Shown here in pieces: positions 1 to 64,000 of a stretch of 64,000 nucleotides of DNA. This stretch comes from Bdellovibrionota bacterium (GTDB taxonomy: Bacteria; Bdellovibrionota_G; JALEGL01; DATDPG01). The notes beneath the pieces are model-generated. The model made no database searches, had not been told where the DNA came from, and was given only the letters and a program-made list of their open reading frames with translations. Location of the stretch: the NCBI GenBank assembly GCA_035292885.1, contig DATDPG010000019.1, forward strand, positions 59,570 through 123,569, written 5' to 3'. The position numbers and the translations under genes are program-made. Positions within the stretch are counted from its first letter, which is position 1; each line of letters starts with the position of its first letter.

Positions 1-503
1 TAGGGAAGGGAAGAGGCCATGATCGTCGTGTTGATCTGCAGCGGGATGCCGAACTCGTGCGCCCAGTGTGTCGCCTCGATGGTTCGGTCGAAAGCTCCCG
101 GGACCCCGCGGAACTCGTCATGCAGTTCGGCCCTCGGAAAATCGAGACTGAACGCTACCTGATCCAGGCCAGTTTTTTTAAGGTTTCGGATGAGTTCGCG
201 AGTAAGCGTGGGTGCCGCTGCCGGAATCGTTCCCATGCGCAGATCGCGCTTTTTCCCGTGGGCGATCAGCTCGAACAGGTCGGGACGCTTGACCGGATCG
301 CCGCCGCTCAACACCATGATCCGTGTTCCCATATCCGCCACTTGGTCCAGGAGATTTTTCCCTTCATCCGTGGTCAGTTCGTTTCGGGATCGGAGCGGCT
401 GCGCCATCGCCCGGCAATGTTTGCAGACGAGATCGCACGCCTGCGTGGTTTCCCAAATGGCGAGAAACGGAGCGACCGAAAAATCGAGCGGTGCGGGCAT
501 CAT
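1..503 (-). CDS. radical SAM protein, N-terminal part (runs off window start)
   Basis: Minus-strand translation from ATG at 503-501 reads MMPAPLDFSVAPFLAIWETTQACDLVCKHCRA..., containing the canonical CxxxCxxC radical SAM motif. The plus-strand ORF 57..527 is a shadow of this gene. An ATGA start/stop overlap links it to the upstream gene. Confidence 0.6.
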   Translation of the reverse strand, partial: MMPAPLDFSVAPFLAIWETTQACDLVCKHCRAMAQPLRSRNELTTDEGKNLLDQVADMGTRIMVLSGGDPVKRPDLFELIAHGKKRDLRMGTIPAAAPTLTRELIRNLKKTGLDQVAFSLDFPRAELHDEFRGVPGAFDRTIEATHWAHEFGIPLQINTTIMASSLP

Positions 504-1861
504 AAGCTGAACTTCACCTGCGTGTAGGCAAAGTAGGCCAGATCAAGGCCGATCACATGATCCATATAGGCTCCGGGGAAGAAGAGGCCGCCCAGAGCTT
601 CGAGATGAACATGATCGTTCACTTTCAGCGCCACGAGGAGATCGAGCTCTTCGCCCGCGTGAAGCCCGGTCTCGGTAGGGGGCGAGGCCTGACCGGCCAG
701 GGGCAATTCCGTCGCAATCGAGTAAAGCACGTCGTTCTGATCCACACGCCAAAACGTATGGAGATCCGATGTGAACGTCCATGCGGCGGTTGGTTTCCAA
801 GAGAGGCGAAAGACGCCGGATTGAACGTTTTGTCTTCCGAGAATATCCATGTACCCGAGCCATCGATGTGCGGTCGGGAAAAGTTGATGGAAGCGGGTGA
901 ACGTCGACGTCGACGAGTCGTCTCCGGAGGCGCGATTGTATTCCAAACCGACACGAAGCCCTTCGCGCACGGCGAACGTATAGCCGGTCTCAAGGTCCAA
1001 CATATACGCCCGCATGTCCTCGCCGCGGTGTTCGCCCACCTGGAACGCTCCTTCAAAGCGGCCGTCGACCAGGCCTACAACAAATTTTGTCCGCGCTCCC
1101 AGCGTGGCGAAGTTAAATGTGGTGGGGGAGCCTGCACGATCGTCACGGAGCCAGAGGGTGTAGAAATCCAGAGCCTTCATCGGCTCGGGAAGCCCGATGC
1201 CGGCGTACGCACCCGCGAAGTCCGAGCCGCCACCGATTCCCGAATCCGCAACATCGCTCTCTCCCAGTTTTGAATAAAATGCGTCGATCCAGTGAGCGTT
1301 CCGGTGAAAGCGAACCAGCGCCGCATCGAACGAGCGACCGACGTTCGAAAAGTCGACGTTTCCGATCACCACGGCATCGCCGTAGTTCATCTCTTGCCGG
1401 CCGACTTTAAGGAGGAGCTCGGGATTCATATCCCACTTCACGTAGGCTTGGTGAAGTGAGAGGTCCCGATCCTTTAAGGCGCCACTGGTCGACGTTCCGC
1501 CTGTGATCGTTCCGCCCCCGCCGATGCCGGCTTCCGTCTGTCCCCAAAAGCCTGAGAATTGCGGTTGGATGAATCCCTCAAGGGTGGCCATGGGGCGCAA
1601 CGTTACGTTCATTCGGATTCGCGATCCGATGAAACGTGATCCGTCATCGGTCGTGTTTGAAAAATCGGAATTCTCCCGGCCTTCATATCGAAAACGCGCT
1701 TCCCCGCCGAGTTCCCACTTGGGCGGTGCCGCGGGTTGCGGAGAAGGAGTGGGCGTCGGAGCCGCAACTTCCTCCAGTGGTTTCGTTTCTTGAGCGTGAA
1801 GACGTGCAGCGATGAACAGGAAAGCAACGAACACTGCGCTGTTGTTCATTCGACATCCCAA
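500..1861 (-). CDS. putative outer-membrane beta-barrel protein (porin-like), secreted
   Basis: N-terminal signal peptide (MNNSAVFVAFLFIAARLHA). Gly/Ser/Thr-rich segment and alternating amphipathic beta-strand pattern. C-terminal QVKFSL. Confidence 0.4.
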   Translation of the reverse strand: MGCRMNNSAVFVAFLFIAARLHAQETKPLEEVAAPTPTPSPQPAAPPKWELGGEARFRYEGRENSDFSNTTDDGSRFIGSRIRMNVTLRPMATLEGFIQPQFSGFWGQTEAGIGGGGTITGGTSTSGALKDRDLSLHQAYVKWDMNPELLLKVGRQEMNYGDAVVIGNVDFSNVGRSFDAALVRFHRNAHWIDAFYSKLGESDVADSGIGGGSDFAGAYAGIGLPEPMKALDFYTLWLRDDRAGSPTTFNFATLGARTKFVVGLVDGRFEGAFQVGEHRGEDMRAYMLDLETGYTFAVREGLRVGLEYNRASGDDSSTSTFTRFHQLFPTAHRWLGYMDILGRQNVQSGVFRLSWKPTAAWTFTSDLHTFWRVDQNDVLYSIATELPLAGQASPPTETGLHAGEELDLLVALKVNDHVHLEALGGLFFPGAYMDHVIGLDLAYFAYTQVKFSL

Positions 1862-2259
1862 GACAACGTGAGGAAATCGGCTTCCGTGACAATCCCGACC
1901 AAGCGTTTTTCGTGATTGATGACCGGCAGACAGCCGACTTTGGTGTCGAGCATCAAAGCGGCCACTTCACGCAGATCGGTCTCCGGTGTCGTGGTCAACA
2001 CTTTCTTCCGCATGATCTCTTTCACGATGACATGCGCAAAAATTTCCTCTTGCCGGTTCTTTGGAAGACGGGCCAAACTGGAAACGGCGGCTTTTAGAAG
2101 GTCCCGATGCGTGAGCATTCCGACGACGTGTCTGGACTGATCCACGACCGGAACATGGCGGATCCGCTGCCAGCGCATGAGGTCTTCGGCCAGATCGAGC
2201 TTGTCGTCCGGATGGACGAAGAAAACTTCGGAAGTCATGATGTCTTTGACTTTCTTCAT
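1846..2259 (-). CDS. CBS domain pair protein
   Basis: 137 aa with two CBS-type motifs (...VGMLTHRDLL..., ...LVGIVTEADFL...). Confidence 0.75.
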   Translation of the reverse strand: MKKVKDIMTSEVFFVHPDDKLDLAEDLMRWQRIRHVPVVDQSRHVVGMLTHRDLLKAAVSSLARLPKNRQEEIFAHVIVKEIMRKKVLTTTPETDLREVAALMLDTKVGCLPVINHEKRLVGIVTEADFLTLSWDVE

Positions 2260-2356
2260 ACGAGTTCCCCGGTATCATGATGTCTCGAGGGTCGGTGCGA
2301 AAGTATGACTTGGATCATGTTGAGAAGAGTGAATCGGACCGCGGAGACACAGGCGA

Positions 2357-3553
2357 ATGAAGCCCATACCCATTACTGAGACCCACGGGACACCGGCTTC
2401 AGAGCACGCCATTGATCCGTACCGCGTCTTTTTCCCATTGGGCGTGGTGGCCGGCCTGGTCGGAGTCGGAATCTGGCCCCTTTATGCGGTCGGGTGGATT
2501 TCGACGATTCCATCGTCCATCCACGTGGAGCTTCAGCTGCAGGGCTTCCTATTCGCGTTCGTGCTGGGTTTCTTGATGACCGCGCTTCCGAGATTTTCGC
2601 TCACGTGGCACGCGACGTGGCCGGAGCTCGCCTGGTTTTCCGGCCTGTTCTTGATCGGAAATGTGGCCACCGCGTTTGGATATTTTCCCATCGGCCGAGC
2701 GGCATATCTGATCAATATGATTTCGCTGGCGATCTACGCCATTCGCCGTTTTCGGAAACGGAAATCGGATCCGCCTCCTGAATTTGTATTTGTAGGCGCG
2801 GCTCTTTTGATCGGTTTGTTCGCCGCGACTCTTCGCGTGGCGGGACTGTTCGGCTTCATGGAGTCCGGCGCCGAAGTTTTCGGGCGCAGATTGATGTCCG
2901 AAGGCATGATGTTGATGCTCGTCCTGGGAATCGGAGGCAAGCTCGCTCCGATGTTTTTCGGTTTCGACGCCACCTCTCCGCTCATTTCGAAGATGGGGGA
3001 GGGCGTCCGTTTTACGCGGAAACATCTTGCCTATCTTGGGATCGCGCTGGTTCTTCTTTTTTCTTTTGTCGCGGAATACGCGGTCTCCGAAAAGATCGGC
3101 CTCTGGCTCCGGGCGATCGCGGCGACACTGATTTTCTTGGGAACCATGAAGCTCCATCGCCGGACAAAAACCAAAGGGGTCCTGGTGGGAGTGCTGAAAT
3201 TTTCGTCCTGGGCGGTCTGCTTGTCGCTCTGGGGTTCCGCCATTCATCCGCGATATCGCGTGGAGGTCTTGCACGTCATGTTTATCGGCGGATTTGGAAT
3301 GATGATTTTGGCGATCGCCACGCGCGTGATCCTGTCCCACGGAAATTATCCTCTGGATCTAGAGCGACGATCGAAGTCTTTGTTCTTCGCCGCGTTTCTT
3401 CTGTTCGGCGCGCTGATTTGTCGTGCGATCGCGCCGCTATTTGTGGACGCGTATTTCCCCCTCCTCGGATTGGCCGGAACCTTCTGGCTTTTCGGCCTCC
3501 TCCTTTGGGGCGCACTCTTTTCGACCCGCACGATCGTCGTTCGGAAAAAATAA
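2357..3553 (+). CDS. NnrS-family polytopic membrane protein
   Basis: 398 aa with about 12 predicted TM helices. N-terminal pattern RVFFPLGVV...IWPLY...HVELQLQGFLFAFVLGFLMTALPRF resembles the NnrS signature (H.HE..FGF...GFLLTA). Confidence 0.55.
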   Translation: MKPIPITETHGTPASEHAIDPYRVFFPLGVVAGLVGVGIWPLYAVGWISTIPSSIHVELQLQGFLFAFVLGFLMTALPRFSLTWHATWPELAWFSGLFLIGNVATAFGYFPIGRAAYLINMISLAIYAIRRFRKRKSDPPPEFVFVGAALLIGLFAATLRVAGLFGFMESGAEVFGRRLMSEGMMLMLVLGIGGKLAPMFFGFDATSPLISKMGEGVRFTRKHLAYLGIALVLLFSFVAEYAVSEKIGLWLRAIAATLIFLGTMKLHRRTKTKGVLVGVLKFSSWAVCLSLWGSAIHPRYRVEVLHVMFIGGFGMMILAIATRVILSHGNYPLDLERRSKSLFFAAFLLFGALICRAIAPLFVDAYFPLLGLAGTFWLFGLLLWGALFSTRTIVVRKK

Positions 3554-3556
3554 AAG

Positions 3557-3590
3557 GGAGGAAGAGGTTTCCCTCTCCCTCCCTTCGGAG
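3557..3590. terminator. bidirectional intrinsic terminator hairpin between convergent genes
   Basis: aagggaggaagagg-tttc-cctctccctccctt forms a 14-bp stem with one mismatch between the NnrS and hsp20 stops. Confidence 0.45.
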
Positions 3591-3605
3591 CATCAGTCAG
3601 TCAAG

Positions 3606-4115
3606 TTACTCAGCGGTTTTCAGATGGATGGTCTTCCGCTCAGTTTTGGCCGCGTCAGTCTTGGGGAGAAGAACCGACAAAACTCCTTTCTTAAATACGG
3701 CTTCCGCTTTATCGGCTTTCACCTCACAGGGAAGCGGAATCGAACGATAGAAAGATCCATAGGCTCTTTCAGCCCAGTAATAATCTTTCCGTTTCTCCTC
3801 GACCTCGGATTTCTTCTCGCCTTTGATGGTCAGCGTTTCGTTGGTGAGAGAAATCTCGATGTCCTTCTCGTCCACTCCCGGAAGTTCAGCCAACACCTGG
3901 ATATCCTTTTCGGTATCCTTGACGTCGATCTTCGGCGTGTAAGCCTCCACGCTCTCCGTCATGTAGCGGAATTGAGTTGGCATGAAGTCGCGATATAACT
4001 CGTCGAACATGCGGCTCATCAGGCGCGGCATAGCGAAGAACGGAGACTCTTCACCGAATCTCTTTCGAGGCGCTTGCGACTCTCGAAGAATCGGGATGAC
4101 ATTGGGTAGTGCCAT
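3606..4115 (-). CDS. Hsp20/alpha-crystallin small heat-shock protein
   Basis: 169 aa. Alpha-crystallin domain features (YTPKIDVKDTEKDIQVLAELPGVDEKDIEISL...GVLSVLLPK). Confidence 0.85.
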   Translation of the reverse strand: MALPNVIPILRESQAPRKRFGEESPFFAMPRLMSRMFDELYRDFMPTQFRYMTESVEAYTPKIDVKDTEKDIQVLAELPGVDEKDIEISLTNETLTIKGEKKSEVEEKRKDYYWAERAYGSFYRSIPLPCEVKADKAEAVFKKGVLSVLLPKTDAAKTERKTIHLKTAE

Positions 4116-4392
4116 TCAAGTCTCCTTTCTTTTCTTTGGTTGACGTTTGACAGCCCGTTACAACCCGCAAACTTTTTCTACGTCCGAAAAGAGAAAATTC
4201 ACTGACATGTGTCATGGTTTTTGATAAATATTAACATCAAATATGTGCCGTAATTTCAACGACGGCGGGCCGAATCGCAGGTAGCTGCACGAATCGCCAC
4301 GTCCTCCGTCCCTAGAACCGAAAAACCGTGAGACAAATCAGTTTTGTTTCTGGCGGGATGCGCAGAATGACTTCAATTACAAGGGAGGTCGT
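4116..4392. promoter_or_regulatory. AT-rich divergent promoter region (hsp20 / CBS gene)
   Basis: Local GC drop. Contains the imperfect inverted repeat ttgataaatattaacatcaa. No CIRCE element seen. An RBS (aagggagg) precedes the ATG at 4393. Confidence 0.3.
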
Positions 4393-4863
4393 ATGTCGAC
4401 GTATCGAGCTCGGGATATAATGAAGCGCGACGTCATGACCGTGCCGGAAGATATGACCGTTCGCGAACTCGCCACTTTTCTGATCGAAAACCAAATCAGC
4501 GGCGCCCCCGTGACCAATAAGAGGGGGAGGATCGTCGGCGTCGTATCGATGCGCGATATCGTTGGCGTGGACGTCGACCGGCCCGACTCGGTGTCCGGCT
4601 CGCGCAACCGCCCGGAATTTTACGACATGTCATGGGACAACATGAATTTGATCGACGAGGTTCCGCAGATGCACATTGAGCGGCAGGGCATGCTGGTCGG
4701 AGACGTCATGAATTCCGCGGTTTACAAGGTTCACCCCGACGCTCCGGTTCGAGACATCGCACAGACGATGCTCCAGGCGAAGATTCATCGGGTGATGGTC
4801 ATGAACGGCGGAGACCGTCTAGAGGGTATCGTCACGACGATGGATCTCCTACCTCTGATCTAG
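4393..4863 (+). CDS. CBS domain pair protein
   Basis: 156 aa with two CBS motifs (IVGVVSMRDIV, LEGIVTTMDLL). Confidence 0.75.
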   Translation: MSTYRARDIMKRDVMTVPEDMTVRELATFLIENQISGAPVTNKRGRIVGVVSMRDIVGVDVDRPDSVSGSRNRPEFYDMSWDNMNLIDEVPQMHIERQGMLVGDVMNSAVYKVHPDAPVRDIAQTMLQAKIHRVMVMNGGDRLEGIVTTMDLLPLI

Positions 4864-4953
4864 TTGATCACGCAAAAATAGCCTTGGGCTCCTGCCACCC
4901 AAGGCTATTTTTGTGTCAGCTTAGCCCGACTAGTTCCCCCTTGTATTACCGGA

Positions 4954-5430
4954 CTAGGCCGCTTCTTTTTCGGCGTTGTGGACCTGGAACTTATGCCACC
5001 GGACCGTGAGCACCGGGCACAGGGCGTTTCGCACCACCCTTTCGGCTACGCTGCCCATCACAAAGCGGTCGATTCCCGTTCGTCCGTGCGTTGACATCAC
5101 GATCCAGTCGGCTCCGGAGTCGTCCGCTTCGTCACAAATCATCTGCGGAACCGAACGATTCGTGGATACGACCACCGACGTCACCTTTACGGGCGCCTTT
5201 AACTCCTGAATGTACTTGTCCATTTCTTTCCGCGCCGTATCGTTTGTCTTTTGTTCCAGATTTCGTCCCGGCCAGAGCGAATCCTCGCCGTAGATCACCA
5301 AACCGCTCAAATCCCGGACGTGAACCAGGCGCAATTCGGCGTTAAAGGCTTTACATAACTCCATCGCTTGTTCGGCCGCTTCTTTTGAAGCATCGGAAAA
5401 ATCAATGGGTACCAAAATTTTCTGGATCAT
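4954..5430 (-). CDS. universal stress protein (UspA family)
   Basis: N-terminus KILVPIDFSDAS, ...DWIVMSTHGRTG...GSVAERVVRNALCPVLTV typical of USP. Confidence 0.8.
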   Translation of the reverse strand: MIQKILVPIDFSDASKEAAEQAMELCKAFNAELRLVHVRDLSGLVIYGEDSLWPGRNLEQKTNDTARKEMDKYIQELKAPVKVTSVVVSTNRSVPQMICDEADDSGADWIVMSTHGRTGIDRFVMGSVAERVVRNALCPVLTVRWHKFQVHNAEKEAA

Positions 5431-5875
5431 GGTCATGGGAGGCTCCTTTCTGTAGATTAAGTTTCTTTCCGAGCGCCGCCTGAACGAGGGCTACAAAATC
5501 GACCTCAGTGACGATTCCCACGAGCTTCCCGTTCTCAATTACCGGAAGGCAACCCACCTTCTCCTTAGCGATCAGTTCCGCGGCCATCTCGAGCGGCATA
5601 TCCGGACTTGCGGTTACGACATGGCTTCGCATCAGATCACGAACAGGAATGTGCGCGTTTAGATTCTTTTGATGATCGGGATGGGGATTCGCAAAACAAG
5701 AAATGGCCCCCCGCAATAGGTCCCGGTGAGTGACCAGGCCGACCAACCGACGATTGTCGTCGATGACGGGAATGTGGCGGATTCGATGCCATTTCATAAT
5801 CTCCTCCGCCATGTCGAGCGTTTGATTCTCGAGCAGTGTAAAGAGATTCGTGGTCATGATGTCGGAAACTTGCAT
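5402..5875 (-). CDS. CBS domain pair protein
   Basis: 157 aa with CBS motifs. Its 3' end overlaps the USP gene start. Confidence 0.75.
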   Translation of the reverse strand: MQVSDIMTTNLFTLLENQTLDMAEEIMKWHRIRHIPVIDDNRRLVGLVTHRDLLRGAISCFANPHPDHQKNLNAHIPVRDLMRSHVVTASPDMPLEMAAELIAKEKVGCLPVIENGKLVGIVTEVDFVALVQAALGKKLNLQKGASHDHDPENFGTH

Positions 5876-5983
5876 CGTATACCCAGAGATAGAATCCCGC
5901 TTCGGGCTCGGTATACTATGATCCCCATCATAGACGGATGACTGCAGCGCGTTAGAAAGAGAAATTCCTATAGGAGGTGTGAA

Positions 5984-6427
5984 ATGAGATGCAAAGATCT
6001 CATGAACGGCAACGTTCGTTTCTGCCGAGAATTAGACCCCATTCATCTCTGCGCAAAGCTGATGCGCGATCATAATATCGGTTTTGTCCCGGTTCTGGAT
6101 GTGAACGATCGGGCGGTTGGAGTGGTCACCGATCGGGACATTACGTGCCGCGTTGTGGCCGTACAAAAATCGTTCGCACTTCCGGTGCGCGAGATCATGA
6201 CGCGACATCTGTTATCGTGCGGCGCGGAAGACGAACTCGGGTACGCCGAGGCCAAGATGAGCCAGCAAAGAAAGTCGAGAATCCTCGTCATGAACGAGGA
6301 AGGCAAAGCGGTGGGCGTGATCAGTCTGTCCGATATCGCCCGTGCGGAGCCTCATCGGCGTTCCGGGCGCGTGCTGGAAGAAGTCACGCGCCGAGAGGGC
6401 AGTTCGCGCCCGGTCGTCGTGATCTGA
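5984..6427 (+). CDS. CBS domain pair protein
   Basis: 147 aa with CBS motifs (AVGVVTDRDI, AVGVISLSDIA). Confidence 0.75.
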   Translation: MRCKDLMNGNVRFCRELDPIHLCAKLMRDHNIGFVPVLDVNDRAVGVVTDRDITCRVVAVQKSFALPVREIMTRHLLSCGAEDELGYAEAKMSQQRKSRILVMNEEGKAVGVISLSDIARAEPHRRSGRVLEEVTRREGSSRPVVVI

Positions 6428-6489
6428 CAAGGCTATTGCGGCATCCCTTCGACATGGGCCCAAGCGCCCTTGCCGAGGGGATATCGATA

Positions 6490-8175
6490 TCAAGAAGGAC
6501 CCGAAAACTGGCTGACGAGCGTTTCTAGTTGCTCTGGTTTCATCTCGAGATGCAAGCTGACGCTATGTTTCCGCTGGTCGACGGGCTGGCAGACGACAAC
6601 TTTTCCTTTCAATAGAATCCGCTGAAACGTGTGAGGAAGGTGGATTCGAACGAAAACCGTTTCACCGGTCTCTACGAAACGTTCCGACTCTATGAACATT
6701 CCGCCATGTTTCATGTTCCTTTCGAATTCCACCCGAAGCGCGTCGGCGGTCATAAAAAAAACATCCAGGACAACAAGATCAGGTTCATTTCGTTCCTGTT
6801 GTTCGGACGGGTCGTGGTCTTGAAGGTGGTTTTGGATGTAATGATTCAGAGCGGCAATGCCGGATTGTGGAATCTCCGTGAACCGGAGCGCGGCGAATGT
6901 TTTTTTGTCTTTCGAGACCTCATAAAGAAGCCGGCCGACGCCACGAACCTGGGCGTATCCGGCGCCCAGGTGAACGACGACGGGATATTCCTGCCCACGC
7001 CGGGGGACCAACCCTTCCCACTTTACGAGCATTCCGCCGCAACTTAGCTCGCGAACTTCGAATTGAACCTTTGCCCGCTGGACCGTGTCGATGAGGTCCG
7101 TTTGGATCGCCGCCGTTTCCGTGGAAATGCGCGGATGCTTTCGGCGGTCGGCTTGGGCGAGCAAAGATTCCAGATTGGAAGAAGCGTTGGCGGCAGCCCT
7201 ATCGGCTTTGTCCGAAGTTCGAAACTCATTCAATTTAGCCGTCCATTCTGCATCCAGGACTCGTAAGCGATTTGTAAAACGCTCATGAAAATAACCGGTT
7301 ACTTCCGTAAGTTCCGTCAACGGCTGCTGGGAAAAGTGAACGTGAAATAAATGCCGCTCAAACTCGTCCACGGTTTTGAAACGCATCTCCAGTTCTTTGC
7401 CCAATGCACGATTGAAAAAGATCCGAAGAACGTTTTCATCATTTGAGCTTCGAACCAGATCTTTGCAGGGAAGGCGAGGGATCGAACCCTCCTCGATCGC
7501 GCGCGTTAGGTCAATTTTGCTGGTCCCTTCGAAGGGGCGTTGACCGAAGAAGAGATAGAACGCCAAGACGCCAAGCGAGTAGATGTCCGTTCCGGTGCTG
7601 GGTGCCGCACCTTTGAAAACCTCAGGGGGAAGAAAAGCGAGCTTTCCAAAGTGTCGGTGTGTGGCATCGGCAAAGCTTTCCTGCCCGGCGCTTCCAAAAT
7701 CGACGATGCGGATCGTGCCGTCCTGAGCGATCATCACGTTGTCCGACGATAAATCGCCATGGAACAGAACGGAATTCGAGTTCTCAAAGATGGACGTTCG
7801 GTGAAGATAACGGAGGGCCTGGCAACAATCTCGGATCAAATAAAGGGAAAGCGGCAGGGGCACTTTTTGTCCCGCCTGCTGATAATCGTCGATCAGTTGC
7901 TGAACGCTTCCGCCAAGCAAAAGCTCCATGACCAGGAAGTACGTGTCGTTTATCCGTCCTTGATCGAGAATGGGAAGGATGTTGGGATGGCGCAATTTCG
8001 AACCGATCCGAACTTCACGAATAAAGTCCGCCACGGCCTGAGGTTCATGAACTCGTTCGGCTTTCAGGCATTTAACCGCATACGGCTGTTGATCCTTTAC
8101 TCCAAGGTAAACATTGGAGAGCCCCCCTTCGCCGATCTTGTGGATTAGATGGTATCTGCCGAGACGAGGGGGCAT
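6490..8175 (-). CDS. Ser/Thr-kinase-like domain fused to two C-terminal PilZ-like domains
   Basis: N-terminal kinase fold (GEGGLSNVY, AVKCLK, VDFGSA) with an atypical catalytic loop HGDLSSDN. C-terminal RKHPRISTE...ELSCGGMLV and ERNMKHGGMFIE PilZ-type motifs. Confidence 0.65.
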   Translation of the reverse strand: MPPRLGRYHLIHKIGEGGLSNVYLGVKDQQPYAVKCLKAERVHEPQAVADFIREVRIGSKLRHPNILPILDQGRINDTYFLVMELLLGGSVQQLIDDYQQAGQKVPLPLSLYLIRDCCQALRYLHRTSIFENSNSVLFHGDLSSDNVMIAQDGTIRIVDFGSAGQESFADATHRHFGKLAFLPPEVFKGAAPSTGTDIYSLGVLAFYLFFGQRPFEGTSKIDLTRAIEEGSIPRLPCKDLVRSSNDENVLRIFFNRALGKELEMRFKTVDEFERHLFHVHFSQQPLTELTEVTGYFHERFTNRLRVLDAEWTAKLNEFRTSDKADRAAANASSNLESLLAQADRRKHPRISTETAAIQTDLIDTVQRAKVQFEVRELSCGGMLVKWEGLVPRRGQEYPVVVHLGAGYAQVRGVGRLLYEVSKDKKTFAALRFTEIPQSGIAALNHYIQNHLQDHDPSEQQERNEPDLVVLDVFFMTADALRVEFERNMKHGGMFIESERFVETGETVFVRIHLPHTFQRILLKGKVVVCQPVDQRKHSVSLHLEMKPEQLETLVSQFSGPS

Positions 8176-8220
8176 CTTCGATGCATTATACCCCCGCTTA
8201 AGACGGAGAGGATATCGTAC

Positions 8221-9888
8221 TTAAACGTAGTTCAGATACGTCGGCCGGTACTGTTTGGCCTGAACGAAGCTCGGAATATCGGACGGCTTCGGTTCTCGCG
8301 CAAGCTCCCGCCGATGAGCGATCTCCATAACGGCCCCTGCAATAGCCGCCGAGACTTCCCGGATTTTCGATAGAGGCGGATAAATCGATCCACGCTCCAG
8401 GTCCTCCTTCGATACGTGCTGCGCCAACGTCTTCGCCGAGGCGAAAAACATTTCATCCGTCACGAATCTTGCTCCGCTAAGAACGACGCCCAAGCCGACG
8501 CCGGGGAAAATGTACGCGTTGTTTCCCTGGCCGGGAGCGAAACGCTTGCCTTCGTACGTCACCGGATCGAACGGACTGCCGCTGGCGAAGATCGCCCTCC
8601 CTCGGGTGTGAACGTATGCTTCTTCGGCCGTACATTCCGCCTGGGAGGTCGGATTCGACAGAGCAAATACGACCGGCCGCTCGTTGAGCTTGGCCATTTC
8701 TTCCAATATCTCCTTGGTAAACTGCTTCGGATGACCCGATACGCCCACAAGCGCCGTCGGTCGCAATGAACGAACGGCCTGGAAAAGATCCGCCATCGGC
8801 GCGTGGGAATGTGCGTACGGACGTTTATGTTCCTGAAGATCTTTGCGAGAGCTTTCTACGAGTCCCTTGGAGTCGACGAACCAGCATCGTGATATCGCTT
8901 CCGGTTTGGCTAACCCGCCCTCCATAATCGCGCTGACGATCAAGTCGCCGATCCCGATGGCGGCTTCACCCGCTCCATGCATCAAAATTGTCTGGTCCGT
9001 CAGCTTTTTCTGCGTGATCTTCATGGCCGAATAAATTCCCGCCACGGTTACGGCGGCGGTTCCCTGAATGTCGTCGTTGAAGCAGCAAACCCGCTCCCGG
9101 TATTTGTTCAAAAGCCGGAAAGCGTTGTGATTGGCGAAGTCCTCGAATTGAAGAAGGGCCTTCGGGAAGATATCCTGGACCGCACTGACGAACTCTTCTA
9201 TGAGATCGTCGTATTCCTTCCCTTTCAATCTTGGCGCTTGCGTTCCCAAATAGAGCGGATCTTTCAAGAGTTCCTGATTGTTCGTGCCGACGTCCAGCGT
9301 GATCGGCAGCGATTGCCTGGGGTGGACGCCCGCGCACGCGGTGTAGAGGGCCAGTTTTCCCACCGGAATCCCCATGCCGTTGGCGCCCAGATCACCCAAA
9401 CCGAGGATTCGCTCGCCGTCCGTCACGACGATGACGCGAACATCCTTCTCCGGCCAATTTTTGAGAACTTGGCGGAAGCGGCTGCGTTCATGGCGGGTGA
9501 GGAACATGCCGCGCGACCGCCGGAAGATATGGCCGTACAGCTGGCAAGCCTTTCCCACGACGGGCGTGTAAATAACCGGCATCATCTCTTCGATGTGATC
9601 TTGAATGACGCGGTAGAAAAGGGTCTCGTTCCGGTCTTGGAGACCTCCCATATGAATGAATTTCTCGAGTTCATTCGGTTTTTTTCGGTAGTTTTCCAAG
9701 ACTCGAGCCACCTGTTCGTCTTGCGAACAGATCCGGGGAGGTAGAAGCCCCTCCAGGCCGAGTCTTCGCCGTTCATCGGCGGTGAATGCCGTGCCTTTGT
9801 TCAACCCCGGGTCGTGAAGCAGTTCGTCACCCGTATAGGCGACGCGAAGCGTGTGCTCATCCAGGGATCGATGTTTGCTCGATGACAT
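8221..9888 (-). CDS. NAD(P)-dependent malic enzyme
   Basis: 555 aa. Malic enzyme signatures (FNDDIQGTAAV, GAGEAAIGI, VFALSNPT). Confidence 0.9.
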   Translation of the reverse strand: MSSSKHRSLDEHTLRVAYTGDELLHDPGLNKGTAFTADERRRLGLEGLLPPRICSQDEQVARVLENYRKKPNELEKFIHMGGLQDRNETLFYRVIQDHIEEMMPVIYTPVVGKACQLYGHIFRRSRGMFLTRHERSRFRQVLKNWPEKDVRVIVVTDGERILGLGDLGANGMGIPVGKLALYTACAGVHPRQSLPITLDVGTNNQELLKDPLYLGTQAPRLKGKEYDDLIEEFVSAVQDIFPKALLQFEDFANHNAFRLLNKYRERVCCFNDDIQGTAAVTVAGIYSAMKITQKKLTDQTILMHGAGEAAIGIGDLIVSAIMEGGLAKPEAISRCWFVDSKGLVESSRKDLQEHKRPYAHSHAPMADLFQAVRSLRPTALVGVSGHPKQFTKEILEEMAKLNERPVVFALSNPTSQAECTAEEAYVHTRGRAIFASGSPFDPVTYEGKRFAPGQGNNAYIFPGVGLGVVLSGARFVTDEMFFASAKTLAQHVSKEDLERGSIYPPLSKIREVSAAIAGAVMEIAHRRELAREPKPSDIPSFVQAKQYRPTYLNYV

Positions 9889-9974
9889 GATTTTCTCCTT
9901 TTCCGGCGCGGCTTTAAGCGGCGCGATTCAGGGCATTTTCTACCGCGATTCGGCGCATGACAAGATGATTCGGA

Positions 9975-10421
9975 TCAGCGATTCGGAACGAGAAGAATCT
10001 CACCCGCGACATCGGAATCCAGCGCTAACGTCGTCTCGTCAATCTGTATAACGACGGACGGCCTGAGCTGTTTCAGTCGGAGTCGGGTCCCCGGAAGAAT
10101 GCCTAGGGAAGAGAGTTCATTGAGTCGCGTGGGATGACTCACTTGAAGCGCCGCGACTTCACCACATTGTCCGGGTTGCAGATCCAACAAGCGGGTCATG
10201 CCTCCTTCGCCGTTGATTCTTGGATGTTGGTGCGTTCCGAAAATGCGGCTCAGCCATCGCGCGGCGATCGATCGAGAGGGATCCGGAAATTCATAACCGC
10301 ACGTAGGACAGCGGATCAAGCCGCATTTTCCGGCAAACGGGCAGGCACACGTTTCCGCTTGCGGCGAGAACGCTTTGTTGCATAGAGGACAGCGAAGGGA
10401 AACTTCCGGTGTCAGAGCCAT
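9975..10421 (-). CDS. FeoA-domain protein with N-terminal Cys-rich zinc-ribbon-like segment
   Basis: C-terminal FeoA-like SH3 motif (MTRLLDLQPGQCGEVAALQ...GILPGTRLRLKQ). N-terminal CPLCNKAF...CACPFAGKCGLIRCPTCGYEF. Start chosen at MALTPEV to limit overlap with feoB; an upstream ATG at 10493 is possible. Confidence 0.55.
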   Translation of the reverse strand: MALTPEVSLRCPLCNKAFSPQAETCACPFAGKCGLIRCPTCGYEFPDPSRSIAARWLSRIFGTHQHPRINGEGGMTRLLDLQPGQCGEVAALQVSHPTRLNELSSLGILPGTRLRLKQLRPSVVIQIDETTLALDSDVAGEILLVPNR

Positions 10422-12463
10422 GCGGACCTCATGGCGAGATTGACCATTCCACCCACGAAAAACGCGAGAGGAAAAATCAGGGCCGTCATCCAAGCCGCTG
10501 TTTTGAGGCCATGTTCTTTAATCACCACAAAGAAGTTGGCGATACATGGAATGAAAAGCGTCATTGTCACCATCGCAACCACCACTTGAATCTCCGTTTC
10601 CGGCGCCACGCGCCCGGCCGCCAATCCCGGCCGGAATAGATCGTAAAGGCCGGCGGCGCCGTAATCCCGGCGGAGAAACCCGATCAAAAAAGCGTCCGTG
10701 GCTTTCGCCGGGAGATCGAGCCACCCGGTCACTAAGGGAGAAGCTGCTTGCTGCAGCCAACGAAGCGCGGAAAGGCGGTCCAGAAACCACAATATAAATG
10801 TGCCCAGAAAAAAGAGCGGGACGGCTTCGCGCAGATACCACTCGATTCGAGCGGCTGTTTTAATCAAGACGTTTGAGCCCAACGGTTTGCGCAAGGGGGG
10901 TATTTCGAGGATGAAATCGCTCCCGCGTCCCGGATAGAGTTTCCCGGCTAAAAAACCCACGACCATCATGACGGCGACGACGGTTCCCACCCACCAGAGC
11001 GTGGCCGCCAGGCTCAGCTGAGCGAGGAGCCCGAGGATGACGCCGAGCTGGGCCGAGCACGGAATGGCGAGCGCCAGGAGCAGCGTGACGATGATCCGTT
11101 CTTTTCGGCTGGTGAGCGTTCGTGTAGTGATCGTGGCCATGGTGTCGCATCCCAGGCCGAGAACCATCGGCATCACGGCTTGGCCGTTGAGGCCGAACAG
11201 ACGGAAAAATCGATGCAACAGAATTGCGAGCCTCGGCAGGTAGCCGCTGTCCTCCAAAATCGAAAACGCGATGAAGAAAAAACCGACGATCGGAAGGACG
11301 ATGGCGACAGAGTAGGAAAGCGCCATGGAAAAGAGGCCGTAGTCGCCGATCAAAAGGCCGGGACCCGTCCCGATCTCCACGCCTTTCGCGCCGATGAAAA
11401 AGGGTTCCCACGATGCCGGCAGAAGTACTCGGAGCGTCCAATCGAAAGCCGGCGTCAGAAATTTTGCGAAGACGGTGTTTTCAAGGAAATCCACCGCTTT
11501 TCCGGCTCCCAATACGCCGACGAATAGATAGATGCCATAAAGCACGGCGAGAGCCAGAGGGAAACCCCAAACCGAGTGTGTCGTTATTTCGCCCAATCGC
11601 GTGAGCCACGTCTGCGACTGTGTGATCTTTTGGCGACGGACGACGCTCAAGACGCGATCGACCCATTCAAACCGGCAACGTGCGACTTCCGCTAAAAGCC
11701 CGGGGCCGAGTTCTTCTCGCAATTGATTCGCGGTAGTCTCGGCCTCCCTCGCCCGGTCGTGGAGCCACGATTTCGCGCGGCCGGGCAACGAACCGTTTCC
11801 AATCAAAAGCAGCAGCGCTCGCCCCCGGCGCCCCGGCATTTCAGCCGGCATCAAGGACGCGATCCGGTGGAGCGCGGATTCAATCGCCGGCGGATACGAA
11901 AGACGGATTCGTCCGCGCTGGTAGCGAAGCTTGAGGTCCAATAGCTCTTCAAGTCCCTTATTCTGAGTAGCCACGGTACCCAGTACGTGAACGCCGAGTT
12001 CCTCGCGGAAAGCCTTGAAGTCGATTTCAAATCCGGCTGCGAGCGCCTCGTCCATCATGTTACATACAAGGACGGTGGGTGCCTCCAATTCAAGCAACTG
12101 AATCGTCAGGAAAAGAGCCCGCCGAAGGTTTTTAGCGTCGCAGACCTGAATGACTTCCAGGCCGGGGTGGTCCAATCGGTCGAGGAGCGCATCCCGAGCG
12201 ACGCGATCCGCGTCGGAAACGGCGAATAGACTGTTCGTTCCCGGCAGATCGAGGATTTTGGTATTCCGGCCTTTGAAAATACCCTGGAGAATTTCGACGG
12301 TCGTCCCCGGGTAATTCGACACATGGGCGTAATGGCCGGTCAGATGCCCGAATATCGCGCTCTTCCCTACGTTGGGATTTCCGACCAAGAGCGTCGAGGT
12401 CGTGGGCGTGGGCGCCGGTGCCTCCGCTATCGCGGCCCCGGCGCATTGCGAGTGGGCAATCAC
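10412..12463 (-). CDS. feoB: ferrous iron transporter FeoB
   Basis: 683 aa. N-terminal G-domain (LVGNPNVGKS, DLPGT) followed by a polytopic membrane domain. Confidence 0.9.
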   Translation of the reverse strand: MIAHSQCAGAAIAEAPAPTPTTSTLLVGNPNVGKSAIFGHLTGHYAHVSNYPGTTVEILQGIFKGRNTKILDLPGTNSLFAVSDADRVARDALLDRLDHPGLEVIQVCDAKNLRRALFLTIQLLELEAPTVLVCNMMDEALAAGFEIDFKAFREELGVHVLGTVATQNKGLEELLDLKLRYQRGRIRLSYPPAIESALHRIASLMPAEMPGRRGRALLLLIGNGSLPGRAKSWLHDRAREAETTANQLREELGPGLLAEVARCRFEWVDRVLSVVRRQKITQSQTWLTRLGEITTHSVWGFPLALAVLYGIYLFVGVLGAGKAVDFLENTVFAKFLTPAFDWTLRVLLPASWEPFFIGAKGVEIGTGPGLLIGDYGLFSMALSYSVAIVLPIVGFFFIAFSILEDSGYLPRLAILLHRFFRLFGLNGQAVMPMVLGLGCDTMATITTRTLTSRKERIIVTLLLALAIPCSAQLGVILGLLAQLSLAATLWWVGTVVAVMMVVGFLAGKLYPGRGSDFILEIPPLRKPLGSNVLIKTAARIEWYLREAVPLFFLGTFILWFLDRLSALRWLQQAASPLVTGWLDLPAKATDAFLIGFLRRDYGAAGLYDLFRPGLAAGRVAPETEIQVVVAMVTMTLFIPCIANFFVVIKEHGLKTAAWMTALIFPLAFFVGGMVNLAMRSAWL

Positions 12464-12624
12464 CTTTTGAATTCTGCTCGGGTTGGCTTAAGCAAAACAT
12501 GATATGGAACAGGGTCGGGCTTAGGGGTCGGGCGAATCTTTCGCGAAACGGCGGAGTCATGTAAAAGACTGCGCGCTAAGATCGTGAGGTTGTTGTCGTC
12601 AGAAATTCAATCAGGAGGATCAGA

Positions 12625-12975
12625 ATGAAATCGCTTGTTGTGGTTTTGGGTGTTCTTTTCGCGTCGAGTGCCATGGCGCAAGACAAACTCGCCTCGCAGA
12701 AGGCGTTGTTCGATAAGTATTGCAAGAAATGTCATGCCGAGGATGGGAGTGGGAAAAAGCCCACCGGTGAATGGCTGCCGGTCGTAAAGACGCTTAAATT
12801 GGAAAAGCCGGAAATGTTGAGCATCATCTCGGATGAAGCCAAGAAGAAGACGGACGACGACATCAAGAAAATGATCCTGGAAGGAAAAGACAAGATGAAG
12901 GCGACCAAAGCGACGCCGGAAGAGGCGATTGAACTGGTCGCATACGTTCGTCATTTGCAGGGCGGCACGAAGTAA
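12625..12975 (+). CDS. periplasmic monoheme class I cytochrome c
   Basis: Signal peptide, a single CKKCH motif, and an RBS (caggagg) upstream. Paralog of the gene at 45214..45588. Confidence 0.8.
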   Translation: MKSLVVVLGVLFASSAMAQDKLASQKALFDKYCKKCHAEDGSGKKPTGEWLPVVKTLKLEKPEMLSIISDEAKKKTDDDIKKMILEGKDKMKATKATPEEAIELVAYVRHLQGGTK

Positions 12976-13011
12976 CAAAGACCGTTTTTAGGCTGTTCAA
13001 AGCCGGTCAGT

Positions 13012-13374
13012 TTAGAGGCCGTTTGTGCCGTGGCAACCGGCGCAGGCGGCCTCGCCCTGTGTGCGGACGATTTCCTGTATCGCGTCCAGATCGATCCCGG
13101 CAAGCGAACTCTGATTACTCTGGTGGATGTTCTTCGGAAGGTGGCACCCGAAGCAATCTGAACGCTGCCACCCCGGCTGATGCTCTTCTTCCGTGAGAAT
13201 CAACGACTGCGGCGAGTTAATAATGTCTCCATAATTTTCGCCCGGACTGTCATGACCGCAGCCGCTCATGAGGACCGCGAGGAAGAAAAGGATGTACGTT
13301 GGGCGGGTCAAAAGGAGATTCCTTTCTTCGTATGGCAATCCCGGCAAAACTGAATCTGATGGCACGAACCGCAC
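13012..13374 (-). CDS. small diheme c-type cytochrome, probable lipoprotein
   Basis: Two CxxCH motifs (CFGCH, CAGCH) and a hydrophobic segment ending LMSGC (lipobox-like). Start uncertain; it overlaps the 3' end of the upstream heptaheme gene. Confidence 0.5.
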   Translation of the reverse strand: MRFVPSDSVLPGLPYEERNLLLTRPTYILFFLAVLMSGCGHDSPGENYGDIINSPQSLILTEEEHQPGWQRSDCFGCHLPKNIHQSNQSSLAGIDLDAIQEIVRTQGEAACAGCHGTNGL

Positions 13375-13937
13375 GAATGAGGATTCGCCCGCGCTTCGAC
13401 GGAATGGACGTAAAGGAACGTGCGCGGATGGACGGTCTGAAGGATCGAATCACGCTGCATGTGGCAATCGACACAGCTCGATCGATCGTGGCACGTGGCG
13501 CAGGAAAACTCGTCCAATCGGGCGAAGACGGCGTGCCGCTGCGTCCAATCGAGACGATGGTCCGCCGGGATTAGCGGCCGGACATCCTTGTGACAGAGAA
13601 AACATCTTTGGGTGGCCTGCGCGGCCATCTCCGGTTTGCGATGACAGTCATGGCACTTCCATACCGGGCCGGCTTCGCTCGTTATTACGAGCGGTTTTAG
13701 GGCGTCGCGCTGCGGATGACAGCTCAAGCAATGGAGATTCTTCTCCTGAATTACAGGCGCATGAACGGCGTGGTTAAACAAAATGGATGGATGAACGGTT
13801 TGCTTGGGTGTGACCTGGCGCCAGTCCCCGGTGCGGACGCATCCGCCGATGATCGTAACGGCGATCGGCGCGATCCAGAAAAAATGTTGGCGTAGTTTAG
13901 AAATAAACATAACGAGCCGAGACTCCCACGCGAACAT
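13308..13937 (-). CDS. heptaheme c-type cytochrome, probable periplasmic lipoprotein (OmaB-like)
   Basis: Seven CxxCH motifs in about 200 aa. Signal with IIGGC lipobox. Repeated SCxxCH..SSCxxCH pattern shared with the nonaheme gene at 49190..49849. Confidence 0.75.
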   Translation of the reverse strand: MFAWESRLVMFISKLRQHFFWIAPIAVTIIGGCVRTGDWRQVTPKQTVHPSILFNHAVHAPVIQEKNLHCLSCHPQRDALKPLVITSEAGPVWKCHDCHRKPEMAAQATQRCFLCHKDVRPLIPADHRLDWTQRHAVFARLDEFSCATCHDRSSCVDCHMQRDSILQTVHPRTFLYVHSVEARANPHSCGSCHQIQFCRDCHTKKGISF

Positions 13938-15126
13938 CCGCCGTTTGATCGATGTTCGAATTGATTTCGCCGTTTACGCCGAGCTCAAGTCCCCATCGCC
14001 ATGCGTACAAGCATCCCAGGCCGGTGTGAAGAGCGTAATCTTCCGACCCGGTCACCTTGTCATATCGAGCGACGGCGAAAGATCCTCTGGCCCGCCATCC
14101 GAGCGAGATCTGTTTTTCGAGCGAGCTCGTGAATCCTCCGGATCGTCCGCCGTAACTATCCTGAAAGAATGCTCGGACGGAGGCGATCCAGGGGCGAACC
14201 CCCTCGATCCATTGAAACCCGCCATCCACCATATGGCCGTCCTCGGATCGGGTGGTCAGAACTTCATAACGTTGAAAACTGTACCCCGCCTGAACCGAAA
14301 GTTTCGAAGAGACTCGGTACGCCGCTGCACCTCTCCCTTGCCATTCCTCCCCCTGGGAAAAGAGCGTAAAAATCCGGTCCTGCCATTCGAAATTATCGCG
14401 GGATTCGTTGTATCGGGCGAACTCTCCGGAGAGGAGCAAGGCATCCATGGGGAAGAGTTCAAGTCCTGCACGACCTGATCCGAAAAGGGTTTTGTCCGCC
14501 AGGTAATCGATCGAACCATATAATAGAGGCGTCCAAAAAAACGGGAGCGCTTGTTTGGCTCCGGCCACGATCCATTGCCGGTGGACTGTCTCCAGATCGT
14601 CTTCATACCGATACCCCATCGTCAGTGTGGTCGAGGAGAACGGTTGCAGCGTCAGGTCGGCGCCGATCAACGTGGATTCTTCGTCGAAATCGGAAATTTC
14701 AGGATGCCTTCGCAAGCCGCCGAAGAGACGTCCCGATATTCGTCTCCGGGTACCCAGAGAAACTTGCGCGCCGTCGAGAAGGATCAGCGACTCGAACGGG
14801 TTCGCCAGAAATCTCCCCGCCTGGGCGTTCATTCCCCATTCGGGCCGATTCCACGAAACACTCGCTTGGTAAAGATCGGCCTTGTTGTCCGGATTTATCA
14901 GATTGGACAAAATCTGGCCGTCCATTGAAAATTCCCCTTGCAGCGGGGAAATTGGGGCGCTCAGGCGAAGGCGATTCACCCACGGGAGTTCCCGGTCTCC
15001 GATCAGATTTTCCCGGATCTGATTATACGATCTGAGTTCGACGGTCGGACCGGCCCAAGAGAGTGTTGGAGCAAGAATGACCATCCATCCCAGCGTCCGA
15101 TACACCCCTCGAAAAAGAAATGGCAT
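13897..15126 (-). CDS. outer-membrane beta-barrel protein, candidate porin of a porin-cytochrome conduit
   Basis: 409 aa. Signal peptide. Alternating beta-strand pattern. C-terminal aromatic YVYF. Located immediately upstream of the heptaheme cytochrome gene. Confidence 0.55.
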   Translation of the reverse strand: MPFLFRGVYRTLGWMVILAPTLSWAGPTVELRSYNQIRENLIGDRELPWVNRLRLSAPISPLQGEFSMDGQILSNLINPDNKADLYQASVSWNRPEWGMNAQAGRFLANPFESLILLDGAQVSLGTRRRISGRLFGGLRRHPEISDFDEESTLIGADLTLQPFSSTTLTMGYRYEDDLETVHRQWIVAGAKQALPFFWTPLLYGSIDYLADKTLFGSGRAGLELFPMDALLLSGEFARYNESRDNFEWQDRIFTLFSQGEEWQGRGAAAYRVSSKLSVQAGYSFQRYEVLTTRSEDGHMVDGGFQWIEGVRPWIASVRAFFQDSYGGRSGGFTSSLEKQISLGWRARGSFAVARYDKVTGSEDYALHTGLGCLYAWRWGLELGVNGEINSNIDQTADVRVGVSARYVYF

Positions 15127-15215
15127 ATGGATATTTTAGTGTTCGTCTCCCGAAGAATAAGAACCATGATATGCATCATGCCGGGATAATTCCCGTCAAG
15201 GGCATGATCAAAGAA

Positions 15216-16301
15216 ATGCGCGCTCGGCATCCATTGGGGTTGTGGAGTCTTATTTTCACGTTGCTGAGTGTTTCCCCGGCGCTGGCGGAAAAGGAGAAAC
15301 CTAAGAGCGGCTGTATCGCCGAGGGATGCCATGCCGTTCTCATGAACGCGAAAGTCGTGCATTCGGCGATCGAGGATGGCGCATGCGACGGATGCCATAC
15401 ACCTTCGGAGGGGAGCAGTCCCGACCAGGCGGGTGCCAAACATAAATTCGAGAAGATCGACGTCGGCCAGGCCTGCGGAGATTGCCATGAGGCCGCGAAA
15501 GACAAATCGATTCACAAGCCGTACGGCGAAGCGAAGTGCACCGCTTGCCACAATCCGCACTCGTCCGACCAGCCGGCTTTGTTGCGGGAAGAGTCGCCGG
15601 CACTTTGCCAGCCATGCCACGAAAAGATCGCCGCAATTTCCTCGCGAGGTTCGAGCGATCATCTGGTGGCCGACGGAAAACTCGCCTGCCTGAGCTGTCA
15701 CGAAGGTCACCTGTCGAAAATACCGAAACTTCTCCGAAAATCGCCGAAAGAACTCTGCTTGGGATGTCACAACAAGGAAATCTCGACACCTCAGGGAACT
15801 CTGGTCGATATCGCCGGTAAGCTCACCGACAAAAAAGCGACCGTCCATGACCCCGTCGCCGATGGGTGCGTCTCTTGCCATAATCCGCATGGGAGCGAAC
15901 TCCCGCGGCTCCTCGTCCGTTCGTATCCGACGGCCTGGTACGGCAATCCATCGATTTCTGCGTACGGCCTCTGTTTTGAGTGCCATGAAGCGGCCGGTTT
16001 TGAAGCCAAGGAGACCGAGGAGGGGACGGCGTTTCGAAACGGCAAGAAAAATCTCCATGCGGTCCACATCTTGAACGATCCGCTGGGCCGCTCCTGTTCC
16101 GCCTGCCACGACGTGCATGCGGCGGCGGGAGAGCACCTCATTCCGTCGCAAGTTCCCTTTTTCGGTTTCTTGGTTCCCACGAATTTCAAGACGGCGGAGA
16201 ACGGCGGCAGCTGTTTCCCGGGTTGCCATGAAGCGAGAGCCTACGATCGCTTGGAGGCTGTGCCTCTATCTAAGCCGGACTCGGGACACCCGAAACCTTA
16301 A
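15216..16301 (+). CDS. secreted multiheme c-type cytochrome (9 CxxCH plus CX3CH and CX4CH variants)
   Basis: Signal peptide MRARHPLGLWSLIFTLLSVSPALA. Nine canonical CxxCH motifs plus CFPGCH and CIAEGCH. Divergent from the porin gene. Confidence 0.75.
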   Translation: MRARHPLGLWSLIFTLLSVSPALAEKEKPKSGCIAEGCHAVLMNAKVVHSAIEDGACDGCHTPSEGSSPDQAGAKHKFEKIDVGQACGDCHEAAKDKSIHKPYGEAKCTACHNPHSSDQPALLREESPALCQPCHEKIAAISSRGSSDHLVADGKLACLSCHEGHLSKIPKLLRKSPKELCLGCHNKEISTPQGTLVDIAGKLTDKKATVHDPVADGCVSCHNPHGSELPRLLVRSYPTAWYGNPSISAYGLCFECHEAAGFEAKETEEGTAFRNGKKNLHAVHILNDPLGRSCSACHDVHAAAGEHLIPSQVPFFGFLVPTNFKTAENGGSCFPGCHEARAYDRLEAVPLSKPDSGHPKP

Positions 16302-16406
16302 GAACCAAACGGCATCCGGTCAAAATAGTTTCCGTACGAGAACTGATACAAATCATGGTTCACAAGGAGGCGTTCTGTTCTCCTAATTCTAGTAACCGGA
16401 ATTCAT

Positions 16407-16910
16407 TTGGAACCGAACGGAAGATGGCTTTTGTATGCGTGTTGTTGCGTAGGGTCGGCACTGATCGTCTCCGGATGTCAGAGCGGGAGCGGTCAGCCGA
16501 TTCAATACAATCATAAAGTTCACGTGGAAGAGGCGGGAATGGATTGCGTGTCGTGCCACGTCAACGTCCAGAGCGGCGCCCGCGCCACGATTCCGAACAT
16601 CGACGTATGCCAGGATTGCCATTCCGAGGAGCCTTCGGCGGATAAAACGGAACTGAAGAAGTTATTCTCTTATACTTCGTCGAATAAAAAGATTCCTTGG
16701 CGGAAGGTTTACCGTGTGGACGCGCATATCTTTTTTTCGCATCGAAGGCACGCGGTTCTCGGGAACATTTTGTGTGAAACATGTCACGGAAAGGTTGGGG
16801 AGAAAATGACTCCGGTGACCGGACGGGCCGTGGCCATCACGATGAAAGGTTGCATGGATTGCCATGAGAAGAGGGGGGTAGCTAATGACTGCCTTCTTTG
16901 TCACCGGTGA
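16407..16910 (+). CDS. pentaheme c-type cytochrome lipoprotein (ActA/QrcA/NrfB-like)
   Basis: Five CxxCH motifs. Lipobox IVSGC. TTG start inferred. First gene of the CISM-type module. Confidence 0.7.
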   Translation: MEPNGRWLLYACCCVGSALIVSGCQSGSGQPIQYNHKVHVEEAGMDCVSCHVNVQSGARATIPNIDVCQDCHSEEPSADKTELKKLFSYTSSNKKIPWRKVYRVDAHIFFSHRRHAVLGNILCETCHGKVGEKMTPVTGRAVAITMKGCMDCHEKRGVANDCLLCHR

Positions 16911-16939
16911 GGCGGAGCGGACAGGAGACCTGAAACGAC

Positions 16940-19444
16940 ATGGCGAATATTGACCGAAGAAAATTCCTGAAGATCCTCGGCGCGAGCGCGACTGGAACGG
17001 CGCTGGGGGGTACGGCAACGGGCGCCATGGCCTGGCTTTGGAAGGTCCCGGACCACCTAATTGAAGAAGCGTTGCGTGGACCCGGGTTCGAGACGTTCAA
17101 GAATTCCGTCTGTCAATTGTGCCCGGCGGGTTGCGGCATACGGGTCCGACTGATCGATAACATCCCCGTCCGGATCGACGGGAATCCGACACACCCGATC
17201 AATCGTGGAGGCATCTGCCCGCAGGGCGCGGCCGGCCTCGATTTTCTGTTCCATCCCGATCGGATTCAGACGCCGCTCATCCGTGTGGGGCCGAGGGGGA
17301 AGGGGGAATTCAAAGCGATCGGTTGGGACGAGGCGCTGGGCAAATTGGCTGAACGTTTGGGAACCCTACGACAGAAAAGAACCCCCGAGCAGCTGGCCTG
17401 CTTCGTTTACGAAAAACGCGGGTTGATGCACGAAACGATCGGTCGATTCATGGACGGATTCGGATCGCGAAATTTGATCGCAACGGACGACGGGGAGCAC
17501 GATTATCTGCCCTATCAGCTCCTCTTCGGCTGGAAGAACCTGCCGGCGTACGACATCGAGAATGCGCGCTACCTGCTGAGTTTCGGCGCGAACATTCTGG
17601 ACGACGGCGTTTCTCCGCTGCACGCGATTCACGGATACCGGAAAATGAGGGAAGGCGCCGCCGGGGAACGGGGAAAGTTTGTTTTCGTGGATTCCCGGCA
17701 TTCCGTGACCGCCGCCAGCGCGGATGTTTATCTGCCGATCCTGCCCGGAACCCACGGAGCGTTTGCGCTTGCCGTGGCGTATGTGTTGATCAAAGAACGG
17801 CATCTCGATACGGCGTTTCTCCGCGACCACGTCGACGGCTTTGAGTCCTGGACCGACGACCGGGGGAATCGTCACGCGGGCTTCAAGGACTATGTCCTCG
17901 CGGACTTCTATCCCGAACGCGCCGCGAAGATCACCGGAGTTCCCGCGGAGAGAATCATCGACGTGGCCCGGAACTTCGGAAGAACGCGCCTGTCGTTGGC
18001 AGTCGTGGGAAATTTGGGCACCGATACGACCAACGGCCTCTGGAACGCGCTCGCGGTTCTCTCGCTGAACGTTCTCGTCGGGAATATCGAAACCAAGGGG
18101 GGCCTTCTTGTTCCGCGGGCGGCACCGTTTTCAAAACTCCCGGTCGTTCGTCCGGATGAAATCGCGAAGCGAGGGCTGAACAAACCTCTCCTCTTCGAAG
18201 CCGAGAATCGCCAGGCTCCCTTGGTTTCCGACTCCATGGGCCTCGCGTGCGAACGGATGGCCAAAGGCGAACCGTATTCCATCGATACGCTCTTGGTCTA
18301 TGGCACCAACCCTGCGTTTGACCACCCGTACGCGAAGAGTGTTCGCAAAGCGCTCGAGAAGATTCCGTTCATCGTCTCGTTTTCGGGAATTCGGGACGAG
18401 ACTGCGGAATATGCCGATCTGATCCTCCCCGATCATGCGTTTCTCGAAAAATGGTTCGATAGTGCCGACACGCCCGGCATCAAGTTCGCTCACGCGTCGG
18501 TCGGTTCCCCGGTAGTGAATCCCCTTTATCAAACCCGGCACACGGGAGATGTCCTGACGGAAGTTGCGGCGAAGCTGGGAGGGAGTGTGGCCCAGGCATT
18601 TCCACAATCGGATTTCCTTTCGGCCTTGCAGCAAAAGTTCAAGGGGATTTTCGCTTCCGGCGAGGGAACCGTCGTATCGGGCTCGTTCGAGGAATCGTGG
18701 GCGCAGTTCCTTAAAGAGCGGGGCTGGCAGAACCTCGTCTACGAGTCCTTCGAAGGTTTCTGGAAGGTATTGGCGGAGCGCGGCGGGTGGTGGGATCCGA
18801 CGCAGGATGTGATGTCTATCAAAGAAGCGATTCAGACGCGCACGGGGAAAATTATGCTCCGGCTCGACGAGCTTCAATCCAAAGCAAGTGAAGCGGCACG
18901 ATCCGTGGGTAAGGAAAATACCTCCCCTGAAGCCGCAAGCCGGATACTGGCTGCCTGGGGAATTCGAGAAACCGCTGACGCCGCCTTTCTTCCACACTAC
19001 GAGGAGCCCACGTTCACGGGCGAAGTAAAAGAGTTCCCGTACGTGTTGGTCACGTTCGGCTTGCTTTCAAATCGCAGAGGTTTCGGCTCATTTTCGCCGT
19101 TGCTCCAGGAAATGTTTGGTTATCCCGAGCGGATTTACTGGGATTCTTGGGTGGAATTGAATCCCCATACGGCGCACGAGCATCATCTTGTTTCGGAAGA
19201 CTGGGTGAAAATCTCGTCGCCGGCGGGGTCGCTTCGCGCGCGGGTTGTTTTCAATGAAGCGTTGGAGCCCCATACGGTGGCCGTACCGTTCGGCATGGGT
19301 CATACGTCCGGCGGGCGTTACGCCAAGGGCGTGGGTGTGAATCCCTATGAGATTCTGACGGAAGTGAGCGACGTCTTGCGGGGAAAGCCGGCGAAAGTCG
19401 CGACGCGCGTGAAAATTGAGAAATCCGAAAGGAAGGTCCGCTAA
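16940..19444 (+). CDS. TAT-exported molybdopterin-oxidoreductase-family large subunit (PsrA/ActB1/QrcB-like)
   Basis: Twin-arginine signal DRRKFLKILGASATG. N-terminal CQLCPAGCGI...GGICPQG [4Fe-4S] motif. 834 aa of MopB fold. RBS acaggag. Confidence 0.85.
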   Translation: MANIDRRKFLKILGASATGTALGGTATGAMAWLWKVPDHLIEEALRGPGFETFKNSVCQLCPAGCGIRVRLIDNIPVRIDGNPTHPINRGGICPQGAAGLDFLFHPDRIQTPLIRVGPRGKGEFKAIGWDEALGKLAERLGTLRQKRTPEQLACFVYEKRGLMHETIGRFMDGFGSRNLIATDDGEHDYLPYQLLFGWKNLPAYDIENARYLLSFGANILDDGVSPLHAIHGYRKMREGAAGERGKFVFVDSRHSVTAASADVYLPILPGTHGAFALAVAYVLIKERHLDTAFLRDHVDGFESWTDDRGNRHAGFKDYVLADFYPERAAKITGVPAERIIDVARNFGRTRLSLAVVGNLGTDTTNGLWNALAVLSLNVLVGNIETKGGLLVPRAAPFSKLPVVRPDEIAKRGLNKPLLFEAENRQAPLVSDSMGLACERMAKGEPYSIDTLLVYGTNPAFDHPYAKSVRKALEKIPFIVSFSGIRDETAEYADLILPDHAFLEKWFDSADTPGIKFAHASVGSPVVNPLYQTRHTGDVLTEVAAKLGGSVAQAFPQSDFLSALQQKFKGIFASGEGTVVSGSFEESWAQFLKERGWQNLVYESFEGFWKVLAERGGWWDPTQDVMSIKEAIQTRTGKIMLRLDELQSKASEAARSVGKENTSPEAASRILAAWGIRETADAAFLPHYEEPTFTGEVKEFPYVLVTFGLLSNRRGFGSFSPLLQEMFGYPERIYWDSWVELNPHTAHEHHLVSEDWVKISSPAGSLRARVVFNEALEPHTVAVPFGMGHTSGGRYAKGVGVNPYEILTEVSDVLRGKPAKVATRVKIEKSERKVR

Positions 19445-20131
19445 ATGCCGCGATGGGGAATGGTGATCGATCTCGATAAGTGCACCGGCTGCGGCGCTTG
19501 CGTGGCCGGGTGCAAAGTGGAGAACAATGTCGCCGTCGGCTCGGCTGAACTCGGGCGGGAAAACCGAGCCATGTTCTGGATGGAGATGGTGAAGTTCGTG
19601 GAAGGGGAACACTATCCCGATGTGCGGATTCGGTACGTGCCGCGGCCTTGCTTTCAATGCGACAACCCACCGTGCACCCGTGTTTGTCCCGTCCGCGCGA
19701 CGTATCTCTCCGATGAGGGGATTGTGGCCCAAATCTACGCCCGCTGCATCGGATGTCGCTATTGCCAAGCGGCCTGCCCGTACACCGTCAAGTCTTTCAA
19801 CTGGTACGAGCCGAAGTGGAGCCAAGAACGGTCCAGTTGCTTGAATCCCGATGTGTCTCAGCGGCCGAAAGGGGTCGTGGAGAAGTGCACGTTTTGTCAC
19901 CACCGCCTGCAGGTGGCGCGGGAGAAAGCACGGGCCGAAAACCGATCTCTCCGCGAGGAGGATTACAAAGTGGCTTGCCAGGACGCCTGTCCGGCCGGAG
20001 CGATATTGTTCGGAGACTTGGAAGACAAGTCGACGCAGGTGTTCAAGCTCAGCAAGAGTCCGCGTGCCCAACGTCTCATGGAAGATCTCGGAACCGAGCC
20101 GAAGGTCTTCTACCTTTCGAGGGGAGGATGA
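19445..20131 (+). CDS. 4x[4Fe-4S] ferredoxin-type electron-transfer subunit (PsrB/NrfC/ActB2-like)
   Basis: Four Cys clusters (CTGCGACVAGC, CFQCDNPPC, CIGCRYCQAAC, CTFCHHR). The start abuts the MopB stop. Confidence 0.85.
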   Translation: MPRWGMVIDLDKCTGCGACVAGCKVENNVAVGSAELGRENRAMFWMEMVKFVEGEHYPDVRIRYVPRPCFQCDNPPCTRVCPVRATYLSDEGIVAQIYARCIGCRYCQAACPYTVKSFNWYEPKWSQERSSCLNPDVSQRPKGVVEKCTFCHHRLQVAREKARAENRSLREEDYKVACQDACPAGAILFGDLEDKSTQVFKLSKSPRAQRLMEDLGTEPKVFYLSRGG

Positions 20132-20132
20132 C

Positions 20133-21485
20133 ATGAAAGCCCGGCCGGAAGATCTGGGAGCGGAGGAACATCTCCTCAAACCGCTTCATCGGGTTTCCCC
20201 GAAGCTTCTCGTTCTTTGCGGCCTGCTTTTCCTGGCGGTTCTCAACATGCTCTTCGCCTTCGCGGGACAGGTTTGGTTCGGTCTCGGTGTCACCGGAATG
20301 AATCAGCCGGTGACGTGGGGTTTCTATATCGTCAACTTCGTCTTCTTCATCGGGATCAGCCACGCGGGGACGCTCATTTCCGCGATCCTGCGCTTGTCAC
20401 AGGCTGAATGGAGGCGGCCCATCACGCGAATGGCGGAAGTCATTACGGCCCTCGTTCTTGCGATCGGCGGTATCCAGCCGATCATCGATCTGGGAAGGCC
20501 GGACCGGGTCTTCAATATCTTTACGTCGGGCAGACTCCAGTCGCCGCTTTTGTGGGATGTGACGTCGATATCGGCCTATTTTATGGCCAGCACGGTCTTT
20601 CTCTATTTGCCCCTCATTCCGGATATCGCGCTTCTTCGGGACCGGGGAGGAAAGCTTCGCTGGGCCTACGACCTGATGTCCTGGGGATATCGCGGGACGG
20701 AACGCCAGAAGCACGTGCTGGAACGAGCCATGACGATCATGATGATCATTGTCATCCCGATCGCCGTATCCGTTCATACGGTGATCTCCTACATCTTCGC
20801 CATGACGATTCAGCCGGGGTGGCACAGCACGATCTTCGGCCCTTATTTCGTGTGCGGGGCGATCTTTTCCGGAATCGCGGCGCTCTTGATCGTCATGATC
20901 GCCTTTCGGAAGGCCTATCACCTGGAGGACTACTTAAAACCCATTCACTTCTCCTACCTGGGACAACTTCTTTTGATCATGTCGCTCCTCTGGTTTTACT
21001 TCACGTTTTCGGAATACCTTACGGCCTTCTTCGGGAACGAACCGCAGGAACTTCGTGTCGTGAATTATAAATTTACGGGGGCATACTGGCCGCTCTTCTG
21101 GGGGATGATCGTCGCGAACTTCGTCATTCCGGTGGCTCTTTTGAGTTCACCCAAAATCCGAACCATCCCGAACATCTTGGTGGCGTCGATCTGCGTGGTG
21201 ATCGGAATGTGGCTGGAGCGATTAAACATCGTGGTTCCGTCGCTCGCGAATCCGAGGCTCCCATACGCGACGGGCTTCTATATTCCCTCGTACACCGAAT
21301 GGTCCCTTTTCTTAGGGATGGCGGCGCTTTTCGTCTTGATGTTCATCGGCTTCTCCAAGTTTTTCCCGCTCATCTCGGTTTGGGAAATTCAGGAAGGGAG
21401 GACGCACGGCGTGAAAGAGGTGACCGAAAGGGTCGAGAGCTACCTTCCTCCGATGGCGCTCGAAGGAAAGGGGCGGGATTCATGA
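20133..21485 (+). CDS. NrfD/PsrC-family polytopic membrane quinol-interacting subunit (ActC-like)
   Basis: 450 aa with about 10 TM helices. NrfD-like. RBS gaggggagg. Start placed 2 nt after the FeS-subunit stop; ORF 19851..21485 is an upstream extension of this gene. Confidence 0.85.
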   Translation: MKARPEDLGAEEHLLKPLHRVSPKLLVLCGLLFLAVLNMLFAFAGQVWFGLGVTGMNQPVTWGFYIVNFVFFIGISHAGTLISAILRLSQAEWRRPITRMAEVITALVLAIGGIQPIIDLGRPDRVFNIFTSGRLQSPLLWDVTSISAYFMASTVFLYLPLIPDIALLRDRGGKLRWAYDLMSWGYRGTERQKHVLERAMTIMMIIVIPIAVSVHTVISYIFAMTIQPGWHSTIFGPYFVCGAIFSGIAALLIVMIAFRKAYHLEDYLKPIHFSYLGQLLLIMSLLWFYFTFSEYLTAFFGNEPQELRVVNYKFTGAYWPLFWGMIVANFVIPVALLSSPKIRTIPNILVASICVVIGMWLERLNIVVPSLANPRLPYATGFYIPSYTEWSLFLGMAALFVLMFIGFSKFFPLISVWEIQEGRTHGVKEVTERVESYLPPMALEGKGRDS

Positions 21486-21715
21486 CGAAAAAGAAAATTC
21501 TTTTTTTCAGCCAGCTCGTCTCTCTGGCGGGGATCTGGGTCTTCGTCTTGGGAATCAGCGTCTGGATTCTCCATCTCATCCGGATGGCCAACAAGCTTCA
21601 TGACGCTCCGACGGCGTCCGTATCGATCAGCCTGGTGGCCATTCCCGTCTTTCTCACAGGCGCGAGCGTGCTGACATATGTCTTCGTCGGCATACAGAGA
21701 GGTGGAAAGGAATAA
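21482..21715 (+). CDS. small two-TM membrane protein, translationally coupled (ActD-like position)
   Basis: ATGA overlap with the NrfD stop. 77 aa with two hydrophobic helices. Confidence 0.45.
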   Translation: MTKKKILFFSQLVSLAGIWVFVLGISVWILHLIRMANKLHDAPTASVSISLVAIPVFLTGASVLTYVFVGIQRGGKE

Positions 21716-21719
21716 TGCG

Positions 21720-22931
21720 ATGAACGGGCGGATTCCGATGGCCGTGTTCACCGTCGTTTTGGGCGCATCCTTCATGCTCGGCGGCTTCGCTCGGAGTGAG
21801 GAGGAGAATTGGCTTCCATCGGAGCCGCTCAAGGGGCGAGTTGTCTTCGAGCAAAAGCACTGCCCGCAGTGCCATTCGATCGGAGGCGCGAAAGGCGGGG
21901 TCGGTCCCGATTTAGCCGAAGCGGGAACGTATTTTCACGGGAGCTTTCTCCAGCTCTCATCCATTTTATGGAACCACATTCCGGACATGCTGGTGGAATA
22001 CAAAACGCGAAATCTTTCTTGGCCGAGTTTCTCCGAGGACGAGGTCGGCTATCTGATTTCCTATCTGTACTATCTGCGATACTTGGGAAGCCCGGGCGAT
22101 GTCGCCAACGGCCAGCGCCTCCTCCAGACGAAAGGGTGCGTCGCCTGTCATGCCGTCGGGAAACAAAAAAAGGCGGGGGACGCGCCTCCGCTGGATCAGC
22201 TCAAGAAATATGTTTCGCCGCTCTACCTGGTGCAGGCGGTTTGGAATCACGGGCCCCGGATGCAGCGGATGATCGAACAAAAGGGAATCAAGCGGCCGAC
22301 ATTCGACGGTCAGGAAATCAGCGACATGAGCGCGTACATCCGCAACGTAAGCCGCTGGAACACCGAGGAGAAAGTGTATCTCTCCCCGGGCGATCCGAAG
22401 AACGGAGAACGGGTGTTTGAAAGCAAGGGGTGCGTCAAGTGTCACTCCGAACAAAGGGGGAGGAAGCGGGCGCCGTCGCTGGAGAAGTCGAGCCTGAATG
22501 AGAGCGCGGCGGGCATCGCGGCGCTGATGTGGAACCATGCGGATGTCATGATGAGTTCGATGAAAGAGGAGAAAATCAGCTGGCCGACGTTCGAAGGGCG
22601 CGAGATGCCCGATCTGGTCGCATACCTGTTCTTTCTGGATTTTCTGGAACCGCCGGGAAACGCCGCAAAGGGCAAGGAGCTATTCGGCCAGAAACAATGT
22701 TCCTACTGTCATTCGATCCACGGAGCCGGGGGTACCATCGGACCCGATCTCGCGGTCGTCGGTTCTCTTTCCTCCACCCGGTCGATCCTCCGGATGATGG
22801 TGAATCACGCGGAAAACATGTCGGAAGCCGTCCTGGGCGCCGGGAAAGCCTGGCCGGTTCTGGGCGGTGACGAGATGAATAACATCTTCGCGTACTTAAA
22901 AAGCGTCGAACGGAAAGAAAAAAAGAAATAG
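21720..22931 (+). CDS. tetraheme cytochrome c built of four class-I cytochrome c domains
   Basis: Signal peptide. Four CxxCH motifs, each followed by GPDL and a distal MWNH motif (candidate Met ligand). RBS ggaaagg. Paralog of the gene at 37130..38365. Confidence 0.75.
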   Translation: MNGRIPMAVFTVVLGASFMLGGFARSEEENWLPSEPLKGRVVFEQKHCPQCHSIGGAKGGVGPDLAEAGTYFHGSFLQLSSILWNHIPDMLVEYKTRNLSWPSFSEDEVGYLISYLYYLRYLGSPGDVANGQRLLQTKGCVACHAVGKQKKAGDAPPLDQLKKYVSPLYLVQAVWNHGPRMQRMIEQKGIKRPTFDGQEISDMSAYIRNVSRWNTEEKVYLSPGDPKNGERVFESKGCVKCHSEQRGRKRAPSLEKSSLNESAAGIAALMWNHADVMMSSMKEEKISWPTFEGREMPDLVAYLFFLDFLEPPGNAAKGKELFGQKQCSYCHSIHGAGGTIGPDLAVVGSLSSTRSILRMMVNHAENMSEAVLGAGKAWPVLGGDEMNNIFAYLKSVERKEKKK

Positions 22932-22945
22932 CCCCTATTAAATGG

Positions 22946-23512
22946 CTACCTTCGCAATTTAGACAGAAGGGAGGCCAGTGTTCGAGCTTCCCCGGCGCCA
23001 TACCGGCGGGTCAATTTCTTCAGGAGCGGGAGATCCAGCTTTTCACGCGAGACCTCCAATACCCCTCGCACGTCATCCATATCTTTAGGTCCCCCGGCGA
23101 AGATTTTCATCGCAATAAAATCCTCCGCCCCAATGATCCGTATGTGGCCTCCCATAAAGGCGGCCTCCAGAGCTCTGGACAGAGCTCCCGCTTCCATCCC
23201 TCGAATTCCCAACAACAAATCCACTCGGTTTTCGTAGGCATCCGCAAGCATGAGTACCGCCGTCACCGGGTCATCGACATCTCCTTTACTCAATTCCACA
23301 AGAAAACCCGCCCGATGCATCTCCTTTTCAAGTTCAGGCAAGTCGCCTGATGGCAGCGAAATGACTACATCCGCGTCTTGGCTGGCGCGAACCAGACCAT
23401 GGAAAGCGGCAGCAATCGCACCCACCACGGCATACGGAATCTTCAAATGATTCAAGATGTCGACCGCGTCCAAGAGGAGCAGCGTGGATTGTCCAGGTCC
23501 CGTTGTCTTCAT
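22946..23512 (-). CDS. pol-beta-superfamily nucleotidyltransferase-fold protein (uncharacterised)
   Basis: AVVGAIAAAFHGLVRASQDADVVI fits the G[SG]...DxD NTase motif. 188 aa. Confidence 0.4.
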   Translation of the reverse strand: MKTTGPGQSTLLLLDAVDILNHLKIPYAVVGAIAAAFHGLVRASQDADVVISLPSGDLPELEKEMHRAGFLVELSKGDVDDPVTAVLMLADAYENRVDLLLGIRGMEAGALSRALEAAFMGGHIRIIGAEDFIAMKIFAGGPKDMDDVRGVLEVSREKLDLPLLKKLTRRYGAGEARTLASLLSKLRR

Positions 23513-23691
23513 GGAAATCGATCTCGCTCTGCCTTTCGGTTAGAGCGAAAGGACTTCCCGATCCTGTGGATCTCCATCACAAGACGGGAATGTTCCGCAT
23601 AGGCGATCAGGCGCTGCTCCGGCGACATACGCCGGGCACTTTCGATAAGCTTTCGCCGCATCCGTTCGCCGAGTCTGGATCTCTTTTTCAC
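23509..23691 (-). CDS. small basic hypothetical protein upstream of the NTase gene
   Basis: 60-aa ORF abutting the NTase start. No recognisable motif. Confidence 0.2.
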   Translation of the reverse strand: MKKRSRLGERMRRKLIESARRMSPEQRLIAYAEHSRLVMEIHRIGKSFRSNRKAERDRFP

Positions 23692-23835
23692 ACGATGAGC
23701 ATATATCCAATTCGGAAAGGGCGGATAACTTTTCAGCGTAATTCTAGTCCTGGAACTACCTGAGTTCTGAAATCACGAGATCGGCGTCGTATACGGCGCC
23801 GGAGGAGATGGCGGAGGGACTTCCGCCGGGGTATG

Positions 23836-25218
23836 TCAGTCGCCGACCTCGCACTCCTGGAGGCTCCATGCGGGAAGCGAAGAATTACTTTCCTTGCCGA
23901 TCGACCGAAGCCTATAAAGGACGTCGCTCACCTGGACGACCTCGTATCCCCTGTAGTCCCAGCCCATCCGGCAGCGGGAATCTCCCGGGCATGTCATCCA
24001 TTCGGCGCAGCCGCCTTCGGGATCTCTCCTGTAGCATTCCGGGTGAGGACGCATCAACGGACATTGGTAGTCTCCGCTCAAACCGACCTTGGTCTCGAGG
24101 CATCCGTCCCAATTGGGATCGCCACCAAAAGCCTGAGTATCGTACGTTGGGGAAGAGGAGTAGTTGTTCGTATACGTCCCCGGGTTGAATGTGACTTTCG
24201 CGGTGTAACCCAACGCGTGGGTGGTTTGGCATTCAACGACGTCCGGTTTGCAGTTCTTGTCCATGCCATTGCCAAAAACATCCGGAGCCGTGGAATAGAC
24301 CGTCGGATCGTCGTCCTTGCAGTCGGTTCCCCCCGAAGTCATGTTCGCCTCTCCGTCTCCATCGTTATCCGCGTTGGTCGGATCGGTCAGCGGCTGCGTT
24401 GTCACCTCCTCGTAATCGGTCCGGCCGTCGCGATCCGTGTCTTTCGCCAAAGGGTCGGTCCTATAGGTGTGGACTTCCACGCCGTCATGAAGTCCGTCCC
24501 CATCCGTGTCGACGGACGCCGGGTCGGTTCCATAGGTCGACTCTTCGGGATCGCTCAGACCGTCGCCGTCCGAATCCGGGGGGCCGTACAAAAATCCACC
24601 TTCGAGGACGGACGAGCAACCGTCGGGATTTGCAGCCACAACATCCACCTTGCACGTGCCGGCACAGACGTGGTCTAGGCTTGGGACCGCTACGCCGATC
24701 GTCGAGTGGCTTACGGTCCCCTCGTACCTTGCTCGTTCGCCGCCGATGGAAACGATGGCCGAACCAGCTAAATCGACCACAAAATTTTCCCCCGATACAT
24801 CGACGTGCGTGTCCATCCTTCCGGAATTTGGAGTTAATGCCGTAATTTTCGGACGGGTCGTGCAGAGGGTCGCTCGCGTGTATGTGAAAGCATCAAAAAA
24901 ATCAGCCTTCCGCCCCTGAGCGTCGACCAAGGACACATCGACGGCTCCGACACTGTCACCGGCCGGCACCTGGACTTCAATCGCCGAGTCTTCGGCATGC
25001 AGGATCGCCGCCTCTCTTGAGGCGAAAAGAACCTTGCGAACCTCCCCGAAGCCCTTCCCGAGGATGGTGACCACCGATCCGCCTTCCCCCGAACCGGGCT
25101 CAATTCCAAGAAACGTCACGCTTTGCTGGAAGGACGTTGTTTCGCCATCGGGAGATGAACAGAAACAAAGCAAGAGACAGAGGGGGGCTACCCCAGCGAT
25201 CAGGTTCGGCTTCCGCAT
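23836..25218 (-). CDS. cell-surface lipoprotein with IPT/TIG-like domains, TSP3-type Ca-binding repeats and a Cys-rich metal-binding-like motif
   Basis: Signal plus Cys lipobox. Repeated DxDxDGxxDxxE motifs (DSDGDGLSDPEE, DTDGDGLHDGVE, DTDRDGRTDYEE, DNDGDGEANMTS). GTDCKDDDPTVY...NGMDKNC. Confidence 0.6.
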   Translation of the reverse strand: MRKPNLIAGVAPLCLLLCFCSSPDGETTSFQQSVTFLGIEPGSGEGGSVVTILGKGFGEVRKVLFASREAAILHAEDSAIEVQVPAGDSVGAVDVSLVDAQGRKADFFDAFTYTRATLCTTRPKITALTPNSGRMDTHVDVSGENFVVDLAGSAIVSIGGERARYEGTVSHSTIGVAVPSLDHVCAGTCKVDVVAANPDGCSSVLEGGFLYGPPDSDGDGLSDPEESTYGTDPASVDTDGDGLHDGVEVHTYRTDPLAKDTDRDGRTDYEEVTTQPLTDPTNADNDGDGEANMTSGGTDCKDDDPTVYSTAPDVFGNGMDKNCKPDVVECQTTHALGYTAKVTFNPGTYTNNYSSSPTYDTQAFGGDPNWDGCLETKVGLSGDYQCPLMRPHPECYRRDPEGGCAEWMTCPGDSRCRMGWDYRGYEVVQVSDVLYRLRSIGKESNSSLPAWSLQECEVGD

Positions 25219-25497
25219 GTCAGTCTTTGCTTAAAGGGAACCCCCTTTGTTTCAGCTGCTACGATCCACCGACGACAGGTTTGTTGTATCCCCATACCTT
25301 CTCCGGGGGCCAATGCAGCAACCGGTGTGCCAGGTATATATTATGTTGGAAGTTTAAGAAGTTACGTAAAATCGTTCGTCAAAAGGCCGCAAAGTTTGAA
25401 TGAAGTTCTGCGCTGCTTGGGCAGAATGTCGGCGACGAACGTTGCGTTATCCAAGGCACGTAGCAATCGGCTTCACACACTCTTATAGTTCACGACG

Positions 25498-26397
25498 GTG
25501 TTGATCGTTTCGATACTGACTGGGGTAGCGATATCGGCTGCCGCCCCCGCTTCCACCAAGGTCGCGTTTTTGGCCGATCATGGGTACAGCGAAACAACCG
25601 ATGCCGTTTTCCGGATGGTTCGAAACGAAGGCGCTTCCCTGCTCGTGATTCAAGGCGATCTCGACTACAAGAGCGACGCCCAACAATGGGAGGAAATGAT
25701 CAACAGGACGTTGGGAGAGAATTTTCCGGTCCTCGTGGCTCCCGGCGACGAGGAATTTAAGCGCTGGAAAGACTACCAAACTGTCTTCCGCCGCCGCCTC
25801 GAACGAGCCAAAGAAGTTTCATGCGAGGGTGACCCTGGAATCCGTTCCACGTGCACGTTCCGCAATCTTCGGGTTCTGTTGCTCGGGGTGGGGTTGACCG
25901 GCGACGACTATTCTTCCTACATCCGCAATCCGGCTATCCATGGGAAGGAACCGTGGAAAATCTGCTCCTGGCATCTTAACCAGCGCCTCCTTCAGATCGA
26001 GAAGAAACCGGACGAAGCCGGATGGGACGCCTATGAAGCCTGCCGTGAGATCGGCGCGATCGTGGCAAACGGCCACGCGCACGTCTATGCCCGGACACAT
26101 CTATTGTCGAAAATGAATCCGCCGACCATCCTCTCGAAGGAACCGGTTCTTACGATCGCGCCCGGTCAGACGTTTCTCTTCATCAGCGGCATCGGCGGAA
26201 AATCAATCCGAAAGCAAAAGGACACCCTGGCCGCCAACCCCTGGTGGGCTACTGTTTATACCCGAAAACAACATGCCGATTTCGGTGCGCTCTTTTGTTC
26301 GTTCGGCGCCCAAGAGAAAAAGCCCAAAGGAGACTGCTACTTCAAAGACATTCAAGGCCGAGTCGTAGACCGTTTCGAGCTTCTCAGTCTTTTGTAG
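25498..26397 (+). CDS. calcineurin-like metallophosphoesterase
   Basis: GDLDY, GDEE and ANGHAHVY motifs. GTG start inferred. Confidence 0.5.
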   Translation: MLIVSILTGVAISAAAPASTKVAFLADHGYSETTDAVFRMVRNEGASLLVIQGDLDYKSDAQQWEEMINRTLGENFPVLVAPGDEEFKRWKDYQTVFRRRLERAKEVSCEGDPGIRSTCTFRNLRVLLLGVGLTGDDYSSYIRNPAIHGKEPWKICSWHLNQRLLQIEKKPDEAGWDAYEACREIGAIVANGHAHVYARTHLLSKMNPPTILSKEPVLTIAPGQTFLFISGIGGKSIRKQKDTLAANPWWATVYTRKQHADFGALFCSFGAQEKKPKGDCYFKDIQGRVVDRFELLSLL

Positions 26398-26427
26398 CGT
26401 AGCTCCGGGTCGGATACGATCCCAGGC

Positions 26428-28017
26428 GTGAAGCGTTCGGCCCAGGTCGTTCAACCGGTACCGCCTTCTGGGGAGGTGGGGCGGGAGTATCCGGGCTTAT
26501 ACGAAGAACTCGACCAGCTGCGACGAAAGCGGTTGACGCTGGTGGCTACCGTCGGCGCGTTGATGTGCCTCACGATTCAAGTGATCAACTTCTGGACCCA
26601 AGCCGGCCCGCGGATCTATCCGCGGATGGAACCGGAGATCCTCGATCGGGCCACACTGCTCTTTCACGCCGCTTCGTTTCTTTCAGCCGCTTTCCTGTTT
26701 CGAATTCGTTCGCTTCAGACACAGACGGTTCTCGCTCTCGATCTCCTCTTGTTTGGGTTGAACATTCTCGCTCGATCCCTTGCGACGATCTGCATCGTTG
26801 AAACGGGCGATCATTTTCCGGGAATCGAGGGTATTTCCCTTGCGGTGATTTTGCATGGGGTATTCGTTCCGACCGGTATCACGATACCGATTGTGCTCGG
26901 CGCCTTGGCCACGATCTCCTTCCCGTTGGCCCAAATCGCGGGTTTACACTGGTTCGACTCGATCGCCGCACATTGGCAACAAGTAAGTGGGGCGGAGCCG
27001 TTTGCGTTCTTGCTTACTTTGAACACGCTTACGATCGCCTTTTTCGCCTTTCTCGGCGTTCTGGCCAACCGCGTTTTTTACGGCCTCGCCCGGGACGCCT
27101 ACCGCGCCAAACAGCTTGGGAATTATCTCATTGAAGGGGAACTCGGTTCGGGCGGGATGGGAAAAATTTTGATCGGACGGCATCGTCTGATGCGCCGGCC
27201 GACGGCGATCAAAGTTTTGCGGGCCGAGTTTTTGGGCGGGCCGGAAGCCTTGGCTCGTTTCGAGCGCGAAGTCGAACTGGCGTCAAAGCTTACGCATCCC
27301 AACACAATCGCCATATATGATTTCGGACGTTCGGCCGACGGAACCTTTTACTACGCCATGGAAATGCTCAAGGGGTTAAACCTCCAGGAACTCGTGGATC
27401 AATACGGTCCTCTTCCCTCGCCGCGGGCCGTGCATATCGTAAAGCAAATTTGCGGATCGCTGGCGGAAGCGCATTCGATGGGTGTCGTCCATCGCGACAT
27501 TAAACCGAGCAATATTTTTCTCACGCAGCGCGGAGGTCTGGACGACTTCGTCAAAGTCATCGATTTCGGTTTGGCCAAACAGGTCGCCACGCCCGACGTG
27601 CCGGGTGAGGGCCTTACGGAGGCCGGGCGTCTGTTCGGCACGCCGCATTTTATGGCGCCGGAGACGGCATACGGAGCCGATCGAGCGAGTCCTCAGTCCG
27701 ATATCTACAGCCTGGGCGCGGTCGCTTATTGGCTTGTAACCGGAAAGCGGCTCTTCGACGGCACTCCGGCGGAAATATTGGCCGCGCATGTGAAGACGGT
27801 ACCGAAGCCGCCTTCAAAAGTTTCAGAGGTTCAGATTCCGGCCTCACTCGAACAGACGATACTTACCTGCCTAAAGAAAAAACCGGAGGAGCGACACAAA
27901 TCGGCGATGGAAATCTTCACCGCGCTGGACGGCATCGAAGGGACATCACGTTGGTCAAACGCACAAGCGAGAGAGTGGTGGGAGATCCACCATCCGGGTC
28001 TGTTCACGCATCTTTGA
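26428..28017 (+). CDS. Ser/Thr protein kinase with N-terminal polytopic membrane domain
   Basis: About 230 aa of N-terminal TM helices, then a canonical Hanks kinase (GSGGMGKI, AIKVL, HRDIKPSN, DFGLAK, GTPHFMAPE). GTG start. Confidence 0.8.
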   Translation: MKRSAQVVQPVPPSGEVGREYPGLYEELDQLRRKRLTLVATVGALMCLTIQVINFWTQAGPRIYPRMEPEILDRATLLFHAASFLSAAFLFRIRSLQTQTVLALDLLLFGLNILARSLATICIVETGDHFPGIEGISLAVILHGVFVPTGITIPIVLGALATISFPLAQIAGLHWFDSIAAHWQQVSGAEPFAFLLTLNTLTIAFFAFLGVLANRVFYGLARDAYRAKQLGNYLIEGELGSGGMGKILIGRHRLMRRPTAIKVLRAEFLGGPEALARFEREVELASKLTHPNTIAIYDFGRSADGTFYYAMEMLKGLNLQELVDQYGPLPSPRAVHIVKQICGSLAEAHSMGVVHRDIKPSNIFLTQRGGLDDFVKVIDFGLAKQVATPDVPGEGLTEAGRLFGTPHFMAPETAYGADRASPQSDIYSLGAVAYWLVTGKRLFDGTPAEILAAHVKTVPKPPSKVSEVQIPASLEQTILTCLKKKPEERHKSAMEIFTALDGIEGTSRWSNAQAREWWEIHHPGLFTHL

Positions 28018-30256
28018 GTAATTCTTTGAGAGCAGATCGTTCTTCGTCCGAGGCAAAGAGCGTGGCTCCGGTCTTTAGAAGGTCGGAAACGACATGGTCG
28101 ATCGGTCGAACGGTTTTTCGCTTTTGTTCATCGCTCAGATCGCCGATAAACGGCCACAGTCCCTTTTTCAGATCGGCGGGAAGGACCTGCTCCAGATATT
28201 CGAGGGCGAAGCTCCTGAGCTTTTCGTTCTCGAGAAGAATTCCATAATAGGCCGCCCGAACCGCCTCGGGCTCCAGCACCAGCGCCAACATACGGAAGGT
28301 ATGCTCGATCCCGAGCTCCCCTCGGCGTCCCACCCGTTCGGACACGAGATCATCCTCTTCCGGCTCGGTTTCATCCAAAAGCCGGTGCAGTTCCCAGACC
28401 GGCTTTCCACGGCTGACTTCCCCTTTCAAGGCTTCCCACACACCCGTCTTCCAATTTGTCTCCGACACCGGAAGGCCATGCTTTCGGCGGTTGGCTAAAG
28501 CGATCGCCGAACGATATCGAACTTCGAACCGTGAGTCTCCCAGAGCCACGACAAGCGCCTCATCCGCTTTGGCGATCGGAACTTTCGCCAGGACACGGGG
28601 GATTCTCCTGCGGATGACGAAATCGTTGTTTTCGTCCCGGAGAATCCCCGCCAACACGTGGAATCCGCCAGCCCCGACTCGAACCAAAGCGTGCGTGACA
28701 AGATCCTGAAGATCTTTTTGTGCCAGGAGACGGACGAGAGTCTCCGCATGGCTTTCATTCCAGTCCGTTTTCTCCATCAGCGCTTTTCGAACCTCGGTGG
28801 GATTTTTGGATTGAATCCGTTCCAATGTCGTGCTCTTCGTTGGCGTGACCGGCGCTTGAGAGACTTTGGCTGCACCCGAGGGTGGAAGGAGACCTCGGGC
28901 CTCCAAGTCGGCGGCTATACCCAGCCGGCTGAAGGTCGCCGTCAAAAGCCCTCTCCCCTCAAATCGGGCATCCGCCAGCATTCGTTCCGGTTCCGCCTTA
29001 TCCCGCAGCTGTTGAACGAGCGTCTCAAAATACTTCCTTCCGATTTGCCGGCTCAGCCCCAAGAAACCGAGGGCTGAGACTCCCACAAGAATCGAAAGGT
29101 ATTTGGAGGGAAGGCCTCCCAAGGTGATGCATAGAAAAATGAGTCCCGATCCGGCCCCTTCGGCAGCCGCGTCGACCAAAGAATCAATGAAGGTCTTCGT
29201 TTTTCGCCGGACCTGCGTGGGAAGAGGGATGTACACAACTTCGACGGCCGACCGAAAAATGGATTTCCGGATCGAATTGTCCGCGCCGCGCGCCAACGTG
29301 GCCGCTATTAATCCGGGCAAGAGAAAAAGCCCGGTGGAGCCGGCCAGCAAAACCATCGGCAGAACTGCGAACGTGGTCCCGACACCCGTCCTCGCCAAAA
29401 GCGGCGCTGTAACAACGACCTGAAGAAGAAGAGAAATAAGGCCGGTCCAACCGTAGAAGCTCCCGAAAAACCCGGCCAGCTGTTCCCTCGACTGCAAGGA
29501 AGCTCGAACTTGTTCCTTGAATTGATAGTCGAGGAGCGTGCTCGCTAACGTTGCCGCGAAAACGATTGAAGCCAACGTCCGCAGATGCTCGTTCCGCCAT
29601 ACGAGATGCAAGCTCTCACGCGTACTGGTCCGTTCGCCCTCCTTTTCCTTAGGGTCCATGTCCTTTCGCGCCGGAAGCAGGACTTGCAGAAGCAAAAAGA
29701 GGCCGACAAGCCCAATTAACGCCGGGATCATTTGAACGAGGCCGATCTGTTTGATCAGCGGCTTGATGGACGTACCCAGAGTGAGGGCGCCGATGGTCCC
29801 TCCGGCGCTGATTAACGCAAACAAACGCTTGGCGCGGCGAATCGGAAAAAATTCCGCCGTGACCACCCAGAAGCCGGAGGTCAAGACGAATGCGCCCAGC
29901 GCCGTCCAGAGGTAAAAGACAACCACGGCGGAAGCATTTTGCGTCGCAACCGGCCAAAGTGCGAGAAGGCCCATCGCGAATAGAAACACCGCGTAACGAA
30001 GGACACGTTGAGCTCCGTACCGGGCCATAAGTTTGGAAAACGTCCCAATCGTTGGCAACGCCAGAACCACGACGGCGGTCGTGATATACGGGAGCGTCTT
30101 GACGTCGAATGTGCCAAGGTAGAGGGCCTCACGAAGGGAGCGCCCGAGAATCATCATTCCGACGACGAAAAACGCGCCGAGAAAACAGAGAGCAACCGTA
30201 GGGAACTCGCCCGGCCTTATGTCAAGCCAACTTGTGAGCCGCTGGGCGGGTTTCAT
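28004..30256 (-). CDS. TLC/MFS-like 12-TM transporter fused to C-terminal HEAT-repeat domain
   Basis: N-terminal 430 aa polytopic domain (GRSLREALYLGTFDVKTLPYITTAVVV resembles ATP:ADP antiporter-family openings). C-terminal 300 aa of repeated alpha-helical HEAT-like units (ALVRVGAGG...LAKVP...ALVVALGDSRFEVRYRSAIALAN). Confidence 0.55.
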   Translation of the reverse strand: MKPAQRLTSWLDIRPGEFPTVALCFLGAFFVVGMMILGRSLREALYLGTFDVKTLPYITTAVVVLALPTIGTFSKLMARYGAQRVLRYAVFLFAMGLLALWPVATQNASAVVVFYLWTALGAFVLTSGFWVVTAEFFPIRRAKRLFALISAGGTIGALTLGTSIKPLIKQIGLVQMIPALIGLVGLFLLLQVLLPARKDMDPKEKEGERTSTRESLHLVWRNEHLRTLASIVFAATLASTLLDYQFKEQVRASLQSREQLAGFFGSFYGWTGLISLLLQVVVTAPLLARTGVGTTFAVLPMVLLAGSTGLFLLPGLIAATLARGADNSIRKSIFRSAVEVVYIPLPTQVRRKTKTFIDSLVDAAAEGAGSGLIFLCITLGGLPSKYLSILVGVSALGFLGLSRQIGRKYFETLVQQLRDKAEPERMLADARFEGRGLLTATFSRLGIAADLEARGLLPPSGAAKVSQAPVTPTKSTTLERIQSKNPTEVRKALMEKTDWNESHAETLVRLLAQKDLQDLVTHALVRVGAGGFHVLAGILRDENNDFVIRRRIPRVLAKVPIAKADEALVVALGDSRFEVRYRSAIALANRRKHGLPVSETNWKTGVWEALKGEVSRGKPVWELHRLLDETEPEEDDLVSERVGRRGELGIEHTFRMLALVLEPEAVRAAYYGILLENEKLRSFALEYLEQVLPADLKKGLWPFIGDLSDEQKRKTVRPIDHVVSDLLKTGATLFASDEERSALKELLKDA

Positions 30257-30269
30257 TCAGAGGTGTTTA

Positions 30270-31850
30270 CTACGCCGCCTCGGCGAAGTCGACCGGCTGG
30301 CGATGAAGCGACCACCACTCCCTCGCCTGATTCTGCGTCCAGAGTCTGTTGGGTTCACAGGTTTCAAGCGCACCGAGGAACTCGTCCATATTTTGAAAGC
30401 GATCTTCGGGCTTCTTGGCCAGACACCGAAGAACGAACCGGTCCAACGCTTCGGGAATGGCGATCTCGGAGAGTTCGGAAGGTGGTTTAGGGTCGGTCTT
30501 GGCGTGATCGACGAGAAGCTCGACGTTGGACGACGCGGCAAAAAGCGGCTGTCCCGTGAGCAACCAGAAGGTCACCGCTCCCAGATTATAGATATCGGCA
30601 CGATGATCCACTTTCGATGAGCCGTACACCATCTCCGGCGCGATGTACCGAGGGGTCCCGAAAATCACTCCGGTCTTCGTCAAGTGGGAGGCTCCGTCAA
30701 TTTTCATCTCTTTGGCCAGACCGAAATCCAGAACCTTTACGAAATCGTAAATGCCACCCCGTTCCGTCAGAAAAATATTCGCCGGCTTGATATCGCGGTG
30801 AATGATGTCCTTGTTGTGAGCTTCACCGAGCGAGCCGGCGACCTGACGGAGAATATGAATGGTACGAGCGGCCGGCAGGGGACCGTATTTCTCGACGATC
30901 TCCTGAAGGTTTAGGCCGTCCAGGAACTCCATCACGTAAAAAAATTTGTTGTCGTCCGTCCGTCCGAAATCATAAATTGAAATCGTATTGGGATGACTGA
31001 GTGTCGAGGCCAGTTGAACCTCCCGTTCGAAACGTTGGATCGCCGCTCCGGAATCGTCGTCGCCCGGCACAAGCATCTTTAATGCGGTCGGCCGGTGCAT
31101 CATGGCGTGATGGGCGATATAGACCTTTCCCATGCCGCCGCTCCCGATCTCTTTTTCCAGGATGTAATTGCCGACTTGCTTCGCTTGATGGAGGTCCTTT
31201 CGCATGTTGTAAAGCGTCTTTGTGACCAGAGCCGAGACAAGACCATATATCGCGATTTGAATCGCTTGCGCCGGTGTGGCTCCGACCATCGCGTCGTATC
31301 CTCCACGCGTCTCCCAAAAGGTTTGGACGGAAGGGAACCAGAGATAGGACAAGAATCGCATGACGACGAAACCGAGTGTTGCCCAAACGCCCATGCTGAT
31401 CTGGCAACTCAAGAGACAGGGAACAAATGCCGCGTGTACGAAAAGTATCAATGAAATCGGAAAAAGTGGAGCCTCGGCCGGAAATGCGATGGCCCCAACC
31501 CACGTAGCCAGCAAAAGGTTGAAATGGAATACAACGTTATCGATCGTGCGGAGGGTCCCCGCTCGCCAATCCTTCAAGGAACGTAGAAAAAGCAGTGCTC
31601 CGGCAAAAGAAGCGGCATGAATCCATTTGGAAATCAGAACCCAATTCGGCGCGATCACACTTTCCCATTGAACCGGGCCCCACAAGTATTTTGTAATAAC
31701 CCAGCCGATCACACTGAGCGTCAGGCCCAAATAGGAGACGAGAATCAGGCGCTGATGAAGAAGCCCGCACCTCTCCTTCTGAAACGAGTCGCTCGTCTGG
31801 GCGGGCGACGGTTCCTTTTTCTTACAGCAAAGGGGCATCGTGATCGGCAT
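30270..31850 (-). CDS. Ser/Thr protein kinase with N-terminal polytopic membrane domain (paralog of 26428..28017)
   Basis: Same architecture and extensive identity with the other kinase (GSGGMGKVY, HRDIKPANIFL, DFGLAKE, GTPRYIAPE, and an AQAREWW C-terminus shared by both). Confidence 0.8.
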   Translation of the reverse strand: MPITMPLCCKKKEPSPAQTSDSFQKERCGLLHQRLILVSYLGLTLSVIGWVITKYLWGPVQWESVIAPNWVLISKWIHAASFAGALLFLRSLKDWRAGTLRTIDNVVFHFNLLLATWVGAIAFPAEAPLFPISLILFVHAAFVPCLLSCQISMGVWATLGFVVMRFLSYLWFPSVQTFWETRGGYDAMVGATPAQAIQIAIYGLVSALVTKTLYNMRKDLHQAKQVGNYILEKEIGSGGMGKVYIAHHAMMHRPTALKMLVPGDDDSGAAIQRFEREVQLASTLSHPNTISIYDFGRTDDNKFFYVMEFLDGLNLQEIVEKYGPLPAARTIHILRQVAGSLGEAHNKDIIHRDIKPANIFLTERGGIYDFVKVLDFGLAKEMKIDGASHLTKTGVIFGTPRYIAPEMVYGSSKVDHRADIYNLGAVTFWLLTGQPLFAASSNVELLVDHAKTDPKPPSELSEIAIPEALDRFVLRCLAKKPEDRFQNMDEFLGALETCEPNRLWTQNQAREWWSLHRQPVDFAEAA

Positions 31851-31927
31851 ACGCTCGCATCTCCCGGTGGGGCCTATCTAGCGATGATAATGATCATTGT
31901 CCAGGAGGTCCCCGTATCTCCTTTATA

Positions 31928-33238
31928 TTGATTCAGTCCGGAGGAAGGTCTAAAAATTACAAATTGATTCCAAGGGCTTACACGGTTCTTTTGGGGATCC
32001 TCTGCACGATGACGCCTGCGGTCGCGGAAACCGTACCCGCGCCGATCTCCGGAACAGAACCGGAAACCCCGGTCGTCATCCAGGAAAAGGAACCTCGCTG
32101 GCCCAAAATCCTCGCTTTTCCCTTGGATCTTCCACCGACGGTTGTTCGCGGCGTCGGTCTCCCTTTCTCCATGTTCGCGAATTGGGCCGAGGAGACGAAC
32201 CTGCCCCTTCGGGCGCTGGAGTTTTTTTCCAACGATGACCGAACGGCGTATTGGTACCCGACCTTTCGAATCGGCGGTAAGGGAGGCGCATTTTTCGGCG
32301 CCGGAGGAAAGCACCGAGACCTTTTCGGGAGGGGATACAGCGGTTCGGCGCTCGCGAATGTTTCGTTAGGCCTCGATCTCGATGCCAAACTTTCCTTCAC
32401 GCATCCTCATCTCGGAAACAGCGATGTCGCCGGAGGTTTGGCCGCAACGTATTACCGGCGGCAACTGGAGGAATACTACGGCATCGGCAACGATTCCCGG
32501 GCGGAAGATTCCCGGAAATTCGAAGGGCGTCTTTTATATTTGTCCGCGCCGCTTGGCGGACAATGGGGTCGTCATTTCAATTGGGACGCGGCGGCGAAGT
32601 ACGCGGTTCTTGAGCAAGATGAGGCTTTCCCTGGAGATTTAAGCGGCAATTTTCCGTCCAACGAACTCTTCGGATTGGGCGAGTCGATCTCGGGGGGAGA
32701 CTTCGGCTTTGGTCTTCGTTGGGACGACCGGGATTTTAAAGGAGCGCCCGGGAAAGGGACGGTGATCAAGGGTTCGTTCAACGGCTTTGTTGGAGAGAAC
32801 GATTTTCGTTTTATTCGGACCAAAGCGGCGTTCAGCCGTTTTCTGACGCTCCGAAAACGAGGGCGAACGCTCGGTTTCGGCGGACGGTTTGAGTGGGCGG
32901 CTACGCCCGGGGGCGGCGAAATTCCGTTCACTTTCGTTCCATACTTGGGCGGAAGCGGAAATTTTCGCGCCTACGACGATTTTCGGTTCCGAGACAACGC
33001 GCTGTTTATGCTGATTAGCGAGTACCGTTATCCGCTCTGGCGGTACGCCGACATGGCGCTCTTTTTTGAAAGCGGCCGTGTCGCGGGCAGCCCGAGAGAT
33101 CTAAGTTTCCACGATCTGCACTACTCGTACGGCGCTGAAATTCGTTTTCGGACGCTCGACATCGCCTTTTTTCAAATTCTCATCGCTCACGGGGAGGACG
33201 GGTTCCGCGCGACGATGTCTCTGAACCAAAGTCTATGA
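31928..33238 (+). CDS. Omp85/BamA-superfamily-like outer-membrane beta-barrel protein
   Basis: Signal peptide. C-terminal LGGSGNFRAYDDFRFRDNALFMLISEYRYPL...GAEIRFRT resembles Bac_surface_Ag barrel strands. Confidence 0.45.
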   Translation: MIQSGGRSKNYKLIPRAYTVLLGILCTMTPAVAETVPAPISGTEPETPVVIQEKEPRWPKILAFPLDLPPTVVRGVGLPFSMFANWAEETNLPLRALEFFSNDDRTAYWYPTFRIGGKGGAFFGAGGKHRDLFGRGYSGSALANVSLGLDLDAKLSFTHPHLGNSDVAGGLAATYYRRQLEEYYGIGNDSRAEDSRKFEGRLLYLSAPLGGQWGRHFNWDAAAKYAVLEQDEAFPGDLSGNFPSNELFGLGESISGGDFGFGLRWDDRDFKGAPGKGTVIKGSFNGFVGENDFRFIRTKAAFSRFLTLRKRGRTLGFGGRFEWAATPGGGEIPFTFVPYLGGSGNFRAYDDFRFRDNALFMLISEYRYPLWRYADMALFFESGRVAGSPRDLSFHDLHYSYGAEIRFRTLDIAFFQILIAHGEDGFRATMSLNQSL

Positions 33239-34989
33239 ACGCACCCTTTTTTCGCACGGTCCTGATCGTTTTATCCGTCACGGGTTGCACGCATCATTCG
33301 CCTGCGCCGATTCTCACGCAGCACCAAATCGCCGACGATCGGAAGCCGATCGCCCCGGTCAAGGAGCGAACCGACTTGAAATATGGCGAAGTCGCCGATC
33401 GAAACACGTTCGAGCGACTTGCACGGGTCGCGGACGTTCGAACCTACCTAACGGGCGTAGGAAATAGCCTGGGCGGTGACTGGGGCCCCGAAGCCCTCAA
33501 CGCGAACTCGTTCGACGAAGTCGCCGACTCCAGCTGGTTTACGAATCGGAATGCACGCCAGGAGGTCGCTCTCGATATTCTTCGAGACGGCCCGCCGCCG
33601 GCGATTCACCTGTCGACCGTAGGGCCACTCGCCATTATCAGCGGCAAGGGATCGGGGGATATTCCGGGATTCATCGTGGCGGACCCAAACAACCAGCGGT
33701 TCCTTCTGAAGTTCGATTCGAGCGAATATTGCGGCCTATCGACGTCGACCGACGTCATCTCCAGCCGTTTCTTGTATGCCGCCGGTTACAATACTCGGGA
33801 AACACGGATCGAGCATATCGATCCGGCTCGATTCGTTCTCGATCCGAAAGCAAAAACCAAAGACCGCTTCGGGAAGAAGGTTCCGATGGATCAGGAGGCG
33901 TTTGCTCGCCTGATCGCCCGGCTTCCCGGCTGCCGGAAAGACGGAAAAGTTCGAACGATGGCCAGTCGCTTTTTGGAAGGGAAACCTGCCGGCCCGTTCT
34001 CCTATCAGGGTCGACGCGCCGACGACCCCAATGACAGGCTTCCCCATCAACACCGGCGGGAGTTGCGCGGTCTCGTGGTTCTGGCGTCATGGATCAACAA
34101 CACCGACTTTCAGGATTACAACACGCTCGACATGTTCAAGGAGGCGGGCGATGGGAATGGGCATCTCGTCCATTACTTGCTCGACTTCGGCGGATCCTTC
34201 GGCCACGGGACGCTCCACCCGAAACAAAATTACCAGGGCCATATTCATTTTATTGATTTCGAGGAAGCAGGATTAAATCTTCTGACGTTCGGACTTCGCG
34301 ATCCCGTCTGGGCGCAAGATTTCCCAATTCGGTATCGGTCGATCGGAAACTTTCGGGCCGACAACTTCGACCCATCGGAGTGGCGGCCGAGCAATCCCCA
34401 TCCGGCCCAGCAACAAATGACCGAACGAGACGGATTCTGGGGGGCGAAGCTGGTGGCCTCTTTTTCCGATGAACAGATCCGCACCGCCGTCCGGGCCGCC
34501 GAGCTTCCCGAAGATGGGGCCGAAGAGGAGATGGTTCGAATTCTAAAAAGTCGGAGGGACACGATCGCGAAGTACTGGTTTTCAAAGGTCGGAGCTCTCG
34601 ATCGTTTTGTCATCGAAGGGGACGTCCCCACCGTCCGATTTGTAGACTGGAACCAGGCGGGGCTCTGGCGGCCGACGCAGGCTGTGTCGTATCGCTGGCA
34701 TCTTCGAGGGAGGAAAATCTATCGTAGCGGTACGACACTCAAACCTCGGATCGAATTATTCGCAACGAAGGAGGCATTCGAAACTTGGCAGAAACAGATC
34801 CGTAAGAGCGCCGATCGTTACCTGCGACTGAACATCACGCCGATGATCGAAGATCCCGTCAGCCTGCCGTACGAGAAAGTTGCAACAACCGCTCGCGCGG
34901 CGGGCCACTCGACCGAGGCGAGCATTTTCCTCCATGATGACGGTCGATTCTATTGGGTTGGAACCGATCGAAAGCGATCGTCGAACTAA
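33235..34989 (+). CDS. large lipoprotein of unknown function, translationally coupled to the Omp85-like gene
   Basis: ATGA overlap. Signal ending VTGC. 584 aa. Contains WINNTDFQDYN and LLDFGGSFG segments. Confidence 0.45.
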   Translation: MNAPFFRTVLIVLSVTGCTHHSPAPILTQHQIADDRKPIAPVKERTDLKYGEVADRNTFERLARVADVRTYLTGVGNSLGGDWGPEALNANSFDEVADSSWFTNRNARQEVALDILRDGPPPAIHLSTVGPLAIISGKGSGDIPGFIVADPNNQRFLLKFDSSEYCGLSTSTDVISSRFLYAAGYNTRETRIEHIDPARFVLDPKAKTKDRFGKKVPMDQEAFARLIARLPGCRKDGKVRTMASRFLEGKPAGPFSYQGRRADDPNDRLPHQHRRELRGLVVLASWINNTDFQDYNTLDMFKEAGDGNGHLVHYLLDFGGSFGHGTLHPKQNYQGHIHFIDFEEAGLNLLTFGLRDPVWAQDFPIRYRSIGNFRADNFDPSEWRPSNPHPAQQQMTERDGFWGAKLVASFSDEQIRTAVRAAELPEDGAEEEMVRILKSRRDTIAKYWFSKVGALDRFVIEGDVPTVRFVDWNQAGLWRPTQAVSYRWHLRGRKIYRSGTTLKPRIELFATKEAFETWQKQIRKSADRYLRLNITPMIEDPVSLPYEKVATTARAAGHSTEASIFLHDDGRFYWVGTDRKRSSN

Positions 34990-35075
34990 GTCAGGCGCCA
35001 CGTAAGCTGCTGGAATTACTTACGATTTAAATACCTTAAAAGTCAGCCGCATAAATCGTAAAATAGAAATACTCC

Positions 35076-35861
35076 TTGTTCCGCCATTCCAATACGGGTC
35101 GTATTCTGCTGTTTTTGACAGTCCTGATCTCCATCACTTCGGCGCAGGCGGCGGAAGATTTTTCACCGGGATCCTTTGAACTGCCGCCCCATCCTCGTTT
35201 TACGGCATTCAGACAGAGCCTATTGGCCGAACAAGCAGCCCTCATCGCCGGAACAACCTTCGCCGCATCGTTTCTGGCGTATCGCCTGGTGGATACACCG
35301 CTCGGGGTCGACGGAAGCGCCGGCGCTTTAGGACCCGCCAGTCAATGGATCTCGGATATCGGCAACTATCTTCCGTTTGCGCTGCCGGTCGGGTTTTTTG
35401 CCGCGGGCCAGTTTTTCGAAAAGGGAAGTCTGGAGAGGTCCGAGGCATTTAAGACGGCCCAGGAGTTGGCCGAAGCGATCGCCCTAACCTACGGAACGAC
35501 GATAGGACTCAAGTACGCCGTGGGCCGAACGAGACCGAACGGTCAGGATGATGCATCGTTCCCCTCCGGTCACGCGTCGATGGCCTTTGCTGCGGCCGGC
35601 GTCCTCGCGCAACGATTTCCTTGGTACGTTGGCGTCCCCTCCGTGGCGTTCGCCAGCGCAGTTGGGTTCACCCGGTTGGACCTGGGCAAACACTACCTCT
35701 CCGATGTCGCTGTCGGAGCAGGATTGGGTCTCTTCTTCGCCACCACGGTTCACCTCTACCATTCCAATTTGTCTTTTATGGCCCATAAGCCATCGCAGCA
35801 GACGGTTGTCCCGATGGTGGCAAAAAACATTTTAGGTCTCAGCTTCACGGGGACCTTTTAG
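35076..35861 (+). CDS. PAP2-superfamily phosphatase, secreted/membrane
   Basis: KYAVGRTRP, PSGH and HYLSDV motifs (the KxxxxxxRP / PSGH / SRxxxxxHxxxD tripartite PAP2 signature). Confidence 0.75.
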   Translation: MFRHSNTGRILLFLTVLISITSAQAAEDFSPGSFELPPHPRFTAFRQSLLAEQAALIAGTTFAASFLAYRLVDTPLGVDGSAGALGPASQWISDIGNYLPFALPVGFFAAGQFFEKGSLERSEAFKTAQELAEAIALTYGTTIGLKYAVGRTRPNGQDDASFPSGHASMAFAAAGVLAQRFPWYVGVPSVAFASAVGFTRLDLGKHYLSDVAVGAGLGLFFATTVHLYHSNLSFMAHKPSQQTVVPMVAKNILGLSFTGTF

Positions 35862-35955
35862 TCTTCGATTTGGAAATCGGCCGACGTCGCTGCTGACTCA
35901 GGTGATCAAGTAAACCCGCTTGATTTTAGCGGTTTATGTGGTATAACGCCTTGCG

Positions 35956-37113
35956 TTGGTATCCACAAAAAAAATCATCTTTTTCTTATTCGCTTTGATA
36001 ACCTTTGCACCCCCCTCCCAGGCGGAGGGGCCGGTCCTGGGTATCGGCGATGTCTTAAATCTTCTTACCGAGCTGCGTAGGTTCCATCAGAATTGCATTC
36101 CGGACGATGGCAGAGAGGTTTCCGAGGATACCCACGCGTTTTTAAATGAATGGAACAACCTCTCCACTCTGCCGTTCAACGCAATCGACTACCCGGCTCT
36201 GGCCGCAAAGATGGGGCCGAGTCTCTTACGAATGGGGAAGCTTCTCCACAGATACACCTATGGCGGGTCCTATGACGAACTGAATCCCGGTCATTCACGG
36301 GAGTTCGGCAACGGTACAAGGAGTCGCAATTTCAGGGGACGCCGCAATCATGAACTCAGAGATCCGGAGAATTGCGGCCCGCCGGTCGTCGACAGAATTC
36401 TCGCTGAGAAACAATGGGACAGAGTCCCCGGTTTCGACCCCAGCGTTTGGCGGCAACGTAATTCATTGGTAACGCAAGCCAGATCGCTCCTTCAACCGAG
36501 TCTAATCGTAACGGCGACGACAGCAGCGGCTGTCGCTGCGCTCTCTAGTCTCGCTTTACGTCAACCATCCGCTCTCCTCTCTCAAGCGAGTTCACCAATA
36601 ATTATGCCCAGGCTAACGGACCAGATCGTTCCAGACGCCGAGATACGACGTGACCCACCAGAAGTGTTCCTCGCTCTTTGCAGCGCTATCACATCGAATG
36701 GCCGGTGCGAACCGGAGCTCGATATAAACTGGCAAAAGCTTTACGTGTTGTATGCCTCGCGGGCGATCAACGACTTTTCCGAAGTGGTGACGAAGGAAAT
36801 CGAATTCCGGGAGAAAATCCTACAAGGTTACCGACCGACTCTCGCCCAACTGCTGGAGATGTACGCGCGCCGAGATGTTCTGGGTCAGATCAAGATCTGC
36901 GACGGAAACATCGAGAGCTGTTTGCCTCCTGAAAAGGGTTTTCATTATCAAAAGGCCGCACAGATTCTTCAATGTCTTGATAACGATGCGGAAGGCTGTC
37001 GTGAACTTCCGGAAGGCTTCGGGAAGCTCAGCCGGGGCTACGTTGATAAAGCGATCAAACGACAGTTCGGAATAAGACCTTTTCCATCTCGCCTTCCTCC
37101 GAAGTGGAGCTAA
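35956..37113 (+). CDS. hypothetical secreted protein
   Basis: TTG start in an AT-rich patch. Signal peptide. No recognisable domain. Confidence 0.4.
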   Translation: MVSTKKIIFFLFALITFAPPSQAEGPVLGIGDVLNLLTELRRFHQNCIPDDGREVSEDTHAFLNEWNNLSTLPFNAIDYPALAAKMGPSLLRMGKLLHRYTYGGSYDELNPGHSREFGNGTRSRNFRGRRNHELRDPENCGPPVVDRILAEKQWDRVPGFDPSVWRQRNSLVTQARSLLQPSLIVTATTAAAVAALSSLALRQPSALLSQASSPIIMPRLTDQIVPDAEIRRDPPEVFLALCSAITSNGRCEPELDINWQKLYVLYASRAINDFSEVVTKEIEFREKILQGYRPTLAQLLEMYARRDVLGQIKICDGNIESCLPPEKGFHYQKAAQILQCLDNDAEGCRELPEGFGKLSRGYVDKAIKRQFGIRPFPSRLPPKWS

Positions 37114-37129
37114 ACAACAGAATATGCGT

Positions 37130-38365
37130 CTACGGTAAGTGCTTCGCATTCGGACTCGCCGGAGCCAGGCTCGTCAGAAACGCATAGAGATCCGCCATCT
37201 CCCGGCCCGTCAGTTTGGGCCACTTCAAGTGTTGCTCGGTATGCTTCTCTTGCATCTCGGTGGAGTGGTTCCACATCGCCGCGACCATGCCCATGGGGGA
37301 GTTCAATTTGCTGATGGCGGCGAAATCTTTCGCCGCGTTTCGTCCCTTGCCGTTTAAGGAGTGGCACGTCAGGCATTCTCGGTCCCTAACGAGATTCTCC
37401 CCTGTGGCGGGGCTCCCCGGTGCGTCCTCCAGTTTCATGCTGTAGAGATACGCGATGACGTGCGCCATCTCCCCCTCCTTGAAATCCGGGAACGTGAGTT
37501 TCTTTTCTTTCATCATCTCCCACATGGCGGGGCCGTGATTCCACATCTTGGCCGCGATCTCGGTCACGGGATAGTTGAAATCGACCTCAGCGAAATCGGG
37601 CGCCGTGGTTGGTGGTTTGGCACGGAACGAATGGCAATGCATGCACCCTTTTTCGGTCAAGAGTTCCTTCCCCTTTGAGGGATCGCCGAGGTCATAGTCG
37701 CTGGCCGGGAAGACGGTCGGGGCCATATACGAACGGATTCCGGCGGCCAGGGCGTCCATCTCGTCCTCTTCGATGACGGGCCGATCGATCTTGTACTTCT
37801 CAAAAAGCGCCAGCATTTTCGGGCCATGGTTCCACATCGCTTCCGCCAGTCGGATGGGGGAGATGTATTCCTTTTTCGCGCTGATGTCGGGAGCGATTCG
37901 GGCGCCTTCCCCTCCAAATTGATGACAAGAGAAGCATCCCTTTTCCTTCAGCACCTTTCTTCCCATCGATTCCCTCACCGGTTCCGCCATGTACCGGATG
38001 AAAGAGAGATAGCGAACCAGCTCGGACATCTCCTTCGGCGTGAACTTCGGAAAGGCATACCCTTTGGTCTCGATCTTCTTCGCCATTCTCGGAAGGTGAT
38101 TCCACATGACGGAAGAAAGCTCGAGGTATGTACCGTAAAACTTGCGGTTGCCCAGGTCGGGACCGCCGCGGCCCCCCCTCCCGTACACGGAATGGCACTG
38201 CGCGCATCCCTTCTGATGGAAGACTTCCCGACCCGGCCACGGTGAGGCCGAAGTGGCTGCTTCCTGCGCCCGAAGGGCGAAAATGGAGCCGGATGACATC
38301 AGGAGATACGCGAGAATGAATTGCAGGAGGCGGATGCAGTTTCTCCGGGTAGTGGACATAGTCAC
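37130..38365 (-). CDS. tetraheme cytochrome c of four class-I domains (paralog of 21720..22931)
   Basis: Signal peptide. Four CxxCH motifs, each with a GPD and a downstream MWNH motif. Confidence 0.75.
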   Translation of the reverse strand: MTMSTTRRNCIRLLQFILAYLLMSSGSIFALRAQEAATSASPWPGREVFHQKGCAQCHSVYGRGGRGGPDLGNRKFYGTYLELSSVMWNHLPRMAKKIETKGYAFPKFTPKEMSELVRYLSFIRYMAEPVRESMGRKVLKEKGCFSCHQFGGEGARIAPDISAKKEYISPIRLAEAMWNHGPKMLALFEKYKIDRPVIEEDEMDALAAGIRSYMAPTVFPASDYDLGDPSKGKELLTEKGCMHCHSFRAKPPTTAPDFAEVDFNYPVTEIAAKMWNHGPAMWEMMKEKKLTFPDFKEGEMAHVIAYLYSMKLEDAPGSPATGENLVRDRECLTCHSLNGKGRNAAKDFAAISKLNSPMGMVAAMWNHSTEMQEKHTEQHLKWPKLTGREMADLYAFLTSLAPASPNAKHLP

Positions 38366-38516
38366 CTCGTCGTTTCTTGTGAGATTAAAGCCCTGCTCCG
38401 TTTATCTCATGCATGACAAGAGGGTGAACGGCTGTATATGATTTAGATCAGCTGCCGGCGGACAACCGTCTGGAGAGCAATCGACGTTGCGCTCGTGGGG
38501 TCGGCCACGAGACAAG

Positions 38517-38768
38517 CTACTTTGCGGTGCCTTTCTTCCGAAAGATTCGAATAGGAGTTCCCAGCTTGTATAGCTCGCCCACTTTGCAGATGTCTTCGCA
38601 TTGGACGGAGATGCTCGCGCCCACGACTTTTTCGACGTCCGGGATTTCCTCCCATTCCTCCTCCAGGCCGCTGATTTCGGTCGCGACGCGGTCGAGTGTT
38701 GCGTCCGGAACGAGCTTTCCGAAGTGTTTCGTCAAAACCGTTCGGATTTTATCGGCGTCCCGGGGCAT
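38517..38768 (-). CDS. small hypothetical protein
   Basis: 83-aa ORF between the cytochrome and vapC genes. No motif. Confidence 0.2.
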   Translation of the reverse strand: MPRDADKIRTVLTKHFGKLVPDATLDRVATEISGLEEEWEEIPDVEKVVGASISVQCEDICKVGELYKLGTPIRIFRKKGTAK

Positions 38769-38828
38769 AGAATCTCTCCTTCGCTTTCCATTCTCACCGT
38801 TGTTTGCGTATTTTAAATATGACCAGGA

Positions 38829-39257
38829 TCATTCTTTGAAGGGATTGAGGATTCGCAAGTCCTCTACGTGAAAACCATGCTGCAGGTCTTCGGTATAGAG
38901 CGCGTCACAATTCGAGGCCAGTGCCTGAGCCACAATGGCCGCATCCCAGAAAGACCAGCGATAACGATGCCGAAGGCGACACGCGTGGACGAAGATTTCC
39001 TGAGTTGTCACGACCGGGTCCCATGAAAAGTAACTACGACAGACATCGACGGCATCCTCGAAGGAAAGAGGTTTCGGGATCTTGGTCGCGACCGTGACGA
39101 GAAATTCCTGCAACACCTGCAGGCTCGTCGCAGCCGATTGGTTTTCCCAATGGGCCTTTACGAGATCCGAAGATCGATTTGATTTACCGGAATCACTTCG
39201 ATCATACGCATAGACGAGAATATTCGTGTCAAAGAAAGCGCGCCTATTTTCGGACAT
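38829..39257 (-). CDS. vapC: PIN-domain toxin (VapC)
   Basis: FFDTNILVY N-terminus and conserved acidic residues of the PIN fold. 142 aa. Confidence 0.7.
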   Translation of the reverse strand: MSENRRAFFDTNILVYAYDRSDSGKSNRSSDLVKAHWENQSAATSLQVLQEFLVTVATKIPKPLSFEDAVDVCRSYFSWDPVVTTQEIFVHACRLRHRYRWSFWDAAIVAQALASNCDALYTEDLQHGFHVEDLRILNPFKE

Positions 39258-39489
39258 GCAGGGCGTCCCTCGACCAGGTCACCTTTCCCACTTCATACAG
39301 GCCCTTCGCCATTCTTCGCATTTCCTTGCGAAACGCACGTTGATGAAGCGATTTCCGCGAAATGAGTTCGTGGGCGTATTTGGCAAGAAGCCTGGAGACA
39401 GACTGGTTGGCTTCGGCCGCGGCGATTCGGAGCTTTCGCAACAACGGGCGGGGGAGGGTCAACGTGATGTTTTCGAGATCTCTCTTCAT
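39244..39489 (-). CDS. vapB: ribbon-helix-helix antitoxin (VapB/CopG-like)
   Basis: MKRDLENITLTLPRPLLRKLRIAAAEANQSVSRLL RHH pattern. Overlaps the vapC start. Confidence 0.55.
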   Translation of the reverse strand: MKRDLENITLTLPRPLLRKLRIAAAEANQSVSRLLAKYAHELISRKSLHQRAFRKEMRRMAKGLYEVGKVTWSRDALHVRK

Positions 39490-39551
39490 TACACTATTAT
39501 CGTGTAACACGATTATCGTGTCAATGCCTCGACCGGGTGGTGCCAAGACAG

Positions 39552-40793
39552 TTACTTGCGCGGCGGAGGAAGCGAACGGATTTTGAGAGCCAGAGCGATG
39601 ACCAACAACGTGAGGAATATTGTGCTGATTCCGAGGCCGACTCGGCGGGTTTTGTTTTCGCGGAGAGCGGCTTTCCCCAAAGCGATGGCTTGATCCACAG
39701 CTTTTCGTCCCTCCGTGATCTTCGCCTCCACCCCCGGCATGGAAAAGGAGTGAATCTCGGTTCGTGCCTGAATCAACGCCTGCCGGGCATTTTGCATGCT
39801 GTCCTCGGCTTCGGTGACGTCCATTCCCTTGTCCCTCGCTTCTTCGATAATCTTCGAAGCTTCGGCCGAATAATTCTTCAAAGAGCCGATCATCTTGGAG
39901 AACGCCATGGCCACGGCGGCGCCTTTATCCCCCTCTTTGTGGCACTTGGCGCAGATCGCGCCTTGCTGCGTCCCGATCCGGTCATCTGAGATGTGAACGA
40001 TCAGATGATTGCCGTGGCAGGAAATGCATTCGCCGTAGGGATCCTTCTGCAGGGCTTTCGCCATGGGACTCTTGAGAAACAGCTCGGCGTTGTGGACGTG
40101 GCAGGAGCCGCAAATATGGGCGATGGATTTCAGTCCCGGCGGTGTGGCGCCGTGGTTGCCGTGACAATCGTTGCAGGCGGGAGCGCCCCGGACATCTCCT
40201 TTTTCAAGCAGAGCTTTCCCATGCACACTTTTCGCGTACTCGGCATAGACGGTCGTCGAGATCTTGTACGGCTTCATATATTCGGGGTCGGCGTGGCAAT
40301 GGGCGCACATCGTCGGCAGGTTCACCGCGTAAACCGGAGACTTCGCGTCGTTGACTTTCCGGATGTTGTGCACGCTGTGGCAGCTGACGCATTCGGCGAC
40401 TTTGGTGTCCCCCTGTTTCAGTTTCTTGCCGTGCTGGCTGGTCAGGTAGAGCTCATACTGATCGACCCGAAGCATCGGGTTGTATTTCTTCATGAAGACC
40501 GGGTTGCTGTGGCATTTCGCGCAAAGTTTCGGAATGTCCGCCCTCTTCGGCGCCCCTTTGAAGCCTTTCTTCGGGTCCATTGAGATATCTTGGTCGTCCG
40601 AGGTCGGATCTCCGCCGTGGCATTCGTTGCACCCGATTCCCGCCGTGGCGTGCACGTCATCCTTCCAGCGGGTGGAGGGCTCATCTTCCATCGACTGATG
40701 GCAGATAAGGCATTGGCCGCCGGGCAGCGCAGCAGCTTCTTCGGCGTATGCCGACGAAAGTACGTTCAGCAGAATGAATAAAATCCAACTCAT
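39552..40793 (-). CDS. membrane-anchored nonaheme c-type cytochrome (cytochrome c subunit of bc-type complex)
   Basis: Signal MSWILFILLNVLSSAYA. Nine CxxCH motifs. C-terminal TM helix (GLGISTIFLTLLVIALAL). The start overlaps the cytochrome b stop. Confidence 0.75.
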   Translation of the reverse strand: MSWILFILLNVLSSAYAEEAAALPGGQCLICHQSMEDEPSTRWKDDVHATAGIGCNECHGGDPTSDDQDISMDPKKGFKGAPKRADIPKLCAKCHSNPVFMKKYNPMLRVDQYELYLTSQHGKKLKQGDTKVAECVSCHSVHNIRKVNDAKSPVYAVNLPTMCAHCHADPEYMKPYKISTTVYAEYAKSVHGKALLEKGDVRGAPACNDCHGNHGATPPGLKSIAHICGSCHVHNAELFLKSPMAKALQKDPYGECISCHGNHLIVHISDDRIGTQQGAICAKCHKEGDKGAAVAMAFSKMIGSLKNYSAEASKIIEEARDKGMDVTEAEDSMQNARQALIQARTEIHSFSMPGVEAKITEGRKAVDQAIALGKAALRENKTRRVGLGISTIFLTLLVIALALKIRSLPPPRK

Positions 40794-41881
40794 GCGAGTA
40801 CGTGTCCGGCGATGGTCATTCCTATAAAAAAAAGCAATAGCGCCATCCCGATGCCGCGGAGAATCTTTGTGGTCGATTTCTTTTTTCCGCAGTCGATCCA
40901 TGGAATAAGCAGCCAAAACACGCCGATCCCGCCGAAGATCATGTGTCCGACCAGCTCCCCGTCAATCGGCCCCACCTTGGCGGGCAAGAACTTGAGCGTC
41001 TGGAACATGAAAAGGAAATACCACTCCGGTTTGATTCCGGCCGGGGCGGAGGCGAAAGGATCGGCTTTCCTTCCCAGTTCCCAGGGGAAGAAGACCGCCA
41101 GGATCGCCAAAATATCGAGAATGATAAACCAAAGTAAAACGTCCCGGAGAAAGAAGTGCGGGAAAAACGGGATACTCTTCCGGTTTTCCGGGTGGCGTTT
41201 CCAATCTTCGGGCTCGTGCATTCCCTGGATCTGCACGAACAGCAAATGAATACCCAGAACGGAAGTGAAGATCGCCGGGAGGAGGGCGACATGCAAAGCG
41301 AAGAAGCGGGTCAGCGTAGAGCCGGTGACTTCTTCTCCGCCGCGGAGAACATGCATGAGGGTTTTCCCGATGTACGGCACGACGCCGATCATGTCGGTGC
41401 CGACCTTGGTGGCGAAGAAGGAAAGTTCGTTCCACGGCAGCAGGTAACCCGAAAACCCGAACGTCATGACGATTCCCAGAAGGGCGAGCCCCGTGACCCA
41501 GCTGAGTTCGCGGGGTTTCCTGTAAGCTCCCATGAAAAAGACGCTGAACATGTGGATGATGACGGCCAGGACCATCAAATTGGCCGACCAGCTGTGGATC
41601 GACCGGATCAGCCAGCCGAAAGGCACTTTCGATGTGATAAATTGAACGCTCTCGAAGGCCGCGTCGGCGCTCGCCTTGTAATAGAACATCAGGAGAATGC
41701 CGGTGGAGAGTTGGACGATGAAGAGAAAGAGGGAAACTCCGCCGAAGTAATACCAGATCGCGGTCTTTCCCATCGGCACTTCTTTGTGCCGCCCCCACTC
41801 AATCAGCTGTGCGATGGGATATCGGTCGGACAGCCATTCGATCGCGAGAGCGGCCCTACGCTTTAAGTGAGATGTAAACAT
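40790..41881 (-). CDS. cytochrome b (fused b6/subunit IV type)
   Basis: Conserved His-containing helices (WSANLMVLAVIIHMF, FFALHVALLPA). PEWYFL motif. Confidence 0.8.
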   Translation of the reverse strand: MFTSHLKRRAALAIEWLSDRYPIAQLIEWGRHKEVPMGKTAIWYYFGGVSLFLFIVQLSTGILLMFYYKASADAAFESVQFITSKVPFGWLIRSIHSWSANLMVLAVIIHMFSVFFMGAYRKPRELSWVTGLALLGIVMTFGFSGYLLPWNELSFFATKVGTDMIGVVPYIGKTLMHVLRGGEEVTGSTLTRFFALHVALLPAIFTSVLGIHLLFVQIQGMHEPEDWKRHPENRKSIPFFPHFFLRDVLLWFIILDILAILAVFFPWELGRKADPFASAPAGIKPEWYFLFMFQTLKFLPAKVGPIDGELVGHMIFGGIGVFWLLIPWIDCGKKKSTTKILRGIGMALLLFFIGMTIAGHVLA

Positions 41882-42308
41882 CTTCTCCCTGAACGTGGAC
41901 TTCGTACGTGTCGAGCGGGTGAGGCGGCGGGCCGGCCACATTGTTTCCGTTCAAATCGTATTGACCGTTGTGACAAGCGCACCAAATGCGCTCCATGTCG
42001 GGCCGGTACTGGACGATGCAGTCGAGGTGCGTGCATTTTCCCGTGAACGCGGCGAAACTGCCGTCCTTCTTGCGGACCAGCAGCGCCGGTTTGTTTCCGA
42101 ACTTGCAGATTTTCCCGCTGTTCGGGGGAATCTCGGAGACCGCAGCGACTTTCGCCGAAGAGACTTTGGCTTCGGTCTCCGCGACAGGAGTGAGGTAGCG
42201 AACGATCGGATAAAAGACGGACCCCACCCAGGCGAAACCGCTGGCCCCTAAAAGGGTGTTCAAGAATCCGCGTCGGGAGGTTTCGGTCGAGCTTCGAATC
42301 GGTTTCAT
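41856..42308 (-). CDS. Rieske [2Fe-2S] protein, TAT-exported
   Basis: SRRGFLNTLLGA twin-arginine signal. CTHLDC and CACHNGQY Rieske boxes. Confidence 0.85.
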   Translation of the reverse strand: MKPIRSSTETSRRGFLNTLLGASGFAWVGSVFYPIVRYLTPVAETEAKVSSAKVAAVSEIPPNSGKICKFGNKPALLVRKKDGSFAAFTGKCTHLDCIVQYRPDMERIWCACHNGQYDLNGNNVAGPPPHPLDTYEVHVQGEDVYISLKA

Positions 42309-42596
42309 TGAATTACAGTAACGAGATTTCGCCCCAAGAAAATGGAGGAGATTTTAGAGTGTTCCCTTGCTTCAATCCAGTTTTGAGGTCGACGAAGCGG
42401 AGTTTCGCAGGATCGGAAAGGTCGACCATGATCCAAATCAGCTTGAAATTACGACGAACGGTTGATTTTTAACCACCGGTCTCGGAGCGCGGGGTTATTT
42501 CTCCAGACCTCAAAGATCATCCTTCGGTATCCTTCGAGCCAAAGAATAATCTGTTCAGGCGTGAGTTTGGGTGTTCGTCCCCAGTCATGAGTTGTT

Positions 42597-43094
42597 TTAG
42601 GCACTTTCTTGCCCTGTAAGTTTTCTCAATTCCGCTGCGTCGAAAAGGTCCTTGTCTCTGCCGGCTCTGTCCTTCATTTCAATCAGGTCCATTTTGCCGA
42701 TCACTCTAATTTTAATTCCAAAGGCATCGACCAACAATTGCCTGCCCGCAAGTTCCTGAAATGGCTTGGGTTCTTGTGAAAAGACATCGATGACTTCAAA
42801 TGGATTTCCCGGGTGAATGAAAGAGAAAACCATCATTCCCTTTTCCTCTATCCATTCTTTGCGTTTATGCGCATCGGCGAAATCTTTTGCATCAACCGGC
42901 AGGCGGGGCTTGAAACCAAGATGCGAGACCATTTCTACAAATGCCAGGACATTTTTGCGCTCAAGGTGCACGATGAGATCAAGATCCACGGTCGCTCGTT
43001 GGACCTGATGAAAATTCACGGCGAATCCGCCTGCGACGAGATACTCGATTTTTCTTCGGTCAAGCTCAATGAAAAGTTCTTTGTACGGAACCAT
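42597..43094 (-). CDS. nucleotidyltransferase-fold protein (uncharacterised), inserted inside respiratory gene cluster
   Basis: YLVAGGFAVNFHQVQRATVDLDLIV NTase-type motif. 165 aa. Confidence 0.4.
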   Translation of the reverse strand: MVPYKELFIELDRRKIEYLVAGGFAVNFHQVQRATVDLDLIVHLERKNVLAFVEMVSHLGFKPRLPVDAKDFADAHKRKEWIEEKGMMVFSFIHPGNPFEVIDVFSQEPKPFQELAGRQLLVDAFGIKIRVIGKMDLIEMKDRAGRDKDLFDAAELRKLTGQESA

Positions 43095-43236
43095 CGTTCG
43101 ATACTGTAACGAATCTGGGTAGAAATTCCCATTCGTCGCCTTGGGAGGATGGCGAAGGCCTCATCGGCGTGTAAAACCGATCGGACGGCGTCCCGCGGAA
43201 TCAAAGACTTTCCAAGATTCTCTCTCTAAGTATGGG

Positions 43237-45168
43237 TTAAGGGTTGGGGCGATCGAGTTCGCGCGGATGATCCCGTTCCATTTCATGGCGGGTCACTTTG
43301 CCCGTGAGCCACGTTACGTTCATCGGATATTCATCCGGATGGAATATCACGAAGAAGAGGTGCCACACGAGAATGGCCAGCGTCGCCAGCCACGCCTCAA
43401 AATAGTGAATCAACTCCGCCAGCGGGATGCCCCAAACGGGAAGGAATCTTGAAAACAGTTCTGGAAACCAGAGCGCAAAGCCCGTGACCGACATCACGAT
43501 CGTTCCCCAAATGAGCGCCCAATATTCCGCCTTGTGAATGTACGTGTACCGGCCGAGCTTCGGTGCCGTGGCTGCGCGCGCCCGGACGAGTTTAACGTAA
43601 TAAAAGATGTTGGCCGATAAATCCCGGACATCCGTGAGACGCGGAAGAAGCTCCCGAATCTCCTTTCGGCCCTGACGTGTGAAGATCGAATGGAAAATGT
43701 GAAGGACTCCCGCGCTTAACATGATCACCGCGCTGGTACGATGGATGACGCCGCGAGCGTGTTCACCCAAATGAACCCAATCCAAAATCACCGTCCAGCC
43801 GGCGCGAGAAAAATGAAGCGCGAAGCCGGTGATGACAAGCGTCGTAAAGCTCACCAGGAGCAGGCCGTGAGCCACGAGCTGAATCGTTGTGAATCGGGTG
43901 TAGACGACTTCTTCCCGGTGTGAGCGGATCTTTTTCACGACGGCCGCTGCATAAATGAGCAAGTTATGAAGAAGCATCAGGCCGATCGTGCTGACAATCA
44001 TCCAGAGATAGAGAATGCGAACCCAGTAGAGAATGGGGCTGGCTGTCGGAGAGGTGTCCAAGTGCACGGGAACGCGGCTGAACGCCTGCGTTGCATCGGG
44101 GTGGCACTTGCCGCAGGTCTTGGCCAGGTTGTCCGGATGAATCGAGGAGCGGGTATCGGAAGAGGGGAGAATCCGGTGCGTTTCATGGCAGCTGGAACAG
44201 TTTGCGACGGTGACCGAGCCGCGCCGGACGGCCATGCCATGATAACTCTGCATGTACGTTGAAAGCCGTTGAATTGAAAATCCGTATCGCTGGGCCAGAG
44301 TAAGATCGGAATGACAGTGGCCGCACGTCTTCGTTGTCAGCTGTGCAGGCGACACAGGCGATTCAGGCGATTTCGTGTCGACGATGGCGTGTTCGCCGTG
44401 GCAGTCCGTGCAGGCGGGGGCGTCCGTAATCCCGCGAGCGACGGCCTGTCCGTGCACGGAGACCTTATAATCTTCTAAGATATCGCTGTGGCATCTTCCA
44501 CATGTTGCGGGAATTTGTTTCTTCGAAACCGCGGACATCATTTCACGTCCCGGCTGGATCGTGTGATAGCCGTGACAGTCGGTACAGACGGCGGCTTTCA
44601 GATTACCAGCCGCAATGGCACGACCGTGGACGCTGTTTTTATACGCGCCGACAGGGTCGGACACGGGGATGTCGTATTTCTTGGCGAGTTTGATGTCGGC
44701 GTGACACTTGGCGCACAAAGCGGGGACGTTGGCTTTGCTGTGTCTCGCGGTTTCGCTGGTGAACGGCTGAATCAAATGCGCGTCGCCGTGGCAATCGACA
44801 CAAGAAGGCGCATCTGAAATCCCATTGTTCTTTGCAGTGCCGTGCGTGCTGCCGCGGTACTCCTTTTCGGCATCTTCATGACAGCTTCCGCAATTTACTT
44901 TTTGTGGAGCTTCCTCATGCTCGCCGAAGGGCCCGCCGGCGTGGCAGTCGGTGCAGGCTAGTTCGCCGTGGACGGAAGCCTTGAAAACTTTGGGATCCAC
45001 GACGTCATGGCAATCAACACACTTTTTCGGATCGATTCGGTTCGCGGCAAAAACCGACGAAATCGCAAACATTGCGCAGCCGACGAATGCCAAGCCCGAT
45101 TTTGTAAAGGGAACCCCGGTCGGTTTCAAAAATTGGACACTCATCCGATGAAAACGCCCGCCAAGCAT
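43237..45168 (-). CDS. 11-heme c-type cytochrome fused to a C-terminal b-type di-heme membrane domain (CbcL-like quinol oxidoreductase)
   Basis: Eleven CxxCH motifs in the N-terminal 380 aa. C-terminal 260 aa with about 5 TM helices and conserved His (HydC/FdnI-like). A possible alternative start at 45144 (MSVQFLK) gives a signal peptide. Confidence 0.75.
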   Translation of the reverse strand: MLGGRFHRMSVQFLKPTGVPFTKSGLAFVGCAMFAISSVFAANRIDPKKCVDCHDVVDPKVFKASVHGELACTDCHAGGPFGEHEEAPQKVNCGSCHEDAEKEYRGSTHGTAKNNGISDAPSCVDCHGDAHLIQPFTSETARHSKANVPALCAKCHADIKLAKKYDIPVSDPVGAYKNSVHGRAIAAGNLKAAVCTDCHGYHTIQPGREMMSAVSKKQIPATCGRCHSDILEDYKVSVHGQAVARGITDAPACTDCHGEHAIVDTKSPESPVSPAQLTTKTCGHCHSDLTLAQRYGFSIQRLSTYMQSYHGMAVRRGSVTVANCSSCHETHRILPSSDTRSSIHPDNLAKTCGKCHPDATQAFSRVPVHLDTSPTASPILYWVRILYLWMIVSTIGLMLLHNLLIYAAAVVKKIRSHREEVVYTRFTTIQLVAHGLLLVSFTTLVITGFALHFSRAGWTVILDWVHLGEHARGVIHRTSAVIMLSAGVLHIFHSIFTRQGRKEIRELLPRLTDVRDLSANIFYYVKLVRARAATAPKLGRYTYIHKAEYWALIWGTIVMSVTGFALWFPELFSRFLPVWGIPLAELIHYFEAWLATLAILVWHLFFVIFHPDEYPMNVTWLTGKVTRHEMERDHPRELDRPNP

Positions 45169-45213
45169 ATCTCAGCTTGGCGGGCGCCGAAACATGAACT
45201 CATTCTGAGCCTG

Positions 45214-45588
45214 TTATTTCGCCTTTGACTGCAGGTCTCGCGTGTATTCCGTCAACGCCGTAATGTCGGCGTCCGACAGTCCTTCCAACTTCTTCATCTT
45301 CCCTTTGCCCTCTTTCATCGACTTCTTAATGTCGTCGTCGGTGATTTTCTTGGCTTCGGGGGAAAGGATGCTGAGCCCTTCCGGCTTTTCGAGCTTCAGG
45401 GTTTTAGCTACCGGCATCCAGGAGCCGTCCGCCTTCTTTCCGCCGCCGTCTTCCGCGTGGCATTTCTTGCAATGCTTGTCGTACAGCGCCTTTTTCGCGG
45501 CGTCATCCGCCGCGAATGCGGACGCGGCAAACATCAAAGCGGGCACAACCAGGATTCCGATCAGTCCAATCAACGTCTTCTTCAACAT
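45214..45588 (-). CDS. periplasmic monoheme class I cytochrome c (paralog of 12625..12975)
   Basis: RBS ggagg 7 nt upstream of the ATG at 45588. Signal peptide. CKKCH. Near-identical core (LYDKHCKKCHAEDG.GKK...KTLKLEKPE) with the first copy. Confidence 0.8.
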   Translation of the reverse strand: MLKKTLIGLIGILVVPALMFAASAFAADDAAKKALYDKHCKKCHAEDGGGKKADGSWMPVAKTLKLEKPEGLSILSPEAKKITDDDIKKSMKEGKGKMKKLEGLSDADITALTEYTRDLQSKAK

Positions 45589-45644
45589 AGGCTTCCTCCA
45601 GTGTTTCTTTTTAGATGATGCCAAATTTACGAACATGATTCGGA

Positions 45645-45686
45645 TCAATGAAATGAAAAGAGGGCCGGCCCGTATGGGCCGGCCCC
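45645..45686 (-). terminator. intrinsic terminator after the outer-membrane cytochrome gene
   Basis: gggccggccc-gtat-gggccggccc GC hairpin followed on the minus strand by a T-rich run. Confidence 0.5.
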
Positions 45687-45719
45687 GTCAATCGCTCTGG
45701 ACGGTTCAAACTCTCGCGC

Positions 45720-48700
45720 TTAACGCAACGTCGCGTTCGGAACCGCCACGCCGGTGATTACCTTATACGTCCCTTGGAGGACGCCGACCTCGTATCCGGC
45801 GTTATGGACGCCCATGCTGCCGTCTCGAACCACCAGATTGTGGTTCCAGATCGCCCGGCGGATCTTGTCGGATCGGGCCCACTTGAAGGCCCCGCCGGCG
45901 GGATAGACGCTAACGCCGGGGTTGCAGTCCGCGGCGTTCGTGCAGGCCGTAGTAAGGTCGTTGTCGCACTTGCCGGCAATGTACGCCCCGCACGTGCTGA
46001 GGCACTTGTCGTGCGTCGGCGTCGGATCCAAAGGATCGACCGTACCACACGAGATGGTCGTATCTTCTTTGCACCGGTTCTTGCTCGAACCCGAGGTATT
46101 GCACGGACGCGCATCCGCGCCTGCACCGTTGAAGTTCGAGTAACCCAGAGCGTCCGGAACGATGCAGTCGTTGTCCGTGGAACACTCGATCTCATCCGTA
46201 CTCCCGGCGGTGGACCTCGGTTTTGCGATGGTGCACTTGTTGGTCGCAGTGACACAGGGGCCGAAGTACATCGTCCCCGTCGTCGCAATTTTGCAGTCCT
46301 CGTCCTTGGAGCAACTATAGGCCGAACGTTGATCACACTTTCCGGCTGTGATCGTCCCGCACGGTCCGTAGTTCGTCGCTGATACGGTCGTCACATTCAC
46401 CTTCTTCAGGTTGCATCCGGCATCCGAAGTGCAGAATTGAGCGTCGGCCACAATCGTAGTACTTGCTGCCGAGCAAGTCTTGACCGCGTCGCAACTCGTG
46501 TCACCAGCCGCCGTGCAACTGATGTAGGGCGCCAGCGTACACTTCTTGTTTGCGTTGCAGTCACCCGCGTCCAGTGTAGTGACACTGCACGTTCCCAGGT
46601 TCACGTCGTCGTACGCTTTGATGGCGTCCGACAAGAGGAGCGCAAGCCCCGTGACTTCGTCCTGGATCCCCTCGATCGTCCCATCGCCGTCGTAATCGCC
46701 GCGAGCCTCACGGTTAATCTCCGTGAGATCCGTGTGACATGGCGTGCACGCGCTGATGTTCGCGAGCTCACCCGCTTCACCGGCTACGGTCTCCTCTTCC
46801 TCGGCACCGACTAGATGGCCGACGCCGTGACCGCTCATAATGTTGAAAGAGTGACCGCCCAAGTGGCGGAACCCATCCTCCGTCGCATCCGGCCCCTCGG
46901 CCATGTGGCACGTGAGGCACTTCCGGTTCTCCGTCGGCAATGTCGGGTCACCCGAAACATCCGCCAGAATAAATCCCGGCTCGGAATGGAACGAATTCCC
47001 CGTTGTGAAGACATCGTCGATTCCGTTTTTGTCGAGGTCGAGAAGAGCCCCCTTTCCTTCGAGAACGGGAGCCTGCGGATTGTAGTGGACCTGTCGCGTG
47101 TAATAGTCCGCGTTTTGCTCCAACGTCTCGCAGAGCGTATCTGAAACGCCGTCGCGATTCGTGTCGCACGAAAACTCTCCGAAACTGTAGAGGCCGTCGT
47201 GGCACTTGTAACAAACGGCCGCCTTCCCGGCATCCACTGTCGATTCGTCGATGATCATCTCGAGCTCTCCGTGCATTCGAAGCTGGTCCTCGTTTGTCGC
47301 GTCGTGCGGGTCATGACACCCAGCGCACCCGATACCGACGAAAGCCTCCTGTTCCGTGATCGGCGTGAGGGCTTCCTCGCCCCCCTCCACATAATTGATG
47401 AAGCCCTTGGAGGTATGGCAGCGTGTACAGGCTGCGTTCGTGAGCCATGAAACCTGATAGCTGGCGGAGCCGTGCGAGACGCCGGTCATGTTGTGCGAGG
47501 AGTTGATCCATTCGGCCTCTTGCGTATGACACTGGCCGCAGATACCGGTCTGAGAAGCGGAGACACCGATCTTCGTGGCGTCGCCGTTGTGTCCCGAACC
47601 CGGGCCATGGCAATTCTCACACTGAACACCGCTTAGAGCGGCCACGGAAGGCGCATCCGCCAAGAAATCGGCGTATGTGCCCGGCTGGGTGGAAACGTCA
47701 AAGCCGGTCGAGGCCACGGCCTCGTCAAATCCGCCGTTTGCGGCGGACGTATTGTAACCGACCGTTTCAAAGCCCCACAGATAGGGCTCGGGTGCCAGCG
47801 ATGACATGGCCAGATACGAATTTTCGTAGAGCTTTGAGTGATTTGTTCCCTGCCACTCGCCGACTTTGTCCGGCATCGCCGAACCGTCATGGCATCCGGC
47901 GCACTCGGGCCTCGCCGCGTCGCCGGTGATACTTCCGATGCCTACATACGTCCCGGCATACATCCGGAACGAACCCACGATCGTGCAATGATCCACGCCG
48001 CCGTCCGAGGTGTATTTACAATTGGGCGCGACACGGCCGCACGCCCGTACACCATCCGCATCGGGTCCCACAGCCGATTCATCGACCGTCGCCGTGTAGG
48101 CCACCGTGTAATACCCCTCGACATCCGGCGTGAACTTGGGGAGCTGAAGCGCTGAGGCTACGGTTCCGGAATCGGCAAAAACGGCTGCAGATCCATCCGG
48201 GGGTGTCAGCGTCCAAGACCAGTCATCGTTGATGGGCTTGGCGCGCCTCGTGGTCGGCGTGCTCGTCGAAGGCAACGAACCGTTACACGCTGTCGAAGTG
48301 GATGTGTACTCCAATATGACCGAACTGTTCGGTCCCTGCAGGTAGAGGGGAACATTCAGCGGAACGGTCCAAAGACCGCTCGACCGCTGAATCTCGGCAC
48401 CGGCGTCCTGAACATAGACCACCTGTGTCGTGCTGTCGCTGTTCCCGGCACCGTCGTCCACCGTCAACCTGAAATAGAGTTTCGTATCTTCGATCGAAAC
48501 AGGGAGCGGTTGCCACTTGTACTCATCACTTTGTCCGCCGTGCGCGGCGTTCTCCTCAGCTTCCCTCAAACCGACGGTCAGAAAATCCTTAAGCGCGGGA
48601 GCGGTGAACGGAAGAGTTGAGGACGTGCTCCCGGCCGTCGCGGTCGCGAAGGGGCCGGAGACCTGCTGCCAGCTGTAGTTCACGACACTTCCGCGGCTGT

Positions 48701-49163
48701 TTTCGCCGGAGAGAATTCCACCCGCGTCTTCCAAATCGATGGCCAGTTCATCCGTTCCGAATCGTGTGCGTGTGGTGATGGTGGAACCGGAACCGTTCGT
48801 GATGACCGCAAGAATCGTCTTGGCCGTGACGCTGACCGTGTCGGTGCTTTCGGCATCGTGGAGAGAGAGTTTCAACACGTACGTGCCGGCCGCGTCCGCG
48901 ACAAAGCTGGTCGCGATTTCGGAACCGCCCGTCAGAGCGGCGGAAGAACCGTCGGGTTTCGATTCAAGCGTCCATATAATATTGCCGACGACCGTGCTTC
49001 CGGAACCGTCCAAATTCACGGTGTCGCCGATCAGGACCTTCTGGTCCTCGCCTGCGTTAGCGGCGGCGGTCCCTTCCGGATCGTCGTCGCATGCCGAAAC
49101 ACTGATCGCCACGGCGGCAGCCGCGAGAAGATTGATCATCCAAAGTCCCTTCGTGCTTTTCAT
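45720..49163 (-). CDS. 1147-aa cell-surface multiheme (8 CxxCH) lipoprotein cytochrome with PKD/Ig-like N-terminal domains and Cys-rich C-terminal region (OmcB-like position)
   Basis: RBS gagggagag. Signal with lipobox ISVSAC. Eight CxxCH motifs between roughly residues 420 and 830. C-terminal region with dozens of Cys. Last gene of the porin-cytochrome operon. Confidence 0.7.
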   Translation of the reverse strand: MKSTKGLWMINLLAAAAVAISVSACDDDPEGTAAANAGEDQKVLIGDTVNLDGSGSTVVGNIIWTLESKPDGSSAALTGGSEIATSFVADAAGTYVLKLSLHDAESTDTVSVTAKTILAVITNGSGSTITTRTRFGTDELAIDLEDAGGILSGENSRGSVVNYSWQQVSGPFATATAGSTSSTLPFTAPALKDFLTVGLREAEENAAHGGQSDEYKWQPLPVSIEDTKLYFRLTVDDGAGNSDSTTQVVYVQDAGAEIQRSSGLWTVPLNVPLYLQGPNSSVILEYTSTSTACNGSLPSTSTPTTRRAKPINDDWSWTLTPPDGSAAVFADSGTVASALQLPKFTPDVEGYYTVAYTATVDESAVGPDADGVRACGRVAPNCKYTSDGGVDHCTIVGSFRMYAGTYVGIGSITGDAARPECAGCHDGSAMPDKVGEWQGTNHSKLYENSYLAMSSLAPEPYLWGFETVGYNTSAANGGFDEAVASTGFDVSTQPGTYADFLADAPSVAALSGVQCENCHGPGSGHNGDATKIGVSASQTGICGQCHTQEAEWINSSHNMTGVSHGSASYQVSWLTNAACTRCHTSKGFINYVEGGEEALTPITEQEAFVGIGCAGCHDPHDATNEDQLRMHGELEMIIDESTVDAGKAAVCYKCHDGLYSFGEFSCDTNRDGVSDTLCETLEQNADYYTRQVHYNPQAPVLEGKGALLDLDKNGIDDVFTTGNSFHSEPGFILADVSGDPTLPTENRKCLTCHMAEGPDATEDGFRHLGGHSFNIMSGHGVGHLVGAEEEETVAGEAGELANISACTPCHTDLTEINREARGDYDGDGTIEGIQDEVTGLALLLSDAIKAYDDVNLGTCSVTTLDAGDCNANKKCTLAPYISCTAAGDTSCDAVKTCSAASTTIVADAQFCTSDAGCNLKKVNVTTVSATNYGPCGTITAGKCDQRSAYSCSKDEDCKIATTGTMYFGPCVTATNKCTIAKPRSTAGSTDEIECSTDNDCIVPDALGYSNFNGAGADARPCNTSGSSKNRCKEDTTISCGTVDPLDPTPTHDKCLSTCGAYIAGKCDNDLTTACTNAADCNPGVSVYPAGGAFKWARSDKIRRAIWNHNLVVRDGSMGVHNAGYEVGVLQGTYKVITGVAVPNATLR

Positions 49164-49189
49164 GTTTTCTCTCCCTCTCATGAAAGTTC

Positions 49190-49849
49190 TTACTGCGTAT
49201 GACATATGATGCAAGCCTGTCCATTGTCCGGATGCCGAAGCGGCGTATGGCAGCCCCGGCAATCCGCGTTAGGTAGATGGTTGACGTTGCTCGGTCGCCT
49301 CGGCGTGGCCATGTGAGCCGAGCTCGTTTGGTGGCACACCACGCACCTCTGTGCCCCATACGATTCCAGCGGGTAATGACAGTTCAGGCAGTGCCGATTT
49401 TGGGACGCCCCGAACCCGGCCATGTGATCGATCGGCTTCGTTTCCATATGGCACCGCTGGCAGAAGTCGGTCCGGTGGCACGTCATGCACTGCGATCGGT
49501 CGAAGCCCACCTGGAGCGCATGGCCGCGGAGGCGGAAGAATTGGTTGTGATTCGCCGGCGGCGTGATCTGGTGGCATTCCGAGCAGCTGGACTGCGTGTG
49601 GCAGAGGTTGCAGCTGTTCTTCGTGTCGAACCTAAACCGCTGCACCAGCGCGCCGTGCTCATGCTTGAACGTCAAATCGTGCCAGGCCGGTTTCGTGTCT
49701 TTGGTCATCCCGCCTTCGTGACATTCCGAACAGTCGCTGTCTCGCGCAACATCCGGGTGCTCCCACGTTGTGCCTTCGTCGCACCCTTTGTTGCCGAGAA
49801 AAAATGGGACCGCGAGCATTATTGTTAAAACAGACAACGATCGTCTGAT
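49190..49849 (-). CDS. nonaheme periplasmic c-type cytochrome (OmaB-like; paralog of the heptaheme 13308..13937)
   Basis: Nine CxxCH motifs. Shares the SCxxCH..SSCxxCH and FCxRCH patterns with the heptaheme gene. The 5' end is uncertain because the ORF extension runs into the 119-bp palindrome. Confidence 0.7.
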   Translation of the reverse strand: MRRSLSVLTIMLAVPFFLGNKGCDEGTTWEHPDVARDSDCSECHEGGMTKDTKPAWHDLTFKHEHGALVQRFRFDTKNSCNLCHTQSSCSECHQITPPANHNQFFRLRGHALQVGFDRSQCMTCHRTDFCQRCHMETKPIDHMAGFGASQNRHCLNCHYPLESYGAQRCVVCHQTSSAHMATPRRPSNVNHLPNADCRGCHTPLRHPDNGQACIICHTQ

Positions 49850-49851
49850 GG

Positions 49852-49970
49852 GGTGCCAAGAAAATACGTTCGGGCTCCGGTCCCGACGGTACCCCCCAAG
49901 TCCATGCTCGAGACTGCGCGTGGACTTGGGTGTCCCCGTCGGGCCACCCGAACGTATTTTCTTGGCACCC
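49852..49970. repeat. 119-bp near-perfect palindrome between porin and nonaheme cytochrome genes
   Basis: Arms gggtgccaagaaaatacgttcggg (49852-49875) and cccgaacgtattttcttggcaccc (49947-49970) are exact reverse complements. Nested inner arms cccgacgg/ccgtcggg and aagtcca/tggactt. Starts 1 nt after the porin stop. Confidence 0.7.
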
Positions 49971-49971
49971 T

Positions 49972-51312
49972 TCAAAAGTTCCAAGCGACCCTCACATCCA
50001 ACGTATGGAAATTGTCCAGGTCACTGGTTTCAAATTCGTACCCGAGCCGCCCCTCAAAGTCTTTGAGAAACTTCACGGTTCCCCGCGCATAGTACGTTTG
50101 GACGTTGTCCGATTCGTTCCCGGCTAAAAGGTTATATCGATAGAGGTAGAAAGCTGTTCCGGCCGTCAGCCGCAGCTTCCGCTTCAACAGGTCTTGGGCG
50201 ATGGAGAAAGATGTCCCGTACGTATCGTTCTGAAGTTCGTTGTCCTGTCCCAAATAGTAATCGCCGGTTAACGAAAGGCTCATGCCGTCGAGCGGCCATT
50301 CGATCGTTGACCCCGTCAAAAAGAACCGCTGAAAACCGTGATTGAACGCACTGGCGACCTGCTCTTCAATCAAAATACGGAATGCATACCCCGCATCCAG
50401 GGCAAAATGCTCGCCGATCCCCTTCATCCCGGTGAAGGCCATTTCGTAATACGGTTTGTATTCCCCGGCGAACGAATACGGATCCAGATCGATCACGCGG
50501 ACACCGTACGACTCGAGGAGACTGAAGAAGTGAAACTGGAGAGAAAGGTTCTGTTCGATGAATCGGTACCGGGTGTCGAGGGCCAAGTCCCGGACTTGAT
50601 CCAAGAACGATGTAAACCTCGAGGAAATCATGAGCCCCGGCTGGGCGTCCCACCAAACGCTCAGGCCGAAGAGATCATCTTCGATGTCACCGACGTTCGC
50701 CCGGAAGCCGGTGAAGTCATCCTTCAAATGAACGTAATCGAAACGGGCCCGAACCACCTTGACCGGATCGATCTCAAACGCTCCGCCGGCGACAAAATCG
50801 CCGCTGTCGGAACCGGTTTCCGTTTCGTAGAAATGGACCGGAACGCCGCCGTACGACATCAGCTTGAACCCTTTGGCTTCCCGCCACTGAAGGGAGAGGC
50901 CGTCGAAGTACAGCGACTCGAATTCCTGCCGGAACTGCCGTCCCGCGCGAAGCCGATCGAATACGCCGAGGTTGTTGGCGTCGAGGTAGGCGTGGTAGAT
51001 CCGCCCCGCGGCGCCGGTGTTGAAGGAGTCGTACACGCCATTGAACGTGGAATCCGAACTGTCGCCGTCCAGGTCGAAAATCCCGCCGGCCTGCAGGGAA
51101 ACCGCCACGCGGTCGTTCAAAGGCTCGCCCATGTTGAGCGAAAGAAGCGTTTCAAGATCCTGATCGCTGGTATCGGCGGTGGCGCGCAGTTTGTAACGGG
51201 TGCTGATGGAACCGAAAATATTGGAGTCTTCCGCGATCGCCGCATCGCAATAGACATACGCCCCAAAAAGGAGAAGCGTACATCCCAACCGACGGCGGCG
51301 AGAGGCGAGCAT
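49972..51312 (-). CDS. outer-membrane beta-barrel protein, candidate porin of the second porin-cytochrome conduit
   Basis: Signal MLASRRRRLGCTLLLFGAYVYCDAAIA. 446 aa. Amphipathic beta pattern. C-terminal VRVAWNF. Confidence 0.55.
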   Translation of the reverse strand: MLASRRRRLGCTLLLFGAYVYCDAAIAEDSNIFGSISTRYKLRATADTSDQDLETLLSLNMGEPLNDRVAVSLQAGGIFDLDGDSSDSTFNGVYDSFNTGAAGRIYHAYLDANNLGVFDRLRAGRQFRQEFESLYFDGLSLQWREAKGFKLMSYGGVPVHFYETETGSDSGDFVAGGAFEIDPVKVVRARFDYVHLKDDFTGFRANVGDIEDDLFGLSVWWDAQPGLMISSRFTSFLDQVRDLALDTRYRFIEQNLSLQFHFFSLLESYGVRVIDLDPYSFAGEYKPYYEMAFTGMKGIGEHFALDAGYAFRILIEEQVASAFNHGFQRFFLTGSTIEWPLDGMSLSLTGDYYLGQDNELQNDTYGTSFSIAQDLLKRKLRLTAGTAFYLYRYNLLAGNESDNVQTYYARGTVKFLKDFEGRLGYEFETSDLDNFHTLDVRVAWNF

Positions 51313-51973
51313 GATAAATCAACCTACAATGTGAATCGTCCCCATACGGATTCCATGACGTAAATCAAGTTGCTGAATATTTCTCAACTTCTTGATGATT
51401 CCAAGAATAATCTCACAATCAACGCGGGCAGCCGCAAAGGATCCAGAATTTCCTCTCTTGGCGGTTTCGACGAAATCCCGCGTGATGGCGGCAGGGAGCG
51501 GGTGGATTTTCGATACAGGCGGGCGAACCGCCGAGCGGGCAATCTTCGCGCAAAGCTGTGGAAAAAGGGTCTTCCGGCCGCATCAGCTGAAGAACGCCGT
51601 TGAAGGCGAAACCGTGCGTCGCCAAAACAACGACCTTTCCTTCTTTTTCGGCCATGCGGGTTCCCGGTTTCTCGAAAACTCATTATCACCGATCATCACG
51701 CCGAAGAATAGGACTGAAATCAGGATTGGAACGCTTGGACCGCCGACCAAAGGGCGAACCCGAAAAAAAGCGCCGCGGCCACCCATCGGACCCACTTCAT
51801 TTTGATCTTTTCGGCCATTCGGTCGCCCAAATAGACGGCCAGACCGCCAGCTCCGACGACCGGGCGGAATTCGTGCGTAGGAACGTCAACTCGTCCGATT
51901 TTCTCAAATCCGTACTCATTTGAGAGGCGTCGAAGGCTCTCATTGTGCTACTCTCCACTCGACGACGAATCCC

Positions 51974-52660
51974 ATGGGCCAGAACGAACGACGAATCCAC
52001 ACACGGCTTCAGCTGAGCGAGGAGGTCCGGGCCTCCACTCCCAAAGGCTTTCTGACAGGCTACCTCCGAGATGTCTCCAAAGGGGGCGCGGGAGTCGTCT
52101 TCGAAGAGAGCGTCGGGGATGTCGGGGAAACGATCGAGATTTTTCTCCCCTTCCCCGGCGGCGTGGAGATCGCCGTGATGGCGGAGATTGTCCGAATCCA
52201 AGAAACCCAGGGCGGTCTCTTGCACGGCCTCTGCTTCAGCCTCGTTGAACCTTCGATGCAGGAAAAACTTCTGACGCTCGTCGAGACCCTCCTCGCCGGA
52301 TCGGGGGGAAAGCGACGGGAGCACCCGCGCGTCTCCAAGAGAATTCCGATCCGCTACGGGAACCAGGCGGAGTTTCAAGCCGGCCTCCAAACGATCTCCA
52401 TGGGTGGGTTGTCGATGATGATCGACACTCCCGTGGTTCTCTTCCAAGAGGTCGAAGTCTCCATTCCGGACGTCAGCGGTCGCGAACTTCTCATCCTCCC
52501 CGCCCGGGTGATCTACCAGCACAACCTCGAGAAAAGTGGAAAGAAGCAGTATGAGGTCGGTCTTCAGTTCCGTGAACTGACGGGTCCGCAGAAGGCCTGC
52601 CTCGCCGAACTCCTCCGCTACGTGATGGATACACCGGCCGACGCCACAGGTTCCAAGTGA
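51974..52660 (+). CDS. tandem PilZ-domain protein (putative c-di-GMP receptor)
   Basis: RRIHTRLQL...DVSKGGAGV and RREHPRVSKRIP...TISMGGLSM motifs. Confidence 0.6.
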   Translation: MGQNERRIHTRLQLSEEVRASTPKGFLTGYLRDVSKGGAGVVFEESVGDVGETIEIFLPFPGGVEIAVMAEIVRIQETQGGLLHGLCFSLVEPSMQEKLLTLVETLLAGSGGKRREHPRVSKRIPIRYGNQAEFQAGLQTISMGGLSMMIDTPVVLFQEVEVSIPDVSGRELLILPARVIYQHNLEKSGKKQYEVGLQFRELTGPQKACLAELLRYVMDTPADATGSK

Positions 52661-52960
52661 CTCCGTAAGCCATTTTGCGACGGCGTCCGCCTGGCCTCAC
52701 CGGGCCAAGCTTCGAACTCGGGAATTTCTAACGACCCTATACATGATGAAGATCATGTACAGACTCTCCCGACGAGAGTGTTATTGCGCGCAGGTTTAGT
52801 AGCTTCGGAGGCGTACGTCGGCTTGGGAGAAGCTGATCCACAAGATTGACTTTGAGACCCAAGAGGCATACGCCTTCGCGCGATCCGTGTGGAACGCCGA
52901 TGGCGGCCCGCACGATATTTTTCAATAAAACTCAATATTTGATTTTGGAGGAACGTACAA

Positions 52961-54211
52961 ATGCCAGAGCTCAATCCGTTTAAAATTGCTCAGCAACAGT
53001 TCGATGAGGCGGCCGAAAAGCTCGGCCTCGACAGCGCTACGCGAGAACTTCTCCGGTGGCCGATGACCGAAACGATCGTCAGCATCCCCGTCCGGATGGA
53101 CGACGGAACGACGAAAGTGTTTCGGGGGTATCGCGTTCAATACAACGGGTCCCGTGGGCCGACAAAAGGCGGCCTTCGGTGGCATCCGGAAGAGACGATC
53201 GACACCGTGCGAGCCCTGGCGGCATGGATGACCTGGAAGACCGCGTGCGTCGATATTCCTCTCGGCGGCGCAAAAGGCGGCGTTACCTGCAATCCGAAGG
53301 CGATGTCGACGAATGAAAAAGAGCGTCTGGCGCGCGGCTATATCCGCGCCGTCTCTCGTCAGCTGGGCGTCATGAAGGATGTTCCGGCGCCCGACGTCTA
53401 CACGACGCCGCAAATCATGGGTTGGATGATGGATGAGTTCGAGACGATCGTCGGCGAGCATCATCCGGGCGTCATCACCGGGAAACCGTTGCCGTTAGGC
53501 GGCTCCGAAGGTCGCGGCGATGCAACGGCTCGCGGCGGAATTTATTGCGTCCGCGAAGCGGCCAAGAAAATCGGCCTCGATCCAGCCAAGGCGACTTACG
53601 CCATCCAGGGATTCGGCAACGCCGGCCAATTTGCGGCGACGTTGCATAAGGAAGTCCTCGGCGGCGGCCGGCTGCTCGCGGCCAGCGACTCCCGCGGCGG
53701 CGTCACGAGCCCGGACGGCATGAATCCGGAGGCTCTGGTGAAGTTCAAGAATGAAACCGGCAGTGTCGTCGGATTCCCGAATACGAAGCCGATTTCGAAC
53801 GAGGAACTTCTGGTCATGAAATGCGATGTCCTCTATCCGTCGGCGCTGGAGAATGTCATCACGAGTCAAAACGCCGCGAACATCAAGGCGAAGATCGTTT
53901 GCGAGCTGGCGAACGGCCCGACGACGCCGGAAGCGGACACGATTCTGTTCAAGAATAATGTGTTCGTTCTCCCGGACTTCATGGCCAATGCCGGAGGCGT
54001 GACGGTCTCTTATTTTGAGCAGGTCCAGAATACGTACAACTATTACTGGCCGATCCAAGACGTCCATCAGCAGTTGGATCGAAAGATGACCGACGCGTTC
54101 AACGCGGTGTACGAGACCTCGCAGAAGAAAAAAGTCCACATGAGGCTGGCTGCATATATGGTGGCCGTGGCGCGCGTGGCGGAGGCCTGCAAGCTGCGCG
54201 GCTGGGTCTAA
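52961..54211 (+). CDS. gdhA: glutamate dehydrogenase (Glu/Leu/Phe/Val dehydrogenase family)
   Basis: KGGLRWHP, DIPLGGAKGG and GFGNAG signatures. RBS ggagg. Confidence 0.9.
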   Translation: MPELNPFKIAQQQFDEAAEKLGLDSATRELLRWPMTETIVSIPVRMDDGTTKVFRGYRVQYNGSRGPTKGGLRWHPEETIDTVRALAAWMTWKTACVDIPLGGAKGGVTCNPKAMSTNEKERLARGYIRAVSRQLGVMKDVPAPDVYTTPQIMGWMMDEFETIVGEHHPGVITGKPLPLGGSEGRGDATARGGIYCVREAAKKIGLDPAKATYAIQGFGNAGQFAATLHKEVLGGGRLLAASDSRGGVTSPDGMNPEALVKFKNETGSVVGFPNTKPISNEELLVMKCDVLYPSALENVITSQNAANIKAKIVCELANGPTTPEADTILFKNNVFVLPDFMANAGGVTVSYFEQVQNTYNYYWPIQDVHQQLDRKMTDAFNAVYETSQKKKVHMRLAAYMVAVARVAEACKLRGWV

Positions 54212-54214
54212 TTA

Positions 54215-54381
54215 AGCGTCCCGAGCCCGACATATCTTGATAGTCGGCCGCCGCTGCATCCCGGTTGGCTGCGTTGCTCCCCCTCGACGTACAGCTTTGC
54301 AAGTACGCCGTCGTCGTCGCGCCTTGCCAACCGGGCGCATCGGCGTCCTTTGTTATCAATCTATCTCGGGCTCGGGACGCT
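54215..54381. mobile_element. 167-bp MITE-like palindromic element, copy A
   Basis: Terminal inverted repeats agcgtcccgagcccga / tcgggctcgggacgct. Internally an imperfect long hairpin. About 94% identical to the reverse complement of the element at 63140..63306. Begins 3 nt after the gdhA stop. Confidence 0.6.
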
Positions 54382-54442
54382 AGCGTTCCATAAGGGAACA
54401 CGGCGTTCTTTGCGGCGCCGGGTGGAATGTTATCATGCCGAT

Positions 54443-56827
54443 ATGCCCACCCGGCGCCGTCGTTTATCTCCTTCGAAATCGGCTCGTAAACGGCCTCCTC
54501 AGACTGAATCGAGTCGAGTCATTCAGCGCTATCTGCGCCGGTATCCGGGGCTCCGCGCCCGAATCATTCAGAATTTTCTCGTCCGCCTTCATTCCCAAGG
54601 GATCGTTTCGGTGGACGAAGTCTACCGGATTGCACTCGGGAAATCGGCGCTTCGGCAGCAGATCAAACACCGAGTCGCCATGAACATCGATACGGCCGTT
54701 CAATGGACGCGGACGGAACGGAACGCCGTATGGAAAACCGTTTTGTCGTACGCCGAGCGGCACTTTTCTCCGGAAGAAATTCACGATCTGGTCGGCGTGA
54801 CGGTCAAACGGGAAGAAGCGCAGAATCTTCAAGACATCGCCGGTCTTCCGGGAATTTCCTTCGAAATTCTTAAACGCAGGGTCGCGGATTTCTGCAAGCT
54901 TCCGCGGACCATCATTTCCCTGCCGCCTTCCGATCTGGTGGCGACCCGCGTCGCCCTCATGCGGCAGTTTGTCAGCGATCACATTGATTTTCTTACGGTC
55001 GCACGAAACTACGTCCAGGTGCGGGACCTGGACGTCGTCGCCCAGCGAATCATCGGTCCGAGGGAAGGAATGGGGCGGATCGGCGGGAAAGCGGCCGGCC
55101 TGCTTCTGGCCGACAAGATTTTACGCCAGCATTACCAGAACGCGGGAAGAGAGCCTCTGATGCCGCTCAAGACACCCGACTCATATTATTTGCGGTCCGA
55201 TTTGAACGACGAGTTCGTCCGCCGGAACGGCCTCATGGAATACGCGAGCCAGAAATACAAATCGCAGGAGGCGATCGAAGCCGATTACCCCCTGCTCCGG
55301 GAGCTTTTTCACGCCGGTTCATTCCCTCCCGAAGTCGTCTCCCGCATTCGAAAATTGCTGGAGAAACTCGGACCCACGCCGTTGATCGTCCGTTCCTCCA
55401 GTTTGTTGGAAGACAGCCTCGGCGCCGCGTTTTCCGGGAAATACCGGAGCATCTTTCTGGCGAATCAGGGCTCCCTTTCCAATCGACTGATTCGCTTTTT
55501 GAGCGCCGTAAAGGAGGTTTACGCGGGCGTGCTCTCGGCCGATCCACTGGTCTACCGGCGGGAGCGGGATCTAATCGACTACGACGAATTCATGGCGATT
55601 CTGATTCAACCGGTCGTGGGAAGGACGTATCGGCACTATTATTTTCCACTTTTCGCCGGCGTGGCGTTTTCGCGAAACGATTACTACCGGTGGGACCGCC
55701 GAATTCGCCGCGAGGACGGCTTGGTCCGCCTCGTCGCGGGGCTCGGCACACGCGCCGTGGACCGTGTCAGCGCGGAGTATCCGAGAATGATCGCCCTCAC
55801 GGTCCCGTCGCTCCGTCCCCAAGGGGACGTGGACGAGATCTGTCGCCAGTCTCAGCGCCGCGTGGATGTCGTGAATCTTAGAACGAACAGATTTGAAACA
55901 CTCAATTTTACCGACGCGATCGAGGCGGAACCCCCGCCGAATTTCGATCTGGTGGCTTCCATTGTAGAAGAGGAAGCCTTGCGACCGATCGTCGGAAATT
56001 TCGTGGATACCTCCCGACAATCGATCTGCCTGACGTTTGACAAATTGATTGAATCGACGCCGTTCGCGCCTCACATGCGTGAGGTGTTAAGCGTCTTGGA
56101 AAAGGGCTACGGATGCCCGGTGGACATCGAGTTCGCCAGCGATGGAAAAGATTTTTATCTGCTTCAATGCCGGCCGTTGGCGCAGAAAATCGAAGCTAGC
56201 CGTGTGCGCGTTCCGACGGACGTCGAGCCGAAGCGGGTTCTGTTCAACGCCCAGCGTGACGTGATGAACGGCATCGTGCGAAATATTGAATACATTGTTT
56301 ATGTTCCGGCCGAAGCGTACGACGACGTCTCTGATCTGACGACGAAACAGATGATCGGCCGCGTGGTGGGGCAGCTGAACCAGAAACTGCACGGCTCCAG
56401 ATTCATCTTGCTCGGTCCGGGACGCTGGGGATCCAACGACATCAATCTGGGCGTGCGCGTGAATTACGCCGACATTCGAAACAGCCGCGCTCTCATCGAG
56501 GTGGCTCATGAGAAGGACGGTTACGTTCCCGAAGTTTCGTTCGGCACACACTTCTTTCAAGATCTTGTGGAATCCGGAATCAGTTACCTGCCGCTCTATC
56601 CGGATGAGCCGGGCGGAATCTTCAATGCGGATTTTCTTCTGAATTCACCGAACCGCTTGCCGAAACTGTTGCCCAACCACAAGAGTTTTGCCCCGATAGT
56701 GCGGGCCATTCATGTCCCTGAAGTGGCGGAAGGCGAGTACGCCCATTTGCTGATGGACGGCGAGAATGAATTGGCGCTCTGTTATCTGGGCCCGATGCAG
56801 AGGGAAGAGGCGTCGACGCAGGCGTAG
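54443..56827 (+). CDS. PEP/pyruvate-binding (PPDK_N / PpsA N-terminal ATP-grasp-like) domain protein with N-terminal unknown domain
   Basis: GGKAAGLLLAD...LIVRSSSLLEDSLGAAFSGKYRSIFL matches the nucleotide-binding domain of PEP synthase/PPDK. No phospho-His swivel domain seen. Start set at the first ATG downstream of the MITE. Confidence 0.6.
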   Translation: MPTRRRRLSPSKSARKRPPQTESSRVIQRYLRRYPGLRARIIQNFLVRLHSQGIVSVDEVYRIALGKSALRQQIKHRVAMNIDTAVQWTRTERNAVWKTVLSYAERHFSPEEIHDLVGVTVKREEAQNLQDIAGLPGISFEILKRRVADFCKLPRTIISLPPSDLVATRVALMRQFVSDHIDFLTVARNYVQVRDLDVVAQRIIGPREGMGRIGGKAAGLLLADKILRQHYQNAGREPLMPLKTPDSYYLRSDLNDEFVRRNGLMEYASQKYKSQEAIEADYPLLRELFHAGSFPPEVVSRIRKLLEKLGPTPLIVRSSSLLEDSLGAAFSGKYRSIFLANQGSLSNRLIRFLSAVKEVYAGVLSADPLVYRRERDLIDYDEFMAILIQPVVGRTYRHYYFPLFAGVAFSRNDYYRWDRRIRREDGLVRLVAGLGTRAVDRVSAEYPRMIALTVPSLRPQGDVDEICRQSQRRVDVVNLRTNRFETLNFTDAIEAEPPPNFDLVASIVEEEALRPIVGNFVDTSRQSICLTFDKLIESTPFAPHMREVLSVLEKGYGCPVDIEFASDGKDFYLLQCRPLAQKIEASRVRVPTDVEPKRVLFNAQRDVMNGIVRNIEYIVYVPAEAYDDVSDLTTKQMIGRVVGQLNQKLHGSRFILLGPGRWGSNDINLGVRVNYADIRNSRALIEVAHEKDGYVPEVSFGTHFFQDLVESGISYLPLYPDEPGGIFNADFLLNSPNRLPKLLPNHKSFAPIVRAIHVPEVAEGEYAHLLMDGENELALCYLGPMQREEASTQA

Positions 56828-56836
56828 CGGCAAGCG
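56732..56836. repeat. direct repeat copy 1 (3' end of the PEP-binding-domain gene)
   Basis: About 105 bp (ggcgagtacgcccatttgctgatggacggcgagaatgaattggcgctctg...) repeated at 57486..57590 with about 7 mismatches. Confidence 0.7.
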
Positions 56837-56861
56837 TGGAGTTCGCGATCGGGAAACCCGG

Positions 56862-57143
56862 TCAGCTGATTTTTTCTTTCTCCGCCATCCGCCCGCTTAC
56901 AAACTTGTAAAGTACGCTTGAAATCAGCGTCTGATAAGGTATCCCTTCTTCCGCCGCCTTCACCCGAAGCCGCTCCAGCACCTGAGACGGAATTCTTATA
57001 TTCACCCTCTTGTCTTTGGCGAGCGTAGCGCGGGCGTATTTTTGGTATTTAGATTTTTCCCTTCTCAGTGAACGAACGGAACGCCATTCGTCTCGATCAT
57101 AAGAATCAAGAATCTCCTTCTCCTCTATATTTGGATGCTTCAT
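56862..57143 (-). CDS. brnA: BrnA-like RHH antitoxin
   Basis: ...RVNIRIPSQVLERLRVKAAEEGIPYQTLISSVLYKFV typical of BrnA/CopG antitoxins. Confidence 0.65.
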   Translation of the reverse strand: MKHPNIEEKEILDSYDRDEWRSVRSLRREKSKYQKYARATLAKDKRVNIRIPSQVLERLRVKAAEEGIPYQTLISSVLYKFVSGRMAEKEKIS

Positions 57144-57421
57144 TTGCGTCCCTTTCGTATATATATTCGGGTAGCCTTACGACTCGGAATGATGGTTTTA
57201 AACACGATTTCTGCGCCCTTTTCTTCAAAGGGGACCAAACATGCGTAACCGTTGATATCGAGGACGAAAATTCGCTGAAAAGGGTACTTCGCCTTATTGG
57301 GATGTTCCAAGATATCGAGAACACCTCCTCTTTCAATGACCAAAACCGCTTCCTCGAAGGAAATTTCTCGTTGGCTCTTAAGGCTCGCATTCTTCCCCGG
57401 ATCCCACGTAAAAACCTTCAC
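57140..57421 (-). CDS. brnT: BrnT-like (DUF497) ribonuclease toxin
   Basis: MKVFTWDPGKNASLKSQREISFEEA matches the BrnT N-terminal signature. GTG start. 4-nt overlap with brnA. Confidence 0.65.
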   Translation of the reverse strand: MKVFTWDPGKNASLKSQREISFEEAVLVIERGGVLDILEHPNKAKYPFQRIFVLDINGYACLVPFEEKGAEIVFKTIIPSRKATRIYIRKGRK

Positions 57422-57485
57422 TGTTGCTAATTGTAAGACAATGTGTGCCTAACGTCAACAACACTCTGGGCTAGTCGTCGCAGCC

Positions 57486-57590
57486 GGCGAGTACGCCCAT
57501 TTGCTGATGGACGGCGAGAATGAATTGGCGCTCTGATATCTGGGCCCTGTGCAGAGGGAAGAGACGTCGACGCAGGCCTAGCTGCAGGCT
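57486..57590. repeat. direct repeat copy 2 (degenerate duplicate of gene 3' end, downstream of brnTA)
   Basis: See copy 1. Reading frame broken by a stop (gcgctctgatat). Confidence 0.7.
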
Positions 57591-57651
57591 TGGACTGATT
57601 CAGATCATAGTAATTGTGCGTGCCGGCAATCATGATCCAGAATAGGAAATT

Positions 57652-58734
57652 ATGACCCAAATCCGAGCCTGGAAGTTCCAAAAAGCGGGGGAGCCGTTTT
57701 CGTTTGCGGAATCCGCCATGCCCAAACCGGCGCCGGGAGAAGTGTTGGTGCGAGTCGCGGGTTGCGGGGTTTGCCACACGGATCTCGGATACGTCTACGA
57801 CTCCGTTCGGACCGTCAAACCCCTTCCGCTGACGCTCGGTCACGAAATCAGCGGATTCGTGGAGGAGGTCGGCGCCGGGGCAAAAGAATGGATGGGAAAA
57901 GCGGTGATTATTCCGGCCATCCTTCCCTGCGGCGAATGTGATCTTTGCAAGAAGGGGAGACGATCGATCTGTCGGCGGCAGAAAATGCCTGGGAACCATA
58001 TCGACGGTGGTTTCGCAAGTCACATTGTTGTTCCCTCCCGTTTTCTGTGCGCCGTGCACGTTCGAAACGAAAATGAACATTTCGGCGATTCCGGCGTCAC
58101 GCTGAAGGAGCTCTCCGTCGTGGCGGATGCCGTTACCACGCCGTACATGGCGATTAAAAGGAGCGGCTTGGCAAAGGGCGATTTGGCGATCTTCGTCGGT
58201 GTCGGCGGAATTGGGGGTTTTGGTGTTCAGCTCGCCGCCGCTTTGGGCGCAACGGTTGTGGCCGTCGACATCTCGGACAAACGTCTTCAATTCATGAAGG
58301 AACATGGCGCCGAGGCCATTTTCAATTCGAAAGAGATCAACGGAAAGGAACTCCGAAGGGCGATCGGCGCGTTCGCGGCCGAACGAAAACTTCCGTCGTA
58401 CGAATGGAAGATTTTTGAAACCTCGGGGAGCGCCGCCGGGCAAGAACTAGCGTTTGGGCTCTTGACCTTCGGCGCTCATTTGGCCGTCGTCGGTTATACG
58501 ATGGAACAACCCGCCCTGCGCTTAAGCAATTTGATGGCGTATGACGCCCAAGCTTCGGGAAATTGGGGATGTGATCCGGTCTATTACCGGGAGGTGCTGG
58601 ATCTGGTAAAGAGCGGAAAGATCAAGCTTGCGCCGTTCGTGGAGCTGCACCCATTGAACCAGATCAACGAGATTTTCAACTGGGCGCACCACAAGAAACT
58701 GGAACGGCGCGCCGTTCTGATACCGGAAAAATAA
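57652..58734 (+). CDS. had: Zn-dependent MDR alcohol dehydrogenase, candidate 6-hydroxycyclohex-1-ene-1-carbonyl-CoA dehydrogenase
   Basis: GCGVCHTDLGY zinc-ADH motif. GVGGIGGFGVQ Rossmann fold. 360 aa. Gene order matches the Thauera had-oah-dch-bcrCBAD cluster. Confidence 0.55.
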   Translation: MTQIRAWKFQKAGEPFSFAESAMPKPAPGEVLVRVAGCGVCHTDLGYVYDSVRTVKPLPLTLGHEISGFVEEVGAGAKEWMGKAVIIPAILPCGECDLCKKGRRSICRRQKMPGNHIDGGFASHIVVPSRFLCAVHVRNENEHFGDSGVTLKELSVVADAVTTPYMAIKRSGLAKGDLAIFVGVGGIGGFGVQLAAALGATVVAVDISDKRLQFMKEHGAEAIFNSKEINGKELRRAIGAFAAERKLPSYEWKIFETSGSAAGQELAFGLLTFGAHLAVVGYTMEQPALRLSNLMAYDAQASGNWGCDPVYYREVLDLVKSGKIKLAPFVELHPLNQINEIFNWAHHKKLERRAVLIPEK

Positions 58735-58744
58735 AGGAGGACCG

Positions 58745-59845
58745 ATGTCGCCGTTTAAAGATCATGATTTGGTTCCGAATCCGAAGTTCACGCAGATCCT
58801 TTACGAATTAAAGCCGTGTCGGAACCCGAAAGGGTCGTCCGTTGCCGACCTTTTCAACGCGTGGATCACGCTGAACAATCCGGAGCAGTTCAATTCGTAC
58901 ACGACGCAGATGGTGAAAGAGACCATTTTGGCGTTTCGGACCGCGTCGAATCAGCGCAATGTGGTCGCGGTCGTCTTGACGGGCGCGGGCGAAAAAGCCT
59001 TCTGTACGGGGGGGAACACGAAGGAATACGCGGAGTACTACGCGGGCCAGCCGGACGAATATCGCCAATACATGAGGCTGTTCAACGACATGGTGACGAC
59101 GATTCTCCAGTGCGACAAGCCGGTGATCTGCCGGGTCAACGGCATGCGGATCGCCGGAGGCCAGGAAGTCGGCATGGCGTGTGACTTCTCGATCGCGAGC
59201 GACCGCGCAGTTTTCGGACAGGCCGGACCGAAGCACGGCTCCGTTCCGGACGGCGGCTCGACGGATTTCTTGCCTCTTTTCGTCGGCGTGGAGCGGGCGA
59301 TGGAAAGTTGCACGCTCTGCGAGACCTGGAGCGCCTATCAGGCGTATCGGCTCGGATTGATCACCGACGTCGTTCCGGTGCTGAAACGGAATGGAACGTT
59401 TATTTCGAACCCGGCGGTCATTACGGGCCGCTGGATCGATGAGGCCGGAAAGATCGTCTACGGCCAATTCAAGACGGGAGAGGACCGATCGAGCGCCGAA
59501 AAGATCGTTCGCGAATGCAAGGTGGATCTGTCGGCGCTCGATCGTGCGGTCGAAAGTATGTGCACGTCCCTTCTAATGACGATGCCGGGGTGCCTCTCCA
59601 AGACGCTCAGCTCCGTTCGAAAGCATAAGCTGGAACATTGGGACCGGAACCGAGAGACCAACCGCGACTGGCTCGGCCTGAACATGATGACCGAAGCGAA
59701 GGTCGGGTTCCGGGCGTTCAACGAAGGAACGAAGGAAAACCGCGAGGCCGATTTTATCGAGCTGCGCCGGAGACTTGCCCGCGGCGAGCGATGGAGCGAC
59801 ACGTTGGTCGAGGCGGTCCTCCCGTCGAAGAAGGAGAAGATTTAG
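58745..59845 (+). CDS. oah: crotonase-fold enzyme, candidate 6-oxocyclohex-1-ene-1-carbonyl-CoA hydrolase
   Basis: 366-aa enoyl-CoA hydratase/MenB-like (VLTGAGEKAFCTGGN, GGQEVGMACD), the size expected for Oah. Confidence 0.45.
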   Translation: MSPFKDHDLVPNPKFTQILYELKPCRNPKGSSVADLFNAWITLNNPEQFNSYTTQMVKETILAFRTASNQRNVVAVVLTGAGEKAFCTGGNTKEYAEYYAGQPDEYRQYMRLFNDMVTTILQCDKPVICRVNGMRIAGGQEVGMACDFSIASDRAVFGQAGPKHGSVPDGGSTDFLPLFVGVERAMESCTLCETWSAYQAYRLGLITDVVPVLKRNGTFISNPAVITGRWIDEAGKIVYGQFKTGEDRSSAEKIVRECKVDLSALDRAVESMCTSLLMTMPGCLSKTLSSVRKHKLEHWDRNRETNRDWLGLNMMTEAKVGFRAFNEGTKENREADFIELRRRLARGERWSDTLVEAVLPSKKEKI

Positions 59846-60616
59846 ATGGTCCCCTTCAAGAAGATCAAAGTCGACAAACTCTACGACGGCCAGGTTTGGT
59901 GGATTACGTTGAATGTTCCCAAGGGTAACGTTCTGGACCGGGAGATGATGTTGGAGATCGAAGACTCCGCGAGATCGGCCCGCATTCCGTCGGTGAAGGC
60001 GCTTGTTTTCGAGGGGGCGGGGGATCATTTCTCGTTCGGCGCCAGCGTGGCCGAACACACCAAAGAAGCGGCGCCGAGCATGCTGGCGGCGTTCCATCAA
60101 CTCTTCCGAACGTTGATCGATTCATCGAAACCTCTGGTTGCCGTCGTACGGGGTCAATGTCTCGGAGGAGGAATGGAATTGGCGACGTTTTGCCACTGGG
60201 TGTTCGCTTCCGAAAACGCCATGTTCGGCCAGCCCGAGATTCAGCTCGGCGTTTTTCCGCCGGTCGCATCGATCGTGCTTCCAGCCAAGGTCGGCCAGGC
60301 GGCCGCGGACGATCTCATCCTGACGGGTCGGTCGATTCCGGCGCGCGAAGCCAAGGAAATCGGCCTCATCACTTCCGTTTCCGGCGATCCAAAGGCGGAA
60401 GCGACGAACCTGCTCGACAAACAGATTCTCCCCAAGAGCGGTGCGGCGCTGGAATTCACCGTAAAAGCGAGCCGGTATGAATTTCATGAAGCCTTCCGCC
60501 GTGGAATCGAGCGGCTGGAGAAGACGTATGTTCGTGAATTGATGGAAACCGCCGACGCCAACGAGGGAATCGCATCCTTCCTGGAGAAACGGAAACCGGC
60601 CTGGAAAAATCGATGA
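59846..60616 (+). CDS. dch: enoyl-CoA hydratase, candidate cyclohexa-1,5-diene-1-carbonyl-CoA hydratase
   Basis: 256-aa crotonase (FEGAGDHFSFGA, GGGMELA). Confidence 0.5.
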   Translation: MVPFKKIKVDKLYDGQVWWITLNVPKGNVLDREMMLEIEDSARSARIPSVKALVFEGAGDHFSFGASVAEHTKEAAPSMLAAFHQLFRTLIDSSKPLVAVVRGQCLGGGMELATFCHWVFASENAMFGQPEIQLGVFPPVASIVLPAKVGQAAADDLILTGRSIPAREAKEIGLITSVSGDPKAEATNLLDKQILPKSGAALEFTVKASRYEFHEAFRRGIERLEKTYVRELMETADANEGIASFLEKRKPAWKNR

Positions 60617-60623
60617 GGAATTC

Positions 60624-60695
60624 GGGGGACACACGACTGGACCCAAACTCCAATTGCTTCTCAAGAAGCCAATTCGGGTCCATACATGTGTCCCC
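60624..60695. repeat. 72-bp imperfect nested palindrome between dch and bcrC
   Basis: gggggacacac...gtgtcccc outer stem with an inner ccaattg...caattcgg stem. Confidence 0.4.
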
Positions 60696-60706
60696 TTAAT
60701 TAAGAG

Positions 60707-61870
60707 ATGACCGTCGAGCAGATCATCGGGCGCTGTCAGGTGCTCTACGACGATCTGGAATTCAAATACGTCCGAGAATGGAAATCGAAAAAAGCCGGGC
60801 GCAAAGCGGTGGGTTACATGCCGATCTATATCCCCCGGGAGCTGGTGCGGGCGGCCGGTATTCTTCCCGTCGGCCTGATGGGCGGGGGGGACCAGCTGGA
60901 AATCATCCGCGGAGATTCGTACTTTCAGTCATACATCTGCCACATTCCGCGAAGCACGATCGAACTGGGTCTCCTCAAGAGATTCGATGACCTCGATGGT
61001 TTGATCTTTCCGAGCACGTGCGACGTCATCCGAAACCTGTCGGGGATGTGGAAGCTTCTGTTTCCCGACCGGTACGTGAAATATTTTGATGTTCCGCAGA
61101 ATTTCGACCGAAATACGGCGGGAACGTATTACCGCCACGAGCTTCAGACGCTGCAAACGGATTTCGAACGGTTGTCCGGACAAGAGATTTCGGCGGAAGG
61201 ACTTCGAAAGGCGATCCGGCTCTATAACGAGAACCGGCGCTTGATTCGGGAGCTGTACGATCTTCGCTGCGAGCGGCCCTGGCTCGTTCCAACGACCGAG
61301 AGCTACCTGCTCCTTCGAGCGGGAAATCTCCTGGACGTCGAAGAGCACAATCGAATGCTGGCGGACTACCTCCGAGCCGTCATTCGCGTCGACCGCCGTC
61401 CTCTGGACAACAGCCGGGTCGTGATCCGGGGCGTTTTCTGCGAGCAGCCGCCGCTCAACCTGATCAAGACCTTGGAACGTTCGGGCTGTTACATCGTGGA
61501 AGACGATTTCGTCCTGGTCTCCCGCTGGATTCGAGGAGACATCCCCACCGAGGGGGACCCGCTCGAGAATCTGGTTCGCGCCTTTTTGGAGGACAGCGTG
61601 GAAACCGCCGTTCGGTACGACAGCGCGGACGAAAAAGGAACCCGATTGATCGAAATCGTCCGAAAGCGAAAAGCGGACGGCGTGATTTTTTGTGCGCCCA
61701 GTTTCTGCGATCCGGCACTTCTGGACCAGCCGATGTTGACGGCGGCTCTGGAAAAAGAGGAGATTCCTTATACGCACTTCAAGTTCGCCGAGAACACCGG
61801 GCAGTTTCAGGTCATCCGGGAGCAGGCCGGAACCTTTTCGGACTCCGTGAAACTTTGGGGGACCCTATGA
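60707..61870 (+). CDS. bcrC: benzoyl-CoA reductase / 2-hydroxyacyl-CoA dehydratase family subunit (BcrC/BadD-like)
   Basis: 387-aa HGD-D family. Positioned before the BcrB-like and activase-type genes. Confidence 0.6.
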   Translation: MTVEQIIGRCQVLYDDLEFKYVREWKSKKAGRKAVGYMPIYIPRELVRAAGILPVGLMGGGDQLEIIRGDSYFQSYICHIPRSTIELGLLKRFDDLDGLIFPSTCDVIRNLSGMWKLLFPDRYVKYFDVPQNFDRNTAGTYYRHELQTLQTDFERLSGQEISAEGLRKAIRLYNENRRLIRELYDLRCERPWLVPTTESYLLLRAGNLLDVEEHNRMLADYLRAVIRVDRRPLDNSRVVIRGVFCEQPPLNLIKTLERSGCYIVEDDFVLVSRWIRGDIPTEGDPLENLVRAFLEDSVETAVRYDSADEKGTRLIEIVRKRKADGVIFCAPSFCDPALLDQPMLTAALEKEEIPYTHFKFAENTGQFQVIREQAGTFSDSVKLWGTL

Positions 61871-63141
61871 GCGGAAAAATTCAAAAAGAACAGAGCATGG
61901 TCGTTCAAAAAGAAATGATCGCCGACTATTACAGCCGTCTTTCCCGGGCGCACGACGAAGGGAAGAAGGTCGTCTACACGTTTGTCCCCGGAAATTTGAT
62001 TGAATTGATCGACGCGCTCGGATTTTTGCCCGGTCTACCCGAGATCAACGCTCTTCAATCGGGGATGCGCGGCAAGTCGGCGGGGTACATCGCCGAGGCG
62101 GAAAAGGCGGGACATTCGGAAGATGTCTGCACGTACGTCAAGTGCGACATCGGGATGAAAAAATCGGGAAACATCGGTCCGACCGGCGAGAAAATTCCCG
62201 AACCGGATCTGTTGCTCCTGTCGTACACCGGCTGCTTCACCTTCATGAAATGGTTCGAGCTTCTCCGGAAGGAATACAACTGCCCGGTGGCGATGCTCCA
62301 CGTTCCCTACCAAGCGGACGGCGTCATCACCGACAACATGCGCAACTACGTCGTCGACCAGTTAAAAAACAACATTATCCCGACCATGGAAAAGGTGGTC
62401 GGTCGAAAGCTCGATCTGGACGAATTGTCGGCCCGCATGGCTCGCTCGGCGAAGGCGGAAGACGATTTGGTAAGCGTGTTCCAGTCGGCCAAGAAACGGC
62501 CGTCGCCGATCGACGCGTATTTCGGGGGCGTCTATTATATCGGGCCGATCTTCACGGCGTTCCGGGGCAGCGAAGCGTGCCAGACCTATTACCGCGTTCT
62601 CCGCGGTGAAGTGGAAGAGCGGATCGAGGAGCACAAAGGGCCGGTGACGCCCGAAGGGGACATTTCGCAGGAAAAATACCGTCTCGTCGTAGAGGGGCCT
62701 CCCAATTGGACCAACTTCCGGGAGTTCTGGAAGATGTTTTACGATGAGGGGGCGGTCGTTGTCGCCTCGACCTATACGAAAGTCGGGGGCGTCTACGACC
62801 GAGGCTTCCGGCACGATCCGAATCGTCCGCTCGAATCGCTCGCCGAGTACTGTCTCGGCTGTTACACGAACTTGAATCTCCCGTCGCGGATTTCGATGCT
62901 GGAAAAATATGTGAAGGAGTACGACGCGGACGGCTTTCTCATCAATTCGGTCAAGAGCTGCAATTCCTTCTCGGCCGGACAGCTTTTGATTTTGAGGGAA
63001 CTCGAAGCCCGCACGGGAAAGGCGGGAGCGTTCATCGAGACGGACCTCGTCGACCCCCGGTACTTCTCGGCGTCGAACGTGAAGACTCGACTTGAGTCGT
63101 ACTTTCGAATGATCGACATGAAAAGGGCAAGGGCAGCCTAG
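61867..63141 (+). CDS. bcrB: benzoyl-CoA reductase / 2-hydroxyacyl-CoA dehydratase family subunit (BcrB/BadE-like)
   Basis: 424 aa. ATGA overlap with the preceding gene. Confidence 0.6.
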   Translation: MSGKIQKEQSMVVQKEMIADYYSRLSRAHDEGKKVVYTFVPGNLIELIDALGFLPGLPEINALQSGMRGKSAGYIAEAEKAGHSEDVCTYVKCDIGMKKSGNIGPTGEKIPEPDLLLLSYTGCFTFMKWFELLRKEYNCPVAMLHVPYQADGVITDNMRNYVVDQLKNNIIPTMEKVVGRKLDLDELSARMARSAKAEDDLVSVFQSAKKRPSPIDAYFGGVYYIGPIFTAFRGSEACQTYYRVLRGEVEERIEEHKGPVTPEGDISQEKYRLVVEGPPNWTNFREFWKMFYDEGAVVVASTYTKVGGVYDRGFRHDPNRPLESLAEYCLGCYTNLNLPSRISMLEKYVKEYDADGFLINSVKSCNSFSAGQLLILRELEARTGKAGAFIETDLVDPRYFSASNVKTRLESYFRMIDMKRARAA

Positions 63142-63306
63142 TGTCCCGAGCCCGAAATAGATTGATAACAAAGGTCGCCGATGCGCCCGGATGGCAAGGC
63201 GCGACGACGAAGGCGTACTTGCAAAGCTGTACGTCGAGGAGGAGCAACGCAGCCAGCCGGGATGCAGCGGAGGCCGTCTATCAAGATATGTCGGGCTCGG
63301 GGCACT
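63140..63306. mobile_element. 167-bp MITE-like palindromic element, copy B (inverted relative to copy A), inserted between bcrB and bcrA
   Basis: TIRs gtgtcccgagcccga / tcgggctcggggcac. Internal sequence about 94% identical to the reverse complement of 54215..54381. Confidence 0.6.
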
Positions 63307-63308
63307 AA

Positions 63309-64000
63309 GGTGGAGTGCTTTATCGGAATTGACTTGGGATCGACCACCACAAAAGCGGTCATCATCGATCGAAACCGGAATATTTTGGGCAGTGGAATTA
63401 CGAACAGCCGGAGTAATTATGACGTCGCCTGCAAGATCGCCCGCGAGGAGGCGTTCACAAACGCCCGCTTCTCTCTGATTCGCGGTAAGGCAAAGCAGCG
63501 GGGCTTGCTGAATTCGGAGGGAGAGAAGGCCCTGGTCCGACTCGGAAACGAATTTTTCGTCCAAGACTTTTTGATCCAGTTGTGGAACCTTCGCGATTTA
63601 GCCACGGAACGGCTTCGGAACGAGCGCTATGCAACTTCCCGATTGACACTGCAAAAAATTCTCAGAGAAATATTTGAAGATATTGAAGAAAAGGCGATGA
63701 AAGACGTCGGGGGAGGGGGGAGACGAAAATCGGACTTTTTCCGAGATCTGGCCGGAGCCTATTATCAAGAATCGGCGGAACGTTACGCCCGGGAGGGAAA
63801 AATCCCCTTCGAGCTGCTGATGAGCGTGTTCGACGGCGTGATTTTTCTTGTCGAGAATTCGATGGAGGAAAAAGGATTCGCTGAAATCATGAAAGGTCTC
63901 TTCGACCGGGTCGGCTTCGGCATCTTCCCGAAGGAACGGGAAACCGATTGGCGGGAGTTGATCGAGGCAACGGCCTCCACGCCTTTCAATGAAGCGGGAA
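63309..64000 (+). CDS. bcrA: BadF/BadG/BcrA/BcrD-type ATPase (benzoyl-CoA reductase alpha-like / activase), partial
   Basis: GTG start. VECFIGIDLGSTTTKAVIID acetate/sugar-kinase-fold ATPase signature of the BcrA/HgdC family. Runs off the window end. Confidence 0.6.

Follow-up and report, generated by a model that had tools for sequence, protein, structure and literature searches.

The cytochrome CbcL is reportedly a menaquinol oxidase that is needed for acceptors below about -0.1 V, a role known from genetics in Geobacter only. The CbcL/MtrH/MtoC family extends over 15 phyla, its members carry 3-23 haems, and it takes in Fe(III) reducers as well as Fe(II) oxidisers; the genes often adjoin mtrAB/mtoAB and other cytochrome genes (Zhong & Shi 2018, PMC6295460). 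Homologues were assigned to the family in that survey with a BLAST threshold of E < 0.01, and six transmembrane (TM) segments are typical, with five in four homologues and four in one (PMC6295460). CbcL itself contains nine c-type haems and 10 conserved His residues, and the nine haems are bis-His ligated with an apparent midpoint potential of -194 mV (PMC9129911). MtoC/MtrH of Gallionella ES-2, Dechloromonas RCB, and Rhodoferax ferrireducens are grouped with CbcL in the published family (PMC6295460), and their genes cluster with those of an outer-membrane porin-cytochrome pair, accompanied in ES-2 by the gene for the monohaem cytochrome MtoD (PMC6295460; PMC5566968).

The window analysed here, i.e. 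the whole 64,000-nt stretch of DNA, encodes a protein that appears, as far as its sequence can tell, to be an ordinary, previously unreported member of this family. It combines an N-terminal c domain with multiple CX2CH motifs and an HydC/FdnI-like b region, has TM His residues for two b haems, and matches a CbcL orthologue with an E value of 6e-73. The reference used in this comparison was the orthologue from Geobacter hydrogenophilus DSM 13691 (locus L007, 2828-4684), which stood in for GSU0274 and is >65% identical to it (PMC9129911). CbcL orthologues were located with a DNA pattern built on the CbcL fragment FRDIKDVAGM, taken from the alignment of PMC9129911, and the pattern found true orthologues in three Desulfuromonadales genomes. 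BLASTP aligned the protein with the G. hydrogenophilus orthologue at 32% identity over 558 aa, in an alignment that extends over the c domain as well as the b domain. Behind the signal peptide, five TM helices are present instead of the usual six, a number that lies within the published variation of the family (PMC6295460).

Gene start and domain architecture

The ORF at 43237-45168 on the reverse strand is intact. Read from ATG 45168, it specifies 643 aa, and residues are numbered from this codon throughout. The deposited protein (P0001, 635 aa; database name 'cytochrome c3 family protein [Bdellovibrionota bacterium]') is identical to this product from M9 onwards, and ATG 45144 is the likely start; ATG 45168 falls in the loop of a 14-bp hairpin (Table 1). 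A K/K n-region and the hydrophobic core GLAFVGCAMFAISSVFA, followed by AN, make up the predicted signal peptide, in which AlphaFold2 placed a low-confidence helix at aa 27-39, and the peptide would presumably be cleaved. With this Sec signal, the haem c domain would be periplasmic. Lipid attachment at FVGC was judged unlikely, the hydrophobic stretch ahead of the Cys being too short.

Table 1. Features of the bc cytochrome gene and of the genes around it
Feature	Coordinates	Strand	Remarks
Outer-membrane beta-barrel, 446 aa	49972..51312	-	Signal peptide; C-terminal ...AWNF
9-haem cytochrome, probably periplasmic	49190..49984	-	Orthologues 217-233 aa, same position
Predicted surface lipoprotein multihaem cytochrome	45720..49163	-	About 1147 aa from ATG 49163
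Intrinsic-terminator-like hairpin	45651..45686	-	Between 8-haem cytochrome and monohaem c genes
Monohaem class I cytochrome c, 124 aa	45214..45588	-	Signal peptide; GGAGGA ribosome-binding site
14-bp GC-rich hairpin followed by U-run	45153..45188	-	Terminator- or attenuator-like; ends 8 nt before ATG 45144
CbcL/MtoC-type bc cytochrome gene	43237..45144	-	635 aa from ATG 45144
Predicted Sec signal peptide	45043..45144	-	aa 9-42, read from sequence
Periplasmic 11-haem c-type domain (predicted)	44053..45042	-	aa 43-372
Extra helix TM0	43930..44037	-	aa 378-413, periplasm to cytoplasm
FdnI/HydC-type dihaem cytochrome b domain	43336..43896	-	aa 425-611, TM1-TM4
Rieske protein	41856..42308	-	
Cytochrome b6/subunit IV-type protein	40790..41941	-	
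9-haem membrane-anchored cytochrome	39552..40793	-	

Exactly 11 CxxCH motifs are present, at aa 50, 72, 93, 123, 152, 195, 223, 253, 282, 324, and 352; by our own estimate from typical Cys and His frequencies, about 0.003 would be expected by chance in 643 aa. In an alignment of 59 sequences, the first motif is at least 90% conserved, and the other 10 are invariant. The domain is laid out as three N-terminal haem motifs followed by two tandem copies of a tetrahaem module of about 130 aa, and the alignment score of these repeats was 246, compared with a mean of 34 +/- 7 for shuffled sequences. Because the same alignment contains 11 conserved His residues outside the motifs (H67, H84, H109, H131, H181, H202, H239, H260, H310, H331, and H369) and none of its conserved columns is Met, all 11 c haems predicted for the protein appear to be bis-His ligated.

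In the membrane part, five long helices were modelled by AlphaFold2 (aa 378-413, 428-452, 469-496, 543-567, and 580-609; pLDDT 84.7), and the cytoplasmic loops between the TM helices are basic. The first helix, TM0, carries an invariant His401-Asn402 pair in its cytoplasmic half, the His of which corresponds to H307 of the CbcL orthologue. The remaining four helices match the Pfam family Ni_hydr_CYTB (PF01292) over aa 425-611 with 37.9 bits (cut-off, 30.1), and the top fold match in the PDB found by Foldseek was FdnI (1kqf_C; TM 0.75, prob 1.00), followed by the cytochrome b of Hyd-1. All 118 homologues keep four TM His residues (H434, H476, H588, and H603), whose aligned counterparts are H18, H57, H155, and H169 in FdnI and H353, H396, H503, and H518 in the CbcL orthologue. 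H434 and H603 are predicted to ligate the b haem on the cytoplasmic side, and H476 and H588 that on the periplasmic side. A conserved cytoplasmic motif, Y543-x-(E/H)545-K546-x-E548-Y-W, aligns with the cytoplasmic loop that forms the quinone site of FdnI. These findings agree with the initial annotation of the gene as a CbcL-like bc fusion, which had described eleven CxxCH motifs followed by a roughly 5-TM domain with conserved His of the HydC/FdnI type. A lack of the four His b-haem ligands, which would have contradicted that annotation, was not observed. The protein is thus predicted to be an inner-membrane protein in which a two-haem, quinone-handling membrane domain is joined to an 11-haem periplasmic wire.

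Neighbouring genes and their order in relatives

The bc cytochrome gene is located downstream of a string of porin-like and multihaem cytochrome genes (45720-51312, same strand), and the operon downstream of it (39552-42308) is of Rieske/cytochrome b type. A position between a bc-type complex and a porin-cytochrome operon, as initially annotated, is borne out; a 165-aa ORF (42597-43094) intervenes on the side of the Rieske/cytochrome b operon. The string encodes a predicted barrel, a multihaem cytochrome, and a predicted multihaem lipoprotein together, in keeping with the generic logic of porin-cytochrome conduits (Pcc).

The 446-aa barrel has no sequence match in Pfam, NCBIfam, or the PDB, and every named cluster among its 71 homologous clusters is called 'hypothetical'. 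Its AlphaFold2 model (pLDDT 88.1) contains about 22 strands, and Foldseek matched the fold to outer-membrane barrels such as AlgE, OccK, and FimD. A 409-aa ORF at 13897-15126 was considered as a second barrel but is unrelated to the 446-aa protein (E 0.2). The 9-haem cytochrome probably starts near aa 50-56 of its ORF, giving about 210-215 aa, and has no match in Pfam or NCBIfam; PDB sequence searches with this protein and with the 8-haem neighbour found nothing. The latter combines 8 CxxCH motifs with PKD-like domains and a lipobox (VSAC), and its orthologues, 885-1053 aa long, are encoded at the corresponding place in L001, L008, L012, and L013. The monohaem cytochrome c is a likely periplasmic partner of the bc cytochrome; it is of class I type and may be high-potential. 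A specific likeness to MtoD was not supported, as the match to 4xxl reached only E 0.4 and the best matches were generic class I cytochromes. In the Rieske/cytochrome b module, which is a candidate for a second quinone module near the conduit, the cytochrome b scored 215.7 bits against ExtP (NF040969), below the cut-off of 290.

Two hairpins interrupt the region. The one in front of ATG 45144 is strongly folded (MFE, -39.8 kcal/mol over an 86-nt stretch; z, -4.96), and the other has the form GGGGCCGGCCC-AUAC-GGGCCGGCCC followed by CUUUUCAUUU (z, -3.6). Because these two terminator-like structures intervene, the conduit genes, the monohaem c gene, and the bc cytochrome gene form no more than a putative single operon. 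A scan for sigma-70-like promoters detected none from the hairpins to the gene starts and was uninformative (3 sites in 13.5 kb, compared with 4.6 expected).

The order barrel, cytochrome, PKD cytochrome, monohaem c, and CbcL-like protein is common to the window and a related MAG (GCA_043809315.1, locus L001), at only 44-61% protein identity; in L001, the gaps from the barrel gene through the CbcL-like gene are 28 nt or less. In L001 and L003, the CbcL-like gene is preceded by a homologue of the monohaem c gene (45% and 61% identity, respectively), and a similarly placed monohaem c gene was called on the P0004 contig. Three of four close homologues (61-64% identity) come from short contigs that contain no conduit genes, and the genes around a 15-haem relative are unrelated. 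The conduit trio itself is kept in seven other loci or contigs. A quinone-active module of some kind and a monohaem c gene are generally found next to it. Most copies have no CbcL-like neighbour, and NrfCD-type or Rieske/cytochrome b modules take its place beside other copies; an alternative quinone module is present beside the trio in 7 of 9 loci. Rieske/cytochrome b operons flank the trio in L011 and L012, and L012 also contains an aa3-type oxidase. The initial annotation had further proposed a dedicated inner-membrane entry point for the conduit. This proposal is plausible but contextual: the five-gene order recurs in L001, other close homologues lack conduit genes, and other copies of the trio adjoin NrfCD-type or Rieske/cytochrome b modules.

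Proposed electron route and its alternatives

We consider it probable that the protein is an inner-membrane quinol/quinone:cytochrome c oxidoreductase of the CbcL/MtrH/MtoC family that feeds the adjacent conduit. The Sec signal would export the N-terminal domain, whose 11 bis-His c-type haems would act as a periplasmic wire; TM0 would bring the chain back to the cytoplasm, and the FdnI-type four-helix bundle would then stack two b haems across the membrane. By analogy with FdnI and with a published CbcL model that has the quinone on the cytoplasmic side (bioRxiv 10.1101/2022.08.31.506072), the quinone site may lie at the cytoplasmic face beside the inner b haem. It would hold the conserved Y-x-E/H-K-x-E-Y-W loop and possibly also the invariant His401-Asn402 of TM0. 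Menaquinol would be oxidised at this face, with protons released into the cytoplasm, and electrons would cross the membrane via the two b haems into the 11-haem domain. Such outward movement would conserve no energy, would be aided by the membrane potential, and would suit low-potential acceptors. The next carriers after the 11-haem domain may be the adjacent monohaem cytochrome c, the 9-haem periplasmic cytochrome, or both, from which electrons would traverse the 446-aa barrel and reach the 8-haem PKD lipoprotein cytochrome at the cell surface.

The direction of flow is the point on which the main alternative differs. The same architecture could run inward, as an MtoC-like quinone reductase taking electrons from an extracellular donor via the conduit and the monohaem c. 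Such a donor could be Fe(II), a mineral, a cathode, or else a partner cell. Among the published family members is MtoC, from Gallionella ES-2 and Dechloromonas RCB, which oxidise Fe(II). In addition, the gene for the monohaem class I cytochrome c is located directly between the conduit genes and the bc cytochrome gene, FeoB is encoded in the window, and relatives of the trio have Rieske/cytochrome b modules at their sides, in L012 together with an aa3-type oxidase, an arrangement like that of iron-oxidiser chains. The class I partner and these modules beside the trio fit inward, oxidative flow equally well. However, the 11 c haems appear to share the bis-His ligation that gives a low potential in CbcL, and with an FdnI-like cytoplasmic quinone site, inward flow would oppose the membrane potential and would need a strongly reducing donor. 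The monohaem c also lacks a specific resemblance to MtoD, and neither oxidase nor carbon-fixation genes were found within the window. We regard inward operation as rather unlikely.

An arrangement in which the conduit adjacency is incidental, and the protein feeds or drains soluble reductases or cytochromes as a general periplasmic electron hub, seems distinctly improbable. It would account for the many family members that stand alone among unrelated neighbours (L004, L002), for the Geobacter cbcL gene in L007, which has no cytochrome neighbours, for the terminator-like hairpins that part the gene from the conduit genes, and for the majority of conduit trios without a CbcL-like neighbour. It is harder to reconcile with a five-gene order that has been kept at the low identity to L001 and with the conserved pairing of the monohaem c and CbcL-like genes, and the frequent presence of an alternative quinone module beside the trio argues for functional coupling. 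Far less credible still is a role in a formate dehydrogenase or hydrogenase as its membrane-anchoring gamma subunit. Several homologues are named 'cytochrome b subunit of formate dehydrogenase' by JGI, and there are weak matches to TIGR01583 and FdnI. Equivalog scores, however, are far below the cut-offs (TIGR01583, 30.6 vs 115.85; NF007558, 18.2 vs 339; TIGR02125, 16.9 vs 121.5), and no FdnG/FdnH or hydrogenase genes are adjacent. The window contains a single molybdopterin enzyme, which is encoded 24 kb away and comes with an NrfD anchor of its own, and the periplasmic partner of the b domain is the covalently fused 11-haem domain. The scores and the lack of adjacent catalytic genes effectively refute the formate dehydrogenase subunit reading at the sequence level.

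Outward transfer from the quinone pool into the conduit thus remains the preferred reading, and it leaves the current understanding of the CbcL/MtrH/MtoC family unchanged. A sound annotation of the gene, which databases list as 'cytochrome c3 family protein' or 'formate dehydrogenase cytochrome b subunit', is that its product is of the CbcL/MtoC type and connects the quinone pool with the periplasm. The related loci suggest that the inner-membrane modules paired with this type of conduit vary from genome to genome, which may aid the prediction of electron-transfer wiring in metagenomes. Bdellovibrionota are best known for predators. As a speculation that we hold only tentatively and think rather doubtful, a lineage labelled Bdellovibrionota might possess an undescribed type of porin-cytochrome conduit that is plugged into interchangeable CbcL-type, NrfCD-type, or Rieske/cytochrome b modules. 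The CbcL-type and Rieske/cytochrome b modules present here would then serve as low- and high-potential exits (or entries), like the CbcL/ImcH switch of Geobacter, and the His-Asn pair of TM0 might be part of a quinone or redox-sensing site.

Comparison with known systems

The b domain shares its four-helix fold and four haem-ligand His residues with FdnI (the gamma subunit of Escherichia coli formate dehydrogenase-N; 1kqf chain C) and with HyaC/HydC, and TM0 would take the role of the single anchor helix of FdnH, judging from the architecture of 1kqf. In contrast to FdnI, the electron partner is a fused multihaem cytochrome and not an Fe-S/molybdopterin enzyme, and the working direction is likely to be the reverse of that of formate dehydrogenase-N. 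An ImcH-like identity was rejected, as the domain order is opposite to that of ImcH, known here by description (N-terminal TM part and C-terminal haem domain); the protein has no CX3CH or CX4CH motif (ImcH has an atypical CX3CH), and its Pfam match to NapC/NirT is below the cut-off (22.7 vs 24.1).

No sequence-family match in Pfam, NCBIfam, or the PDB ties the barrel or the neighbouring cytochromes to components of Pcc, Ext, or Mtr systems. In gene order (barrel, periplasmic multihaem cytochrome, and lipoprotein multihaem cytochrome), the conduit resembles the Geobacter Pcc OmbB-OmaB-OmcB. OmbB is about 440 aa long, similar in size to the 446-aa barrel. The Rieske/ExtP-like cytochrome b module nearby in the window recalls the Geobacter Ext clusters. 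The gene string also follows the same logic as the mto/mtr clusters, the protein being set beside MtoC/MtrH by description, but the conduit differs from MtrAB/MtoAB in consisting of the 446-aa barrel, the 9-haem cytochrome, and the PKD lipoprotein cytochrome.

The likeness to the CbcL orthologue comprises the signal peptide, a bis-His multihaem c domain, TM0 with its His, and an FdnI-type dihaem b domain. All five TM His residues are kept, and the last tetrahaem module has similar spacings (29/28/43/28 in the present protein vs 30/29/42/28). The two proteins differ in the N-terminal part and in the number of c haems, which is 11 rather than 9 because the tetrahaem module is duplicated. In addition, the orthologue has a sixth, C-terminal helix that is absent here, and position 545 is His, whereas it is Glu in the family. 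The present gene adjoins conduit genes, unlike cbcL in L007. With 11 vs 9 haems and five vs six TM helices, the protein appears to represent a subfamily distinct from CbcL proper.

Domain architecture of the CbcL-like cytochrome

The gene for the CbcL-like bc cytochrome is an uninterrupted ORF encoding 643 aa when read from ATG 45168, from which residues are numbered here. An identical 635-aa protein starting at M9 (ATG 45144) has been deposited under the name 'cytochrome c3 family protein [Bdellovibrionota bacterium]'; its source is a MAG contig of 133 kb. This start is preferred because the upstream ATG is located in a hairpin loop; the hairpin (14 bp) ends 8 nt ahead of the preferred start. 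At least 6,987 clusters at 90% identity match the full protein, and the b domain alone matches 2,033, 1,261, and 304 clusters (50% identity) at E <= 1e-3, 1e-10, and 1e-30, respectively.

Exactly 11 CxxCH motifs are present between aa 50 and 352, the number given in the initial annotation, and no CX3CH, CX4CH, or CXXCK variants were found in the sequence. In an alignment of 59 sequences, conservation is complete for 10 of the 11 motifs and >=90% for the first; it is likewise complete or >=90% for 11 more His residues outside the motifs in the periplasmic part, and the conserved columns include no methionine column. Judged from the alignment, this His pattern is that expected for 11 bis-His haems. 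The domain is modular, with aa 102-230 and 233-359 representing tandem copies of a tetrahaem unit (alignment score of 246; shuffles, 34 +/- 7). Among the best 120 homologues, the haem count is odd in 105, and the numbers found include 11 (n = 38), 13 (n = 24), 15 (n = 23), 17 (n = 14), and 19 (n = 6).

The C-terminal part (aa 425-611) matches Ni_hydr_CYTB (PF01292) above the Pfam gathering score, and scores far under the cut-offs of the equivalog models for formate dehydrogenase gamma and hydrogenase cytochrome b. In the PDB sequence search, FdnI (1kqf_C) ranks second (E 1e-3) and is the sole membrane cytochrome b among the matches. The AlphaFold2 model (59 sequences; mean pLDDT 84.7, pTM 0.72) contains five long helices, namely TM0 (378-413), TM1 (428-452), TM2 (469-496), TM3 (543-567), and TM4 (580-609), and its only significant Foldseek match in the PDB is FdnI (E 2.9e-4, probability 1.00, TM-score 0.75 on the CbcL-like protein), the next match being E. 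coli hydrogenase-1 cytochrome b. Across the 118 homologues whose C-terminus is complete, H434, H476, H588, and H603 never vary, and in the profile alignment they align with H18, H57, H155, and H169 of FdnI, which we take to be the four axial ligands of the two b haems in the Fdn-N structure. The roughly five-TM, HydC/FdnI-type domain with conserved His described initially is thus borne out, and the four predicted haem-b ligand His, whose possible absence had been raised, are all in place.

Because the loops at aa 412-425 and 497-548 are basic, the N-terminus of the FdnI-like bundle is placed in the cytoplasm, an orientation in which H434/H603 are the predicted cytoplasm-side haem ligand pair and H476/H588 the periplasm-side pair, as reasoned from sequence and the AlphaFold2 model. 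TM0 (window 43930-44037), the helix ahead of the four-helix bundle, has in its cytoplasmic half a His401-Asn402 pair without variation among the 119 aligned sequences; a quinone pocket, a proton path, and haem contact are candidate roles for this pair. The family also has a conserved cytoplasmic motif, Y543-x-E/H545-K546-x-E548-Y-W, aligning with a cytoplasmic loop of FdnI that is presumably its quinone (HQNO) site. Position 545 (window 43534-43536) is His in this protein and in four of its five closest relatives and Glu in 92% of the family.

Gene neighbourhood and intergenic hairpins

No Pfam or NCBIfam model matches the barrel encoded at the head of the gene row; its homologues form only 71 clusters, every named one of which is 'hypothetical'. 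The AlphaFold2 model of the barrel has about 22 strands (pLDDT 88.1) and resembles outer-membrane barrels by Foldseek. Together with the two cytochrome genes that follow, it makes up a porin-cytochrome arrangement in the generic sense (45720-51312), referred to here as the conduit trio; a search for sequence links of these genes to Mtr, Pcc, or PDB entries found none. The CbcL-like gene lies between the bc-type complex and this arrangement as claimed initially, with a 165-aa ORF intervening on the bc side. A gene for a stand-alone PilZ protein adjoins the barrel gene.

Features of the window discussed in the text
Feature	Position	Strand	Remarks
Barrel, 446 aa	49972-51312	-	First in transcription order; modelled outer-membrane-like
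9-haem protein	49190-49984	-	Second
Lipoprotein cytochrome, about 1147 aa	45720-49163	-	Third; lipobox, PKD-like domains, 8 haems
Hairpin with U-run	45651-45686	-	Between large cytochrome and monohaem c genes; z -3.6
Monohaem class I cytochrome c	45214-45588	-	Fourth; directly ahead of CbcL-like gene
Hairpin with U-run	45153-45188	-	Between monohaem c and CbcL-like genes; z -5.0
CbcL-like gene	43237-45168	-	Fifth
165-aa ORF	42597-43094	-	Downstream of CbcL-like gene; no family match
Rieske / cytochrome b / 9-haem cytochrome operon	39552-42308	-	Downstream of 165-aa ORF
Cytochrome b of the Rieske operon	40790-41941	-	Fused b6/subunit IV type
PIN-domain (VapC-like) gene and small upstream ORF	38829-39546	-	
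Multidomain cytochrome c gene	37130-38365		Four class I cytochrome c domains
Second cytochrome cluster	13308-22931	both	
Small ORF after second cluster	22946-23512	-	Matches DUF6036 (nucleotidyltransferase of unknown function)
Further loci	2357-3553, 6490-8175, 10412-12463, 26428-31850, 51920-52660, 61690-63141		NnrS; FeoB; three Ser/Thr protein kinases (one fused to PilZ); stand-alone PilZ protein; 2-hydroxyglutaryl-CoA dehydratase D-component

The two strong, GC-rich hairpins with U-runs speak against a simple operon. The second hairpin leaves too little space downstream of it to fit a promoter, and the CbcL-like gene is therefore probably expressed by read-through of this hairpin, and both hairpins could be partial terminators setting the expression ratio of the flanking genes.

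Against the NCBIfam model of ExtP, which is the b-type cytochrome in the selenite/tellurite reduction operon of Geobacter, the cytochrome b of the Rieske operon scores 215.7 bits, under the cut-off of 290. The stop codon of this cytochrome b gene and the start of the 9-haem gene overlap (ATGA), and the PIN insertion separates the 9-haem gene from the multidomain cytochrome c gene. In two further loci, PIN genes are likewise near the conduit trio, flanking it in L013 and no more than about 6 kb away in L014.

On its minus strand, the second cytochrome cluster encodes a 7-haem protein and has a barrel-like ORF of 409 aa. The plus strand encodes a 9-haem MtrC/F-like protein and, after it, a protein with 5 haems, a molybdopterin oxidoreductase of 834 aa that carries a twin-arginine signal, a membrane subunit of the NrfD type, and a protein made up of four class I cytochrome c domains. 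This cluster may be another conduit with its own quinone module; its barrel-like ORF shows no relationship to the barrel of 446 aa. Each of the two cytochrome clusters is followed by a small ORF, and these ORFs share a similar N-terminal sequence pattern. The further loci listed in the table suggest that the bacterium lives under anaerobic or microaerobic conditions and relies heavily on signalling.

Conservation of the conduit and its partners

The same five genes occur in the same order in another MAG (L001; GCA_043809315.1), with 44-61% protein identity; between the barrel gene and the CbcL-like gene, no gap exceeds 28 nt. On the contigs of two other close homologues, only the pair of monohaem c and CbcL-like genes is kept, and the neighbours of a third close homologue and of a 15-haem relative are unrelated. 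A barrel-led survey covered seven more loci (L008, L009, L011, L012, L013, L014, and the P0122 contig). The trio (barrel, about 225-aa cytochrome, and PKD cytochrome) is kept in all seven, the middle gene not being called in its usual form in L011 and L014, and a monohaem c gene lies beside it in seven of nine loci, the window counted. The trio adjoins a multihaem/4Fe-4S/NrfD module in L009, L013, and L014 and a Rieske/cytochrome b complex in L011 and L012, the latter also with an aa3-type oxidase; no quinone module was found near it in L008 and the P0122 contig. Ccm haem-maturation genes also adjoin the trio in some of the surveyed genomes.

We read these arrangements as a conduit that is paired with exchangeable modules of the inner membrane, among them the CbcL-type protein. 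The dedicated entry point proposed initially is supported in a weaker, contextual form, but the trio occurs elsewhere with other quinone modules. The uncharacterised trio is a more unusual item than the CbcL-like protein itself.

Electron flow and relationship to the CbcL family

A quinol/quinone:cytochrome c oxidoreductase is the best-supported reading of the CbcL-like protein. Its two b haems would span the membrane and exchange electrons, giving or taking them, with the 11 periplasmic bis-His c haems. In the published model of CbcL, the quinone site is at the cytoplasmic face, where the oxidation of quinol frees protons into the cytoplasm without conserving energy (bioRxiv 10.1101/2022.08.31.506072); with the site at this face, the membrane potential would assist outward electron movement. 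The apparent midpoint of the CbcL periplasmic domain is -194 mV (PMC9129911). We lean slightly towards outward flow. Inward, MtoC-like flow, with which the class I type partner cytochrome c and the bc and oxidase neighbours in relatives are compatible, appears unlikely.

For comparison with CbcL, a degenerate DNA pattern derived from one fragment of the published CbcL alignment was used, which retrieved cbcL from three Desulfuromonadales genomes. The reference was the orthologue of Geobacter hydrogenophilus DSM 13691 (L007:2828-4684, 618 aa), listed as >65% identical to GSU0274 (PMC9129911), whose ORF contains nine CxxCH motifs. BLASTP gave 32% identity over 558 aa (E 6e-73), and the alignment extends from the haem domain via TM0 to all four b-domain helices; the suggested CbcL-like bc fusion therefore holds for both domains. 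All five TM His, including that of TM0, match, and the last tetrahaem module is common to both proteins (haem spacings of 29/28/43/28 in CbcL and 30/29/42/28 here). The Bdellovibrionota protein has two more haems, owing to duplication of the tetrahaem module, whereas CbcL has an extra C-terminal helix; the former is encoded amid cytochrome genes, whereas cbcL in L007 has unrelated neighbours.

A second CbcL-type paralogue of 933-935 aa lies tail-to-tail with the 11-haem gene in L001 (13876-16683) and in another relative (L003:2666-5467). The L001 copy has 19 haems, and its b domain, with a WTYWEKFDY motif and an additional helix at the C-terminus, is nearer to Geobacter CbcL. No such paralogue is present within the window, where the 165-aa ORF and the Rieske/cytochrome b operon occupy that side.

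The identity to CbcL is on par with the level of about 35% reported between CbcL and MtoC/MtrH (PMC6295460). Zhong and Shi described the CbcL family in 15 phyla, with 3-23 haem motifs, usually six and sometimes five or four TM segments, and genes that often adjoin mtrAB/mtoAB or other cytochrome genes (PMC6295460). As this family is large and already described across these phyla, the protein is regarded as a new member of the known CbcL/MtrH/MtoC family.

Follow-up and report, generated by a model that had tools for sequence, protein, structure and literature searches.

The minus strand of the window (the whole 64,000-nucleotide stretch of Bdellovibrionota DNA analyzed here) encodes, in this order, a 446-aa beta-barrel, a cytochrome with nine CXXCH motifs, a 1147-aa lipoprotein cytochrome and a monoheme class-I cytochrome c. 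We interpret this cluster, with a probability of about 0.7, as a putative and divergent porin-cytochrome outer-membrane conduit with an OcwA-like head. A sequence-only reading had proposed such a conduit with Geobacter-like gene order (barrel, inner multiheme cytochrome, outer lipoprotein cytochrome), which is well supported because the first protein is modelled as a barrel and the synteny extends across ~45 loci in two clades.

Gene organization

Table 1. Features of the redox gene cluster (positions in the window).
Feature	Position	Strand	Proposed role or components
Outer-membrane beta-barrel, 446 aa	49972..51312	-	conduit sheath (proposed)
Compact nonaheme c-type cytochrome	49190..49984	-	wire within the barrel (proposed)
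Lipoprotein cytochrome, 1147 aa	45720..49163	-	surface-exposed terminal redox module (proposed)
Intrinsic-terminator hairpin	45661..45686	-	
Monoheme class-I cytochrome c, 124 aa	45214..45588	-	periplasmic shuttle (proposed)
11-heme cytochrome c domain with C-terminal multi-TM b-type cytochrome (HydC/FdnI type)	43237..45168	-	
Rieske/cytochrome b/9-heme complex	39552..42308	-	Rieske 41856-42308, cytochrome b 40790-41941, 9-heme cytochrome 39552-40916

The four open reading frames of the earlier reading are all present, and an independent pipeline run on identical contigs yields lengths of 446, 264, 1147 and 124 aa, the large cytochrome thus having the size first given. Heme counts also agree: CXXCH motifs number zero in the barrel, nine in the frame 49190-49984, eight in 45720-49262 and one in 45214-45648. 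The true start of the large cytochrome is ATG 49163 (MKSTKG...), and that of the monoheme gene is ATG 45588, behind a GGAGGA Shine-Dalgarno. For the nonaheme gene the start is uncertain, the candidates being TTG 49984 (264 aa), TTG 49837 and ATG 49819 (the 209-aa NCBI call); with TTG 49984 the gene overlaps the barrel stop by 13 nt and the hydrophobic segment comes after 49 residues, a stretch ~40 residues longer than in homologs.

Concerning the extent of the cluster, the description as a complete operon had to be abandoned. A strong terminator hairpin (11-bp stem with 10 G-C pairs, then CUUUUCAUUU) lies 35 nt past the stop of the large cytochrome gene, in a region of 81 nt that folds at -35 kcal/mol (z -3.95). 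It lies between the three-gene core and the genes for the monoheme and CbcL-like proteins, hence a single transcript of all four genes is improbable. Related redox genes moreover run on to ~39552, in a row broken up by toxin-antitoxin genes. The functional unit takes in the adjoining quinol-side protein of CbcL/MtoC architecture, and the Rieske/cytochrome b/9-heme complex is probably part of it as well.

The barrel and its proposed nonaheme partner

Structure prediction confidently models the first protein as an outer-membrane barrel of ~24 strands with no plug domain, as had been anticipated, with a Sec signal peptide (...DAAIA/EDS) and a C-terminal end ...AWNF; the signal peptides expected for the cluster are present. 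The barrel family comprises 1037 clusters at 50% identity and is not covered by any Pfam or NCBIfam model. The sequences failed the membership tests for MtrB, MtrA and MtrC; in size the barrel is near MtrB, with 24 strands versus 26. The model resembles large outer-membrane barrels, and its best match in a structure search is the FimD usher translocation pore. This match would fit a barrel whose main task is the export of the large lipoprotein to the surface, as an usher- or Slam-like translocon, and not electron transfer, and MtrB is itself needed for the surface display of MtrC; we consider this reading very improbable.

The conduit reading is also supported by synteny. The barrel is directly followed by a homologous multiheme cytochrome (37-54% identical) in ~45 independent loci of two distant clades, namely MAGs labelled Deltaproteobacteria or Bdellovibrionota, and Planctomycetota including anammox bacteria, in whose genomes the barrel precedes a ~340-aa cytochrome with 13 hemes. 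The pairing is kept whichever third gene follows, which in some loci encodes an MtrC-domain cytochrome.

The nonaheme cytochrome packs its hemes into ~200 residues, ~22 aa per heme. All nine motifs and ten non-motif His are invariant among 17 close homologs, and these His would suffice for bis-His ligation of all nine hemes. Neither sequence nor profile searches found a solved relative. An invariant Cys lies immediately past the hydrophobic segment, within an invariant N-K-G-C motif that would pass neither as a classical lipobox nor as a clean site for signal peptidase I. Given this Cys and the uncertain start, the periplasmic location first ascribed to the protein is not established.

The large lipoprotein cytochrome

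The 1147-aa protein begins with a lipobox (...AISVSAC) whose lipid-modified residue is Cys25, followed by about four Ig/PKD-like domains (residues ~30-400), an octaheme OcwA/OmhA-like domain (~410-850), an insertion with 24 Cys (859-1080) and C-terminal NrfA-type helices (~1095-1140). Pfam matches are PF22352 (E 6e-11), PF09699, PF14522 and PF13435. The PKD-like domains noted earlier are recovered both by PF22352 and by the AF2 model, whose confident part (residues ~30-400) resembles multi-Ig arrays in Foldseek; the heme domain and the Cys-rich insert are modelled with low confidence. The eight CXXCH motifs are invariant among 20 homologs, and the profile matches OcwA (6i5b) at E 2e-15 and OmhA (6qvm) at E 7e-12, collinearly in four segments. 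The sequence-only reading compared the cluster with the ombB-omaB-omcB conduit logic of Geobacter; the analysis shows no link of this protein to OmcB or MtrC, it is not MtrC/OmcA-like by the models tested, and the homology identifies the putative outer cytochrome instead as an OcwA/OmhA-like member of the NrfA superfamily.

Two further traits of the initial description stand in part. Of 31 non-heme Cys, 24 fall within residues 859-1080, so the Cys richness is real, yet it belongs to a segment inserted before the conserved C-terminal helices and not to a tail. This segment is shared with only one homolog (74% identical), and its even-numbered repeat pattern (C-x7-C-x7-C-x5-C) is consistent with disulfides in an exported surface protein. 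The protein is unusual in its low heme density (~143 aa per heme) but not in its size, since homologs span 640-1100 aa and far larger outer cytochromes are on record (PMC5566968). It should be noted that Asp occupies position +2 after the lipid-modified Cys, where homologs have Ser, Gly, Ala or Asn. Asp at +2 causes inner-membrane retention in E. coli, a rule that is not universal.

The heme domain falls in a superfamily with many enzymes for soluble substrates, and the octaheme protein could be an enzyme that acts on a soluble N- or S-oxyanion or a similar substrate, as NrfA, MccA or OTR do, with the nonaheme protein as donor and the barrel only as substrate or product channel. Homology to the NrfA/c554/MccA/OcwA superfamily covers the heme domain as well as the C-terminal helices; OcwA itself reduces nitrite, turns over hydroxylamine and has two hemes with open coordination (PMC6703420); and six invariant plus one near-invariant non-motif His for eight hemes imply that one heme may be without a His distal ligand. 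We regard an enzyme of this kind as unlikely: CXXCK or another catalytic-heme motif is absent, the lipid anchor, Ig stalk and disulfide-type insert indicate a surface protein, and a plug-less barrel of 24 strands far exceeds the width of substrate porins, which have 16-18 strands. Moreover, the pair of barrel and inner cytochrome stays together where the third gene encodes a different, MtrC-domain cytochrome, and makes up a two-gene cluster in Kuenenia (PMC4245776).

Putative inner-membrane modules and possible direction of electron flow

The CbcL-like protein carries 11 CXXCH motifs, a PF01292 match (E 2e-9, residues 425-611) and at least five clear TM segments with His, plus a possible sixth, in a crude hydropathy scan. 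Homologs of this 11-heme/cytochrome-b fusion lie near the barrel in locus L007 (61% identity), which has the same five-gene order with monoheme c and CbcL-like gene included, and in six Planctomycetota loci (32-40%). The genes further downstream encode a bc-type quinol oxidoreductase with a multiheme acceptor, as given by Pfam matches to Rieske, Cytochrome_B and Cytochrom_B_C, sub-threshold NCBIfam matches to cytochrome b6 and ExtP, and a C-terminal TM anchor on the 9-heme cytochrome; it is probably a second inner-membrane module of the same pathway. Rieske/cytochrome b homologs occur within 8 kb of the barrel in eight other loci, and one or other module type stands beside it in 15 other loci. 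L004 and L005 instead have an NrfD/NrfC/tetraheme module plus monoheme c.

The single heme of the monoheme protein, noted from the start, sits in a class-I cytochrome c (PF00034, E 2e-10; PF13442, E 3.5e-9) with a Sec signal peptide (...ASAFA/ADD). Its homologs adjoin the barrel in L007 and L008, and monoheme c genes flank the cluster in L004, L005, L010 and L013.

Gene content, heme motifs, barrel fold, signal sequences, conserved synteny and the homology of the head domain to OcwA/OmhA come from the analysis itself; we infer the formation of a complex, its topology, its partners and the direction of flow as follows. The quinone pool would exchange electrons with the 11-heme/cytochrome-b fusion (CbcL/MtoC architecture), the Rieske/cytochrome b/9-heme complex, or both; these would cross the periplasm, possibly through the monoheme cytochrome, to the compact nonaheme cytochrome, which would sit inside the plug-less 24-strand barrel. 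At the cell surface, the lipid-anchored cytochrome would present its OcwA-like octaheme head on an Ig-domain stalk. The sequence is compatible with both the reduction and the oxidation of outside substrates, as the sequence-only reading had allowed. Outward flow, i.e. the use of Fe(III)/Mn(IV) minerals, humics or electrodes as respiratory acceptors, is favored at about even odds.

The same hardware could, more tentatively, take electrons inward from Fe(II), reduced minerals or other cells. In that case the monoheme c would hand them on to a terminal oxidase or reductase, and reverse flow through either the bc-type complex or the MtoC-like protein would deliver them to the quinone pool. A class-I monoheme c beside a conduit recalls the pathways of Fe(II) oxidizers; besides its Pfam matches, it has sub-threshold NCBIfam c6/c551 matches and, aligned by eye, a Met after GKGK that lines up with the c6 Met ligand, although it has no match to MtoD at E <= 0.01. 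CbcL homologs (MtoC) are known from the mtoAB clusters of Fe(II) oxidizers, no sequence feature separating the two directions (PMC6295460); a Rieske/cytochrome b complex adjoins, and the relatives are mainly groundwater and soil MAGs. Against this, the surface cytochrome has its nearest characterized relatives among the terminal reductases of Fe(III) reducers, the apparent bis-His ligation in the nonaheme protein is usually a sign of low potential, and the scanned parts of the window, itself too small for a judgement on the organism's physiology, revealed no genes for carbon fixation or oxidases. The remaining probability falls to bidirectional use or to another substrate.

Comparison with known systems

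Geobacter sulfurreducens Pcc (OmbB-OmaB-OmcB) and the related clusters of Shi et al. (2014) likewise combine a porin, an inner multiheme cytochrome and an outer lipoprotein cytochrome, with the first two as conserved core and the last variable (PMC4245776). The inner cytochrome here has 9 hemes in ~200 aa, versus 8 in OmaB and 12-14 in the Kuenenia protein, and the outer one is OcwA-like, with 8 hemes and an Ig stalk, versus 12 hemes in OmcB. The Kuenenia pair kuste4024/4025 (338-344 aa, 12-14 hemes), found by BLAST from Geobacter OmbB/OmaB (PMC4245776), shares the format of our Planctomycetota branch, its identity with these loci being inferred from taxon, size and heme count only; expression of its Brocadia ortholog has been reported for cells respiring on electrodes (bioRxiv 10.1101/855817).

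With Shewanella MtrCAB and with MtoAB/PioAB the cluster shares the logic of a large plug-less barrel (24 versus 26 strands), a heme-dense wire and a surface lipoprotein cytochrome, and, as in some mto/mtr clusters, it contains a CbcL-type (MtoC/MtrH) gene (PMC6295460). That family joins an N-terminal multiheme c domain (3-23 motifs, 11 here) to a HydC/FdnI-type multi-TM b cytochrome (PMC6295460), a likeness in architecture, with five clear TM segments and a possible sixth here. PCC3 and PCC4 of neutrophilic Fe(II) oxidizers (He et al. 2017) are likewise putative porin-cytochrome clusters known from genomic work, and they too have a b-type partner in the inner membrane; the PCC3 traits of low-complexity, repeat-rich cytochromes with ~21-63 hemes and a 5-TM partner of ~300 aa are all absent here (PMC5566968).

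Closest to the head domain are OcwA of Thermincola potens (6I5B) and OmhA of Carboxydothermus ferrireducens (6QVM), both from Gram-positive metal reducers and both characterized as cell-surface terminal reductases (PMC6703420, PMC9250108). In the 1147-aa protein, the heme domain runs collinear with OcwA, starting at the first heme and reaching the NrfA-type helices of the C-terminus, and both proteins are proposed to act at the cell surface. The present protein differs in having 8 hemes and not 9 or 11, a lipoprotein anchor, about four N-terminal Ig/PKD domains and the 24-Cys insertion, and in belonging to a diderm porin-cytochrome cluster instead of a Gram-positive wall or S-layer.

Gene organization of the redox row

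We read the gene row that begins with the 446-aa barrel (see table) as a porin-cytochrome conduit, with a probability of roughly 0.7. The sequence-only reading had described its first four genes, i.e. barrel, nonaheme cytochrome, large lipoprotein cytochrome and monoheme cytochrome c, and this description is right, because the gene calls of an independent pipeline agree with it: the same genes (446, 264, 1147, 124 and 630 aa) are present on identical contigs of other assemblies. An NCBI hypothetical protein of a "Bdellovibrionota bacterium" MAG is 100% identical to the barrel.

The same reading had taken the four genes as a single operon, but they probably do not form one transcript. Between the large cytochrome gene and the monoheme gene, 35 nt past the former, stands a canonical intrinsic terminator, its 11-bp stem (10 G-C pairs) running into a stretch of U and the 81-nt region having a folding energy of -35 kcal/mol (z -3.95), and the monoheme gene is preceded by a GGAGGA ribosome-binding site of its own. 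Two units are therefore more likely than one operon, a three-gene unit being followed by a second one, possibly linked through read-through.

At two places the redox row is interrupted by toxin-antitoxin-like genes. One is the small nucleotidyltransferase-like gene, while the other comprises a VapC/PIN-like ORF, recognized by sequence inspection with no Pfam match obtained, and an overlapping small antitoxin-like ORF. PIN and AbiEii genes are also found near the cluster at two of the loci compared (L004 and L005). Further genes that may be relevant encode, in this order, an outer-membrane barrel of the Alginate_exp type, a heme-copper membrane protein (NnrS), the transporter of ferrous iron FeoB and, divergent from the conduit barrel, a PilZ (c-di-GMP-binding) protein (500-1861 (-), 2357-3553 (+), 10412-12463 (-) and 51920-52660 (+)).

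Features of the redox row and of the second porin-cytochrome-like pair, in window positions
Feature	Position	Strand	CXXCH motifs or remarks
Barrel, 446 aa	51312-49972	minus	0 CXXCH
Nonaheme cytochrome	49984-49190	minus	9 CXXCH
N-K-G-C of nonaheme cytochrome	49783-49797	minus	residues ~64-68
Large cytochrome, 1147 aa	49163-45720	minus	8 CXXCH
24-Cys insertion of large cytochrome	45879-46601	minus	residues 855-1095
Intrinsic terminator	45661-45686	minus
Monoheme cytochrome, 124 aa	45588-45214	minus	1 CXXCH
CbcL-like ORF, 643 aa (pipeline call: 630 aa)	45168-43237	minus	11 CXXCH
Small nucleotidyltransferase-like gene, 165 aa	43094-42597	minus	weak nucleotidyltransferase/AbiEii similarity
Rieske protein	42308-41856	minus	0 CXXCH
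Cytochrome b	41941-40790	minus	0 CXXCH
Cytochrome with C-terminal membrane anchor	40916-39552	minus	9 CXXCH
VapC/PIN-like and antitoxin-like ORFs	38829-39546	minus
Cytochrome, ~410 aa	37130-38365	minus	four class-I heme domains
ORF, 409 aa	13897-15126	minus	signal peptide, barrel-like ARYVYF end, no Pfam match
7-heme lipoprotein-like cytochrome	13308-13937	minus	follows 409-aa ORF
Divergent 9-heme cytochrome	15120-16301	plus	adjoins second pair
Molybdopterin oxidoreductase	16940-19444
4Fe-4S protein	19445-20131
NrfD-type membrane subunit	19851-21485
Tetraheme class-I cytochrome c	21678-22931	plus	~410 aa

The barrel and the nonaheme cytochrome

The AF2 model of the barrel, built with 40 homologs, is confident (pLDDT 86.9, pTM 0.79) and displays a signal helix at the N terminus and, after it, 24 beta strands, with neither plug nor periplasmic domain, and the C terminus (AWNF) is typical for outer-membrane proteins. 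The cytochrome gene overlaps the barrel stop, so that a large, plug-less outer-membrane barrel is encoded directly beside a multiheme cytochrome, as in conduits in general. A fused porin-cytochrome of the Cyc2 type was rejected, since the barrel has no heme motif. The barrel matches no Pfam or NCBIfam model at E <= 0.1, including the MtrB/PioB models PF11854 and TIGR03509, and in the PDB its profile finds nothing at E <= 10, MtrB included, and its sequence nothing significant. The family is large, a profile search yielding 1037 representative clusters with E <= 1e-3, of which 509 reach E <= 1e-30; none of the relatives looked up has a name, and the cluster members of ten distant homologs are all "hypothetical protein" of Planctomycetota.

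The nonaheme cytochrome packs 9 hemes into ~200 aa (~22 residues per heme), denser than MtrA. The nine CXXCH motifs and ten additional His do not vary among 17 close homologs, a number that would suffice to ligate each heme by bis-His. The protein matches no family of Pfam or NCBIfam, MtrA/DmsE TIGR03508 included, and searches of the PDB by sequence or profile found no solved relative, with no match to MtrA by phmmer or profile. Homologs begin with MEILKR, a hydrophobic stretch and an invariant N-K-G-C-E. The window ORF starts with MELLKG from the TTG at 49984 and is ~40 residues longer ahead of the hydrophobic stretch; other starts are available at 49837 and 49819, the latter an ATG and the start of the 209-aa NCBI call. 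The N-K-G-C directly after the hydrophobic segment is neither a canonical lipobox nor an obvious signal-peptidase I site, and its invariant Cys may be lipidated, given the classical L-x-G-C lipoboxes of distant homologs.

The large cytochrome

The large cytochrome carries a lipobox (AISVSAC) with Cys25 as the predicted lipidation site, and residues ~30-400 match a K319L-like PKD model of Pfam. Its surface exposure is putative: the lipobox, the Ig domains and a Cys-rich insert point to it, whereas an Asp is found at position +2 after the lipid-site Cys. The AF2 model has a pLDDT of 55.7 overall, being confident only in the Ig domains, with the heme domain <50-65, too low for an assignment of heme ligands. 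Foldseek consequently speaks for the Ig arrays only, since the heme core is too poorly modelled, and returns arrays of three to five Ig or cadherin domains as well as a glycan-binding surface lipoprotein from Bacteroides.

By profile matches, the heme region (residues ~410-850) and the helices at the C terminus (~1095-1140) are homologous to Thermincola OcwA (6i5b, E 2e-15) and Carboxydothermus OmhA (6qvm, E 7e-12); the confident match covers only ~130 positions. The window protein has 8 hemes vs 9 or 11 in the OcwA/OmhA clade, where conserved distal His pairs flank two penta-coordinate hemes. The alignment to OcwA consists of four collinear segments, from the first heme through the DGSxGxHN C-terminal helix, so that both the order of the heme motifs and the C-terminal helices with their G-x-H-N ligand segment are those of the OcwA/OmhA clade. 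Both OcwA and OmhA have been characterised as terminal reductases of the cell surface, and by structure they fall within the NrfA/c554/MccA group (PMC6703420, PMC9250108); weaker profile matches of the large-cytochrome family go to MtrA, NrfA and c554. The OmcA/MtrC models TIGR03507 and PF22113 are not matched by the window protein, which has 8 hemes and not the 10, in two pentaheme domains, of that family. Twelve of 20 homologs do match PF22113 (MtrC/MtrF domain II/IV), and the family profile reaches MtrC at E 0.012 only.

An insertion of ~220 residues with 24 Cys separates the heme region from the C-terminal helices, is rich in Thr, Ala, Ser and Asp, and repeats a C-x7-C-x7-C-x5-C spacing, from which we infer that it may form disulfide-rich repeats. 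It is common only to the window protein and one homolog (74% identical). Taken alone, it matched nothing in Pfam and NCBIfam at E <= 10, and a likeness to myxococcal Cys-rich repeats was dropped, as these scans gave it no support.

Conserved gene neighbourhood

The strongest evidence for the conduit is the conserved neighbourhood, analysed in 48 genome loci and three metagenome or MAG contigs. A multiheme cytochrome homologous to the nonaheme protein (37-54% identity) directly follows the barrel at all loci, barring contig ends, the pairing being kept in ~45 loci. In a close clade, with MAGs labelled Deltaproteobacteria, Bdellovibrionota, Myxococcota or Pseudomonadota, many of them from groundwater, the barrel is 42-49% identical and the cytochrome has 9 hemes in ~220 aa. 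A distant clade is formed by Planctomycetota, including Candidatus Subterrananammoxibius, Candidatus Anammoxibacter and Brocadiaceae, with barrels of 26-32% identity and a cytochrome of 13 hemes in ~340 aa, whose additional N-terminal portion is similar to ActA of alternative complex III.

The third gene is usually a cytochrome of 640-1100 aa with 8 or 10 hemes; homologs of the large cytochrome are confined to the close clade among the loci compared, and at one locus (L006) the third gene bears an MtrC-type domain instead. This variability bears on two further readings, one in which the octaheme protein is an enzyme for a soluble substrate and the barrel its substrate pore, and another in which the barrel serves only as a lipoprotein translocon. 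The constant pairing of barrel and inner cytochrome, whatever the third gene is, weakens both, and we consider them less probable than the conduit. Four Planctomycetota loci (L014, L018, L032 and L047) lack the usual 10-heme cytochrome. Behind the barrel and 13-heme pair they encode a protein of ~135-400 aa with 3-4 hemes (its length is ~135-195 aa at three of these loci), one of ~1000 aa that has only one CXXCH, and a monoheme protein of 188 aa, a set that suggests another variant of the outer module.

Further downstream, one locus (L007) repeats the five-gene order of the window, with a CbcL-like protein 61% identical; a CbcL-like gene lies near the barrel in six Planctomycetota loci and Rieske/cytochrome b genes in eight loci, while L004 and L005 have an NrfD/NrfC/tetraheme module and a monoheme c in place of the CbcL-like and bc-type modules. 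The core thus repeatedly has a quinone-interacting membrane module as its neighbour, in support of a putative full pathway running from inner membrane to outer membrane.

Putative inner-membrane modules and direction of electron flow

The 11 CXXCH motifs of the CbcL-like ORF fall at residues 50-356 and are followed by a C-terminal PF01292 domain (Ni_hydr_CYTB/FdnI-type, residues 425-611, E 2e-9), with at least five His-bearing TM segments. An N-terminal multiheme c part fused to a C-terminal HydC/FdnI-type b cytochrome (~6 TM in the family) is thus present, and the fusion of multiheme c and FdnI-type b is the defining architecture of CbcL/MtoC/MtrH (PMC6295460). The ORF is likened to these proteins by architecture, the family identity range of G. 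sulfurreducens CbcL being 28.6-100%.

In the proposed conduit, the barrel would act as an insulating sheath, the nonaheme cytochrome as a transmembrane wire within it and the OcwA-like lipoprotein on its Ig stalk as the contact at the surface, with the CbcL-like and bc-type modules feeding the conduit and the monoheme c as a possible shuttle. The direction of electron flow cannot be read from the sequence. An outward flow would fit the likeness to OcwA/OmhA, the CbcL-type module and electrode work on anammox bacteria (bioRxiv 10.1101/855817), and an inward flow the class-I monoheme c, the analogy to MtoC and the Rieske/cytochrome b complex.

We consider rather unlikely a broader, joint reading in which the barrel and compact multiheme pair represent a large unnamed conduit family (at least 1000 clusters at 50% identity) with an NrfA-superfamily, OcwA-like surface head in one branch, powering an extracellular enzyme-like cytochrome on solid or soluble substrates and forming an evolutionary bridge from Gram-positive surface reductases to diderm porin-cytochrome systems. 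The head of that branch, as part of the same speculative proposal, would be octaheme, carry an insert rich in disulfides and stand on a stalk of Ig domains.

It should be mentioned that the row ends, downstream of the bc-type complex, with one of two paralogous ~410-aa cytochromes, each with four class-I heme domains and a MWNH motif repeated in every domain.

A second porin-cytochrome-like pair

The second ~410-aa paralog belongs to another region of the window, where a second, unrelated porin-cytochrome-like pair is found (13308-16301). Its 409-aa ORF aligns to the first barrel family with an hhalign probability of only 2%; the 7-heme cytochrome shares partial homology with the nonaheme family (hhalign 97.5%, E 9e-12). 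Adjoining the pair, a Psr/ACIII-like quinone-interacting complex (16940-22931) comprises the molybdopterin oxidoreductase, the 4Fe-4S protein, the NrfD-type subunit and the tetraheme paralog.

Comparison with known systems

No description of the cluster was found in an incomplete library of literature on UBA10199 with cytochromes and on PKD-domain porin-cytochromes, nor, in the likewise incomplete literature covered, a paper on this clade or on diderm conduits whose outer component is OcwA-like. Extracellular electron transfer would, given a real conduit, extend to an uncultured groundwater and soil lineage with MAGs labelled Bdellovibrionota or Deltaproteobacteria. A barrel family outside the curated libraries (>1000 clusters, many from Planctomycetota including anammox bacteria) gains a testable name and anatomy. 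The OcwA-like head suggests a shared ancestry of Gram-positive and Gram-negative terminal electron-transfer modules, and the recurrent CbcL-type or Rieske/cytochrome b partners offer markers to predict whole inner-to-outer-membrane pathways in metagenomes. Should the system prove ordinary, it is a well-defined further porin-cytochrome type for tools such as FeGenie and MHCscan.

Membership of the MtrABC family, put forward for checking by the sequence-only reading, finds no backing in the curated models for MtrB, MtrA/DmsE and OmcA/MtrC. PCC3 and PCC4 were rejected as relatives, their heme numbers, low-complexity repeats and 5-TM partner being unlike the window (PMC5566968). The resemblance to the Geobacter-type gene order, in turn, is borne out by the ORFs, their heme counts and the homologous loci: the Geobacter Pcc and the window share the order porin, periplasmic cytochrome and outer-membrane lipoprotein cytochrome. 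In the Pcc clusters of Shi et al., porin and inner cytochrome are conserved and the outer cytochrome varies (PMC4245776), which is exactly the pattern of the window family, with its constant porin and inner cytochrome and changing outer cytochrome. The same authors linked Kuenenia kuste4024/4025 to OmbB/OmaB through BLAST (PMC4245776). These two are likely a bridge from the window family to Geobacter OmbB/OmaB, their presumed equivalence to the anammox loci being drawn from matching taxon, size and heme number. By analogy, the window system would work like the Geobacter Pcc and the Shewanella Mtr conduits.

Follow-up and report, generated by a model that had tools for sequence, protein, structure and literature searches.

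The locus lies in a 64,000-nt stretch of DNA (the window) from a metagenome-assembled genome (MAG) of a Bdellovibrionota bacterium, which carries the locus tag prefix VI895_ at NCBI. A gene for an outer-membrane beta-barrel protein, an open frame for a nonaheme cytochrome c, and a gene for a multiheme/PKD-domain cytochrome follow one another on the minus strand (Table 1), with a small cytochrome c and a multiheme-cytochrome b fusion encoded further downstream. The barrel gene and the downstream cytochrome genes form a porin-cytochrome-type cluster. Although the 446-aa barrel protein had no Pfam match and its closest homologue was only 58% identical, its AlphaFold model (pLDDT 86) places about 22 strands behind a signal helix, and the best PDB matches of this model are the AlgE, Occ, and MOMP barrels. 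An earlier note on this DNA had called the protein a porin, and the model and its PDB matches support that call as far as an outer-membrane beta-barrel. The cluster (43237-51312 of the window) recurs at loci L007 to L009 as a barrel, a nonaheme cytochrome, a multiheme/PKD protein of about 900 to 1150 aa, a small cytochrome c, and a multiheme-cytochrome b fusion. Rieske/cytochrome b genes lie near it, and it is kept across uncultivated "Deltaproteobacteria"/Bdellovibrionota MAGs with a barrel family that has no Pfam model.

The boundary between the barrel and nonaheme cytochrome genes is occupied by a large palindrome. It was first described as a near-perfect palindrome of 119 bp; the palindrome is real, and an inverted-repeat search of the window extends it by one base to 120 bp. 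As had also been claimed, it starts 1 nt after the barrel stop codon (TGA at 49974-49972, palindrome from 49970) and has exact outer arms of 24 nt (100% complementary) enclosing nested inner arms (49882-49907 and 49918-49943, 81% complementary). The inner arms resolve into perfect stems of 8 and 10 bp, set off by internal loops of 3x7 and 5x5 nt and closed by a 16-nt apical loop. All 42 bp of the three stems (24 + 8 + 10) therefore pair with 0 mismatches, and the irregularities are confined to the three loops. RNA folding, which the earlier note had proposed as a check, gave -93.5 kcal/mol for the minus (mRNA) strand and -93.3 kcal/mol for the plus strand, with z-scores of -11.1 and -11.8, respectively, and 0 of 200 shuffles matched this stability. 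The chance expectation for the 24-mer arm in the window is 0.00.

Table 1. Positions of genes, palindrome segments, and translation signals in the window (RNA segments are given in the mRNA sense).
Feature	Position	Strand	Remarks
446-aa outer-membrane beta-barrel ("porin") gene	49972..51312	-	Stop TGA 49972-49974; C-terminus ..VAWNF
Nonaheme cytochrome c open frame	49190..49984	-	264 aa including 40 inserted residues; 9 CXXCH
Multiheme/PKD-domain cytochrome, 1147 aa	45720..49163	-	Same cluster, downstream
Palindrome (40 codons)	49851..49970	-	From arms and RNA fold; mRNA sense is the minus strand
5' outer arm GGGUGCCAAGAAAAUACGUUCGGG	49947..49970	-	Perfect partner of 3' outer arm
A-tract AAGAAAAUA	49955-49963	-	Within 5' outer arm
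3' outer arm CCCGAACGUAUUUUCUUGGCACCC	49851..49874	-	Perfect partner of 5' outer arm
U-rich tract UAUUUUCUU	49858-49866	-	Within 3' outer arm
Stem 2, 5' strand CCCGACGG	49936..49943	-	Partner 49882-49889
Stem 2, 3' strand CCGUCGGG	49882..49889	-	Partner 49936-49943
Stem 3, 5' strand CCCAAGUCCA	49921..49930	-	Partner 49895-49904
Stem 3, 3' strand UGGACUUGGG	49895..49904	-	Partner 49921-49930
Apical loop, 16 nt, CGCGCAGUCUCGAGCA	49905..49920	-	From RNA fold
Whole element on the mRNA			GGGUGCC-AAGAAAAUA-CGUUCGGG / UGG / CCCGACGG / GGACA / CCCAAGUCCA / 16-nt loop / UGGACUUGGG / GGGUA / CCGUCGGG / ACCGGAG / CCCGAACG-UAUUUUCUU-GGCACCC
TTG at the ancestral cytochrome ATG position	49982..49984	-	Overlaps last codons of barrel gene
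GAGGG, Shine-Dalgarno-like	49989..49993	-	4 nt before TTG 49984; GAGG/GAGA in orthologues
Signal-peptide codons after the insert, IRRSLSVLTIMLAVPFFLGNKGC	49781..49849	-	Basic RR, hydrophobic core, conserved GNKGC
ATG of NCBI annotation (HLG18486.1, 209 aa)	49817..49819	-	No Shine-Dalgarno motif; no usable signal peptide left

The palindrome was absent from every orthologous barrel-cytochrome junction examined (L007, L008, L009, L046, and the P0002 locus). At each of these the start of the cytochrome gene overlaps or abuts the barrel stop with zero spacer. At the L008 junction (..GTATGGAAGTTTTGA..), the barrel frame ends in W-K-F-stop and the cytochrome frame opens with M-E-V-L; L007, L009, and L046 show the equivalent arrangement, and gene coordinates give the same 13-nt overlap for the P0002 locus. 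At the protein level, 17 orthologous cytochromes (45-60% identity) align to the 264-aa frame except for a block of 40 residues that is unique to the window sequence (alignment A1), and the 90% cluster of the window cytochrome contains only its 264-aa and 209-aa forms. The window junction is TTG GAA CTT TTG AA, followed by the 120 nt and then by C ATC AGA CGA TCG, so that the insert comprises exactly 40 codons between cytochrome codons 5 and 6, 1 nt past the barrel stop. In the orthologues, the signal peptide runs for 21-27 residues up to a conserved (G/A)NKGC motif. Deleting 49851-49970 in silico leaves the reconstructed empty site GGAACTTTTGAACATCAGACGATCG and yields MELLNIRRSLSVLTIMLAVPFFLGNKGC (compare MEVLRRSVVPTVLVAALLPFAMGNKGC in L008), which restores a normal signal peptide of 28 residues. 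Because the 120 bp are missing from all orthologous junctions and their removal restores a normal signal peptide, these sequence comparisons strongly support an in-frame, lineage-specific insertion into the start of the cytochrome gene. A de novo origin appears unlikely, since a new stretch of 120 nt would require a template and the halves of the palindrome have no local or orthologous match. We also rejected the decay of a perfect palindrome and a local inverted duplication as origins: the loops formed by the mismatches are asymmetric, flanking and orthologous sequences match neither half, and the orthologues offer no room for an ancestral half.

Two further features of this region of the cytochrome were observed. 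In orthologue P0090 (L046 115-150), about three copies of a 7-nt tandem repeat, AGCGTAT, lengthen the n-region by about 14 residues, and the n-region at the barrel/cytochrome junction seems to be a spot that tolerates indels. The (G/A)NKGC motif (window 49781-49795; A1), which follows the hydrophobic core, is kept in nearly all orthologous cytochromes and may be an atypical lipobox with its Cys as the lipidated +1 residue, off the canonical L-[AS]-[GA]-C pattern.

The palindrome had been reported to occupy the apparent 5' end of the nonaheme ORF, and the 264-aa frame from TTG 49984 does pass through it. Public annotations disagree on this point, with the ENA gene call starting the cytochrome at the upstream TTG (264 aa) and NCBI annotating the 209-aa form. 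The frame from the ancestral start is open through the whole insert, which has zero stops in all six frames (P = 0.011 against shuffles that preserve the stem-loop structure). Openness of the single frame has P = 0.30, which multiplied by 1/3, the probability that the length is a multiple of three, comes to about 0.10; in-frame status by itself is thus a coincidence of about 1 in 10. The inserted peptide, GAKKIRSGGPTGTPKSTRSLEHGLGGYRRDRSPNVFSWHP, is hydrophilic throughout and has 8 K+R against 2 D+E for a net charge of +6, a composition that suits a cleaved signal-peptide n-region.

An alternative is that the cytochrome start has moved to TTG 49837 or ATG 49819, leaving the palindrome as an untranslated intergenic hairpin whose open frame is coincidental. 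The 209-aa NCBI annotation, the roughly 10% chance of an in-frame, stop-free insert, and the replacement of the ancestral ATG by TTG, which could mean that the old start is being abandoned, all fit this explanation, and a very stable hairpin from +15 of the upstream start would be a severe obstacle to translation. However, Shine-Dalgarno motifs are common in this genome and the rule among neighboring genes, and nothing like one precedes TTG 49837 or ATG 49819. c-type cytochromes need export for heme attachment (cytochrome c maturation), and the form starting at ATG 49819 keeps just MLAVPFFLG ahead of the conserved GNKGC, which leaves no signal peptide. A start at TTG 49837 would give a signal peptide without the basic n-region (RR/KR/KK) that is kept in all orthologues, whereas the RR codons are preserved in the window just 3' of the palindrome. 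Six-frame openness (P of about 0.01) also speaks against an untranslated spacer. We therefore consider a relocated start unlikely and translation through the insert likely.

If the insert is translated, synthesis of the cytochrome would begin at the ancestral start preceded by a Shine-Dalgarno motif (now TTG 49984) and run straight across the palindrome. The predicted pre-protein is MELLK followed by the 40 inserted residues and IRRSLSVLTIMLAVPFFLGNKGC, giving a signal peptide with an unusually long n-region. This region would be cleaved off on export and leave the mature cytochrome unchanged, which would explain why the insertion is tolerated. The locus would then show in a natural setting how a gene can keep a strong hairpin-forming insert, namely by way of a disposable signal-peptide n-region, although the finding is limited to a single locus in an uncultivated lineage. 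The public 209-aa annotation, which lacks a signal peptide, is probably wrong. Orthologues P0076 and P0084 look likewise truncated by gene callers.

On balance, we lean toward interpreting the palindrome as a lineage-specific, apparently single-copy, structured inverted-repeat insertion of 120 bp, MITE/RPE-like selfish DNA that is tolerated in the translated n-region of the cytochrome and has side effects at the RNA level. Its layout of an A-tract, a GC-rich interrupted hairpin, and a U-tract resembles a bidirectional terminator, and a terminator scan flagged a hairpin with a U-tract on both strands, inside the arms. On the mRNA strand, UAUUUUCUU (6 U in 8) comes directly after the GC-rich stem that ends in ..CCCGAACG, as in an intrinsic terminator. 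Since the hairpin begins at +15 of the cytochrome ORF and 1 nt past the barrel UGA, ribosomes would have to melt its base both to terminate and to re-initiate, which would probably weaken the ancestral 1:1 translational coupling and yield less cytochrome per transcript. The hairpin and UAUUUUCUU could also cause partial transcription termination, and the hairpin may shield the 3' end of the upstream barrel mRNA, favoring that mRNA. Such effects would be by-products of the insertion rather than ancestral design. If they are true, the insertion amounts to a natural experiment on a porin-cytochrome electron conduit whose tight translational coupling has been broken. The search for promoters gave no sigma-70 promoter, and a sigma-54 promoter, suggested by TGGCAC in the arm, was rejected because no TTGC follows at -12.

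The earlier note had instead seen a strong candidate for an attenuator or processing site that sets the stoichiometry of porin and cytochrome, that is, a dedicated intra-operon regulatory RNA (attenuator, partial terminator, or RNase III site) selected to set the barrel:cytochrome ratio. Mechanistically, this proposal stands as possible. The A-tract/hairpin/U-tract layout lies on the mRNA strand exactly at the cistron boundary, the 42 bp pair perfectly with irregularities only in loops, and the sequence is identical in six assemblies. The outer arms alone form a perfect duplex of 24 bp, a length of double-stranded RNA that suffices for RNase III. Conservation, however, does not support a purpose-built stoichiometry attenuator: as judged from the sequences compared, the palindrome is absent in L007, L008, L009, L046, the P0002 locus, and the 17 orthologous proteins, and the genes of the orthologous operons overlap without a spacer instead. 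No Rfam family matched at gathering thresholds (the best match in E-value mode, DUF3800-IV, scored 24.1 bits against 60.7), and the invariant sequence provides no covariation support. The palindrome also sits in what is most likely coding sequence, and it folds equally well on both strands, which indicates a palindrome at the DNA level rather than a strand-specific RNA. We accordingly regard a dedicated regulatory RNA as improbable.

Elsewhere in the window, bidirectional intrinsic terminators with an A-tract, a GC stem, and a U-tract lie between convergent genes at 4870-4916 and 3553-3586, and these clean examples show that the organism uses this style of terminator. The palindrome shares with bidirectional terminators and with terminator-like mobile elements such as the pneumococcal SPRITE the sequence of A-tract, GC-rich hairpin, and U-tract on both strands. 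Unlike typical terminators, it has a far longer, interrupted 42-bp stem, with seven more base pairs outside the A/U tracts, and unlike terminators at the end of a transcription unit, it lies inside an operon and an ORF, between co-oriented, ancestrally overlapping genes, where termination is only predicted.

We compared the palindrome with the known kinds of small repeated elements. Like a MITE, it is small (120 bp), has perfect 24-bp terminal inverted repeats (TIRs), and contains no transposase-sized ORF. There was no target-site duplication: the flanks (..CTTTTGAA before the element and CATCAGACG.. after it, or ..TTGAA, GGG...CCC, CATCAG across the two junctions) contain no direct repeat, which counts against the insertion we favor. 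No parent insertion sequence with matching TIRs was found by exact 18-mer search of 185,579 genomes, a search that would miss divergent TIRs. The suggestion of a REP/MITE-like insertion in the earlier note thus holds for the insertion itself, its small size, and its perfect TIRs, but it lacks a target-site duplication and a second copy in the data searched.

The closest functional parallel is the Rickettsia palindromic element (RPE), a hairpin-forming palindromic insert of about 100-150 bp found in frame in protein genes, where it adds a tolerated peptide segment (PMC10969869). The palindrome here likewise forms a hairpin and lies in frame, with its 40 stop-free codons between cytochrome codons 5 and 6 adding a peptide that appears tolerated. 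RPEs, however, form families of tens of copies with a conserved encoded peptide in Rickettsia and insert in mature domains, whereas this palindrome is single, had no relatives in our searches (the peptide searches described below included), belongs to a different phylum, and lies in a cleavable signal peptide. The Correia/NEMIS elements (CREE) of Neisseria are co-transcribed with their neighbors and form long mRNA hairpins that are bound or cleaved by RNase III, altering adjacent expression (PMC2649163). At 100-155 bp with terminal inverted repeats of about 26 bp, they are similar to the palindrome in size and arms, but they are highly repeated, with a TA duplication and IHF and promoter motifs, none of which the palindrome shows, and the sequences are not similar.

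REP dimers form large hairpin structures, some of them within genes (PMC3733652), and E. coli REP hairpins no more than 15 nt from a stop codon are reported, on the basis of earlier work, to stall ribosomes and lower translation of the upstream gene (PMC12306157). The hairpin here likewise begins less than 15 nt downstream of a stop codon. By definition, REPs are high-copy units of 20-40 bp in which a GTAG/CGTC head stays unpaired and an 8-9 bp stem, beginning with A-T pairs, carries a loop of 4-5 nt. In the palindrome, by contrast, the sole CGTC is part of a 5-7 bp stem (CGTCGGG-loop-CCCGAACG), the loops measure 3 and 7 nt, and the outer arms are not self-complementary. The arms differ from REPs and REPINs in not being short palindromes headed by an unpaired GTAG/CGTC; the element occurs as a single copy, and no RAYT gene lies nearby. 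An integron attC site was also rejected: the order is GTT...AAC rather than the 5' R'' RYYYAAC ... GTTRRRY R' 3' core sites required in a cassette array, CCCGAAC and GTTCGGG are off consensus, and there is no integron context. We therefore class the element as an orphan small palindromic insertion element outside every named family.

Searches for further copies were carried out at several scales. The 24-mer arm had no second copy in the window at up to 3 mismatches, and blastn-short against the window and the fetched loci found no relative in the window, in the 7.6 kb beyond it (together about 72 kb of this genome), or in the orthologous loci. In JGI metagenomes, chance matches aside, an exact 18-mer of the arm was confined to this locus (L033), also in the sample that holds this organism; in the 185,579 GTDB representative genomes, among which the source MAG is not included, it gave only single chance matches. 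The other 18-mer matches in metagenomes and representative genomes were isolated stretches of 18-19 nt, in numbers near the chance expectation. A 16-mer scan of viral contigs gave no match to the element, and blastn for distant matches in plasmids and phages found no relative. A six-frame peptide query against 5.8 billion proteins returned nothing at E <= 10; the cluster representative of the cytochrome in that set is the 209-aa form, so that the query could have no self control. An exhaustive phmmer search of the translated frame against 1.84 billion representatives returned 0 matches at E <= 0.001. The earlier note had held that its readings would be refuted by a unique arm together with continuous translation through the palindrome; half of this applies, in that no other occurrence of the arm turned up in any of the data searched and the palindrome leaves the frame open.

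The window also contains a second palindromic MITE-like element of about 170 bp, which has no similarity to the 120-bp palindrome. Its two copies (54212-54384 on the plus strand and 63136-63310 on the minus strand) are 94% identical over 164 nt in opposite orientations and fold as RNA with -94 kcal/mol (z = -6.8). Its ends, YTAR+GCGTCCCGAGCCCGA, suggest a TA-type target. Copy 1 starts 1-3 nt past the stop codon of a glutamate dehydrogenase gene, and copy 2 overlaps the second HGD-D gene at its TAG stop. That the genome hosts such a family raises the prior for a similar origin of the orphan palindrome.

The palindrome might belong to an abundant REP/REPIN/MITE family that is spread through the genome, with its other copies beyond the sequence examined. 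This would be in keeping with its small size, its perfect 24-bp TIRs, the presence of a different MITE-like family with 2 copies in 64 kb, the breaking of assemblies inside the element, and a genome comparison that covered only about 72 kb. Against this are the lack of relatives in the window, the adjoining 7.6 kb, and the orthologous loci, the restriction of the exact arm 18-mer to this locus in the JGI metagenomes and to chance singles in the 185,579 genomes, the lack of peptide relatives among the 5.8 billion proteins and 1.84 billion representatives, and the lack of CGTC/GTAG REP architecture. The contigs, moreover, end 29-57 nt into the palindrome, close to the hairpin apex and not at the edge of the element. 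Membership in an abundant family is thus quite improbable, and for the insertion we favor, we infer mobility by elimination, no second copy or donor element having been found. A bolder proposal, which we consider a long shot, is that the palindrome is the first member seen of an RPE-like class outside Rickettsiales, consisting of terminator-mimicking palindromes that are kept stop-free in six frames and so can settle at gene junctions or in coding sequence. In this host, partial termination, RNase III processing, or ribosome stalling would have allowed its co-option to uncouple and retune the barrel:cytochrome ratio of an extracellular-electron-transfer conduit.

The whole palindrome is present in the ENA contig k141_952286 (L001). 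In five further assemblies from ENA, Logan, and JGI (L002 to L006), the barrel gene is joined to the left half of the palindrome and the contig ends near the hairpin apex, while another contig (L044) begins 13 nt before the right end of the palindrome and runs on into the cytochrome. An assembly or amplification artefact such as a fold-back chimera, which could be suspected because five of the six assemblies end within the palindrome, is hardly credible, as both junctions and the asymmetric interior are identical across the independent ENA, Logan, and JGI assemblies, the palindrome is not copied from flanking sequence, and its flanks are collinear with those of the orthologues. The breaks near the apex probably arose where a strong hairpin disrupted coverage or the assembly graph, and not from a repeat boundary or an empty-site polymorphism, and the palindrome probably accounts for the fragmentation of these five of six metagenome assemblies at the barrel-cytochrome operon. 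An invertible switch, with 24-bp inverted repeats around 72 bp, was rejected as well, since the interior has the same orientation in all five partial contigs and a 72-bp segment would be very short for a recombinase to invert. Contig k141_952286 itself ends inside copy 2 of the element of about 170 bp.
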